Origin: Catajapyx aquilonaris
Taxonomy: Eukaryota
Length of the DNA stretch: 64,000 bases
NCBI GenBank assembly: GCA_000934665.2
Contig: JYFJ02000049.1
Span: 1-64,000, forward strand
Reading direction: 5' to 3'
Notes under the pieces: model-generated
The model's database searches: none
Told to the model about the DNA's origin: nothing
What the model saw: only the letters and a program-made list of their open reading frames with translations
In this document: in pieces, positions 1 through 64,000 of the stretch
Position numbering within the stretch: position 1 is the stretch's first letter
Layout of the letters: each line of letters begins with the position of its first letter
Position numbers and translations under genes: made by a program

Positions 1-527
1 AATTTAGCAAGATGGGCCTATTCACCAATTATGCGATGCTCTTATGCCTTGCACTAAGGTAAAACAGTGCCACTCACATTTCGGAACATGAAGGATGCTC
101 TTCGGTCAACCTTCATATCCATATCACAAAGACTGAAGTAGTCAACTCCCATGCACACATTTCCATAGCCAACAATCAGGAAGTATGAAGGAGGTGATAA
201 TGGGCAGAGGCCATAAATGCACAAGTCATATGTCATGTTGTGCACTCACACCAGAACTCAATGCATATACTGATTATGCAGTAGAGAAGGGTGAAAAAAT
301 ATTGCAAAATAGTTTTAAAAACAGCACCGCAGAATTTATGGACAGCCCCTTGCAAGTTGGTTTCCAAGTTCACCTCATTGTTTAAAAATCATGATTTCAC
401 TAAACACCTGTCATTTACCCTGAGGAACATTGCAATTAATACCAGAACACCTTCCACTCATCAGTCCTTTTCAAGTTAAGCTCATCGTCACATATGTGCA
501 ACATGGTTGCCACACCAAGATGCAAGA

Positions 528-1983
528 TCACTCTGGATCACGGGTCCCTTCAGACACTTGCGTGCCATTAGACACTTCACACACTTGGGTAGAAGCTTGT
601 GAGTCGCCTGCTGTTGCAATGTTCTCAGTCGATCCATATCGAGGTCTCCTCTGCAACTGTTCTGCACTGCTTCCATATACTACAAGAATGAATTTGTAAA
701 TTACTCACATTATCCACTTAGCATGAAACCTGGATGCAGCATATAACCTTTTTCCTTCAGTCCTTGCCCATAATTTCTGTATACTTTCACCATGATACAT
801 ATCAGCAGGAAATGAATAACCAGGAGGAGGACGCAGGCAGCAATGGTGCAGGAAAATAACAGGGACCTCTTTCGTGGCAGCTGAGCAAAAATAAACAGAC
901 AAAGTAAATAGAGTTGTGGATGACTTTCACAACCAATACAGTTACTCTCACCATTGCAAATTTCCATATTGCATATCCAGGATGGAATGTACACAAAGCC
1001 AGAAATATCCACGTCAGTGTCTTATTCTCCAAACGCACCTGTAACGCAGCGAGTTAAAACCAAAACAAACCAATAACTGACAGTATACTTACAGAGGCAT
1101 ATCCTAAAAGGAGCCAGGTGATGGTGAATAGTGTCCCAACAACTAAAACTACTAATTCCACAGTAGTCAGCGAATCAAATCCACCGTCCTTCACCAGAAC
1201 CAGACTGCTTATCTACAAAACGCAAGAGTCTCCATTACTCCACATGAACCACATAATATGACATCCTGCATACCAGCGCTTGTGAGTCAAACGTCATGAG
1301 CGTGTAGCTAAGAAACAAAGTGCGGCACATGACATTGTACCGAGAGTCTCCACCCACGGTGCGGAAAATCAGGTTGCCCGAGTTGAAGTAATGGACTGCC
1401 AATGGTACCCCGACACAAATGACGATTGGACCAACCACAGACGTAGCAATAAGCCTCGCCTAGGATGAAAAAGAGCGTACACTTATCTGTGTGTAATTAA
1501 CATGCGAGCTGAAACCTTACCAGTTTCAAGTTGTCATTGACGGAGTTGTCAAAGAAGTTGAGGATGACATACACAATGAGTATCCCGATAGTCATCAGAA
1601 GTACGGCTATCTCGTACGGTTGCTCCTGCAGGATCCCATGGATCAGATAGAACATGGAGAAACCCAGGTTAAGTATGACAAGCACGGCCAGAATATTGTC
1701 ATCCTCGCTCTTGGACAAGGTGGCCAGACGGTACACCGCAAACACCATTGTGGCAACGATAGCGAGGGAGGCCAGCGCAATGAAGACCCACTCCAGCGCA
1801 GAGAAGGTCTGTGGCGTACGGATCTGAAGGCAGCAGACATGTCACCTACGTTGCGACCAACACATTGTCTTCACCCTGTACCTTTCCAAAGAATGTCTGA
1901 TGTGTCCTCTGCGGCACGTTGATCCCAAGGTCTGCAAATGTGACTGGTCTCTCCCCACCAGTTGAGCCTCCAAACAGTGCCAT
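528..1983 (-). CDS. Uncharacterised multi-pass membrane protein, about 7 coding exons
   Basis: ATG at 1983 (MALFGGSTGGERPVTFADLGINVPQRTHQTFFGK|IRTPQTFSALEWVF...). Short GT-AG introns join the hydrophobic ORF pieces at 1521-1823, ~1274-1459, ~1093-1212, ~952-1037 and ~748-880 in frame. The last exon (~528-679) reads ...GLKEK|VYGSS...RDPE with TGA at 528-530. Family not recognised. Confidence 0.75.
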
Positions 1984-3301
1984 GTTTAGTTATGTCTCAC
2001 CCGGTCTCAGGTGCGGATGTGTAGTAGTGGGAGGCAACGCCAATTTCCTCCTCCTGTCAGTGCATGGGAATCATGTGACGCCCTCCTCCTCCTGCTGCTC
2101 TTGAAAATACGCAGCATGTCGAGGACTATCGGGAACTTCTCGAGGACGATACCTCTAGACGCCATCTTGCCCCGCGATTTTCGGATTTGGAAGTACAGGG
2201 TGAGTCACAAGGCACAAGAAAAATCTTCCACCTTTTCCAGGTCTTGAATGTTCGTCAATGCTTATGACAATCAGTGATGTCATACATAATAACTTCACAG
2301 CAAAACGGATGGATATACGACCAGGAGGATGACAAAATGGGTTGTGTCCATCGAGCCGATGGTGGTGCTAAATAAGACGACGACTCCCAAAGGAATACTT
2401 TTAATGCCACTAGTCCCACATACATTTGTCACACCAATCCAGATAGATCACACACTTTTTTTTTTCATTAGGACTCTCATATTCTAGCTGAGAACATGGC
2501 AATACTCGGTGGGTTTTCTCAAACGGTTTTGAACAGTGCCTTTGCCACACCTGCATGTCAATCCTGTACCGTTTACATTACAATAAGCCATCCTTGTATG
2601 ACACAATGAGACATGTCAACACAGTTGCTCTGCACTGCATGCTGTGTGGGACAGGTTTTCATGGCTTGTGACAGAAACGCATTTAAATTCCTGGGTTGGA
2701 ACAAACAAGTTGACATGTTTCACAGTATGCTAATTGGACATAGTCACACAATAAAATCACATGAGATTACCACAGATGATGGGCAGTCACTTTGTTAACA
2801 TTGCAGACCACCTCAACTATCCAGGCACCACTTTGGCACCAGGTAGGGAAGCGAATGCAAGTATGTCAGTCATTTTAAAAATCATACGGAGATTTGATAA
2901 GGGCAAGAGTAATTGTCAAAACAGGTGAGTAAATCCCTCAGCAAGAATCACCATGTTCCTCTCTCCCTCTCTGGCTAGGGTATACTAACACACTCTGGAA
3001 AAGAAATGCAGGCTCAATTGGAAATGCATCGATTTGAATGCAGTAAGCACAATTTTCATTGGATTAAATCAATACAGTAAGCTGGCGTTAAATTAAAGTT
3101 CTCCCTACTTAACAACAAAACCCCTCAAAAAAAAGTGCAATACTACAGGTGCTGGATGGGAAAGCAAAAACATGTAAAAACTCAAGTCCATTCTGGTGGA
3201 GAAGAGAAGGAAACCAAGACCTGCAAAGTACAACTGCTAGACAACCACATGATAAGACGACATCACAAAAAATATTAAAGAGAGGTGCGGCCTGTGGACC
3301 T

Positions 3302-6300
3302 TCACAGGGTGTAGTCAATCTCATATCGCACGTATTGATTCTTGGGGTCATTGGCAATGCGAGGGTAGCCTCCAACCAGTGCATCTTGACCTCCTATGTA
3401 CAGCGTGTTGTAGATCTTCCAGTATACATCCCTCACTTTCCGCGCTGGATGGAATAGGCCCTGAAATAAAAGACATGTTCGTATTAAAACACTGTTCATT
3501 CAAGTCCTGATTCATTTCAACTCTGTACTAACATGTTAACCACAAATTTCCGGCTTTCACCAACCCTGAACTACAACTACTGTACTTAACAATTTTCACT
3601 TACTTCCTAGTCCAAAAAGATACACAGAACAAGACTTACCTGGAGGGTGTATTGTAAGATCTTAATAGGACCAAGTGCTACTCTAAGCCCCTCAATGGAA
3701 TCCATGAAGGCTTGGACCAAGTGGGGGCTGGTCTCAAAAATGTTTGGCCAAACATAGTTAAGGAGGTGGACCAGAGCGTCTTCACAGCCAAACCCATACA
3801 CGCCTAAGGCCATGTGCTTGATGGCAGCACAAGCCGTCTGCCGATGCACCAGGTCACGGTCCATCAGGGCATCCTCCAGGAGGGGAGTGACTGCGTAGAT
3901 GTAATCCTTGCCCATTTCCCCAATGTATTCAAACAGGAAAGACAGAGACTTGAGGACCCCATTTTGGACGTTCAACTCAGGGACACGGTACTCATTCATC
4001 AAGGCAGGGAGGACTGTGAACGGTGAGCAGGTCTCTGCCACAATGGCAATGGCAACAGTGGTACACACACGGTTCTGACGCTCCTGCACTTTCAGGTTGT
4101 TCAGTAATGTGGCCAAGACATCATGTGGACTGAAATGAAATTAGAAGGTTGTCAGTATTAATGACATGAACGTTGTATTTTACTAGTTCTTCAGAACCAT
4201 AAATCCTTCTCAAATGTTGCACCCACTTCCAATAAACAAGTTTTTAGACAGAGCTCTAACATCGCACCCTCAGGCATGGCATTGACTAGCAAGAAACTGC
4301 AACTTGTGCTGCAAATATTCACTTTGAGAACACAGAAAATGCAACCAAGGGGCAGTCCACTAAAAGTTTGAAATGCAGTTCGGTCAGATATTTCTGGCTA
4401 CTGCCAATGCATATGTTGTCACCGAGGTAAACAATTAGGGGCGAAGCAAAAGCGAGGTCTGAAAAGAAACACCTCGGTGACTAACATATGCATTGGCAGC
4501 AGCCAGAAATATCTGACTGAACTGCATTTCAAACCCACCGGGGATCCGTATCCAACTTCGCACGGTGGCAGGCAGGGGGATGCCACGCTCGATCAGACGT
4601 CGAATTTTTTCCAACTTTCGTCTCGTCCCCTGTCATTACCATTCGCCTCAGAGATAAACGGATCTCATTCTCAGAATCAGCATTTTTTGCCTGATTTTTA
4701 GAGACCAACTTGTATTTTGATTGGACCGTCCCTTTAAGGCCGGGTTGCACGGGCTCGCGGAAAATTTGTCTGGCCTAAGAAGAGCCAGGATAGATTGTTT
4801 TTCATTGTTGGCAGCATTGTTGACAACAATGAATAACAAACTATCCTGGCTCTTTTCCGACCAGATAAATTCTCCAGGAGCCGGTGCAACCCGGCCTGAG
4901 TGACATCTTAAAAGTTTCAATGCGACCAAGCTCTTCTTAGACTAACGAGGTCTAATCATTTTAAAAGGTAATGCACTCACCCAATGGCCTTTGCGATGTA
5001 CCCGAAGGTATTGACAGTGGCTCTGCGAATGGCCTTCTTGTGTGCCTTCAGCAGCTCCAGAAGCTCAAAGCAGATACGCATCCATTCTCTGGCCGATACA
5101 TACTCAGGCCCTCTGTCAGCTATCCGACCTACAAGGTCAATGCAGTTCTCTTGCACTTTCTCATGCCTATTCTTCAGGATGGGAGTCAGACGAGGAAGAA
5201 GGTCCTTGATTGGAGGTGTCATCTTTGTCATTCCTATCACATTCACGATGGCCTTCAGAGCTCCCAAGATGCTCCCTAGCACCTCAGGGTACTCTTCACC
5301 CAAATACTCATACAAAACCACTCCCAAGTGACCCATCAGTTTCTCCTAAGTGACAAAGAGAAAGGAAACATTTTAGAAACATGAACCGCACAATATGTAT
5401 GATTGCTTACGAGAAGAAAAGTTAGGACACTGACCTCCTGGCATGTCTTCATGACAACAGCAATCCTTGAGATGAGGTCGGCAGCCTGTTGCCTGACTTT
5501 GGCCGATTTGTTATTGAGTCGCCACAAAATAGTACCACAGATCTGGGGCAGATATGGCTTTACTCTCTTTCCCAATTGGTTGACAATAGTGCCAAATCCA
5601 TTGAGCATGACTACATCTTCAGTAGTCTGTTCCTGGAAGGCATACAGGATACCATCAATCAGCTGCTCCTCCAAGCGGGAGTCAATGTCTGCTGCCCCCA
5701 GGCTGGCCATGATCTTCTCAATGGTCTCCATCACCATCTTGCGGTACTGCTCATTCTCATCCTTCAAGTCATCCACAATTCGATTGATGATCTCCGAGGC
5801 CCCCACTTTGTTGGCAATTTCCACTGTTGTGTCCACCAACTGGCGATAGTTGCGGCGATCCAGGGCCATGCGGTGATTCCAGAAATGCTTGAAGAAGTGC
5901 GGGAGGATCTCATCCTTAATGTATTGAGGCTCCACACCATCCGTGGCGCAACACTGCTTCACCACTTTCAGTACAATCTTCTTCATCTCCTCATCGGGCG
6001 ACTGGAACTCACGGATCAAGATCAACATCACCTCACGGGTGTAATAGTTGGCATACTCGGCATCCATCAATGGAATCAGGTAGCCAATGGCCTTCAGGAA
6101 GGCAGCGAGACCCTGTGAAAAACAATTTGCTAGTGAATGGAAATGAAAATTCGCCAATCCTACTGCAAAAAGTTAAAGAGTGTCTCGCTCAGAATCATAA
6201 GAAGAAGTTATTAACTTTGCCTCTAATTAGCATTTGAATGACACACACTATGGGAATCCAAACAAGCATCATTATCAAAAATGTCCACAGTTTAGAAAAT

Positions 6301-9300
6301 AATTTAAGTTATCTTCTAAACTGCTGAAATGATGATTAAACCAAGTCCTACCTTTCCACGATGAGTACGAATACCCTTCCACAGAGGCTTCAGTACAGAA
6401 TCAAAGCTCTCAATGCCGTATGGTGTAGCCGCTTCAGCCAGGGCAGCAATAGCCAAGGCAGTGATAGTGCGAACCTTCTGTTGTTCATCCACCAAACCTG
6501 AAGTAAAATTTTTAAAATTATTAAAACCAGCACTCAAACTACATCTCTCATTTAAGTGATAACAGTTTAACAAAATGATTATGTTTTCAACATATTTAAA
6601 AAATCTTACCATGCTCAATGATCTCAACCAGATTCTTGAGATGTGGTAGAATAGCACACCCCATAAGGATGGCAATCTGCTGCACAATCTTTATGCCTGT
6701 GTGTCTGGCCTGCCACGACTTTTTACTGCGACAAACAGCTTTCAGGAAGGGCAAAAGAGAAGGGATTCCCAGAGCAGAGGCTACCACTGCAAAGGCCCTG
6801 GCTGTCGTGTTCCGTACATATTCATCAATGTTGTCAATGTCAGGGCGCATGGTGGAGATCATAGTGGCCAGGCCTGCCGCCTTAGCCAAGTTGGAAATAA
6901 TCTCACGACCCTCCACACGGGCATAGTAGTCTTCATCAATCAGAAGAGGTTCAATCACCACCAAGATCTAAAAAATAAAGAGGTTTTCATTATTTCATCA
7001 GAAATCACCCTCAAAAATGTTGACGAGACGAAACTGAAGGCTAATCCACAAACCCACTATTATTTGTCGAGACAGCACTAAAGGTTTTTACACAAGCATG
7101 TTGTTAGTCCAAATGACATCAAAACTGGTTTGGAATCACCCTCAAAAATGTTGACGAGACGAAACTGAAGGCTAATCCACAAACCCACTATTATTTGACG
7201 AGACAGCACTAAAGGTTTTTACACAAGCCTGTTGTTAGTCCAAATGACATCAAAACTGGTTTGAAAAACATTAGCCCTAGGTAAATGAAAGAAGAACCAA
7301 CCTTGTGCACATACGGCCGCACCAGGTCATCAAGCTTGTACAGAATTCGGTCAATGACTTTGACCAACAAATGTCTTTCTTGATCCTCAAGTGTGGGAGA
7401 CATGAGAAGAGGCAAGATCTGATTGAAAAGTGGTCCGGCTCCAAATTCTCTGGCTTTGTCAGTGATCTGCCTAAGGGCAGCCTTGCGCATAGGTGGTGTC
7501 CCATTCTTTATCTTCAGCAGGAGCTTCATAATCTTGCGCTCTTTCTGCTCCTCTGGAGATAGAGACTCCTCATCCACATCCACTAAAAGCTTGTCAAAAT
7601 ACTGAGCGTCTTCTGGCTTCAGAAATGGTAGGTTGCCCTTGGGCTGTGCCTCCATATATTTAGACTGTTTATCTTCCTGCTGCATGAAGAAGCCTGTTGG
7701 GGTGCCAGCAATAGGTGTTGGAGTTGCTGTCAGCTTACGGGCTGGAGTTCGGATTGGGATGTAGCCTGAAAAACGATTTTAACAATTAGTCAGTACCAAC
7801 ATTACACATCATTTATGAAACTTGGCTATTTAATATGGGCACTTACCGGCAGGAGGTTGCAATATCTTGTATCCAGGTGGAAACATGGCGTCAAGCTCCT
7901 CATCTGATAATGGTCTGTTGCGTTCATCTATCTCCCTCTCCCATCGGTATGCCTGCAGCTGCTCAGGTGTCATGGTGAGCAAGTGACCTGGAAATCAAGA
8001 ACAAATGAGTTTGTACTTGCCAAATGAATAAAATTCTGCATACAATTTATTTATTTTTTGTTTTTTTGTTGTTGTTTTTTGAAAATTGAGCTGGCATAAA
8101 TTCTCCTTTTTGTATGTTTCCCTAACAAAATTAAGTTGTGAAATTGAATCAGCAATGCTGATTTAAAAATTACACTCACTGCACCTTTGAAAACAATTTG
8201 TTAAAACTCTTTGATTGGAATAGAACGTTGACAAGCAAATGTTACGACCATTTGTAAAATTATATTTTAAAATTTGTACTTCGTGTTCCTTTATTACAAA
8301 AGTCCCATCTTGCAACTCACTTGGTGTTGGTGTGGCCATAGCCATAGCTTTCTGGCCGGTGGGGGTGACACCACTTGGAGTCATCATGCTGGGGGTGTGT
8401 GGTGTCCCAGGGGTTTGCGGGGTCATCCCAGGAGTCATCTGGCTGACTGGGGTCTCATCCCAACGGCTGCGTCTCTTGCTAGCAGATGGAGTTGGAGTTT
8501 CCTGGATCAGGTCACCGCCTCCTCTGTCAGTTCGAGGTGTCTCTGCCCAACCACTGTTGTGGCCAGGGGTCTCTGTAATAGTATCACATTAGACTCTAAC
8601 ACTAATCAAAAATTACGTAGCTAAAATATGCTACATGGTATAGTGCATAATTGAAAGTAAATTCAGAACAAGTGGTTGACACTTGTTATTGGTAACAATG
8701 TTCGATTAATGAACAATTAGGATGAACACCGTGTTTGAGATTTACAAGCAATCACACAACCCAGGCTTAAATACAAAATAATTGTAATCATTGAGGTTTC
8801 CCTTTTCTTAATATTGGACATCCTGCAAGACTCGCTCCCATTCCTGAAGGTCCATTAAAACTTAATTCTCTCCCCCCAATCTAATTGACAGCCATGTCAA
8901 ACTCAATTACATTACTAAGTTGCACCTCGAGTACAAAAACCAAACAATCAAAGGCTTACCTCGTTCAGTCTTTGGTGTCTCGTCCCATCTGTTCCTCCTG
9001 GAAGAAGAGGCTGCTGCCTTGTCATGACCTGGAGTGGCATGACCTGGTGTTGCCTGGCCTGGGGTCAGGTGACCTGGTGTGGGTTCCCACATGCGAGTTG
9101 ACACGCCAGGAGTGGCACCAGGTGTTTCTCCACCCTTCCCGTGACCAGGAGTTTCATCCCATCGTGAATGGGCAGGTGTCTGTAATCAACATAAAAAATC
9201 ATTTCAATATTTTATGAAGCTGCCTCTCACTAAGCACATACAGAATTCACATTCCCTCCATTCACCACACAATATCCACTACATATTGATCTGCATTATT

Positions 9301-12300
9301 ATCTATACACATAACTGTTTCCATTCACACCTTTTTTCAATGAAAGAAAAATGGCTATAGGGAAACTTACATCAGCAGTTTCCCAAGTACTCTTCTTCTT
9401 TGAAGGGGGTACCTCCTCAGCTGTCTGATCCCACCTTCTTCCCCTCTTCGGGGCGGCTTTTGCGACCTCACCGTTGCTCACTGACTTCAAAGTTCCATCC
9501 TTCGCTTTTTCTACTAGCTTTTTGCGCAACTATAAAGAGAAATCATGAATGTTAGATAATGTATAAAATTAAAAACTGCAGATAAGATCAATTTCAAGTA
9601 GGCTTACCTGTGCCGCTTCCTCCTCCAACATTTTCTCTCGCATAATTTCTGGAAAGCTCCTGGAGTGCAAATCTGGGGTCTTCCCACCTGGAATGATAAA
9701 AGGGAGGTCACGCCAAAGCGTGGTGATTAGCATCTGGTCTGACACTGATTCCCTAACTGCCAACAATGGCCACGGGGATATTTCTTTTTTTTTGTTGCTG
9801 CTTCATTTGCATCTACTTGTCACCTTAATGGTGTTCACTTCAAATTATTTTTTTCAGCATTTAGTCAGAGCATGACTAAAAAATTTACATTCAAAAAATT
9901 ATTTCTTTTGGTTTATGAAAATGTTAGCAGCATTCTTGACTTGAGCATGTATACCTACATTGAAACCCAGAGCTATTTAAAAGGCCAGTTTTCTGAAGAA
10001 GGTGCCAATCACGATAATGCATACTCTTTTATGCCAAAATCTTGCCCTGCAAAATTAATGTCTCACTTGGCAAAACAACCCTTTCAAAAAACTGATCTTT
10101 TTTCCTTGATACATACGTGTCTTCATCTTCACCACAGTTCTGCAAGGATTGCACTAAAATCCTCCAGTCATCATCCTATTGGACCTAGAAATAATCTGTC
10201 TGATTAAAAATATGTATGCTGCTCACAATCACACACACACTCACTACCTCTAAACCTTGTCTCTTTTCATGCCTTTTCCGTAGTTCCTTACCAAAAACTG
10301 GCTACGTACGACTTCATGACTTTTCCACTATCTCATAGTCAACAAGCTGAACTTCAGTTACAGCATGAACGATAATATGCCACTTGAGCTTACAAACGTT
10401 TACTTTGCCTCTAATAAACTAGTGGCATATAAATGCAGCTATTTTTTTGTCTTTCAAAATACTCTCATTTATGTTTGTACTTTTTGTGCTGCAATAATCC
10501 ACGATTCCACGTAGAGCCACTTCGCTGTAGGAATTCCTCGAGGGGAGAAAAATTGAAGGGCGATTAGTAAAGGTGATCCAGGTATCCACCCAACCCCATA
10601 TTCAAGAGAGACCCACCCTTGCTACCCTTTCTAGTTTACTGCCTTTTATTTATTAAAGTTAACTGTTCTTTATATCATAGGGTTTTCCTGAAAGGCTTTT
10701 TAAAATCTTTACTGAACTGTGCAATTTAGATTCCTTCGCACTCTCACTATGAACTTGGATGCTTAGGGTTGGGTGATACCGAGCACTTCCAATGTCTGTT
10801 GCTTGAATGGTTGATGATAGCGTGCAAAGAAATTTTTACACGTGCATATCACCCAGCCCTAATTCTAGTTTCAAATTACTCATTCCATTTACTGGTTTAA
10901 ACCTAACCATCCCAATCATTCTCGCCAATCACTCATTCCTTGCATACATAATTCCTGAGCACCAACATATAGGTATGAGATGGGTGGCATTGTACATACA
11001 CTGTACTCCCGATTATCCGGGTGTGGATTATCCATGTTTCAGATTATCCGTGCATGGCTAGAACAAAGAGAAGTCTGCAAAAATGTCAATTCTTCTCCCA
11101 AACTAAGAAATATAAGACTTTTCCAGCCTAAAAATCTATGGAGATTTTTCTAATTTTGAATCGATCTTATTTAAACGAAATACAGTATGTACAGTTATTC
11201 ATTTAAAGCCTGCGAATAGCGCCTTTTACGGCATCTAGGACCATTTTCCGATCATCCGTGTTTTCCAATTAATTATCTGGTGACACCCGTGCAGCCATTA
11301 GCCCAGATAATTGGGAGTAGAGTGTACTGCTTGCAAGGAGGCATAATACAGTATCATTACTCCACAATCACACCTGTGGTAATGCATAGGGCCACCAATC
11401 TCAGTCCACCTAGAGCAGCAAGGCAGCACCAATTTCCCACCTGCTTGCGTGACACACACGTGCCCTGCTGCTCCAATATCAGTCAAACCATCTTATAAAT
11501 AAGTGTGCTAATAATACAGAGAGCAGCGCAAATGAGGGTGATACCCTTGAACTGTACCTTCTGCAAATGGATCAATCCGTTCGGGAGAGATCATCATGTG
11601 GCGCCTGCGGGCTCGGTACTCGTCCTCTCGCTCCGCTATGGTGGGGCGCCTGTGCTCCATGAACGGGTCGTAGTCTTTTTCAGGCTGGTGAAACAAAGTC
11701 AAAATATTATTACCTGCATTAATAACGCTATGCACACTTCACATTTTTGGAATGGGGCTTACCTGTGGGATGTCATTCAGGATGGATGCTGGTGCTGTGT
11801 AGCCAGGTCTTCTTTGTGGACCCAGCAGTGGTGTTTCATCTCCTTCCTGCATAACAAACATACAATGAGCAACTACTAACAACATAATTATTGTTTCATA
11901 GCATGTGTTGAACTAAGAACAGAAATTTCTGACATTACACAATTAACAATGAAATAACATGAGCATCTGAGATCCTGAATATCATCATTTGTTGCACCTG
12001 GTGCTTCCCTGAAGTCTCTTATCAGTCAGTAGGTCGGCTGACATCCTTCCATTGTTGTGTGTACCACAAATAATGCATTGACTATGAACTTCCAACCCAA
12101 AGCTAATAAAGTACCGAATTTTACGCCATATAAGACGCACAGGCATATAAGAAGCACACAAATTTCAGTAGATCATATTCAGGGGAAAAGGTTTTTAGTC
12201 TATTTTTGCATATTTGACGCAGGTCAATTTTTGAGCCATTTTTGGGGGAAAAAGGGCGTCTTATATGCCGTCAAATACAATAATAGCTATAACTGGCAGA

Positions 12301-12996
12301 TATTCAACAAGGCAAGAATAATTTAAAACAAGAGGTCCCCACTTTAAAATTTCCTCTTGTCATTCATCATATTAACAGACAACAGTATACTTTACCTCCA
12401 CATCATCATTGACGGCGATGGACGTGACGTAAACGTCATTTGTGCCACTTCCATAAATATCCTGATCGAAGTATCCCGTCTCTGTGAGGCCCACGCCATC
12501 TTTTCCTGCCTGAGCAGCTTCGAGGTCCTTGCGCCGCTCCTGCACCTCCCTGATGTGTGCATCGATGTCTGCAATGAAAAATCCACATCAATTAATCACT
12601 GTAGCATGGTCACTACACTGTGCACCGGTCACCCTACCATCCTAATGTCCAACAATCACATTTTGCTTGCTACATGAACAATAACAAATGCGGTTATCTT
12701 GTAAACAAACATGTCTTGAGTATTAAAATTACTCAGTTGCGGTAAACCGCTCATTGTCGTTTACTAATTCCATTGCGACCCACAAACCCTGAGACTGCCT
12801 GAGAGGCCCTAAACAGGGTCAGGCTTCCGGCCGGCTGGCAAAACCGGCAGCCTCCTCACAGGGCCGGGACTCACTTTTCCAGGCCCGCTAACCTCCTCCC
12901 TTCCCAATTCCATCGTCCCCTAGCCAATTCCGATCCGATTAAACCCCGATTTATTCCTCCCTTACCTTCATGGGTCTTCGGGGGTGAAGTCGCCAT
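3302..12996 (-). CDS. SF3B1: Splicing factor 3B subunit 1 (SAP155), about 16 coding exons
   Basis: Start [10 protein letters not shown] at 12996. Contains [23 protein letters not shown] repeats and the p14-binding region ([18 protein letters not shown]). HEAT repeats include [29 protein letters not shown] and [25 protein letters not shown]-terminus ...RYEIDYTL with stop at 3302-3304. Confidence 0.99.
4366..4534. repeat. Long inverted repeat (foldback/MITE-like) in an SF3B1 intron
   Basis: Arms 4366-4428 and 4471-4534 are reverse complements with 2 substitutions and 1 indel, separated by a 42-nt spacer. Confidence 0.9.
7003..7263. repeat. Two-copy 131-bp tandem duplication in an SF3B1 intron
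   Basis: Unit aatcaccctcaaaaatgttgacgagacg...caaaactggtttg starts at 7003 and 7134; two substitutions seen between copies. Confidence 0.95.
10764..10861. mobile_element. Short MITE remnant with hAT-like termini
   Basis: Termini tagggttgggtgatac and atatcacccagcccta are near reverse complements; no clear TSD. Confidence 0.5.
10997..11326. mobile_element. Tc1/mariner-pogo (Tigger-like) MITE
   Basis: TA-flanked TIRs tacactgtactcccgattatc and gataattgggagtagagtgta, with internal gattatcc subrepeats. Confidence 0.7.
12112..12279. mobile_element. Tc1/mariner-type MITE
   Basis: Imperfect TIRs taccgaattttacgccatataagacgc and gcgtcttatatgccgtcaaataca. Confidence 0.6.
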
Positions 12997-13463
12997 TTTG
13001 TTCGACGATTTTTAGACGAATGCTGCCGCAGAAAGAGGATCAGAGAGGGAGCAGGGGAGCCAACAGGAGAGGAGGGGAAGCCCACGCTCCATGCATGTGG
13101 CGCCTCCTTCTGCGGATCACGGTGGAACTACATGAATTGCCACTTTTTGTGTCACCAACAAGCACTGAAATTTAATAAATAAAATTGTAATCACATTTTG
13201 TACACCAAATTAGTAATTAGACTACTTGTGATACACTTGAAAAGTTGGCTACCCTGTCATCTGCATTAGGAATGAAAATAAAAGATGGCGTCACATTCGC
13301 CGTGAAAATTTACTAAAAAATTGTCGAAATTTTAGTGCTAATTTTGCTTTGGGCGTCTAAATTTTCAAGGTGTTTTCGTCATGCTTAGGTCATACCGGGT
13401 GCAATGTAAATTTAGAAGTAATGAGGCGTCATAATTACGTAATTTGACGGTATTTAAAAAAAA
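12997..13463. promoter_or_regulatory. Putative bidirectional promoter shared by SF3B1 and COQ10
   Basis: 467 bp separate the divergent ATGs. YY1/Pho-like AANATGGCG motifs overlap both start codons, with another near 13282. Confidence 0.65.
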
Positions 13464-14466
13464 ATGGCGAGATGGCGACAAATTTTGGGTCTGCGACTGA
13501 TCACATGGAGGACCCCTCTTCTTCCAGGCGAAGGAGCACACACTTGGTAATTTCAGCTTTTAAAAATATATATATTCATAAATAATTAGACTTGGGCATG
13601 GACATATGAGTGAGGAAGGGAAAAAGACATTACATAAAGTTATGCAATACCATGAACTCATGTGACCCCAATGTAAGCTTGGTAAATATGTATCTGCAAT
13701 TTCCCAACCTTTACTGCCTAATCAGGGCCTAATTGTAAGTGGGATCATTATGTTAATAGGATTAAACAGTTATTTCATAACAATATATTCGGTAAGACAC
13801 TAATTTTTAATTGTCTGTTTGGCAGGACTTGCGTTCAGGTTTTCAACAGCAGCACAACTAGTCAGAGATGTTCCTTTTTCACCATATCAGGGATCGGAAA
13901 CAGGAGGAAGGAGTATGCAGAACGACGACTCATTGGGTGCGGCACATCTCACAGCAATTGCAATATCATTAATAATGGCAAATAATTAACATGCCTCATG
14001 TTGCAGGTACAGCATGGAGCAGATGTATGACCTGGTGGCAAGAGTGGAAGACTACCACAAATTCGTCCCGTGGTGCAAACGCTCAGTGGTGACCTTCCGC
14101 AGTCCAACCCTGCTGAAGGGTGACATCCAAATAGGTTTTCCTCCCCTCTTGGAGAGCTACACCTCCAGAGTGACACTCGTCCACCCCAATCTGATACGTG
14201 CTGTGTGCACAGATGGACGCCTCTTCAACCACCTGCAGACAGACTGGAAGTTCAGCCCAGGAATCAAGTCAAATGATCTGACCTGCACGCTGGACTTCTC
14301 CATTGCTTTTGAGTTCAAATCAGTCTTGCACTCCCACCTTGCACATGTGTTCTTTAACGAGGTCGTAAGGCAGATGGTCAATGCCTTCCTCACTGAGGCG
14401 AGACGTAAATATGGGAAAGAGTCCATCAAGAGTCAGAAACCCACGGTATTAACAGTAGCATCCTGA
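13464..14466 (+). CDS. COQ10: Coenzyme Q-binding protein COQ10 (START domain), 3 coding exons
   Basis: Exons 13464-13546, 13826-~13937 and 14007-14466 splice in frame. An Arg-rich mitochondrial-presequence-like N-terminus is followed by [35 protein letters not shown]...[20 protein letters not shown]. Confidence 0.95.
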
Positions 14467-15174
14467 CGACAACTGTAATTATCCTCAGACCTCAATGTTG
14501 TATTTATTTGGAATTTTACCCACAAAAGCCTATCTATTTTGATGCCAGCATCTACAATGTTCATTAAAAAATCATTATCTAGTAGCAACAATGTGTTGGA
14601 AATATATTTCAAACCCATCTCTCTCAACAGCATCCAGGCACGTCAGGTGGACAGTGTCACCCAAAATTGGGCAGCCAAGTTGGGGTGATTGTTGTGCCGT
14701 GTTCAAGTAAACTGCTGTGACTCCTCAGTAATGAGTGACCAATTGAATGGCCCAAGTTCAGCAGGGGTAGAAAAAAGTACGGTTGCATAATACGTTTCAG
14801 CAAATTATAGCGTTCATTACTGATCATGGGCAATAATTGATGTAATCCTGAAGTGGCCATAACAACAGTAATAATAAATAAACAGTGTCAATTCCATCCA
14901 AAAATTAACTTTCACTTTAAATTGTCATCACAGACTGAAGCCGTCATTTCTGGAGTCATTTATTTATACTGTGGGTGATAGTTTGTGGTATGATCATTAC
15001 ACCATTTTCAGTCCAAATAACTAAAGCCCATCTTGGCACCCCTTTCACTGTTGTCATCTGCAACAATGGAGACTTCTGTTGATTCCCCTTTTTTTCCTAC
15101 CCAACATCATATTCTCCATTGGGTAGGATGTGGTAAATTCCCACACCATAAAACAACAAAAATAATCTGTGAAA

Positions 15175-18100
15175 ATGTCGAAGAAAGAGAAGCTAGTTCT
15201 CCCAGACATCAATGGACCTCGTGCCAACATGCCAGACTCCATACCGAAGCAGGTCCTTCAAGCCATGGGTGTCTCCGGCGTGGATCCCAAGACAGAGACA
15301 CTGACAGCCAAAGTCAACCCTACGGCGTGCCATTGTGGATCCAACCTTAATGTCACGTATGTTGCACCATGTCAATCTCACGAAAAGCCCTCCACACCCA
15401 CAAGAAAGGAGTCCTGGATGCAAAGTGAAGGGGGTGAATCCAAACCGGACATGTTTCACCTCCCCCCAGTGACCAGATTAACACGTGCTGAAATCAAGAT
15501 GTTCGGACATGGGATCCAGTGCTTGCTGCAAGAAGCAGGTTTTGAACACCACAAGCTCGAGGACCTGTGTCTGGAAAAGCCAGTGCAGATAGACAACCTA
15601 CTGGAACTGGTCCGCAAGGAGCAGAATCTGTACCAGCGCTCCTTCCAAGAGATTGTCCGTCAGATGATGATTGACAGTTCAGAGCGAGGAAAACTTCTGT
15701 CGGAAATTAGACTTGGGTATTCCAAACTGGTAGAAGAAGTGCCTAAGCAGGTGAATGCACCTTGTTTCTTGCTCATGAGCAGCAGGTGGTCAGAGAGATC
15801 AACCAATTCCACCTTTCCAGGTGAGAATAATTAGATTATCGTTTCTTGACTGGAATTTAAAAAAAATTAATCCATCGAATCTTTCTGGGGTGCACTAATT
15901 GAATTGGAATTTAAGACCATCTCAGTGCTGCACAAATTCATTTTCATTAATATGGCAAATACCAGTGATTGACTGAATATTTTGAAAATTTAATGTTGGT
16001 GGATCCTGCTCAGAAACTCGCGAGTCATTAACTGTTGCATTCAGTTTTCCCTGTGTGTTGCCCCATAATTATGGACAAGCACATAGCTTAAAAAATTACT
16101 GCCATATTTTGGAATAAGTATACTCTACTGGGTTAACCAGATAGAAAGTGTCTTATGTAGAATTGAATGTGACATGGTTAAAATTTTCCCATATGGAATA
16201 CGACAATCTAATTATCACCTGCTAATACTGTCCAGGTAAATAAGGTGGAAAAATTGACTCTGCATTCACCAAAGGGGCAACGTAGAAAGCATTCTGTATT
16301 GTTTCAATTGTCCCATCCCAGGTGGTGAGCCTTCACAAGGAGTTGCTGACCCAAAGAGCTTTGGACAACCGCCTACTGGAAGAACTCCAAAAGATGCACA
16401 TGTGCCTGAGCAGCATGTGCTCGGAGCTGTCCCGCCTCCGCCTAGATGACGAGCATGTGTACAAGTTTGCTGAGTTTGCGTCCAATGACATAGGGTATGA
16501 AGTCTTGGCTCTGAAGCGTGGTAGCACCCTGCTGGCAGAGTACTACGAGATGTATGAGCGCCAAAGGGCCCGCTTGGAGGCAGAGACAAGTGGGTCACGT
16601 GAAGACTGTGCCCTGTGGTCACAGCTGGCTCTGGATCTAGCCAACCGTATCGGGTCTTCCACCATTGGTCATGACCTCCGGGCCATACATGAAGTGGGGT
16701 CATCTGCGGGCCAGTGGGGACAACTGGCGAGGCAACTCTGCAGACGCTTATGTGAGACTGATGCAACGAACATCCTGCTTCTCACTAGAAGGATAGGTGA
16801 TTTCCACAATGCCCTGGACACAATAAGTCGTGGGGCATTTGGGAGGTCAGTGCGGATTGGCGAGGCACTAACTTGGTGCGAAGAACATCTAAAAACTGCC
16901 ACCCTTCAGTACAAAGACAGGTTGGTGGCTCATGCCAGAGACAAAAAGCGGCTGACCGGGGCGGTAGATGAAGTGAAGCATGTTCTTAAGGCCCTCGATA
17001 CAAGCCAAGAGACCTTGGGTAGGACTAGATTTAATTATCTTGGATTAAAATGTAATGTTCTTTTGTGTTTAATAATATTATTATCGCTCCGTACCTTGCA
17101 ATACCCTTCACAATGCTTATAGCAGTTACTCCACCCACATTTCCATTGCATTCCTGGGTTAGAATCTACTGCTCCTTGCAGGTTTCCAAATCCAGTTTGT
17201 AGTATGATGCGTACCAATAATGAGTGACATCACTTTTACCTCCTCTAGAGGCTGTGTCTCGTGAGCACGGTTCAGTAGGCGAGGTTGCTGCTGCGTTCAC
17301 TATGATTGAAGATTGGCCCCGTCTGGTCACTCTTACCACCAAACACTATGAGAGTGAGACACCCAAAATAACCCAGTTCATGACTGAGCTGACCACCATA
17401 ATAGGCCTGACCCAGCAACTGAGAGCCTTCGTTGAGACCCGACTCAGTGTGGAGAAGCAGGTGTCACAAGATATCCGGAATGCAATCAGCGTTCTGAATG
17501 ATTGGGCTACACGACTGCAAGAGATGGCCGTTGGGAAGGAGAGAGTCTACCCTGGAGATATCGCGCGCTTATTCCAGGACCTGACTGCCCTAATAGTTCG
17601 CTTCCAACGTGACCGCAGCCAGATATGCAGGCAAGGATCCAAATTAGATTTGAAACCTCTCAGGGTGAAGGAAAGAAACAAAATTTATACCTGCTTTAGG
17701 CTTTTGAAAAAATTGTCAAGCAAATGTTTGGCAGTAACTAATTTCATGTCCTAAATGCTCCTTTTATGATTGCATAATTTCCAGACAAGGAGAAGGGCAA
17801 AGTGGCCTTGGGGTGGCGGGAGAGGAGAGTTTGACAGATGAAGTAAAGACGCGCCTGCACACATGGTTGACAGCAGTAGCTGGCACGGTGAATTCGCAGC
17901 AAGACATCCTGACCTTGACATCAAATCGGACACACCAGTCCATGATGCGCCTCATGGCTGCAGCTGCCATGGAGATAAATTCATTGGAGACCAGCCCGGC
18001 TGCCAAACTCACTGGGAAACCAAAGTTGAACCACGACAGTGCCACCCAGGAGCTATTGCTCATCATTCAGCGGATGAAGTCATTCTCCAAGCGGCTGGTC

Positions 18101-19166
18101 ACCTGTTACGATAAAGTATCACAGAAAGTGGTCCCACGCTGGAGTGAGGTAACAGGTGGGCAAGAGGACGAAGCAGCTCTTGCCCTGAATGAGTTTCAGG
18201 TGTGTGGCGAAGAATGGGTGAATTCAGCGCGCTCCCTGGTTGACCAACTTGGAGGCGCCAAGGCTGATGCAGATAAGAGGATCAGCCTGGCAGCTTCCCG
18301 TCAAAAGTCAGACTCCATGGCCAACCTGATGAATGAGTCAGTGCTCAGGAGGGTATCTCTCGGGGAAGAGTTGGGCGAGATACTGGAGGAAGCAGTGGAG
18401 AAGCCAGAGGCCACAGTGTATGGGCTGGACGAGCACGGGAGGATGGATGGGGAGCCACTCTCTGTAGCAGCAAACAGAGAAAGTAGAGACAAGTAAGGGA
18501 TGTCCACTATGATAATAACAACTTCTACGCTTCAAGTACCGTACAGCTATAGGACCAAATTCACGCATGATCTAGAATGTCTATCTAGTGCCAAAAAATA
18601 GCTAATACCACTAACATTCCAATAGGAAAAGCATGCATATTGCACGTAATCAGCGATTTTCTCTCGTTTACTTTCACACTACCAGTGCTAAAAGGCCTTG
18701 TAAATGCAGCAGCCACACTGATGTGGATGTAATAGCACTATTTAACATTGGCAATAAGTACTTAACTTACTCTTGGTACATAATTGCACTTTCTTGGGAA
18801 TTTGCCATGATAATGCTGACACCCTTTTGCCCAAACAGATGTGGACTTCACATAGCTCTGGTTCAAGATCTTCAGAAGCAAGTGGCATCTGCAGAAACCA
18901 GGGCAAGAGAGGCTGAAGCAAAGGTGATCATCCTGCTTCAAAAGGCATCTAGAGCTGAGCTTACAATTCGTAGCCTCCAGAGAGGAAAGACAGGAGAGAT
19001 TGTGATTGACGAGAAGGAAGAGGAAGAGGTAGCCCAGGAGGTGGAAGGATGGGTTGAACTGACAGCAGAGATGGAGAAGAGGAACGAGAAGCGGGAAAGG
19101 GATAGAAAGAAGCAGAAGAGGAGTGAATACGACATCATGAGTCCTGAGAGCTTCCAGGATGACTGA
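15175..19166 (+). CDS. AXDND1: Axonemal dynein light chain domain-containing coiled-coil protein (AXDND1-like), 5 coding exons
   Basis: Exons 15175-15750, 16322-17018, 17249-17630, 17785-18492 and 18839-19166 join in frame. The segment EQNLYQRSFQEIVRQMMIDSSERGKLLSEIRLGYSKLV matches the axonemal dynein light chain (p28-type) domain pattern. The protein is divergent and the start codon is uncertain. Confidence 0.7.
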
Positions 19167-21801
19167 AAAGACATCAAAATACCTCACCAGATTCCACATT
19201 GTTATCATGTCCCTCGCGTAGGATAGCATCGGTCATGACTTCTTCCCCATTCACAGGAAAATAAAATTAAGACTCAAGTTTACAATTTTCATTTCATTTC
19301 TTCCTACGTCTTATACATACAAATACTTGAAATATACACCATTCTTGGAAAAGTGAAGTGTGTGCTATTAACAAACAAAAAGTTTAAGTACTGCATTTCC
19401 AGACTGGCATCGAAAAGCAACTATGCAGGAAGCATATTTGGTTTTCACTTTCACTTTCTGTGAGGACTGGATATAAAGTAGTGCCAATACCATTTGTGTC
19501 TACTGCTAGTAGTAGGTTGTGTGGCAAATCAGATGAATAGCTAATTTTTAAGGGTGCCAAAAACCTGTGATGCCATACTTCTTTCATCGGAGGAACACCA
19601 CGGTCTAGCAGTTATGACATTTATCAGTCAAGCAGACACTTTTTTTGTGTGTCTGCATGACCATCAATTACAAAAAAAAAAAAAAATATTTTATTACACA
19701 ATGTAGCTGGGAATTTTTGCAGTTAAATATATTCACTTCGAAGCATTAAGGCCTATTGACAATGAAGCAATGCCAAAAATTGAGCAATGCTGCCTCAAGT
19801 GCAACTTGATGACCTCATGGAATTGCATGTACATTATACAAAGTAGTGATTGGGGTCCCCATCCTTCATCCAATAAGCAATAATAATGCAACAATCCAAA
19901 GCTTTGGAAATTAAGCATGTAATGCGAAGTAAAAGAAGAAGAAAAAAAACAACGAAGGAATCAACTTTGCAATGATTTGGCTGCATCACTCAATTCATTG
20001 TGACTCTGTAAACAGGCCTTTAGGATGAAACACACATCACATTCCTGCCTAAGGCAAAATATAAATTACCATGAATTATTATGAAATCAAAAACCTACAG
20101 TTTACAGGAAGTCCTCATTATACAACCAGACTTATCTTCACTAAAATTAAGCCATGAAGCTAAAAGGTGTTGTCCAAAAATAACTACAAAAATATTAAGA
20201 TATAATTATTATCACTGAGCATTTCCCGTCTATACTTAGAGACTCTTGGCTGTATAAGATACTTATTGGACTTATTATGCAATATTATGCCATGTTATCA
20301 AATTATGTTTTACTAGGTGAGTACACTCTGATAATATTTAAACAAAAATTCCATCCTAGTTAATTCAGGCATCAATCAAGCGGCAAAAAAAGAAATATCT
20401 TTTGCTTCCAATTCCTACAACCATCTGTTTAAAAAATGGCTTTGGTATCCAGAAAACCACATTTCTGCTAACACAAAATAATGTGAGGCTGTTAAAAGTA
20501 TGTGTGAGGCAGTTGTATAATGAGTGCCCGCATCAATACACTTGGAGAAAAATGTAAATTCATATTCTCTCAGTTCTTGACACATCACACACTGCAGAGG
20601 ATAATCCACTTGCCAGTTTGTCACAGCACATGGGCTATTTCTACAATGTTTTCCTTAGGGAATAAGTCGGTGAACTAATATGACGACAACATTGGATTAG
20701 TAAGTGGCGCATCACATGAGCATCTCTACTTCTGCCAGACTTCAGCTCTGCATGTGACCAGAAATAATCTGATCTGTCACAGGAGCAAATAACTCGACGA
20801 AATAACTAGTTAATCACTCCTGTCTGTGCCCAGACAATGATATTTTCCCTGAAGTCCCTTGAGCACTTGAACCAAAATACAGAAAAACTTGAATATGAAA
20901 ATCCATAATGTACAGGTAAACTGAGAGTTTGGTCTCAATATATGTCACGTAGGGCCACATATTTGTATATCTGATGACAGTAATTAAGTTACAGCATCCA
21001 GGAAACCTCAACCTATTTAAGCCATTTCGCGCACTAGTGCAGCAGTCTTCAAATCTTTTCATTATCACAGAACCCTTTTTTCCATGCAAAACGTTACCTG
21101 CGCATTACAAGCCTTTTTGACTTTATGAGAGAATTTAAGCATTCTTCCAATCAGAGTACCAAGCGCAATTTCCTCTTGTCATGTTCAGCATAATTTCCGT
21201 CCCCCATTTCCAATAATTGAAGGTGAAATTTAACTCCTAATAAATGACTGAAAATGTATGTTATCTGCATTGTTTAGGTCGAAAATGGCACAGCAGATGC
21301 AATGGACCTCATAATCATCCTTCTTTCAGGTACATTATATCCAAGTTCTCCTGTTCACCCATCCACCACGAAGAGTTCACTGGTTATTACACACTCATGT
21401 GACAATGTATTGAAATAATTATCATACATCAAGACTAATCATTAGGTTTGTGGGCTCATCTAAAAATGCCTCGTCACTAGTAGCAGGCAGAAGTAATGGC
21501 TCACGTATGCAAATGTATACATAATTTGATGTGTGGCACATTTTAGGCCTAATTACAGGCCCCAGCATACTTTTACATTCCTTCACAATATTGTTGTAAG
21601 GGCAAGCAACCTATGTCCAGCTACTTATTCATTTTACACAAATACTTTTGCATGTACGTATCTTTAATGAAAGTACTTCAAATAGGAAAAACCCTCAGTT
21701 TTCTACAATCATTTGTTACACTTGATCCTTTTCACACACTTTCCAGTTCAAAATAAACAAATACCCTCCCGTATAATTATGCATGTTTCATTAATATTAA
21801 A

Positions 21802-23772
21802 TTAACTTGAACGTCTCCCCTTGTTCCTTGAGGAAGACGAATGACTTTCTCTCTCTCCGTCTTCTCTCCTGTGTCTGTCTTCTGCCCATCCCCCATTCCT
21901 CTCTTGCCACTCCCTGTCATCATAACGGTGACTCCTCTTCCCATCCTCTCCCCTACTCCTATCCATGGACTTGTATTTCTGCTTACTGTCCCAGTCCCGA
22001 GAACCGTCTGTCTGCCTATCACCCCTATCCTTAGACCTGCGACTGTACCTATCCTCTCTATCCCGAGACTTGTCTCCGTGCCTGTCCTCCCTATCCCGAG
22101 ACCTGTCTCCGTGCCTGTCCTCTCTATCCCTAGACCTGCCTCTGTGTCTATCCTCTCTATCCCTTGATTTCTCCCTGACCTGGCTCCAGGAGCTTCTCTT
22201 TGATCCACTTGCCTCCTGGTCATCATTGCCCCCAACAAAGTTAATCTTGTTACCTCCCAACACCTTCTGCAAGATATCTTTAGTGTCCGAGTCGTCTGAA
22301 GAATCTGAGGAATCTGAGGCCTCCTTCGATGCCTTGGCCTTTTTCCGGTGCTTCTTCCGGTCGGATCGCTTTCTAGCTGGCTCTTCCTCACTCGATGAAT
22401 CTGAATCACTAGATGAATTACGTTTCTTCTTGTCCTTCTTATGCTTCTTAGACTTTGTCTTCTTCTTCCTCTTCTTCTTTTCAACGCGTCCACTACGCTG
22501 CTTCTCTTCCAGTTTCTTCAGCTTCTTGAGAAGCTTCTGCTTCTCCTCAACTGAAAGTGTCTTCAGGAACTTCATGCCCTCTCCATCATTTCCTTCTCCC
22601 CCTTGCCCTTCTTCGTCATCCTCTCCGTCACTCTCTATAAGCATCTGATTGGAGCGCGGCATCTGCTCTTGCAGGCCCAGGGCACTCTTCTTCAGTGCCA
22701 AGCCATCTTCCCTCATCTGCTGCATCAGCATAAGTGGATCCATTGATGCTGCAGGCTTTGCATTTGCAGAGGCCTGGCCATAAAGTGGACACTCTTTGTC
22801 TGGAAGCAAGAACACAAGTGATATAGCAACTGTCTCCAAACTAAAGCAAGACATGCAAAAGGATGGTTGCACAACTTGGGTCATATCAAAAGGTGCAAGT
22901 TTCTCCTTGTTTTATGAATTGTTGGTTAATAATTCTAACAATTACCTTCATGTCAGAAGTTAATTAATTTCCTGCACTGCCAAGTAACAATAACATGAAC
23001 ACGTTAATTGGCTTACCTGTGTTAATATGGCCCCATTTGTGACATTTGACACATCGAACGTTGCGAACTTGGATGCCAAATGGTTGGTCTCGGATGTCTG
23101 TGTTGTCTTTGCAGTAACTGAAATTATATCAAACGGTAAGTCACTAGAGGCTTGGAGTAATGATATGGCTATGCTGTATGCAATCACATGATACAAATGT
23201 ATTGTTCTGACGTGTATCCACCAACAGCACATGTGGGAGACAAAATGGTGACAAAAGCCTACTTACTCTTCCCTGGGTGCATTGTACTTTCGCTGCCATT
23301 CAAACTTGTACTCCGGCTCGCCATCCTCCCTCTCCCGTTCTTTTTTCGCACCCGGGGGCGGCTCGTACAGGAAATTCACGCTGAGCTTATCCTTGTTGTC
23401 CTTACTCAGCAGCGCTCTGAAAGCAACAAATTAAGTTAATCCCACTGTATGAAAATAGCGCATGCAAGTAAATACGCTTACCGATTATTGTACAAATCCT
23501 GCTCCTTTTCATACTGCATCCGAAGTTCTTCCTGCTTTTTCTTATAAGCATCAGTCTTCTGTTCTGCCATCCATACCTGAAATGTCAAATTGTTACCATA
23601 CAATTTGCGCGATTTTTCGCACCAGGTCATATACTGACAACAGCATGCGATTAACATAGTACGACCTTTGACCTTAATGTAAAAAAAGGCAGTTTCTTAC
23701 CCTCTTGAGGTTATCCCTGGATGCTGGATGGAAGAACTTCTTGCACATGTAGTTGTTGAATCCCTTCCCCAT
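21802..23772 (-). CDS. CIR1: Corepressor interacting with RBPJ 1, 5 coding exons
   Basis: Start [24 protein letters not shown] at 23772, then [43 protein letters not shown] (zinc knuckle) and a K/S/RD-rich tail. TAA at 21802-21804. Confidence 0.95.
22052..22172. repeat. Coding 33-bp tandem repeat in the CIR1 last exon
   Basis: About 3.5 units starting at 22052, 22085, 22118 and 22151, encoding (K/R)SRDREDRH(G/R)xx. Confidence 0.85.
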
Positions 23773-24325
23773 CTCTGCGCCGTGGATTAGTCCTGATGGA
23801 ACAACATATGCGTGTCATGTGAATGTGTGTGTGGCAATAACAAAAAAGAGAGAGATGCCGAGAGAGACGCAGCACAAACCTTCAGGGCTTCACTAGAGAC
23901 ACTTTTTGCTGTTCCGTTCCTTCGAATCCTTTTCCCACGAGCACTGGCTCGTCCGACGACGTCTGGCGATCCAAAGAGTCGAATGATTCACTGCTTGCTC
24001 GTTCGCCAAAAAAAATAATATAAGGGGGAAAAAAAAAGAATGATGAAAAAAAAAATGGCAACCCGGAAGTGGAGGTGCCACCCTTGCACAACACTAATTT
24101 TCACTTATTAACATGTCAATTTATGACTGATAACTTAATTACGGCCGTAGATACATTTAAATTAATGTGCTTATGTTATAAGTATAATTGCAGTAATCAC
24201 CATTCGGATGTGAGAGGTACGGTCGCTGTCTTCGGCGTCGGCCATGTTTGGTCCAAATTTATCAAGGCGCGGAATTTGAAGATTTGTGCTGCCTGTGAGC
24301 TAAAATGTGAAAAAACTACTGTTAT

Positions 24326-24709
24326 AGTAGGGGTAAGCTAACTTATTGGTTTTGGGAGGTGGCTTGTGTCCTTGGCAACCATAATTAGCCCCGCCCCCTA
24401 CCGGTCGACCAATCAGGATTCGATTTCAAAGGAGATTGGCGCTAAACTACTGTTATAGAGATATGGGTAAGCTAACTTATGGGTTTTGGGAGGCGGCTTG
24501 TGTCCTTGGCAACCATAATTAGCCTCGCCCCCTACCGGTCGACCAATCATGATTTGATTTCAAAGGAGATTGGCGCTAAATTTTAGAACATAGCGCCCAT
24601 CTCCTTTGAAATCGAATCCTGATTGGTCGACCGGTAGGGGGCGAGGCTAATTATGGTTGCCAAGGACACAAGCCACCTCCCAAAACCCATAAGTTAGCTT
24701 ACCCCTACT
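24326..24709. repeat. ~120-bp module in three copies (two direct, one inverted); foldback/MITE-like
   Basis: Copies at ~24326-24444 and ~24465-24578, with an inverted copy at 24591-24709; all nearly identical. Confidence 0.95.
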
Positions 24710-25431
24710 TTAGACATGTTACATTTAAGAAATTAATGTTTAAAACCATGTTATAATATTAATTAACACACACAGCTGTACAAGTGAGCACCAAGGACAA
24801 CGTCTATCCTGTGGATTAGGCATCGCATCGAACAAGCGAGATTGTCGGATTGCTCTGAATTGACTAGACAGCCAGGATAAAACCACTCTTCCGCAAGTCG
24901 TCGCAACAATCGGGGAATTGTTGGAGAAACCCCGTGCAAAAAAAACCCACGTCACAAGCGGAGAGTGTTGGACCCAACATGTCCGTCGCGTACACCCAAC
25001 CCAGACCCTATCCGCATCCGGCCGCATTCCAAAGGGATATGATATGCCATATGCGGCAAGTTCTCATAAGGAGTCAGCGTAGCCAACAGAAGGCAGGCGT
25101 ATCCGTCTGTGCGTGCGGTTGACGCCCTAAAACCACTTCGGAAAGGTTCCACTGAAGGTAAATAACTCCCCTGGCCCCTATCCCTCATCGTCCGGCGCAT
25201 ACCGCGGATCATACGGACTGCCCGGACATTGGTTTGGGTGGACTCACTGCATGAACAAGGGTTGGGCTAGGCCTGGGGGGGGATTAATCAACAGAAAATG
25301 GAAATGGGCAACTAAAAAAAAAAAGATCAAAATGGCCACCTGGGTCTTAACATGTTCGATTTGGGTTCATTACACGTTCATTATGTAAAATTTTGTGGTT
25401 TTCAGGACACCATAAGCTGGAGGGGGGCTGA

Positions 25432-26731
<1,300 letters not shown>

Positions 26732-28403
26732 TGGCTGAGTTATGCATAAGCACGGTAAGCACCCTCATGGTTTGTTTTTAAAGAAATTGATGGAAACTGG
26801 AGCGCTTTTGTCTTTTAGGTGACGAGAACCCACCCCCACCATGATACAACTTCGCAAAGTGGCATCGGTTCCTGAAAACGAAGCTTTTATACATGTGAAG
26901 GGGGGAAAGTGTGACGTGGGAGACTCGCATTTTTTGCATCGAAAAATGGAAAAATATCCCAGGGTGGTGTGATTTTTACATGCGCTATATGGCAGAGAGG
27001 GAAAATTGTATGCCAAGACTGACCACAATTCGTTACAATTTTTTTTTCTCGTTATAATTTGTTTGTCGTGGATTTTTTTATAAAAAAAGGTACACAGGTC
27101 AGTAAGTGTGGGTTACTTTCCCGAATATTGCAGGAAAGTGGTGACAACAGTATTTATGCTTTACATTCAATCTTGTTACTACTCATTTTTGTTGGTTTTC
27201 TTTATGCAGTAGTCACCATCACTAATGTAACATCTTTGTTTATGTCAAAAAAAAATGAAGTTAACTAAGGGACACCTTCCCTTGACTAGTCTATGATTTT
27301 CTTCGTAGTTTTAAGTCATGCCAACTGAGCTGGAGATCAGTCAATTTGACATGATTTAAAACCCAAAAAAAGGGGGTATGGGTAACATCTATCCCAAAAT
27401 CAACATCACAAAACAAAAAAAAAGGGACATAGATATTTAGAGTAGCTCATAACATCTACATGTTATCTATAACAGCCCAATATTTAATGACAAATAAAAC
27501 TTCCTATGAATTCAACTTGTTGATGTAAAGGTGAAAACACGGCTGCATTTAACTGGGTTTTATTTTTTGTTGCAGAGTTGGGGGGTGGGGAGGTTCAAAA
27601 TAAAGCTTTTTGGTTTCCAGACATATACCAACAGGATTGGGAGGTATCACGCACTGAGTATCTTTCGTAACGTTTAACAGTAAAATCGCCACTGCTCGTG
27701 TTACGAGGCAAAACAAATAGTGCACTCGCCTTGCCAACCACAATATCGAGGCAATTGTTGAATAGTTCCACAGATCTCGGTAATGCCCTGCACTTCATAA
27801 ACAGATTCCTTCACATTCTCACGTACATAAAAGCACATCACACACAGCACGAGAAACAAACAATGCGCGTCAAGTCTCGTAAGATGCAGACAAGATTCCA
27901 TGACTGTAAAATTGAACTGGAATTCAGACTTCACATTTGCAAAAACACATCAACAAAAATTAGACCCAATGGATATAAAATACTGTCAGATTCCAAGAAA
28001 ATTTATGGGCCCAGCATAAATTGCAAATACTGTGTGACCCTCAAATTTTGCAAACTCCTCCCAAAAAATACCAGATGATGTCGAGTTTAAAATCACAACT
28101 CGCTTATATCTTTGGAATGGTTTTATGTTGCAATTTTTTTTTTTCTAAGGGCACAGGAGAGAGGAGGGGACAGGGTAAATATTTCACATTATTAAAATTG
28201 TTACTTGTCCAAGAAGATGCTGACTGATATGTAAAAAAAGGGTTTCTTTTCGTGCACCACTGCTCAAGCTGCTGTCTTTGTAATGCCCCTCTGCGTTGAA
28301 CTACAGATCAATCGGCATGTCAGCTGAATTCACTTACTGTACACATTCTGTAGTCACAATAATACTGCACTCAGGTGTCTGACATTTTTTGTTGACTTAA
28401 GCC

Positions 28404-31400
28404 TCACATTTTTCTGGGAGGTGGTGGCGGAGGTGGGGCAAAACTTGGCGGGGGGCCAATGTTGTGGTTGTTCCGACTGGCAATGATGGGCGGGGGTTTC
28501 TTCTCCTTCACTGGGATGTTTTCGTAGATTTGCTTTGGAATCTCCTCTGGTGGTGGCCTGTCATTGAAATTATATTTTTATAACATTTGTACTAAATATG
28601 TTGTTTTTGCTGCAGTATTTACATGCCATATTTCTGCCCATTACCACACTTAAACCAAGCTATGATTTGATAACTAATTCTTCGAAATGTTCGATGCATT
28701 AAGCAGCCCAGGGACATTTTGGGACGAGTGATCTACAAGCCTGCAGACACATACGACCCACTGTATAAACAAGTTTCACTGTACTGAGGCAAACATGTCC
28801 TTTTACCATTTGTACCAGTTGAATAAACTGACCTTGGAAGGAAAGCTTCGGAAGATGCTCTGGTGGGTCCTTTTTTGTCCCTGTTAAGGGTACCTGGGGT
28901 GGTGGGTAGAGACACAGTGGACTTTGACAACGCCCGCATTGGGTCTCCCCCACCTGCTGCCTCGCTGGAGTACTTAATGTTTGTGTATTCACGTCCCAGC
29001 TGTATGCTTTTCTGTTGACAAACGGTGCAGGTGATGAAGTGGCTGACCTTAAAACTCTGCATACTAACACAATTCAGGTGTACTCGTAAAAGCACCGCAT
29101 CAATACTACCATTGTTGCCAATAAAGATCAAATTAGAAGTGCACCTGCCTATTTGAGAGTGCAGCCAGGAAAGTGAGAGGCTGGTGTGTAAGCAAGGAAC
29201 TTACTTGTTCAGCCTGCATCCGCTGGGACACAGTGTCGATGTATTGCTGCACAGCCAGGTAAACAAATTTATACTGAGCTTCAGTCTGAACCATTCCTGA
29301 CCTTTGAGAGCGCACCCACTGAACTGTTCTTTGTATGTCAATCTCACAATCCAGTCCTGCAAAATTTAATCCACAGCATTGATATCGGGATGGATCAAAA
29401 GTGGATGTGGGCATGTACCTTGCTTTTTGATCTGGTCTAGAATCATATCTATAACTATGAAAGTTCCAGTGCGGCCTATCCCAGCGCTGCAGTGTACAAC
29501 TATGGGACCTGCGCATGGTATAGCCTCCTGCTTGGCGTTGGTGTCCTGAAGAAAGTTGAGCACACACCCTGGATCCGAAGGAACCCCGTGGTCAGGCCAG
29601 GCCTGGAAGTGGAACTGAAAAATCTCCCTCTTCTCCTCCAATGCTTCCTGGGTGAACAGAAACTCTCGGAGGGTGTAGTCCTTGGTCGATGATTCCTTCA
29701 GATTCTGGATGCAGTTCTTGCCGTACTCTTTTGTCTGGCCTTCGTCTGGCCAATATCTGGCACATTTACTCTGGGTAAACAAATAACCTCAGGTTAATAG
29801 GCCATGCCTTTCATGTTTGTATTCCTTAAAAATTGTAATAGCATTGAAATCACATTCTGTTATTCAAAGACGGATCTCACAATACGAACACTTGCACAAG
29901 TGCACATTACTTCCTGTTACACAATAATTGTGATGTAAATGTCAATTCAGTAACTCAAGGTTCAATTGACTGTCAATAGCATTTTGTATTACAGTTTACC
30001 ACCCGCTCTTGAGTGAATTCAATTCGTACAGACTGCAAAATTTTGCGCAAAAAGGCTCAACTCATCTGAATCCAAATTCAACTCACTTTCCCTCGTTCAA
30101 ACTCCTTGGTGGTCATCACTATGACTCTCGTGTTTTCTTGCCACACCATATGCCAAAAATCTGCCGTTGTGTTGGGCAAACATCCCTGGGTAGCAATATA
30201 GTACTTTTCTGGCACATCGGGACATAAGTCTTCTTCAGGCTGAGAGTTGAATTAAGGTATTAGAATGACATCTCAAAAGGTTACTCTTAGAACTGGTTTG
30301 TTTAAAAATATCTCACTCTAATATAATTTGCATTGACATAGTCAGCTCCTGGTCCTGTGGCCTCAGTATCTCTTAGCAGCACTCGCGTGTGGTCAACTGA
30401 AAGTGTATTGCAAATATGCATACTGTCTCTGTGGTTTCATCATTTTTTTTTACATGGTAACTGCGGATACTCACAAGGAAGAATATTTTTGTATCTATTC
30501 TTGTTCCGGTTCTCTGGTTGCTGACCTTCTTTTCTCGAGTAGAGATGTTTGCACTCTTGCTGTTGTAAATTTTCAAACTCTTCCCAGAATCCTGCTTTGC
30601 CTGCGCTCTGTCCGTTTTCCTTCTAGGGGGAAATCTCTCATCAAACACGTAGCATATGCCAAAAGTATGGCAAATCTCATTTGCTTGTTCAGAGTGTGTA
30701 CCTGGAGTTCCTTTACTCGAGTGTCAATCCCGCTGGCACTGATTCTCGTGGCGTTGAACGGCTGTTTCAAGTGAACAACCGTGCCACTCGTTTCCACCAT
30801 TGGATTTTTTTTGTAATGCTCTATCAGTTCCGTCAAGCTGTCAAATTTGTCACCTCCACCTACGTCAAACTTGTTGTCCTGGAAACGGGTGACAAGAGAT
30901 TTAAAATGCTGATCCCACCCACAACAAAAAAAGGAACCGGATTTCTCACTTACTTGGCACCTTATCATGACGTGAGTGACTTTGTCCTCGGTCCTGACTG
31001 ACAGAACATAGTCACCAGGTTTGCTTTGAGACTCCCTAACCAAAAAACTCCCGTTTTTACCCCTCTCAAGGATGAGTTTCTCAGCCTCCTTTCCAGAAAT
31101 GTGGCCATGGAACCATCTGTAACAAATCACATCTCGACTGGTGAAAACGTCCTAATTTTAGTTTCAACCTGTTCAACTCACCTTTCTGAAGTCGGATCAG
31201 CACAATTCAGAGGATACCTCAGTTCAATCACTTCCCCATTCTTCTGCTTCAGCTGCCCTTGGTTTTCCATATAAAACTGCACCAATTCGGAGAGAGTTGC
31301 GAATTTCTCGCCGCCATACAGATCGTAAAAATCCCCAGTGTTTTGAATCTTAATATGCGTGACTTCTCCACTTCGCCTGTTCCAAAGACATTTATTTACA

Positions 31401-34400
31401 TTGGTTATTAACACTCCTTTCAACACACACACACACACCTGACAAAATTCAAGGTGACTTACCTGACTGAAAGTGTAAAGTCACCTGGGTTGCTATGACT
31501 GGGTCTCGCCAAAAAACTGCCATCGAAACCTCTGTTCACCAGCAGTATTTCCGCATCTACACCTGAGATATTGGGATGAAACCACCTGTAAAATAACAAA
31601 GGCACCATGTACCACCTCTTACTACAACCAGATTAACACATGCACCTGTAAAAGGAGAAGTTGTACGTGCCGTACATAAATAACAAGAAAAAAAAGAAAG
31701 TGACAGAAAAATAATAATAAATGTATGTAAAAACCCTGCACCGTACCACCGAACATGAAGAGGTTGGCACTAACCTTGGTCGAGTAGGAAGAGTACACAG
31801 ATTCACCATGGAGTTGCTAATGCTGGCCATTACTCCAAATTCAGCCTCCAATGACTTTCGCAACTCCCAAGAAATTACAGGTACACGTTAGACTTGTTTC
31901 GCATCTGTCAACAAGGTTTGTACACCATAACCTTGAGAAGCACCCAAAAAAATATCCATCCTATCCACTTCTACAAAAACAAGTAACAAGAATATGCATC
32001 TCCGGCCATTTATGTCCCTACATTCTTTTAAAAATCCCAGCAGCTTGAAGTGACACTTTTTGGTATGGAGGTTTTAGGTGCAAGGCTCGAGGTTTTAGGG
32101 AAAAACAAGTCCTCATCCTCCGGGTCCATCACATCCACTGGAGGGGTCCTGGCGCCTCCAATTTCGCGCAACGCCCACGCAAAACTACTAACCCGGATCC
32201 CCCTACCCACAAACTGTTTTTCAAGCCAAAACATCCTACCTTTCTTACAAAAAAGACCAAGCTTAACTTGCGTGAGACGCAAAATGTGGCTTTGCATGTT
32301 TGGAGCGGCCGCATAAATATTGCGCAATATTCCACCAAGGTGTACGATTCCGCATTAATTTGCGTGCAAAAAGATGACACACTTCAAAAAAAAGGGGGGG
32401 TCGGCATGCAAAGGTAATTATGTTGCAGAATATACGCGAAAATCTCACATGAACTGCAAAAGCGCGCTAATCTATACTGGCTGTACTATCCGGCCAGCCA
32501 GCACTATCTGCTGTAGTACAGTACACACCCAGCAAATTCCAGCCGAATGTGCTAACGATAACAACGCATCCATGTTTGGCAGGAAACAATTTTTTTTTTG
32601 CTGACTTTACACGAAATTTCCGCAAATGAAATGCACTGTAGCCGTGAGAGCATATCGCAGAAAAGTTTGCCCAGAAATATCTGCTCTCTGGCAGATATCG
32701 CGAATTTTTTGTGTGCAAAAAAAAAAGTTGTTTGAGAGCTCTAAACCAGAATTCGTACAAACTCAAAGAGAGACCTTTTTCCCTCCCCTCTGTAGCACCC
32801 CCAACCAAAATCAATAGTACAAGGAGACGACTCTAGACTGCGGGATGCTGTCGGAAACTGCACCTCTGGAGCCGGCAATTTTCGCGATTCCTGTCGCCAA
32901 CACTTGCAAAAACTGAACAACAAATTCCGCCGAATATGCAGGAAACACGGTGCAGCAGCCAGAAAAAGTGACGGATTCTGCCCACACAGACCAAGCGAAA
33001 ACATTTCATACATAAATAAATTTTTGCGATACCTCCCATCAGCTGGTGGCAAATCCGTCCGATTCATCCGCCTGCAATTCTTATTAACCTGTCTTTCGCA
33101 CCTGACTGACACAATTATTCCAAAGTGTTGAGAGAGCAAACGCACTGACACTGACACCCAGAGGTCACCCAAAAAATGCATGATGGATGGCAGTGTGGGT
33201 CCGCCAAAAGCCAGCCAAAGGTCTGAAGGACAACCGCCCCTCGGTGGCAATTATGCTAATTGGAACTATCCCTTTTCTGGATACACGGAAGTCGTCTTCC
33301 TGTGGCTTGTACCTGGTACGCAGATGCCTGAGTACGGCCTCGTGTCGATGAACCGCGATTGCTCTCTTGGCACTTGATCGTCTCCGGACCTTCCCGAAGA
33401 TGCTGTGGGATGTGGACCGAACCGGAAAGACGTTGGTTCCGGATGACGGAGCCGATGCTTTCAGATGATGGAAGAGTCTGTATAGTCGCCTCCACATCGC
33501 GGCCCTTGAGGCTGAGTTGCCCATCGTGTCTCCTGCACTACACTGAGGCTCCCATCCCCCAAGTCAGTCACACTCACACTGCTTCCTCCTGCATTCCGCC
33601 AACAACCCAGTCTCTAAGTTTAGACCAGCCAACACCATAGAGGAAAAAAAAGGGGGGGCCTTGGGAGAAAAAAACACGTGTACCACACGCGTTTCAAGTC
33701 ATCCGGAAATCCCCCGTGAAATTTCGTTTGAATATTATTCTGCGCCCAAATAGAGAGCTGTTGCACTTCAAGGTGGTTGGATCGGACCACGGTTGTTAGG
33801 TGTGACCTGCTCGAATGCTAACGACGGTCGGTCCCCCACTAAAATCCGCGTTTATGATCACACGGCCCATAAATAGCCGGAGCAGTAACTTTCATTACTG
33901 GCAAAATTCGATCCACCTTAGGCTTGCGTTCATGAACCGCTGCCCTCTTCTCATCTACACCGTTCATGCTCAATTATCTTCAGTGTGAAGCACAAAAAAA
34001 AACTACAGTATTTTACTGCCGGTTCAAGTACTGATCAAGGTGTGAGTCAGGGTACCAACACAATGCAAGTGACACAAAACATATGATAGCATACACGCAT
34101 GACCATTATGGCATGTGTCTGAAAACATTTGACATGGCAAGCGCTGGCATGTAGATCCTCCGTTTGTTTGTACACTGCAAGGCGTAACACCATGTATAAT
34201 TATGATCCTGTTGTGGTTATGCTAGAGTTGGGAGGTGACGAGAGAGCCACAAGAGAGAGGCCATGGGCCCTTCTGCTTCCAGCTTGATTGTCCCAATTGA
34301 GGCCCCAAATTAAGTCCAATGGGAACTTCCTGCCCTGCTGGCTGCTAACTCTTGCTTGACTCTCCCCCCCATATGCCAACAGCATCCACCCCCCCCCCAC

Positions 34401-37400
34401 CCCCTTTTCCTTCAAGCCATTTTTGGGTCCTAGGGGAGTACGTGGAAGAAGATGTCCCAAACATGACTTAAATGTTTTCTCGATTTAACTTGGTTGGGGG
34501 GATAGGAATAGAATGGGAGGGGGACATGTGCGGAGGAAGTAAAGGAAATGTCAACTTCTCACCTGTTGTGCAAATGACAGGGTTCACTGATTACAGTGCT
34601 GGGACACCGATAGTGTGTTACAGGCTGGTTATCTCTTTACTAATGCATGTTGAACCAATATCTTGGGGGTGTAATCCAATCGGCTGAGTGAAATGCGTGA
34701 AATTTGGTACTGGGGAACTTACCTCGTGTGACATACACTGTTCTGGATCTTGTGCCTAGCAAACTCTTGAGCCAATTTCAACACATCACATGACGGACAA
34801 ATCACAAACAGAAATACACCATCAAAGCAATTTGGTCAGCTTTTAAAACGTTGCAACAGTGTAGGCTACAAGGCTTCACATGCACTTAGGAAATGCACAT
34901 ACTTGTTAGTCACTAATTGGACAACTTTATGAGCAAAACAGAACCATACACTGCCATTTAAAAAATGTTTCTATGTACAGAAACCTCAATTTTACCACAT
35001 GGCATTATTAGTCCATAGAGCTTATCCATTTTCCAAGGAAAACATAGCACTAGTAAAACTACATATTAAATGGATGAAATGTATGGTTCTGCTTTGACAA
35101 TGTTACTTACTTAGTTTACTACTACGCGATACATGCTGTTCATGTCCCCTGTGTTATTAACATGGAACCTTACAAATTATGACTACCATCCACATTTGTT
35201 TGGCATTTGCCAGTTAACTTATTGATACTGTATTACCAATCAAATGCAGGCATGCCAGTAAAATAGAGGGTGACCAGATTTTAGTCCAATAAACTCCGGA
35301 TGTAGGTAAAAGGCTTGGCTATAAGCAACCCTCAGTTATAGCCAGCTCGAAAGACTGGTCCTGCCATACTTCCATGTATGAGCTGTACATTTGGATACAG
35401 TAAACCTTGGTTACAGGATAATTATTTCTGTGATCTCTTGAAGCCTCATATCTGGAGTCAACTGTAATGATTTTGAAGGGTGGGATGAAATCAGAAAATT
35501 TACCACACTTGGCATCAGCTGGCCAACTCTCAAGGGCTACATTGGCTCCCTGGTCTACCTGGTTTTATACCAGCATGCCACTATTTGCATGGTAATGAAA
35601 CGGTGATGCATGGAGATAAAACATGACATTATAATGACCCTTGTTATAGGTTCATAGTAACATACTTGCAGCATCAAAAACAAAGCATGCATCTGTCACA
35701 TGGAGCGTTACTAATGCCGCTGGTATGAGGCATATGTTCCCAGTGAAGGTTTGCAAGTGTTGATGCCATTCATACTTAAAGCCATTTGTTCTCCTGAATG
35801 TATCCATCCAAATGAGGGCAAAGACTTCGCATGACTGCCTACATTCCAATGAACATAATATCTTCTACCAAGAATACTTTACCTCAATCTATTCCACACG
35901 TCACATTACATCACTGACTGAAGTTATTTATGCCAATGAACATTTACATAACCAATGCACATTTTTTGTAGGCATACAAGGCACTATTTTGCTCATTGAA
36001 TGTTACACACACAGGATAACAAAATGCATGCATCAAATGGTATTATCTAACTCTGCAAAGTGGGTAATTTATTCTCATTAAAAGTATAATTATTTTGCTG
36101 AATGAGTCAGACTCAATGCAGCAGCAGTCCACGTTGTTACAGATGAGTGATTTTGACAGGCTCAGTCTCTGCACAGTTCATTTTGAAAAAAACCTTCTGG
36201 CACAAAAACCAAAAAAACCTTGTTCTAATTATTGCTGTTACATGAGAACTTCCTGTGACCTCTAAGAGATGATGCCGCAACACAGCAGCTTCAAATCTCA
36301 CCTCAATGCCAGCAACATAGTAGACTACTGTTGCCACATTTATATGCAGATGCTAGCTTCGAACTGGTTGGAAATGTACAATCCTGTTAAGTCATTCACA
36401 CTTCAATTCAACAAGTGTTGTTACTCGGCTTTTGTTTTCTTATTACCTGTCTACAATACCTAATTATTAACCCACCTTGGGAAATGTCTACTTACACAAG
36501 GTTTTGCACTGTCATTATCCCTCTTTGATTCAGCCTAAGGCATGCAGCTTTCCCCACCGCGATTTATTGTGATTTTTGGGTTTCCCTGATTCCCACCAGG
36601 ATAATTCAGGAATGATTTCCTTACAGAATAGCTACACTGCTTACTTGAAATGAGTTGTATGGCAGCAAAGCAAATCAGTGAATGCCCCTCAAGTCCAGGT
36701 CTGTCTAAATTACATTTACAACAAAATAGTACAATGAAATTTTTTTTCCTTCTGGCTGTGATTAATGCAGTCATTCTTTGAACAATGCTGAAAAAAATGT
36801 GACAATCAAAGTCGAGTGTCGTTACGTAAACACATTATGCAAAAAAAGTTGTCATCCATCAGTGCCTTTAAAATTCAAATTAAAAGTATGACAGGTACTT
36901 AGCACCTGCTGTGGCTATTTTAAAATTTCAAAATGCAACATCATAAAGACTCAATACCATTATCTCACCACCCTTGGTTTTTAATTGTAACTTTCACTTT
37001 TCTAGTAGATATTGTTGTGACAATGTGGACCAAAAATCTTACATAATAGTTCTCCTCCAGTTTCTCTAATATCAATTGGTAGGATTCTTTTCATTCACCC
37101 ACTACGGTTAAGTAATAATCGACTGAGAAATACTTTACCAAAAGTCACCTTTTCGTATAATGCATTATGAGTAGAATGACAAAGTCATAGTAATTCAAGA
37201 TTCGAGCGTATTATTGCATGCTTGTGCTTCATCACTTATAATCCAGATGTGTTTGCCTGCTGTATTTCTGAACATTCCTGTAGCTAAAAAATCATGTTAT
37301 TGAGACTGTGGTAACTGTAGTTCATGTTCCTACCTTGCAAACTATTCCCCATGACTAGCTTCTCATTTTAGACGAGTATATCACATAGTAATTATCTTAC

Positions 37401-38386
37401 CATCAAAAATAAGTCCCCTTAACAGACTGGCTTCTTTGTAAGAGCAAGTGTGACTGGCACAAACCAAATGTGGATGTGATCATTTACAGGAAAACCTCAA
37501 CATAACACGGGACTCACTCAAAGTGGCATTATAAGTGGGTATTCATTACATGTGGGAAACGCTCCATGCGAGGCTGATCAAGGGACTGGAAGAAAAGGGT
37601 GTTAAAAGTGGGATCGCATTATAAGCAGGAGCATTATATTGAGGTTTCACTGTATTATAAGTTTATTACTCTAAAATGAGCCGGGATGACAGTGTCCTGG
37701 CATTGTATATTTGCAAGCACAGTCGAGATTTTATTAATCACAAATTATAATGCACCCTGGCAGAGTAGCAACATGTCACTGCAAATAAGTTATCATTCTT
37801 TACTGCTGCCAATGATGTAACTATAATTAGCTGGTAATGTTGAGAGGTTGGATAATCAAGATCCACCGTAATCCAATCAATAGTTAGCTGTGATTCACCC
37901 TCCAAACATTATGGCAACTTAAACAAGCTAATTAAGCAGACTCACTCAGATTGAATGGCGTAATAAATTAACTATGAATTTTTATAATACTTGTATTTAA
38001 TACCCATTTCAGTGAGCTGTTAATGAGGCATTAGTTTGCTCTGGTACCTTGAAAATAGAATGTCGCTGACAAAACAACTATGAGAGCACCTAGCAATAGT
38101 TGCAAAGAGCCTGATTTTGATGATGCCGTGATCCATCTCTTAACATACCATTTTTTTCCAGTACTTTTTTAAAAAAATCTGAATGCACAGTGTCAGTTGG
38201 CAGCTCATTACATAATACACATTCATTGTACTCCCAATGCATGGCATTGCAATGCAAGGTTCCAGGACACTGTAATTCCCTCGTCATCACCACATCCTTC
38301 CTTTTCCAGTGATGCTGCTCATCACATGCCCCTGGGGATGAAACCCTTGCTGCATCTACTAGTGATTTTTACCTTCTTGATCCCAT
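28404..38386 (-). CDS. PTPN11: Tyrosine phosphatase SHP2/corkscrew (two SH2 domains plus a PTP domain)
   Basis: A 14-nt first coding exon at 38373-38386 (ATG GGA TCA AGA AG|gtaaaa, MGSRR) splices in phase to 31585 (WFHPNISG...). C-SH2 [11 protein letters not shown] motifs [27 protein letters not shown] and QTEAQY. Tail tyrosines EYTNI and IYENI, a Pro-rich end, and TGA at 28404-28406. Confidence 0.95.
33313..33524 (-). CDS. PTPN11: Candidate alternative first coding exon of PTPN11
   Basis: ACGATGG start context, 70 codons + AG|gtacaa (phase 2), in frame with the 31585 acceptor; begins MGNSAS. Confidence 0.55.
37485..37654. mobile_element. Tigger/pogo-like MITE
   Basis: TA-flanked TIRs tacaggaaaacctcaa and ttgaggtttcactgta. 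Confidence 0.75.
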
Positions 38387-39290
38387 CTCTCAGCTTCCTG
38401 CTGCTGCCCTCCTCCTTCTGCTAGCAGTCCAAGGCTCCCCTCGATGGCCTCTCCAGTCCTTCCTCTTCCTCCTGGGGTTACGTGCTGTGGTCCTCGCTGA
38501 TCCCTTGGGTCATACCAGGAGAGGGGCACCGGGGGTCGGCTTCTGGACCAAGTCAGGCTCCGACCACTGGGCGTAGACGAAAATGACATTCGGTCGCCAT
38601 TTTGCCTTTTTTCTTACGGAGGCGTTGCCAGATCCACAGGGGCATTACTTGTCCTCATTTTTAAAGAGGAGAACACTCACTTACGTAATTGTTACGTGTA
38701 ACTTGCTTTGAAATTACATGTTAGGTCCAACGACACTTGCTTAGTTTATAAGTCCTTATGAACAGAGGCATGTCACTGTTTATGGCCACCTTTGAAGCGC
38801 GACGTTTGAAGAATTACTGAACCATACCTGTACTTCCTTAAGAGTGTCATGTACTATGTACAGTACAGTGCATGGCGTCAGATTATGAAGGGTGATAATC
38901 GAGATGATAATGCTTGTTGTGGGTAGTATTTTATATGATTTTTACTACTGCTTTGTCTGTAATTTGTCTGAAAATTAACACGACAAGCCAAGTAGGCCTA
39001 ATGTGTGGTGAATGCTCAGAAAACATTCATATCTCATTCTCAGATATTCAGGTAATGCTGTCGTTAATTTATAACATGCATTCACACATTTATTAGCATT
39101 TACTGCATTGTCATGTAATGTCAAGTGAATAATAAGCAGCAATGCTACATTACAAATTCATTACAATGATATTGAACAAAAAATTGTATTTCCAATATCG
39201 ACCATTGATGTTGACTTGAGGTATTGAACATTCATTGAACATTCACTGTTACTGGAACTTTACACACTTTCTGTCACTTCCACGCACTGT

Positions 39291-39409
39291 GGGCCGACAC
39301 GACCGATTTTGATAAAATGCTGGTTCTTTCGGAAAATCCCTATTCTATTTACAGGGACTTTCAGAAAGAACCAGGGTTTTATCAAAACCTGTCTGGGTAA
39401 AACCGGCCC
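39291..39409. repeat. Palindromic element (probable MITE) between MRAS and PTPN11
   Basis: 35-bp arms at 39307-39341 and 39353-39387 (4 mismatches), enclosed by gggccg...cggccc. Confidence 0.75.
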
Positions 39410-41487
39410 TATCTCTAACAATGATCTCAAACTCCAGGGCCTGCATTTTTAAAAAAAGCAAAGGAGAGGTTTTATCTTGTATATTTTTCTCTACAATTCA
39501 ACATTCACTCACACCACAGTGCACATAGTCACCACCACCAAAGTTAAAGCTTTAAGCAAGGACACAAAATCACATCATCCATCACTGGAAAGTGCACAGT
39601 CTGCCTAATGCATCTGTATGACAAGAGGGCATCTAAAAATTAAAATTACAATTCATTACATGGCAGGAAAATATGGGCCTACCAAACACCACCAACTTAT
39701 ATCCAATAGTCAGGTGAGACTTATAATGGAGGCGTTTTTGTCATGTCAGTTTAACTGCCTAAGTTTGCACTTCCAAGGCATCAACACTAGTACCTGTAGT
39801 GTACCACAAAAGCAGTCGTGCCAAAACATTTATCTTTGGTTTTGATTGGGAGTGAAAAATTTTCCTAATCCTGTCATAGTAATCAGCCATGTTGTGCATA
39901 CCAGATGATTTGCATACTAATTGCACTAAAATAGGGCTAATGAAAGCAAATCTAATCCTGTTAGGAAAAAATATAGTCCTTCTTATGAGCAATCCTTGTT
40001 TGGTGCAACCGGTTGTGCTAGTAATTGCAGGTTTGTTTCTGTTGACCTTTTATGCAGTAATAAGATTGCAATCAAATGCTGGTTAATTACCTAGCAATAA
40101 AATGGTGACCAGGCTTCATGGCCTGAAAATGCTGTTATTGCCTCGAGATAAATAAAAGGTACTCTTTTGACAAGACCACTTCTGCAACCAAGATCATCAC
40201 TTACGATTAATTGAAATGAATCATCAAGAATGTCACTAATTACATTCAGGATTTTACAATGGAAGATGCAATACAATTATTGTATTTTGGCACCTTGCAA
40301 ATGCAATCCTAGAGCACATCAAGTAAATGTGCTGCAAGCTTAACCCATTTTGCAGAGATACAGTACGGAACTTGCTGTCACTGGCAACACAACATTATCA
40401 CAAAAGTGTAAATACATTTTTTAAAAATAATACTGGACTAGAATTACTACAGAATCATTTTTTCATCAGCAGAATGCTATGACACCTTTTTTTTTAAATG
40501 ACACCTACAGCACACTATTTCAGCACGTGTCAGACATTTAAAAACTGATTAGAAATATTAGCTTTCACCAGGACCATCCAGGTTTATCCAAGCATTTTTA
40601 GAAAAAAACTGAAACATCATTTAACACCCTTAACACATCTCATGCCATTAGATCCAAGTCTTCTCTTTCATCTGCACCTACTACCATTTGTGTAAAAAAT
40701 GTAACAAGATTACTAGATCTGAAACAGGATATTTCATTCTCCTAACCACATAGAATAGCAAGGGTATGTCATCTTTTCTAAGTTGTAAATTCCTATCTCA
40801 ATAGGAAGAAAATGGGTAGAAAAGTATCAATGTTTATAACCAACACAAGTTCTATGTGAACGGCATCTATTTAGTGCTAAGTCATTTTTTTATTACCTAG
40901 TTCGTGTCAATTTTCAATTTTCCCCCCCTGACTAAAGCTTTGGTAATTTGAGTATTACAAAGATTTCTTTTCATCGTTAGTGAATTACCTGTTGTTGTTA
41001 AAAATAGCAAGCACTTAAAAAGTGACTTGATCAACTACTTAATGTCATTAAATATTGTCCACTTAATTTTTTCCACGGGATCAGTTGTGATACTTTGTCG
41101 AGCCCAAAAGGCTGGTATACAATCAGAAATAAATTCCCTTGTCCTATAAACACCCCCCTCCCTCTAATAAAATTAAATAACCGGTATCAAAAATGTGCTA
41201 TTCTACTCATCCACCTTCCAAAATCATGCTTGACTATGTTATTATAAAAGGCACCTCTAAGTTCAAGGAGAAATTAAATACAAAAATCAAGACTACTGCA
41301 AAAAAAAGCAATTATTACAGCGTAAATAAATTATGCACTTGATCATGTCAGTTTGTTAAAAAATAAACTGCTTCCTATAATGTATGGCTACTTCCACAAG
41401 CACACACATTTACCTCAGCGCCAACTTCCTTGTTGATAAACAATTTTTAAAAACAACAATATACTTGGTACACACAAATCTTTGGCC

Positions 41488-44117
41488 TCAAATGATGACA
41501 CATTTCTTTGGTTTTCTTCCTCTTCCCCTTCTTTTTTCTCTCTCACTTGGAGGTTGATTGCGAATTATTCGCACCACCTGTAATCAAAATAACACTTACG
41601 TAAATGACAATGCATCTATTGTTAGATTTCAAAATCACTTGCACATCATGAGACGTTGATTGTTGATGCTTGACTTAGAATAGGAAATTACATCAAAGCT
41701 CAAAGGTATAATAAGAGATAAAATCTCTTGGCAATACAGTAAAACCTCGATATAACGCTCTTCAAGGGACCGCCCAGAAGTAGCGTCAAAAGCAGGATAG
41801 CACTATATGCAGAAAATTTACCTTTTGGAAATTATCGAGGGACCGGAAAAAGGAGGCGTTAAAAGAGGGAAAGCCTTATATGCAGGAGTGTTATATCAAG
41901 GTTGTGAGTCAGGTAATATTGTCAACATATTTCTCCTGCCTCCAGTACCACGGACTTAATAGTTTCTTAACTAATATTGAATAACATTAGGTATAAACAT
42001 ATGGCTGTGCATACTTCGTGGAAAGCAGCATCCACATTGAGTGGAGGGTCTTTGGCACTGGTCTCGATGTATGGAGTCCCCAGTCTTGTTGCCAGCTCCC
42101 TCCCTTGGTCCTCACTCACTTTCCTCAGGTGGACAAGGTCAACCTTGTTGGCCACCAAGAGCATTGGATAGGAATCCCTGCAACATGCAAGATGCCAAGT
42201 TAGAGCTGGCCAGAGATCAAAGGCAGAGCACTGTTGTTTACCTGTCTTTAACCCTCAGGATCTGGGTGTAGAAGTTGGTAATGTTCTCATAGCTCTGCTT
42301 GTCAGTGACTGAGTAGACAAGCAGGAATCCATCCCCTTTCCGCATGTACTGTTCACGCATAGCGCTGAATTCCTCCTGGCCCGCTGTATCAAGGACTGCA
42401 ACATGGGAAATTTTTAAGCAATTTACACAAGGTGAAACTTGAATATCTATAGTGAAACGTTGATTCATCACTTTTGTTGGGATACCTTAGAAAACCTATG
42501 GATATGGGTAAACAATAAATGCAGGAGACCGAAGGAGTTTGGGGGAGTGGATAAGGTGTTCGACTGCTAATCGGGAGGTTCTGGGTTCGAGTCCCGGGGC
42601 CGGCAATCCTAACTGTGGTTTTCTGTGGTTTCCCACGGTCCCCCTAGGAGAATTCCGGGATTGCTTCCTAAATAATTAGGCCACAGCGGCTTCCTTCCAT
42701 CCCTATCCTATCCCAAAAAGCAAAGTAAAAATGAAAGCAAAGAGTTCCAGTCAAAACAAAATTGGGATGAACTCCCACNCCCCCCCCCCCCCCCCCCCCC
42801 TAAAGAGCCGCCGGCTGATAACGGGGTATGAATTCTTATTTATTAAAGATGCAGGAGCCCATATTAAATAGGATATGTTCCTGAACCCTAGGAATTGAAT
42901 AATGGATCCAGGAAAACATCTGGAAACAAAAGATCAAGGTTTCACTGCAGTATAATCTCTCTGTTCCAGAAGCAATTAACATAACAGATGTGTTTCCATT
43001 ATCTTGGACAGTACTGAACTAGCTAGGAGCAAGTATTTTAGGTGCATTAACATATCTCCAAATAGGAATAGGGAGTCCACGTATACTAATAAGTATGGTA
43101 TAGCAGACAGAAGTGTTAATCTCATTTAAAACAGGTTGGGAGTGTTTTCAGAAGAAATGTGACGATGAGGAAGGTATAGTTTTGTGTCCTCTTCAAGTGT
43201 TGTTGAAAGCATCTTTTCTTCAGTATTCTACAGGGCCCAGCCCTCCATTCTGCAACAACCCACAAGCCATGCCCTTCTCAAACTCAGAACCCAGTCCGTT
43301 CACTCATTATTTTCCTCACTTTCATGCTTTCATGCATTGCTCCCAACCCTTTTCCCCCCCACTCCCAGTTTGGCGAATTTGTGAAGCAGCTAACACGCAG
43401 TATTGATTCTGATACATGCATGGTTCTTACCGAGAGACCTAAAAATACCTTGTTTCCACAATAGACAGGTTCAACTATACCAACAAAAACATCGGGGAAC
43501 TTTTAAATCTTGTTGCCTAGTCCGCATATTTTTTCAGCTAAGGAAGTTTCTGCTATATTTAGGATCTGCAATTTTGCATACATTACCGGCCAATCATTAT
43601 TACAAGCAGTCATTCCATCGCATCTCCTGTAAGTGCCACTAGCTGCCACACATTCCCTGTGTGTTGCAAGTGAGCGTGTGCCTCAAGTCGAAGCACTCAT
43701 ATTTTACAGAAATGCAGCCAGCATTGGTACACTTAATGCAGCATAATTGGGAGCTACTAAATCTAGGACACACAAAAAGCCCCTTTACATGAGGCCTCTG
43801 CTAGCATAAGTGTTGTCTGTCAACAGCATTGACCTTGCTTACGTTTGACTAGAAGCGGCCTTGTGTAAACAAGGCCTAATAGCTTTGTAAAACCCAAGTG
43901 GTTTTTAACTATTTCAAAACTTCTCACCATCCAGGATGCACCACTGGCCATCAATTTCTGTGTGCTGGATGTAGCTGTCCTCAATGGTGGGATCATAGTC
44001 GGTGACAAATAGCTTCTGGAAGAACTGGATGGTCAGCGCACTTTTCCCCACACCTCCGTCTCCCACCACCACCAGCTTGTAGGTGATCAGATTCTCATTA
44101 TTTGGTGGCTTAGACAT
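41488..44117 (-). CDS. MRAS: Ras-related protein M-Ras (R-Ras3), 4 coding exons
   Basis: Exons 43928-44117, 42242-42395, 42015-42177 and 41488-41577. [61 protein letters not shown] (M-Ras diagnostic) and a polybasic tail ending CVII. In-frame ATGs at 44126 and 44129 could extend the start. Confidence 0.95.
41735..41903. mobile_element. Tigger/pogo-like MITE
   Basis: tacagtaaaacctcgatataac ... gttatatcaaggtt; the right TIR is truncated. Confidence 0.65.
42448..42949. mobile_element. Tigger-like MITE interrupted by a SINE
   Basis: Ends tatagtgaaacgttga and tcaaggtttcactgca. With 42528-42857 removed, it aligns in reverse orientation to the intact element at 48432-48607. Confidence 0.8.
42528..42848 (+). 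mobile_element. tRNA-derived SINE with 9-bp target-site duplication
   Basis: tRNA-like head with B box GGTTCGAGTCC (~42564-42574), a body tggttttctgtggtttccc...aggccacagcggcttccttcc and an AT-rich tail. It is flanked by atgcaggag at 42519-42527 and 42849-42857, and contains an N at 42779 plus a poly-C run. Confidence 0.8.
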
Positions 44118-46115
44118 CGTCACCATCATACGCAAACACCTCCGCACCCCTCCTTTCTGGGTCTACTTGGCCCAAACAGTAGCTAATCACTCGGGACTGG
44201 GCGGAATCATATCTCTGGTTGTCGTTCACCTGGACGGATTGGGCAATGCTTTTTCAAAGTCAAGCTCTTGACATACGCAGCCTGTAAAGCAAAGGTCAAC
44301 AATCTAATATCAATTGATTGTAATTAACTCTGATACTGCGATACCATTACTAGGCTCATGCGTGTGACCTTTTTAATGCACAGTTGGCATGCCACATCTT
44401 GGCAACGCATAATTAACCGGTTTAATCATAAGGATGCAACTTACTTGAGTCCTACTTCGGTAGCATTTTTGGAATGCCCAAGGTCCTAGTGCTGGATTAA
44501 ACGAGGGACAATGAGTTTGTGGGGATGTAGGATTGTAGGTTGAAGCCAGGAAGCACCCCAGTCCGTAGGGCTGAGCCTAGATGGCATTGGCTGGCTGCAC
44601 CTGTGCCTCCATCTCCACCCAGCAATGTGAGTGCTCCTCTTTTAATCAATAGCGGTATGAATGCCCTGACAGCACATGCCAAGTTTTAAAACGCCAGCAT
44701 CTACCACTAGCACTCAGGACGGGTTAACAGCAAGCAAAAATTACTCGGGACTAATATACATCTAATATTTATTACAAAAGAATACTAGACCACTAAATAG
44801 AAGATTACAACAGTCAGTCACCTTCACTTATTTAATTTCATTCCAGTTCTCAAAAAAAAAAAAAAAGAGGTAAATACCAGACACTGACTCGTTTATGGCC
44901 CATAAATCTGACCTCCATTCACATTATCATGTTTATTATCACCGTCAATTATATTCATTGCATTAGACTGTCTACAAAACAGGATTTATCAACACCAGGA
45001 AATAAACACCAACTTAAGGCAACCACCTGTTGTATCTGAATACAACTCGCGTTAAATTTTTTTTCGTCTGCACCCAATCTACGTCATTTCTACTTAAAGG
45101 GACTCAAATATACTCAGGAATAACGAGTTACTATTAATAAGTTTGCTTAAAACTGATTGCAAATTAAATACCTAAGGTACGCAAAAAAAAACTTGCAGTA
45201 TGAATAAGCAATTACATTGTATTTGGCTGGGGAATGCAAACACTGACATTTTATGAAATTTTTTTTGTGTATTTACTCTTTTCAATATTGAAATTCCCAG
45301 ACAGCGTTACTTGCATTTTCGCTGCAGATTATTGGCAAGGATAAAACACCCGATACGGTTACACTTTCCTTAAACGTGAAGCAGAACCCGAGGGGTTTGG
45401 GGGGGGGAGTCAAACATTGACAGTAGGAAAAAAAAATGCACAACAGGCCCAGAAAACAATGGGCCCGAAAAAAAGGGGCCAGAAAAAACCGGAGCCTGAA
45501 AAAGACAGGTACATGCAAATATAATTCTGACTTCTGACAAAGGCCCTAAATTAAAAAGGTTGACAAGAACATTGATTATTATGCCAAAGACCAGGTTTCC
45601 TCATTGGGAAGGTAAAAAACAGCCACTCACTCGCTTTTTTTTTCTCTCTCTCTCACTCCCTGGGAGAGAGTGCACAGTATGTACACCTGAATACAATTTT
45701 AAAAAAAGTGAGGAGCATCTCCAAACCATGTTCAAGGAAAAATTATAATTTAATTGTGATGCAGGGGGGTTAGAAGTCTAGTTAAATCCTAAGATGAAAC
45801 GCAACTCCAAGTCACATTGAAAATACACGTCCCCGGTTCAACAGGGGAAGAAAAGGCAAACGAGAAAAGTAAATTTGCGCTGTAATATCACGCATACATG
45901 ACGAATAAAAGTAAACTAACTGAAACTGCATGAACGGACCAAGGAAAGCAAGAAAATATATCTAAATGAACAGAAGAAACCCTTTGGCATCATTAAAGTG
46001 GGCTCCCACTGCACGAAAGCCAGGGCACGATGAAATTATTATGTTGTTTTTAACCCCTTATCTTTCTCCTTCTCCCTCCAAGCTGTGTGTTTTTTTTTAA
46101 CCCCAAACAGATCCT

Positions 46116-50208
<4,093 letters not shown>

Positions 50209-50295
50209 CTAGGCCTAGCAGAACATTACGTCCACTCTCTTTCCCCCCTCCATCCCTGTTCCTCCTCTTCCCTTACTCCAACTCCGGATCCTTAC

Positions 50296-50500
50296 CCGTC
50301 GCGGCAGGCACCCTGTTGTCCTAGAATCCGGATCGAGAGGTAACCGTGGGCCGGTCCCTGCCCCGTCGGGTCACTTATTCGATTGACTACTGCGAATAAG
50401 ACCACACCTCAATCGGGGGGTGTAGTGAGAGAGGAGAGGGGAGGCCAAAAAGGAAGAGGGGAGAGAGGGGAGGGAGGGGAGAGGGGTGTGACGTCACCGC
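50296..50500 (-). promoter_or_regulatory. Proximal Rho1 promoter and non-coding first exon
   Basis: CGG|GTAAGG donor at 50296/50295, acceptor at 50162, CpG-rich sequence, a purine tract and a perfect CRE TGACGTCA at 50489-50496. Confidence 0.6.
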
Positions 50501-50884
50501 CCGATCCACAGAAACAAGTGACGGTCAGGATGCGGCCGAAAACGTTCGATTCCAAGAATTTTTCTATTTTGCTTTTCAAGTGCTCACCAAAGGGTTGTTA
50601 CAGGAATATCATTTCCTGTTTAATAGTTAGGAGTATGCAAGGTAAGGAGAGAGAGAATGAGAGAAAAAAAGGTTATGCAAGGATATTTTGGAATGGGTTG
50701 CCCGATGGGGTGATGCCAGGAATGTGTGGAATGCCATTGTCCCAGGGGCAGAATGGGCGGGTTTGTAGATACGTGGGGACCATCACGGACGTGGTGGGGA
50801 CTGTTATCAAAAATTTTGGCATTGGGAGGCAGGGAAGTACACTTGCTACAAAGGCAGAAGTTGAAAGGAATCAGTATTGTCGTC

Positions 50885-50886
<2 letters not shown>

Positions 50887-50943
<57 letters not shown>
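50887..50943. repeat. (AAT)19 microsatellite
   Basis: Perfect trinucleotide run. Confidence 0.98.
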
Positions 50944-50944
<1 letters not shown>

Positions 50945-51996
50945 GCCCTAATTTCATTGTCTGTAGTAAAGCCTATTAAGCCTAATATGAATAATTTAAA
51001 AGCAGTTGTGTATACATGTAATCATATTGTAATGCGCAATTGCTATAGAAATGGAACGGATGCATTATTTTTAATGCCGTGTGATGCTTTTTAGCAACAA
51101 AAAAAATCATCATAAGAGCATTAAAAATTGATGCTCCATGAGAGACTCACCAGTGATGCTTTTTTAATATATAAAAAATTATTTGCGGTTTAGAGTGTAA
51201 TTGCTAAGAAATGGAGCGGATGCAAAGTCCTGTACGTACTGGTGTTGGTGGTTAGTTTCTCAAACTCGGAGGAAGGGTAAATATAGTGCGATGGCGTGAT
51301 CATATAAGGAGGCGGAGGTTCATGAAGAAATTGCCGATGTGGGGGCATCTGGACTGGATTTATTTGCGTGCACTATAGTTACTCTATGCACAGTATGGAA
51401 TGAGTCCAAGGCATTTAGCGCATGACGACGGGTCTGGACTTGTTTATTTTTGTAATAAATATGCCGGGCGGACGGGCGGCACGTGCGACCGCTTTTTCAA
51501 AAATCCGTTGTTCTAATATTTGCAGCGTACATGTTGATAATACAAGGGGGAAAAATGTTATTTGCGTCACGTACACTTTTTTCCGGTTCTTATCAGGAAA
51601 TTCTGTTTATGTAGGCTGCAGCATATGAATTCTTAATGGTCTCCTGCGAGTTATATCTGTACGTATAATTTATGCAGTGTGTGGCCCTAGAGTTCACCGA
51701 CACATGCCTTGCAAATTGCAATTATTGACTATTCCACAAGCTGCAGGCTGGGAGAAAATGCCATATGTCAAAAATGGGGTATGTTCAGGTCATTTGCTGC
51801 ACATTACGAGTTTTCACTATTCAATGAATCAGTTATGCAAGCGCAACTGGTTATGTACAGAGAGAGAAAAAAACGGTGTCATTTTTCAATGTCAAATTCA
51901 AACGTGAATTAACTCATTACCCTCCATATACAGGAAACAGGCTTGATGACGCCCAAAAAAATTGTGCGCACATGCATATTGATGTAGTCATCTTAC

Positions 51997-52185
51997 CTGG
52001 ATACCTCTGGGAGTTCCTAGCCTTCCTTCGCCTTGCGGGCATCTCAGGCCACGTTATAGCGATGCTTCACGCTTCTCTAGCTCCAAACGTTCCAAGGGAA
52101 TGAAGGGTAGTCGAGTAGTAGAAGGCGGGGGCGGGAAGGGGCTCAAAGTGACGAAGGAAAAATAACCGGCCAATGAGTCACTCCG
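51997..52185 (-). promoter_or_regulatory. Candidate distal Rho1 promoter and non-coding first exon
   Basis: CAG|GTAAGA donor at 51997/51996, GC boxes at ~52124-52135, CCAAT at 52170-52174 and AP-1 TGAGTCA at 52174-52180. Confidence 0.5.
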
Positions 52186-54761
52186 AAAATGACTTCACTT
52201 TTTTTGTGGTAGTGTGTGCTTCACGGATAAACATCCGCATAACATAAACACAGTCTTGCTATTTCGGCGTTTCCCACATTATCGCGCGTGTCGAGTGTTG
52301 CACACCGCCTACCAGGTACAAGGGTCTGATAAAATGTGGGACTCCTCTTTTGGCATTGGGACAAAAGGAAAAAAGGGGGGAGGACGACTGCAATTTTTAG
52401 CCTTGCGCAGATATGGGGAGGTTTAATTGCGCCCGTGATGATCGTACTGTGTGTAGATAATGTATGATGGGGGTCATGTGTGGTGGAGATGGGCAGTTTC
52501 CCCCTGAGTCATGCATTCCGAACAATGTTCTGCTTTCTTGATTTCGGGTTTTGCGCATGTGGGGAACGTTGCCCCCTTGCTGCGTTTGGCATTTCGGAGG
52601 ATTTTCGGGGGTGAGGGTTTGTACTGCGAGGGTGGGGGGAGTATACTATACCCGTGAGGCGACAGGGGTGATTGAGGGATGTGCAGTCCGATAATGAACA
52701 TATCTACATAATGACCACTTGAAATGCAGGACAGAATTGCAGTTTGGTCGAGATTGTACATTACTACGCATGAAGTTATATTTATAGTTTTTGAGAGAAA
52801 AATATTGTAGCCATCTACAGTTACATAAATGATTGGAAAAAAATTAAACGCACTATAGTAAGTAGCCTACAAGGAACATGCAATCTTGAAACTTCATATC
52901 TCGAAATCAGTCAAATGTGACTGATTAGGCTGCTTTTCCATATGTTTTTCCCTTTCATGTATTCACGGCGGTATTTGACAGGCACAGAACCATTCAATAA
53001 CATGGCAAAATATCAGTTTTTATACAATAATCAACAGTTGCAATGTTATGGAAAGTCAAAAGTATCGACTAATAACATTTACTAGTGGGTTTGATTGTAT
53101 TGGCATTTTCAGGCGACTCACTATGTGTACTGTATCATTGCATTGATATCCTGAAGATATCATTAGAATCTTGTTCAAATAGTACTGGTATTCCCTAGGC
53201 ATATCTCAAACATTTAGAACTTAAATGTTAATGAATATGATGAGCTTTAGTATTATTAGTACCTTGTTAGTACTAGTTTTGCTGTTTACACACTAATAGA
53301 GTCAAACACGAATATTTTGACAGGGTCATCACTCATATTACAAAAAAAAATCTCTCTCATTCTTATATAATGGCACAGTATGCAGTAGGCAGTAATTTAA
53401 GAGTGCTCGGTGTACCTGACGTATTTCCACAGTAGGAAATGTCACTACCTCCCCACTTGCCCATACAAGGTCAAAAATAATTCACATTTAAATCACCAAC
53501 TAAATGCATGAGAAACATACCTTTCTTACAATTCCAGCCTCCTGTGTCGGATGACACGCAGAACATGGTGAATTTTGTGAACAGAAATGATGAACAACTG
53601 AACATTCAAAGAATTAATAGCTAAATCAGTGAGTAATTATGCATAGTATTTAGCACACTTGTGTATTTATGTTTTTATTGGCATACCATTTCAGCAGGGG
53701 TTGCGGGGAAATGGCGAAGTATACACTTGAAGTGCAAAGACCCTTTGAAGTGTATAGCCTCACATTTAGCCTTTTCTCTGCTTATCATTTCTGACAGGAC
53801 TCATGGTACCTGCTCTTTAGTTGGCTTACCTGTAATAGTTGTCATATCACTGCAAAGTTTACATCTTGACAACTTCAGCTTTTGGCCACCAACTTTTCAC
53901 TTACAAGCACAGTATATGTGATGGAAAATTTACAACGTTTAAACAATGGTCCTTGCAGTCAGTGAAAGGGAAATAAGAGGACAGGGAGTAAACCGTACAA
54001 TATTGCATATATTTATTTGCAACGTTATTAAACAACTTGCCGAGGCACTACAGCTACTTCCTGGGCACGGATCTGTGACACAGGTGGAATTCCGTGACAA
54101 CCAAATTCTCACTCATCAAACTTTTTTTTTTAATCATCATTTTTCTGAAGTCTCAATATACGTACGTTGCAGCCATGCTTATCTCTGGCAGTATGCCCTT
54201 GGAATTTAATATATTTACAAAGTTGCACTCTACAAAATTAACGTCTTTCGCACTGAAATGCTTATATATGTACACAAAAATGAATCTCGAACATGGCAGA
54301 CACGGAGTACGCAGTAGCAACACACAGTTTAGCAGCAAGTCTCATTTTTGTTACAGCATAGAATTCAAACCAGACTTGTCTATTTTCATTTTTGGAATAC
54401 TGAATTAGAGTACCTTTTTTTTCTGTCAGCTGGTGCTGCCCTCTGAAGAAACTCCAGGCTTTCATGATTCATAAGGAACTTGGTGGACAATAAAAAAGAC
54501 ACCTTTTTATATAGTCCTTGCATGTATATACATGACTGGTGTCCTTTCACTTTGCTCATATCTACACACCAACACTCACCTTATGCAGTTTTAGTAAATG
54601 CAGCGATAAAGACACTCTTGACAAAGCTTATACAGGTAGGGGGAAGTTGAAAGGTTGTGTCCCAGAGATGGCAGTCTTCCCTTTGATTGTCATAGTGAAA
54701 ATTTCATGCCTGTCTCTGGCACTTCATGGGAGGATGGGGGATGAGTTTGGGTATCTATATA

Positions 54762-57700
54762 TCACACAGTTGTGACCGAGAGCAGCCCCATGACTTTGCT
54801 CCCAGGTGCGATTTTGTTGCCGTGAGCCAGCATCTCTTGGACAGTGGTGAAGTCGAATGCTTCCCTGCTCCCCTTTTTGCGGGCCATCTTCCGCTGGCTC
54901 AGCTCCACTATGTTCACATGCTTTCTCCTGGATCGATCCTCACTTCTAGAAGTGGTTCCCATCCCTCCACTTCCTACGCCGCCACCACCACTTCCTGGGG
55001 TCACTCCACCAACTCCACATATATCTACTTCAGCTTCTTTTACGCTCTGGGCCTTGGACCTGAGAAGTGCCTCCTGACGCTTCCTCCGTTCCCGGGCTAA
55101 TTCCACATGACGCTTTCGCTCCTCTTTGCTCCAGTACCGACCAGTCTGAAAATATTACATGTCAATACTTATTCCCATGCTTCACGTACAACATTCAGGA
55201 AAAGACTTTTCACTTTAATTTACAAGTAGGCTGTAGAGTTTGTGTCAGTGATAAATATAAAACATGACGATACATCCGACACAGGCTGAAAACTTAGCAT
55301 TGAATGGCACAAATAGGCTGCAATTATAGAGACAATATTTTCTGAATCGCATACCTTGAGCTCTGAGACAGCATCATCATCAGTGGTCAGTCCAGACCTT
55401 TCCTCTTGAATCTTCTGGGCACGATCTCTCAAGATCTTGTTCCTGACTGGCCTCCTGGCAATATACCTAGATCCATCAGGCCTCCTCTTCACCTTCCATT
55501 CCATTGTGGTTGCCTCCTCCTCCACACCTGGCAGCTCTCCGGAATTTAACCTGGTGGGACCATGCGGACTGCTCACAAACTGGTATCGGCTCAGGTTGGG
55601 AGCAAAATAACCAGCAGTCCTTGCGAAGGGAGGCACGTACAGGGGCCCGGATTTTCTTTCAGGATTGATGGTGACTCCAGAGGGGCTGGAACCTCTTTTA
55701 CTCCCCGACTGCTGCCGAAGCAAAGCTTGCTTGAAGAGTTGTTGCTGCAGCCAAATTGTTTGCTGAAGATTATCTGCATTGGTATACATGGTGTCAGCTG
55801 GAAGTGTGCCTGAATGTCCAGATTTACTGTCTGGTGCTGGTTTTGCAGTCCGAGGGCTTCCTTGATGTGGGGATGAAGATGCTGCACAGGAAGCTGCAGT
55901 GCAGCCAGGTGACAAGGGAGGAAGTCGCATGCATCGCCTACAACTTTCACAGGATATGACACTGTATGTGTCACTATCCAGGTTGACTTGCATTGATCTG
56001 TCTTCCATCTCAGGTGGGGAACACAAGACCAGAGTGGATGCAGCATCTGGGATTGCACCTTGAGGACTGTCCTTTTGATCTGGGGCTGCACCAAGCTCCA
56101 TTGTTAGTGGAGTGCTGCGACATGACTCCCCAGTGTTGTAAGCACTGGAACTCCGGTCCTCTCCAGAGCTTGATCCAGCCTTGACCCGGCCTTTCTCTTC
56201 CTGCCCCTTTCTTGAGTCACTCCCTGTGCTGCTGTGACTGTTGTGCGTTGAGTTGGTCCGTACCTGAATAAAAGAAATGTTGTGTCATTCAAATTTAAGT
56301 AGTGCTCTAAGCATTAGTCAAACCTGTACATAGCAGAAATGTTCTGTTTTGCTAAACTTCTCCTTATCGAACAAGTTTCCTCTAAACACAATGGGAATGC
56401 ATAAAAATTCTCTATTTGGGCAAAACAAAACTCTGCAACACACTGCTTTCCCCTGAATCAATGATCTACTATGTATAAAGATGTTTCATTGCAGTAACAG
56501 CCTTCTACATGTATTAGTGAATGTTATCACGTTACATTACTGGGTAAACCACAATCTGTAGTCAAAGCAACATGATAATACCTGAAGCATACTGTAAAAA
56601 GGGTCATTGTGTCAGAAAGGTGCATTTCATACCATGGAGAATAGTTACGCTTCTTTTGCATATCAATTCACAGTGAAGCCCAAATTTTCAATTTATACTC
56701 ATGAGGAGCTTCTCAAGTTACTTTAACAATGGCAAAAGATCCTGTAGCATAAGCAAATTGGTGATTGGTAGTAAAACTACAATAAATTGTTAAAGTGCAT
56801 AGCCATCACAAGCTCAAGAAATTATGCTCCACGGAGCGAATAATAGTATGGTATAAATAAAAATAACATTAGTGCTAAAAGGCAGCCTTAAAATAGCTGA
56901 AACAACCGGCAAAATGGGCATAATACAGCATAATATTTGATTCTCACCCATTCCTCTTCTTTTCCTCCTGATTCCCCATCTTTGAGCCAGCTCTCCCCTG
57001 TCCTGACCCATTGCTCTACGTCTTCCCGCTTCGTGTCGCGCTTGTTTTTGGATGCTCCTGGTTCATATGGAACTGAATAGATGGGCTCATCAGATTCGGT
57101 GTTCTCTGGTATGGTCTCATAAATGTGCTCCACTTCCACCTCTCCCCAGGCCCGTCTGTCTCCATCACCAAGGTCCACCCTCTCCAATCTCCGTCCAACT
57201 TGATGCACCTCGCCATGACTATCAGCGCGCCTCATCAGCGGATCCCTACGCCTCGACCTCCTAGAAGCTGCCTCTTCCTTCTTCCCGCTTCCATCAAGGG
57301 TCCTCCACATGGGTTCCTTTTCATGTAATGGGGAATGGGACATGCTTCGTGGGATGTTAGGTCTTGCATTGGATGGTAAGGTGGTGACACAGGTGACAGG
57401 AGGTGGGGGTTGCTGGGTAGGTTCAACTGAGGGTGGCAGCGGCTGCGGTGGTGGGACACCCTCTTGGTCTCCAGCTTCATGCTCACTGGATTCCTCATTT
57501 CGAACACTGTCCTGCCCCACACCACTGTCCTGGTGCGATGGATTGGATGCCACATCCACGCAGGTGCCTTCATCCAGTTCGGGAATCTGATAAAAACATA
57601 GGATACCGGTATATTAGTATTTTACAATACAAGTCTTGCACAAGTCATTAGCCATCCACACACAAAACTGCCACCTCTTTTATTTAAATAAAACATGCTC

Positions 57701-60014
57701 CATTTATTTTTAACTTCAAGTTCAGAGTGCAGCAAGAAAAATACCAAAATATTTTTTAAGGGTGCAAACAAATTACTACCTTCCATAAATCTCATTTAAT
57801 AGAAATTAAAACCAAGTGATATACTGTAGTTGCATCAAAAGACCTACTGCTGACCACATTCCATGAAGAAAAATGAACAATATAATTGTTATTTACTTTA
57901 CAATTGACATTTTGTACATGACAGTACTTACAAGGCACAGCACATTTGATAATTGTGTATCCCTCATTTGATACATTCACATATTAATTATATTCCAAAA
58001 TTAGTCGTGCAATATTTATGTTTTATTATGTTTATTGATATTGATTTATTAATACCATTATTTCATCCTGAGGAGTTACTCGTACCGGTACAATTATAAT
58101 TTTAAAAACATATTAATCAGTTTGGAATAAAAACAACTGCTGCAGTAAATAAAGAAATGGCAATGAGTGGCAACCAACCAGAAAAAAACTTGAAAGGATC
58201 TGAGTTGTGCAAAATCTCTGCAAGAAATATGGCCAAGTCCTGCCACATACTGTTGTTTACAATGGTACAGCATTTCAGCCGCAGTTCACCTTACAACATC
58301 TTAGCCTTCGCACTTACTTGAAGGAATGTGGAGGCATCCGGTTCACAGGCACACTCCAAGTCCTCCAGCAGTTCTGCCTCCTCCTGCAAGGGAATGAATC
58401 CCTGCACACATAAATGTCATTCCCACATGACAAAAAATTAACTCTCGGGTACCTGTAGTCACCACTCAACTCACCTCGTACTGCACCTGGAACTGGGGTC
58501 TAGTCACCAGCAAAGTAACTGCTTCTGTGCTCTCAGCAAACAGTGCTTCTGCCTGCTTCTGACTCGTTATGTCCACTCCATTCACCTGTACAAAGGCGAG
58601 CAAATATTGAATAAGGTAAACTGGCATTGCATGGCTGTAGTACGGTAGCCAAAAAAATTGCAATAAAATACCTGAACAATTTGGTCTCCCTCTCTAAGCC
58701 GACCATCTTTACCAGCTACACTCACAGGACATATGGCACTTATGTACACTTCTGTGTCTGTCTCTTCCGCACCTGAACTGTAACACAAGGTCAGGCCCAA
58801 CTTCTCCTCAGTGAAGCCGCGTTGTAGCGTTACTTCCTGTTAATAAAAGACACCGCTTAGATTGCACTATAAAGCAATAATTGTAATAACAATACACCAT
58901 CACAGCAAACAAAAGAAAATGTCCTAACATACAATGGTGTCAGTTGCACCTAAATTATTCCTCTGGCTTTGCACCAGAGACGTTTTAACATTCGTAAATC
59001 TTTGCTATATATTTTCTTAGCACTAATGGGGGCAGTTCCACAGCCTTGGTCACACTATTTCTAGTCAGGCATTTATTGACTTTGCAGCCGAACAAAATGG
59101 TCCTGATCCATTTGATCTCGGCAGTAAATCCCCATCGAATGGTATGGGAAAGCTACGCTGTTTCCTGCACATATTTTGGACTAAACCCCAAAGGAGTGTC
59201 GGTGGATTTGGCACGTCTCGTCCTTCTCCGTCTGTTTTCCAACCCCCCACCCCCACCCCAACCCTCTTCATTCTTTTCTCTCTTTTTTTTGTCGTCTTGC
59301 TTTTCTTTTTTGTCCCCCCCTGTGACTGCGACACAAACCTTTCTCCCTCTGCCACATTTCAGTCGGCTGCAAATTACGGAAATGCGAACAAGAGTAAAGT
59401 CTCAAGTCCTCGGGTATTTTTACGGCCCCATTTCGTGGGGTGTAGGATCAAATCCGCGCTCGTATGGTTGTCATCGGCGCCGAAATATTTGGCGGAACCC
59501 AGGCAGCTGCAGATGGGGGGCCCCGTACCTCGTAGTCGAGTTCGGCGGACAAGAAGTCCTCGAAGCTGTCGTCGTGGACACCGTCGCTCTGGAAGACCAC
59601 TGGGACTGGACCGATGTGCTCTCCGTTGGGGGCCAGAAGAAGTGGGTCCGCCTCTCCTCCGCTCCAGAGGCTGAGGGTGGTCCATTCTGTCTGGACAGCA
59701 ATGGACACCACCGAGGCTTCAGGGTTGTTGCAAGACCGGGTACCGCTGTCACCTCCACTGTCACTGCTGCTCACGCCCACACTGAAACATATACGTTGTG
59801 TCAGAATTATTGTGTCATACCTTGTCCGGTGATGGACTAACCTGTTAGCACTGGCGTGGGTGCTGGTGCTGGCGCTGTTGGACAGCACGGTGTCCGTGGC
59901 TCCGTTGCCATCCTTGTTCCTCCGGAGCACCTCCACCACGATGGGTTCGTCGGCCAACTGGAAGGCCTTCACTGCCTCCTCGTGGGTGGCACGGCTCAGG
60001 TCCTGTCCATTCAC
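54762..60014 (-). CDS. PDZRN3/PDZRN4/Slip1-like PDZ protein, 3' part (5' exons not found in window)
   Basis: Exons ~59842-60014, 59529-59781, 58672-58836, 58475-58585, ~58318-58402, 56948-57587, 55355-56263 and 54762-55145. PDZ segments [18 protein letters not shown] and KLGLTLCY...[15 protein letters not shown]. Family motifs [54 protein letters not shown] and C-terminal LLSVTTV. Confidence 0.92.
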
Positions 60015-62554
60015 CTGACAAACGACGAAAAAAAAGAGCAGGGTCACATAAAAGGCAGACTGCGACAATAAATCAGCTGAAGAGGGTCAATGTGCCCTTT
60101 CCTGGAGATGCACACTACCTCATCACCAGGAATTGCAGTTTACGGGGGTCAAATGGACGCGACTCTTGCATGGCGTCATCGCTGCCAATCCTAATTAATG
60201 CTGGGTAGGAGGGAGGAGGAGGCCATTCTATTATGGTACGGAGGCCAACCCTCCATAACTCACCCACTGGTTGGACGGGATTTTTATTCCGCTCTTCCGG
60301 AATCATTGGGGAGGCCACGTCATACCAAATGACAGGCATAAGTCATATTTAAAGAAGCAAATTACAGCTAAACATTTTTCCTCCTCGCCTTGTACAAAAG
60401 TACAGCAGGTATTTTGTAATCAAGCACGCAATCTCGTGAGTTACTACGCAGTACACATGCCTAAAGGCCCTAAGAGTATAGTGCATAGTCAGATTGTTTT
60501 TATGCTTATTCTCTACATGTGGTTTGGATGACCATGTGAACAGATTGTAACTTAGAATTCCCCGAGAACGTATAAATGTTTGGCCAGATCCCCCCCTTTG
60601 AATTATTCTGCACATCTGCGTGCCAAAGCTATTTCCATGCCATTATTGTCAGTCAGTGCCCGGCAGTAACTGTCAGCAACGTCCGGTAACGACCTCTTCC
60701 TGCGCGTGATACTCGGAGGCATGGGGGCAAACAAACGGCAACACCGCCGCCTCGAGAATATTGTCCTGGTGCCGTGAAGCAGGATCATCAAGTCACGAAG
60801 GACCAAGTAAAAACATTTGTCAGCGTCCCAGCCTCCCGTAGTGGGCCACCCATCCTGAACTTGGAGGACTTCTTATACGCTGACCAAAACCGACGTCGGG
60901 GGCTATAAACACGCACACCCTCATCCGGTGGGACAGTTTAGAAGGAAATGGTGCGGCCGACTCTCCAGGTGTCCCCCCTTGCACCCCCACACTAAAACCA
61001 TCCCGTTTCTCATCTGTCAGCTGGACTCTTTTCCGCTGTTTGGGGACGTCATCTGGTGCCCAGTATAGGGTGGTACACTTCCCTATTTACACCACCAATT
61101 CCAGCTCCACTATTTAGTGGCCTGAACTTGAGCCATGTTCCACCCTGTGTATTGCGAGGGTTGGACTCTTCCGCCCTCTCAGTCAGCAGAAACCCCTCCT
61201 GACCGACAACCCTGACCTTTGCTGCTATGTGGCCCTCAACAGAGACCGAAACGAGCCTACCAGGCCAGATCAATCGGTCAGAAAGGAACATTTTCTTCCG
61301 TCATCGTCATGCCTAACCTTGCACGTTTGAACCCCGTCCTCCATGCCTTTTTTTTTTGTATACATACAAGGCAGAAATAAGCGAGACACTCCCATATATG
61401 CAACAAATATTTTGATGCCAGATAAGGCCTAATCGGATTTTGCTAGCGTTTGAGTTTGCCGACAAAGAATGTTCAAAAATTTTGTGTGTTCAGTGAAAGT
61501 CAATGTGACCAAGTACGCTAATGAATAATTATTTAACATATCGAAGTGGTCATCAATATATTAGCATTTTTGTCTGCATGAGTGCTTATGTTGCTATAGG
61601 TGCATTATTTTGAGTGCAGCCAGGATGCGACCCTGGGGATACCGTAATGGTGTAATTAGAAAGTCGTGGGACTCCGGTGTAAGTCGGTGACTTTTCTTGC
61701 CCGTTACTTATTGCCCGCGTGACATTCGCCAGAAACGTGGGCGCGAAAAAAGGAGTCCTGTTTATCCCTTTCGGGAGATAATCCCAAGGCTGATTAGTAG
61801 CAAAAGTGCGGAAGGAGACATGGTCGATGCTGGGTTCGCCTTGAGACCAACTCTGCTGGTCTTGTCGTTGATGGAACTCAGGGAAGTCGAAGCCTTTTTC
61901 GGGAAGGGAAAACCGGCCACAACAAGAAAGAAGAAAAAAAAAAGAAGCAAACTTCGAAGCACATAAAAATAAAAGTGAATGCTGCCCTTGTCGTGTTTTG
62001 CGCCGCCGCATTCATATGCAAATGAATGCTCGGGGAATGGCATCCGTCACCATCAAGAGGGTGTACGGTACGTGTGAAGGGTACGGGCACCAACCGACGA
62101 CCTGTCTTATTCTTCTTCCCCCCTCTGATTGATCTCTCCACCTTGATCAGCCGATAATCCAAACGCACATTGTCCTCGACACTACCTGTGACACTATTTC
62201 CCAAAAGATGACAACGCTCTCAGGGGGAAAAAAAAGGTGATGAGGCGGAATGCGTGCCTCCCACACGTGTCTTGCCCTTGGCTGAATAATTATTGTCATC
62301 GGCTATTTGCTGGCCGGCCTTCGGTCGACTTCCCGATGCCAAATGCTGGGGCGTATGGACACCAGTTCAACGAACTGGGCGGGAATGAAAAAGGTGCGAG
62401 TATGTCTCGAGTGTTGTCCCCAGCAGTGGGACAAGATGGAGAAGAATGCCGTGACTTTACTCTTTTGCACCGGTTGCTACCTACTGGGCACTCCAGGAGG
62501 CCTTAGGGGGAATCGCCCTATACACATTCACGTGACTATCATTATATGAGCTTA

Positions 62555-62720
62555 GCCCGTTCAGGCTGTCATGGTAAGATGACCCAATCGGAGTACACAA
62601 CGGTCCTGAGTTCGATCCCCGGCGGTTTTAGCCATCTTGTCACGTCCTATAGCTTTAGGTGCTGCTGGAGGGACGACCCAAAGTGGCCACATTGGGTGGT
62701 CCCTTCCTGTCCTATTATGC
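62555..62720 (+). mobile_element. Degenerate tRNA-derived SINE (possible)
   Basis: B-box-like gagttcgatccc at ~62608-62619 preceded by an A-box-like ggctgtcatggtaag; no cloverleaf or TSD resolved. Confidence 0.4.
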
Positions 62721-64000
62721 ACGCCAGGATGATCACAGCCTGGCCTCTCATAATTCGATTCCACTCCTGTCCCCAAATTTGTCCGTCCGTGATTCATTGC
62801 ATCCTAGGGGACGGTGAATAATTTTTTAAAAAGGAAAGTCTTTTTTTTTTATTTGAGCGAATACCAGGACGGAAGGCATGTGGTAAACGCGAGGGTCAAA
62901 GGCACACGGAACGAATGATTTAATTTTACAATGTGACATGAAGCGTTGTCATCAGAAAGCAAATGAGGTGGAACTTGTTACCGCAGTCATTTTGTATGTG
63001 AAATATTGTGCATTGGCTGCACCGTGGTGTTAAAAAGTGCCTGGAGCTACGTTTAGTACAGGCCAACACTGTAATAAGCAGCCATATTACACTGCGCATT
63101 TTTTTTGCACAACCTTATAATTTTAGTAACCATCAGTGAAAACTTGCCTATAACCCATCATTTCAAATGAGTGAGCACTAAATGGTGATTTAAAAATTAC
63201 TCCCTTCCACCCAATATTCCACGTGCATATTTTACGGAAGTATTAACCACCACACCTCCCTAAGCCGGAACAAATTGGCGCCATTTGTATCAACATTACG
63301 TTCGGACGCAAGCACGATTTCACTTGGACAAAAATGATGATTGAGCCTGGCAGACTAACGAGTTACATTCTGGGCATCCGATGTCGATAACGAGATCAAT
63401 TGGCCAGGATTTTCACGTATGCTATGTTACAACTACACCGCATTATATGTTTATATGTAACCTGAAACATGCTGCTGCAGACATAAAATCGCCTTGACCC
63501 CTCGCCACAGCTGTAAATCCCTACACCAGACATTTGCTCTACGCAATGCTAGCTAAATAATGGACAGTAATGGTGACATACACACTTGGCCGTTACTTTC
63601 CTTCCAGTCCCTCCCCAGCATGGTCGCTCTGAGAGACCCAAATCCCCGGGCTGGGCTCTGGATTTGCTCAAGGAGACTAGTGTGATGGTCGAAGCAGCAG
63701 CCCAACCCATGGATACGGGCTTGCAGAGACGCTATCTCTAACTCGAGGAGAAAAAAAAAATCCCCGGGATTGACCCCATGCAAGATGCCGTGAAAATATA
63801 TTCCAAACTCAGATTCGCATTCATCCGTGAAGACCATTTCTCTACACACCCTTTACCGCTTTTTTTTTGACAATAATAATCCGCCATATAATGCAGATTC
63901 AATTATATGCACATATGTGGTTCGATTCCGCACGATCAATCCTCGTGTCCAAAGTTAGTTCAGAGCGGCTCGAATCCATTTCTGGTCTGGAAAAAATTGG

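What the first reader, a model, noticed from the sequence alone, without database searches (positions are those of the whole stretch)
10117..10184. Candidate poison exon A in SF3B1 intron 4
Seen: intron 9688-11557 is the longest SF3B1 intron (1870 nt) and interrupts ...[13 protein letters not shown]. It contains tttctag|GTCCAATAGGATGATGA...GAAGATGAAGACAC|gtatgt (68 nt), which reads G-P-I-G-stop-stop in the incoming phase and carries a GAAGA-type enhancer. Established (recalled, to be verified): human SF3B1 has a short isoform that diverges after DPFADG at this same junction, and poison exons autoregulate many splicing factors. Inference: an ancient AS-NMD autoregulatory switch in a core U2 snRNP gene, shared between this invertebrate and vertebrates.
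Basis: partly seen in the sequence, partly recalled or inferred. Interest (0 to 1): 0.75.

Follow-up and report, generated by a model that had tools for sequence, protein, structure and literature searches.

The report
Ancient decoy exon in arthropod SF3B1
The longest intron of an arthropod's gene for the core splicing protein SF3B1 hides a 68-base stop-codon mini-exon whose splice signals recur in the same intron of distant invertebrates and resemble a known human "decoy" exon, so it likely acts as a very old brake that keeps part of the gene's RNA unspliced or marks it for destruction.

Summary
Confirmed at the stated coordinates: a 68-nt AG...GT segment in SF3B1 intron 4 (1870 nt, phase 1) reading G-P-I-G-stop-stop. 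From the window alone this is unremarkable: its sites are weak, and 94% of AG...GT pairs in the intron give a stop or frameshift. Orthologues make it real. A 49-97 nt cassette with the same acceptor type and a GTA(C/T/G)GTAT donor lies in intron 4 of water-flea-, cockroach- and annelid-like loci (25 of 33 complete, redundant introns). GTACGTAT is the top motif found without the window and is exactly the donor of human decoy exon E4e. A model trained on other animals ranks this segment first of 7199 pairs. The exon interior and the GAAGA motif are not conserved. One transcript assembly holds the 3' 1.37 kb of intron 4 unspliced and no inclusion junction. Best reading: the counterpart of E4e, likely promoting intron retention, with inclusion and decay as a minor outlet. 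Autoregulation is untested. The system is known in vertebrates; I found no paper extending it to protostomes, but this scan noted it before in at least three other invertebrate genomes.

The parts
11558..11684 (-). SF3B1 exon 4 (ends DPFAE-G, phase 1)
   Evidence: open reading frame; spliced joints in run X1
9688..11557 (-). SF3B1 intron 4, 1870 nt, longest intron of the gene; spliced out whole in one contig and held unspliced (9688-11056) in two others
10117..10184 (-). Cassette A, 68 nt; likely counterpart of human decoy exon E4e; interior not conserved
10185..10216 (-). Acceptor region of A: candidate branch TTAAT (10207-10203, inferred), competing AGs ending at 10200 and 10196, short A-interrupted pyrimidine tract, TAG|G
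   Evidence: sequence; ranks 1 of 4137 minus-strand AGs with the model trained on other animals
10109..10119 (-). Donor of A, CAC|GTATGTAT: non-G at -1, 7 of 8 intron-side matches to the U1 complement; one base from the human E4e intron-side 8-mer
10168..10173 (-). Two in-frame TGA stops in the incoming phase
10519..10596 (-). Element B: TACTAAT branch motif (10569-10563), pyrimidine tract and three AGs (ending 10537, 10525, 10520); conserved 3' splice signal without a conserved donor; possible counterpart of human E4d (inferred from order and acceptor type)
   Evidence: best match to the cockroach-like intron L006, score 72 against a shuffle maximum of 49; similar signals 438-478 nt upstream of the cassette in L006, L019, L076
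10996..11326 (-). Dispersed repeat of about 330 nt inserted in intron 4; not part of the conserved system
   Evidence: 45 matches in the own genome among 40 scored of 751 candidates
9608..9687 (-). SF3B1 exon 5 (starts GKTPD)

Best explanation
The 68-nt segment has splice signals conserved in SF3B1 intron 4 of distant animals and is likely the arthropod counterpart of the human decoy exon E4e, a brake that likely lowers SF3B1 output mostly by keeping intron 4 unspliced and sometimes by being included. Shown: position, stops, conservation of acceptor and donor but not of the interior, and unspliced intron 4 in one transcript assembly. Inferred from the human system: U2 and U1 bind its weak acceptor and its unusual donor (good U1 pairing on the intron side, non-G at -1), these compete with the true ends of intron 4, and the result is usually a retained intron. 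When the cassette is spliced in, the stop after codon 142 would leave 12 downstream junctions and over 3.4 kb of untranslated RNA and would trigger NMD. Element B upstream likely adds a second decoy 3' site.
For: (1) Same intron position as human: vertebrate short proteins diverge after DPFAD with GFYSAA-type and AVLL-type tails; the GFYSAA tail matches the start of E4e in the paper's figure. (2) With the window excluded, GTACGTAT is the top 8-mer in 14 orthologous introns, 7 of 14 against 0.22 expected, Bonferroni 8e-6 (two of the 7 are related annelid-like loci); it equals the intron side of the human E4e donor given by the morpholino in PMC7373989. (3) A model trained on 10 non-window cassettes ranks 10184-10117 first of 7199 pairs in the 64 kb window (29.1 bits, next 20.9); 0 of 1000 shuffled introns reach it. 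(4) Model-free alignment to the cockroach-like intron L006 gives two collinear blocks, B (72) and A (54); maximum 49 in 300 shuffles and 46 in 64 real control tiles. (5) The cassette is in 25 of 33 complete introns. (6) Run X1 is spliced and without listed differences; two contigs hold intron 4 from 11056 into exon 5 while introns 3 and 5 are joined across, the pattern reported for human SF3B1.
Against: No junction into or out of A in X1 (contigs drop rare forms), and 0 of 191 protein tails match a predicted invertebrate cassette peptide of 5 or more residues, so use of the sites in an invertebrate is not shown. The interior matches no other cassette (p 0.2-0.8, 10 of 10), and unguided 100-nt tile alignments rank A tiles only 7th to 10th. 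The cassette was not found in 8 of 33 complete introns: three 166-167 nt wasp-like, three coral-like, L059 (acceptor only) and L071. The training cassettes were picked with a donor pattern that included the window's variant, so searches are partly circular. Retention rests on one run of unrecorded library type, and retention could come from B rather than A. The human comparison was by eye, on a figure whose text extracts in reversed pieces.
Confidence: 0.7

Rival explanations
1. Classical autoregulatory poison exon: excess SF3B1 promotes inclusion of A, the transcript is destroyed by NMD, and retention is only a by-product.
For: All 28 non-window cassettes listed carry a stop (26) or shift the frame (2), including 4 of 4 whose length is a multiple of three. 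In human, E4b and E4e together account for about 30% of exon 4 and exon 5 junction reads after NMD block (PMC6097662). Insect short isoforms begin their tail with A, D or V, which cannot come from reading into a GT intron (Aedes, Culex, wasps), so internal acceptors appear to be used in insects.
Against: A stop or frameshift is the default (682 of 726 pairs). Human experiments show E4e promoting retention (26% to 3% with a donor-blocking morpholino, PMC7373989). X1 shows retention and no inclusion. No paper on SF3B1 feedback was found. The insect tails cannot be assigned to A.
Confidence: 0.2
2. Chance pseudo-exon, or convergent motifs without shared ancestry.
For: Weak sites by a generic model, unconserved interior, absence in several lineages; GTAYGT is also an ordinary donor class, and the motif occurs 12 times in 147,094 bases outside intron 4 of the loci (29 times in 70,981 inside; redundant loci).
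Against: Top de novo motif without the window, identity with the human donor, collinear A and B blocks with L006, acceptor rank 1 of 4137.
Confidence: 0.05
3. A is an alternative last exon giving a stable 142-aa protein, or part of an intronic non-coding RNA (C/D snoRNA-like).
For: Vertebrate databases list short GFYSAA-type isoforms. A weak Rfam match to sR2 covers A (20.7 bits, gathering score 42, E 0.092).
Against: The only A(A/T)TAAA on this strand of intron 4 lies upstream of A, at 10654; a contig reads through A into exon 5; the donor is the best-conserved feature; the encoded tails differ in every lineage; the Rfam score is far below threshold.
Confidence: 0.05

Closest known systems
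Human SF3B1 intron 4 decoy exon E4e (Parra et al. 2018, PMC6097662; Parra et al. 2020, PMC7373989)
   Same: Same gene and intron position, similar intron size (1.8 kb), short stop-bearing cassette (56 nt against 68 nt), TTTCTAG|G acceptor, intron-side donor GTACGTAT against GTATGTAT here (exact in 7 of 14 other invertebrate introns), non-G at -1, an upstream conserved acceptor in the same order (E4d and B), intron 4 retained while introns 3 and 5 are spliced.
   Different: Reported conservation reaches fish (lamprey aligns weakly in the figure); here the host is a pancrustacean. Vertebrate exons are ultraconserved inside, whereas invertebrate interiors have diverged and vary from 49 to 97 nt. 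Six human cassettes against two clear elements and one doubtful one here. No functional or binding data here.
Poison exons of splicing factors (regulated unproductive splicing; RBM39 in PMC10477243, listing only; review PMC11062102, passages)
   Same: Conserved stop-bearing cassette in an intron of a splicing-factor gene; predicted NMD on inclusion.
   Different: Inclusion and feedback by the gene's own product are not shown; retention is the outcome seen.
Decoy exons of OGT, ARGLU1, DDX39B and SNRNP70 (described in PMC6097662)
   Same: Cryptic cassette inside a retained intron longer than 1 kb, with competing splice sites nearby.
   Different: Other genes; no homology tested.

Membership tests
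SF3B1 intron 4 decoy exon E4e (orthologue) | Lies in the intron after DPFA(D/E)-G, phase 1 | tested here: met
SF3B1 intron 4 decoy exon E4e (orthologue) | Conserved cryptic 3' and 5' splice sites of the E4e type | tested here: met
   human donor; human acceptor compared by eye
SF3B1 intron 4 decoy exon E4e (orthologue) | Exon interior conserved as in vertebrates | tested here: not met
   0 of 10 invertebrate interiors match the window; an 8-nt match to the human interior was seen by eye and not scored
Decoy exon | Non-coding: introduces a premature stop | tested here: met
   (weak as evidence)
Decoy exon | Host intron longer than 1 kb and selectively retained | tested here: inconclusive
   unspliced 3' 1.37 kb in one contig set; single run, no quantitation
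Decoy exon | Rare junctions to exons 4 and 5, raised by NMD inhibition | tested here: inconclusive
   none in X1 contigs; no raw reads or NMD-blocked data available
Decoy exon | Removing or blocking its splice sites lowers retention; U2AF binds its acceptor | not testable with these tools
   needs minigene, antisense or CLIP experiments
Autoregulatory poison exon | Inclusion responds to the level of the gene's own product | not testable with these tools
   no data here; no paper found
Autoregulatory poison exon | Stop more than 50-55 nt upstream of a downstream junction, or a long 3' UTR | tested here: met
   54 nt to the next junction, 3407 nt to the last
C/D box snoRNA | Rfam score at the gathering threshold | tested here: not met
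   20.7 bits against 42

The most novel reading that the evidence does not exclude
SF3B1 intron 4 carries a two-part sensor (a strong-branch decoy acceptor B and a weak-acceptor, stalled-donor cassette A) inherited from the last common ancestor of bilaterians, by which the level of U2/SF3b sets how much SF3B1 RNA is detained or destroyed; only the splice signals, not the exon, have been kept for over half a billion years.
Probability: 0.3. Interest if true: 0.7.

Novelty: new member of a known kind. Interest (0 to 1): 0.5.

Why it matters
Non-coding elements traceable between vertebrates and protostomes are rare (general knowledge). The human SF3B1 decoy was described in blood-cell precursors and traced to fish; finding its signals in arthropod- and annelid-like genes would make it a general, ancient control on a core spliceosome subunit. 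The divergence is also informative: it shows which letters matter (branch and acceptor, the donor with non-G at -1 and GTAT at +5 to +8) and which do not (the interior). That gives direct mutations to test how a decoy site stalls splicing, a point both papers leave open, and lineages that lost it (the 167-nt intron) serve as natural controls.

Tried and rejected
Sequencing runs: no RNA holder listed (one run, X1, kind not on record). The 5' part of intron 4 beyond the repeat (11372-11537) has no cover in X1; this says nothing either way. Genome and viral contig scans found no SF3B1 loci (0 of 221 and 0 of 68 stretches). Of 80 metagenome loci, 58 gave a usable intron start and 33 a complete intron; 22 were dropped (motif not found, no intron at this position, or no GT). 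Whole-intron alignment to the window exceeded all 20 shuffles clearly only for L006, slightly for L017 and L033 at other places, of 29 loci tried. A long-range pairing between A and 10721-10704 is no better than shuffles (30 of 40 as good): rejected. Rfam sR2 and mir-15 matches are far below threshold: rejected. GAAGA enhancer: 1 of 10 cassettes: rejected as a conserved feature. Short-protein tails gave no exon 4-A product in an invertebrate (0 of 191). The first pattern search failed because it had one T too many (corrected; the pattern was post hoc and is not used as evidence). The tree of N-terminal pieces places the window among pancrustaceans at 84/87 only, and leaves L025 unplaced. Eight literature searches found no report of this element in invertebrates; subscription papers are mostly not covered. 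Supplementary Table 2 of PMC6097662 could not be read (too large); it lists human cassettes.

Full report
Observation. The gene model on the minus strand has 16 exons and gives an open 1308-aa SF3B1. Intron 4 (11557-9688, 1870 nt, phase 1) is the longest; about 330 nt of it is a dispersed repeat, while 9990-10620 is single-copy. The 68-nt segment 10184-10117 is as described and reads G-P-I-G-stop-stop. Taken alone this is ordinary: by a model of the gene's own splice sites the acceptor ranks 33 of 132 and the donor 20 of 114 in the intron, 682 of 726 AG...GT pairs give a stop or frameshift, and 72 of 726 contain GAAGA. The host groups with pancrustaceans in a tree of N-terminal pieces, with modest support (84/87).

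Known system. Parra et al. 2018 (PMC6097662; I read parts 1-4 of 6 of the text, Supplementary Table 1 whole, and parts 1, 4 and 5 of 6 plus a term search of Supplementary Figure S1) describe six conserved cryptic exons, E4a-E4f (29-56 nt), in the 1.8 kb human SF3B1 intron 4. They promote retention of that intron, E4e most strongly, and are conserved to fish (E4d, E4e). Parra et al. 2020 (PMC7373989; parts 1-3 of 5 and two term searches) cut retention from about 26% to 3% by blocking the E4e donor; the morpholino gives that donor's intron side as GTACGTAT. PMC11062102 was seen as passages; all other papers as search listings only.

Conservation. A scan of metagenome contigs with an exon 4 alignment gave 80 loci; 58 had a usable intron start and 33 a complete intron 4, 17 of them closely related annelid-like contigs. 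Unguided alignment to the cockroach-like L006 gave two collinear blocks: 10596-10519 (element B, score 72) and 10240-10088 (cassette A, score 54), against a maximum of 49 in 300 shuffles and 46 in 64 real tiles. Of 29 loci aligned, only L006 gave such a clear match. With the window left out, the most over-represented 8-mer in 14 introns was GTACGTAT (7 of 14, expected 0.22, Bonferroni 8e-6), the human E4e donor. Upstream of that donor or its variants lies a YAG|G acceptor at 49-97 nt in 25 of 33 complete introns (24 by the rule, plus L017 at 49 nt) and in four partial ones: water-flea-like, cockroach-like, annelid-like, and the less certain L017, L019, L025 and L076. It was not found in three wasp-like 166-167 nt introns, three coral-like introns, L059 (acceptor only) or L071. 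A model from 10 of these cassettes ranks 10184-10117 first of 7199 pairs in the window (29.1 bits against 20.9), its acceptor first of 4137 and its donor second of 3938; 0 of 1000 shuffled introns reach the score. This test and the leave-one-group-out version (first in 11 of 11 introns) are partly circular, because the training set was picked with a donor pattern that covered the window's variant; searches are not. The interior is not conserved, GAAGA occurs in 1 of 10 cassettes, and unguided tile alignments do not single A out (ranks 7-10). Selection has therefore acted on the splice signals, not on the exon sequence.

Transcripts. Only one public run holds the region. Laid on 9380-11850 it shows joints that skip introns 3, 4 and 5 and no listed differences, so it is RNA-derived and from this species or a very close one. 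Two contigs without mismatches cover 10490-11056 and 9660-10502, the latter running from the intron into exon 5. No joint enters or leaves A. These are contigs: they show that unspliced intron 4 RNA is present, cannot quantify it, and drop rare forms; short low-depth introns could also be pruned by the assembler (my knowledge), which weakens introns 3 and 5 as controls. Annotated short isoforms of Aedes, Culex and wasps have tails starting with A, D or V, which require splicing of exon 4 to an acceptor other than exon 5's; they cannot be assigned to A, and none of 191 tails matches a predicted cassette peptide.

Mechanism. Shown: position, stops, conserved weak acceptor and atypical donor, a second conserved 3' signal (B) 385 nt upstream, and unspliced intron 4. 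Inferred from the human work: the cryptic sites engage U2 and U1 and compete with the intron's ends, giving retention; occasional inclusion gives NMD, since the stop lies 54 nt before the next junction and 3407 nt before the last. The donor matches the U1 complement at 7 of 8 intron positions but has C at -1, which fits a site that binds well and splices poorly; that reading is mine and untested. Whether SF3B1 senses its own level here is unknown; neither paper tests it in the parts I read, the 2020 text has no occurrence of 'autoregulat', and searches found nothing. I put 0.7 on the dual decoy/poison reading with retention as the main outcome, 0.2 on a classical autoregulatory poison exon, 0.05 on chance or convergence and 0.05 on a last exon or small RNA.

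Novelty. The system is known in vertebrates. Eight searches found no paper that extends it to protostomes, within a library that lacks most subscription journals. Earlier notes of this scan report the same element in at least three other invertebrate genomes and a shark; I saw them after and they are not independent support. Verdict: a real, conserved element and a new member of a known kind; interest 0.5.

Noticed in passing
window 10519-10596 (-): Element B: perfect-type branch motif, pyrimidine tract and three close AGs; the best-conserved block against L006. All three acceptors lead to stops if read on (and direct reading). No conserved donor found. Coral-like L026 and L041 have a similar acceptor in a 98%-identical stretch against roughly 85-90% for most of the intron, though the match to the window is not above shuffles.
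   Followed up: partly
window 9959-10046 (-): A second cassette-like pair downstream of A (88 nt, stop-bearing; 19.9 bits, 4th of 7199 pairs). Only L033 shows a similar donor near the 3' end. Possible third decoy, or chance.
   Followed up: partly
window 10185-10200 (-): Two extra AGs lie 11 and 15 nt upstream of A's acceptor; the one opening at 10199 is the best generic acceptor in the intron and is in frame with the same stops. An upstream AG within 14 nt occurs in 7 of 10 orthologous acceptors (strings; post hoc, untested).
   Followed up: no
window 10996-11326: Dispersed repeat of about 330 nt with many copies in the genome, possibly a MITE; the transcript contigs break at it.
   Followed up: partly
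L002-L005, intron 4 about 90-100 nt upstream of the cassette: Water-flea-like introns share a strong internal donor (G|GTGAGTAA) upstream of the cassette, suggesting a further cryptic exon in that lineage.
   Followed up: no
L013-L015: Wasp-like loci have a 166-167 nt intron 4 without the cassette, whereas other wasps have annotated alternative tails at this junction (P0024, P0028, P0029): probable lineage-specific loss.
   Followed up: no
window 7043-7239 (-), SF3B1 intron 10: A direct duplication of roughly 120 nt inside intron 10, seen by eye.
   Followed up: no
window about 13000-14500: A gene on the opposite strand appears to start within about 500 nt of the SF3B1 start codon (head-to-head); its reading frame looks like a START-domain, COQ10-type protein (recalled, not tested).
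   Followed up: no

Follow-up and report, generated by a model that had tools for sequence, protein, structure and literature searches.

Examination of a 64,000-nucleotide stretch of the Catajapyx aquilonaris assembly (GCA_000934665.2, contig JYFJ02000049.1, positions 1 to 64,000; hereafter the window) places in it a PTPN11/csw gene that finds its best protein matches among arthropods rather than vertebrates. In its canonical form the gene opens with a very short coding exon, whose leader is also present in P0066, and inside the long intron that follows lies a candidate alternative first coding exon, here termed exon 1b. The features of the gene and of the candidate are:

38373..38386, minus strand: coding part of canonical exon 1, ATGGGATCAAGAAG, encoding MGSRR up to the junction, with donor AAG/gtaaaa
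31586..38372, minus strand: intron 1, 6787 nt, the sole long intron of an otherwise compact gene
33313..33524, minus strand: candidate alternative first coding exon (exon 1b, P0001), 70 codons and, from a split Arg codon, the bases AG
33522..33524, minus strand: first ATG of the exon 1b frame, gacacgATGG, followed by GNSAS; the nearest in-frame upstream stop is the TGA at 33566
33474..33497, minus strand: motif MWRRLYRL, codons 10-17, matching MW.R[LV]..L; core of a predicted amphipathic helix, its Met being a possible alternative start
33307..33312, minus strand: putative splice donor gtacaa after CAG, matching the consensus from -3 to +3, with C at +4 and A at +5
31463..31585, minus strand: exon 2, the start of the N-SH2 domain, ending FTLSVR; acceptor ttttacag/GTGGTTTCATCCC, donor CAG/gtaagt
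28400..31462, minus strand: remaining PTPN11/csw exons, encoding the end of the N-SH2, the C-SH2, the PTP domain (motif at about 29494) and the C-terminal tail, with short introns between

The first-pass annotation had described, within a first intron of 6.8 kb, an ATG opening 70 codons that end at CAG/GTACAA in the phase needed by the N-SH2 exon. All of this is borne out: the intron runs from 38372 to 31586, the frame reads on the minus strand from the ATG at 33524, its last exon base is 33313 and exon 2 follows from 31585. Joining the AG of exon 1b to the G at 31585 restores an Arg codon at the junction, so that the product would read R/W. Arg likewise stands directly before this W in 49 of the 55 relatives that, among the best 120 proteins listed, carry WFHP inside their first 150 residues. 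The exon 1b donor is weak at positions +4 and +5; it is also the sole AG-preceded GT among the seven in-phase GTs of the open frame.

Comparison of the encoded leader with those of relatives provides the main evidence on the nature of this exon. Leaders of more than 12 residues joined directly to WFHPN are found in 18 of the 55 arthropod PTPN11 proteins (best 120 listed), and nine of these 18, from decapods, damselflies and further assemblies, contain the motif MW.R[LV]..L, placed at positions 6-13 of the leader. The copy in exon 1b is the single match to this motif in the 127,996 codon positions that make up the six frames of the window. The likeness recurs at the other end of the leader, where the candidate closes with L-R-x-R/W, the same ending as in the relatives, and where alignment A3 shows the Leu of ...RHL-R-T-(R)/W to be invariant in 9 of 9 rows. 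Consistent with these shared features, a profile constructed from nine relatives only, with the candidate left out (A1), scores the candidate at 12.7 bits (single-sequence E 1e-5).

The long-leader isoforms of the relatives are database gene models and assemblies, and include Hetaerina americana X3/X1 (P0038, P0044) and Ischnura elegans X2 (P0036), Penaeus indicus X3 (P0054), Penaeus vannamei (P0122), Panulirus ornatus X8 (P0031) and Palaemon carinicauda X2 (P0085), and the transcript-like assemblies P0055, P0057 and P0069. As proposed for the candidate, the short N-terminus is replaced, MW.R[LV]..L lies near the new N-terminus, and a variable middle leads to an L-[KR]-x-R end and the R/WFHPN junction. 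The three transcript-like assemblies lie on contigs of 2.8-4.4 kb with CDSs of about 2.1 kb, which leaves no room for introns, and therefore they probably represent spliced transcripts. Unlike the candidate, the relatives' leaders are without Gly2, and their identity to it is only 10-28%. Decapod leaders further differ in being shorter (46-50 aa) and in having acidic residues in the middle, while those of the damselflies are similar in length (78-79 aa versus 70 aa in the candidate) and additionally share SSG[TA]N with it. Long basic leaders joined to WFHPN are also seen in the stick insect Bacillus rossius X2 (P0005, with a looser MWRRV), the isopod Armadillidium nasatum (P0120, ending ...LRLKGR) and the thrips-like assembly P0062; these resemble the candidate but are without the strict motif, and their homology is weaker still. 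The exon is "hidden", as the first-pass annotation had it, as far as this genome goes, but isoforms of the same kind are already represented for other arthropods, both in gene models and in transcript assemblies. We found no published description of long-leader PTPN11/csw isoforms, nor anything in the literature searched on a natural myristoylated or alternative-first-exon SHP2/csw.

Wider searches recovered much the same set. Searching 90% clusters with profile A1 returned 13 proteins, 12 of them SH2-PTPs, with P0122 and the fragment P0123 as the only additions; since these matches are almost all the profile's own sources or near-copies of them, little breadth is added. A search of 50% representatives with profile A2 likewise gave 13 matches and no new taxa: four matched the WFHPN anchor only, three were leader-only fragments, and six matched in many stretches, both of those examined (P0124 and P0135) being spurious repeats of a ...RLKGRW... 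unit. With the 70-residue peptide as query (proteins of 124-2000 aa), 51 candidates were obtained, none of which scored, and no near relative with the exon was found.

In light of the shared motif, the L-R-x-R/W ending and the profile score, we favor as the best and, on balance, probable explanation that exon 1b is the orthologue of an alternative first coding exon present in the PTPN11/csw genes of several arthropod lineages, where it replaces the short MGSRR/MSSRR exon. It is, accordingly read, probably a real alternative first exon that is also present in other arthropods. We propose that transcription would begin in the CpG-island-like patch within the intron and that exon 1b would be spliced from 33313 onto the N-SH2 exon at 31585, giving a complete SHP2-type phosphatase headed by a basic leader of 71 residues. 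Three parts would make up this leader: a short lead-in of variable sequence (MGNSASRAA in the candidate); the conserved helix, cationic and amphipathic, with a disordered linker rich in Ser and Arg behind it; and a basic helix (...AVLRHLRTR) continuing straight into the N-SH2 domain. Two helices are predicted, at residues 4-23 (pLDDT 71-82) and at 53-69, separated by a stretch of low confidence. Within the first 35 residues of the candidate the hydrophobic moment peaks in the MWRRLYRL region, and the motif is the most amphipathic 14-mer of the first 35 residues in seven of nine leaders.

The customary view of SHP2/corkscrew is of a cytosolic enzyme brought to membranes by its SH2 domains alone. 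The conserved helix may hold this isoform at a membrane or organelle surface rather than leaving it free in the cytosol. A baseline from which such an isoform would depart is offered by a crustacean member of the same gene family, the shrimp SHP "LvPTPN6", whose RACE-cloned cDNA (PMC9276969) encodes an SH2 domain at residues 4-87, and hence no leader, and whose product was reported to be mainly cytoplasmic in S2 cells. If exon 1b is indeed a conserved exon that sets a cationic amphipathic helix before the N-SH2 domain, arthropods would keep a second SHP2 isoform with a preset location, in this sequence with a putative myristate on the helix as well, and the annotation of the PTPN11/csw gene of the window should gain a further 5' exon together with, probably, a further promoter.

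The first-pass annotation had gone further, proposing that the first ATG is used, that Gly2 is N-myristoylated, and that myristate and basic leader together hold an SHP2 isoform constitutively at the plasma membrane. This stronger reading we judge unlikely, if still deserving of weight. The MGxxxS start that it pointed to does conform, as MGNSASR, to the PROSITE-type NMT pattern G-{EDRKHPFYW}-x(2)-[STAGCN]-{P}, with Ser at position 6; however, the same pattern fits by chance 22 of the 1996 window ATGs with seven open codons (1.1%), and eight of the 1996 when Ser/Thr is demanded at position 6. With A at -3 and G at +4, the ATG stands first after the in-frame stop at 33566, and relatives carry 5-12 residues before their MW motif, so that initiation upstream of Met10 would be in keeping with the family; against this, a transcription start between 33524 and 33497 would make Met10 the initiator. 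The basic character of the leader (charges of +5/-0 in the first 30 residues and +15/-1 overall), with the amphipathic helix directly after the putative lipid site, is reminiscent of known anchors: Src combines myristate with a basic N-terminus, and Arf combines it with an amphipathic helix. The candidate resembles both in its MG start, small residue at position 6 and ensuing basic residues and amphipathic helix, but has no homology to them, its lipidation being a sequence-pattern match. Corkscrew and SHP2 furnished with the Src myristoylation signal were engineered as membrane-targeted forms in Drosophila and mammalian work of the 1990s-2000s and act as activated alleles. There the signal precedes the N-SH2 domain just as the MGNSAS start would provide it naturally, although those forms are artificial fusions and the signal of the candidate is a match to a pattern.

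Also relevant to this reading is conservation in relatives, whose absence for the frame or for Gly2 the first-pass annotation had named among the grounds for giving up its proposal. The frame fares well, the exon being supported by the R/WFHPN leaders, the L-R-x-R ending and the motif in half of the long leaders, whereas Gly2 occurs in none of the nine motif-bearing relatives, which start MM or MP; myristoylation is thus not the conserved function of the exon. The myristoylation-type start is peculiar to this sequence, as a putative lipid anchor, and where this lineage is concerned the helix may gain Arf- or Src-like reinforcement from a myristate at Gly2. Extending this speculatively, the MW-helix leader might be an ancient, at least pancrustacean, targeting module, expressed from an internal promoter to supply a second, surface-bound pool of SHP2, to which an NMT site ahead of the amphipathic helix was added here, creating a natural and constitutively lipid-anchored SHP2, a counterpart to the engineered forms; we regard this scenario in its entirety as rather doubtful.

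Exon 1b could, on the other hand, be an open frame that arose by chance within a CpG island of the intron, the island having another purpose, such as an enhancer or a non-coding or antisense promoter, and the likeness of the frame to the leaders being coincidental. Structure alone does not lift the exon above chance, as an ATG-to-in-phase-GT frame of at least 70 codons, with any GT accepted as donor, arose in 55% of 500 block-shuffled introns (mean of 0.8 distinct donors versus 2 observed). GC-rich sequence is poor in stops, and the frame stays open for 49 codons beyond the donor within a stop-to-stop ORF of 132 aa (33563-33165). Codon-usage log-odds, trained on 3167 window codons in a test without power, were 0.03 for the candidate and 0.13 for one other frame, with held-out true exons ranging from -0.10 to 0.30. 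Pairwise BLASTP of the candidate leader against the Hetaerina and Bacillus isoforms was not significant (E 0.5-7), and at the level of the window the first profile gives the candidate an E of 0.1, in a near-tie with an unrelated ORF at 26975-26781 (E 0.11). Yet the candidate had been fixed before any homologue was seen, and its ORF nevertheless ranks first of 2117 six-frame ORFs with a second profile (11 relatives), while its A1 score was reached by none of 20,000 composition-matched shuffles (shuffle maximum 11.8). Furthermore, the window's only copy of the motif sits at the expected distance from the start, and the L-R-x-R of the family falls at the one in-phase AG/GT. Taken together, these observations make a coincidental origin rather unlikely.

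A further alternative accepts the exon as real but sees in its leader a mitochondrial presequence or other organelle signal, generating a dedicated organellar SHP2 isoform. The predicted N-terminal helix is both cationic and amphipathic (hydrophobic moment 0.69). Arg (12), Ser (10) and Ala (9) abound in the leader, and no acidic residue precedes position 62. In six of eight relatives the first acidic residue likewise comes only at position 18-32, but the remaining two have acidic residues at positions 3-4, and matrix presequences do not usually carry a myristate on Gly2. Older work reported SHP2 in mitochondria. The abstract of PMC10047203 likewise reports the protein there. We consider a presequence an improbable account of the leader and retain as the preferred reading an alternative first exon conserved among arthropods, whose helix may engage a membrane or organelle surface.

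The surroundings of exon 1b bear on how such an exon might be transcribed:

32001..34250, no strand: CpG-rich patch enclosing exon 1b, with o/e 0.76-1.01 in 500-nt windows versus 0.54 for the whole window
33553..33640, minus strand: three ATGs upstream of exon 1b, at 33638, 33594 and 33555, whose frames are short (24, 6 and 5 codons respectively), all within 115 nt
33542..33546, minus strand: initiator-like TCAGT, a loose match, lying between the last upstream ATG and the exon 1b ATG, 20 nt before the latter

CpG-rich sequence had been noted earlier at about 33600-33900, where the o/e is indeed 0.99 (33600-33899) versus 0.54 in the window, but the patch is much wider, reaching from about 32000 to 34250. 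Although a recent insertion may stand out as CpG-rich in a genome depleted of CpG, it is very improbable that the patch of about 2 kb represents a young transposon or another kind of repeat containing the frame, given that it lacks terminal inverted repeats and long direct repeats (the longest pairs being 21-23 nt at 74-81%), that none of its eight ORFs has a Pfam match at E up to 1, and that the window contains no second copy of the motif. Scanning the window for Rfam families and tRNAs gave no hits. Similar CpG patches occur at 12001-13750 (between SF3B1 and COQ10), 23001-25250 and 49501-52750 (the 5' end of Rho), and in its CpG o/e the exon 1b patch is similar to those found at the 5' ends of other genes in the window; we read it as a promoter-like CpG island. 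The three upstream ATGs would burden translation if transcription began further upstream, and the initiator-like TCAGT that lies downstream of them, just before the exon 1b ATG, offers a lead to a possible start site.

The PTPN11/corkscrew (csw) gene of Catajapyx aquilonaris lies on the minus strand of the window, which also holds SF3B1, COQ10, a coiled-coil gene, an RS-rich gene, a Rho GTPase and a further ORF cluster. Its first intron measures 6787 nt, since exon 1 ends at 38373 and exon 2 starts at 31585, and the remaining gene (C-SH2, PTP domain and tail) occupies about 3.2 kb with short introns. Arthropod PTPN11/corkscrew proteins match the window at 64-71% over the gene (tblastn); they are also the best matches to a PTP-domain exon (61-76% identity), with no vertebrate SHP2 among the 120 listed. 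From this the DNA would be that of an arthropod-like and probably pancrustacean-like invertebrate. Window position 42779 is a single N.

Features of the window
38386-38373, minus strand: canonical exon 1, coding part, ATGGGATCAAGAAG then donor gtaaaa; encodes MGSRR
33638, 33594 and 33555, minus strand: ATGs upstream of the candidate
33524-33313, minus strand: candidate alternative first exon (exon 1b)
from 31585, minus strand: exon 2, N-SH2 start, acceptor ttttacag
about 3600-8600, minus strand: SF3B1 exons
12001-13750: CpG-rich patch between divergent SF3B1 and COQ10
about 13990-14466, plus strand: COQ10-like START-domain gene
23001-25250: CpG-rich patch upstream of the RS-rich gene
47547-50208, minus strand: Rho-family GTPase gene
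49501-52750: CpG-rich patch, Rho 5' exon and upstream
55220-60086, minus strand: further ORF cluster
59001-63750: CpG-rich patch

As the first-pass annotation had stated, the candidate exon 1b runs for 70 codons from the ATG at 33524 to a donor after 33313. The ATG stands in the context gacacgATGG, and the frame belongs to a 132-codon stop-to-stop ORF. The AG of this donor (AG|gtacaa) and the G of 31585 form the codon spanning the junction to the N-SH2 exon. Donor quality is no better than fair (CAG|GTA followed by C, A, A), and the putative donor is the single one of seven in-phase GTs preceded by AG. The frame stays open 49 codons beyond it (33165-33312, minus strand), so that without splicing the transcript would yield a 119-aa peptide; by our estimate, chance alone would let roughly 10% of frames with this composition read on in this way. 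One alternative is that the candidate is a chance frame, and on its own the frame is not more than chance: with any in-phase GT counted as a donor, 55% of 500 block-shuffled introns contained an ATG-to-GT frame of at least 70 codons (mean 0.8 distinct donors, against 2 in the real intron). The region is rich in GC and CpG, which leads to longer open frames, and a codon-usage test was without power.

The lead that tips the balance comes from the leaders of arthropod relatives. Among the 120 listed, 55 have WFHP in the first 150 residues; the leader is at most 12 residues long in 37 (e.g. MSSRR, MGSRR), and in 18 a longer one directly abuts WFHPN, so that arthropod gene models commonly have alternative first coding exons here. 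Nine of the 18, from Penaeus, Panulirus, Palaemon, two damselfly genera and further assemblies, carry MW.R[LV]..L (the MW motif) at leader positions 6-13 and end in ...L-[KR]-x-R|W; the Bacillus rossius leader has MWRRV, and that of Armadillidium ends in ...LRLKGR. Several long-leader proteins come from contigs of 2.8-4.4 kb nearly filled by a 2.1-kb CDS, which we therefore read as spliced transcripts.

The candidate likewise ends in ...AVLRHLRT(R)|W, and the one match to the strict MW motif among all 127,996 six-frame codon positions of the window lies within it, at 33497. Against a profile of nine leaders from relatives only, the candidate scores 12.7 bits (single-sequence E 1e-5), a value reached by none of 20,000 shuffles of its own residues (maximum 11.8). 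With an earlier 11-leader profile its ORF ranks first of 2117 six-frame ORFs of at least 20 aa in the window, at a set-wide E of only 0.1 with an unrelated ORF next at 0.11. Since the candidate had been singled out before homologues came into view, the fair measure is the single-sequence value. The signal is short all the same. Pairwise BLASTP of the leader gave nothing significant, a direct search with the peptide among proteins of 124-2000 aa gave no close relative, and two profile searches with the leader family gave no new taxa. In a nine-row alignment including the candidate, it is 28% and 23% identical to the two damselfly leaders, which have SSG[TA]N in common with it and are of similar length. 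Every one of the nine rows has the Leu of the terminal L-R-x-R. P0124 and P0135, long repetitive proteins with units containing ...CSMLSFRLKGRWTP..., and P0125, P0127, P0129 and P0130, grouped with them by many matched stretches, were rejected as relatives, since only their RLKGRW end matches the profile; they resemble translated repeats and are false positives.

The setting is promoter-like, with a CpG o/e of 0.76-1.01 across 32001-34250 (window 0.54); neither transposon ends in this patch nor Pfam domains in 8 of its ORFs were found. The canonical PTPN11 promoter is only weakly CpG-rich (38501-39000, o/e 0.76). A loose initiator-like TCAGT at 33546, between the nearest upstream ATG and that of the candidate, is a lead to a transcription start rather than evidence for one. 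Elsewhere, the 12001-13750 patch looks like a shared divergent promoter of SF3B1 and the COQ10-like gene, and a long stretch of Asn or Ile codons in ORFs at about 50620-51021 indicates a trinucleotide repeat immediately upstream of the Rho gene.

The candidate leader contains 12 Arg, 10 Ser, 9 Ala and 6 His, with a charge of +15/-1 and no acidic residue before position 62; a mitochondrial presequence is an alternative reading. The most amphipathic 14-mer of its first 35 residues (moment 0.69) falls on the MW motif, as does the maximum in 6 of 8 relatives. AlphaFold2, given the nine-row alignment, predicts helices at 4-23 (block pLDDT 71-82) and 53-69 (56-64) around a low-confidence middle (mean pLDDT 60). 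MGNSASR matches the PROSITE pattern for N-myristoyltransferase (NMT), as do 22 of the window's 1996 ATGs that have seven open codons, 8 of them with Ser/Thr at position 6. The canonical leader MGSRR|W also starts MG; applied by eye, the pattern is violated by its Trp at position 6. The first-pass annotation had proposed a myristoylated, membrane-tethered SHP2, with conservation of Gly2 in relatives as a check; none of the nine MW-motif relatives has Gly2, and they start with MM or MP. Gly2 is thus, at most, something that this lineage has added to an older helix, and the conserved function of the exon is something other than lipidation. The conserved decapod lead-in MM[TS].K suggests that translation there starts a few residues upstream of the MW motif, making the first ATG a plausible start here.

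The best-supported reading is that an internal promoter would drive a transcript beginning with exon 1b, giving an SHP2/csw with a long leader whose conserved amphipathic helix would fix its location; in C. aquilonaris myristate may reinforce this. Engineered myristoylated corkscrew/SHP2 acts as an activated form. As regards location, a shrimp cDNA with a short N-terminus (SH2 at residues 4-87) is reported to be mainly cytoplasmic in S2 cells (PMC9276969), the one experimental anchor found in the literature searched. A second arthropod isoform family has a different leader, ...LPAA.III..A..LRR..., which joins the C-SH2 exon (WFHG.LSGKEAE) directly and to which two regular expressions found no match in the window; the members of this family (P0021, P0033-P0035 and P0040 from Timema, P0037 from Lycorma, and P0096, P0099 and P0107 from Diptera) are without N-SH2, the autoinhibitory domain.
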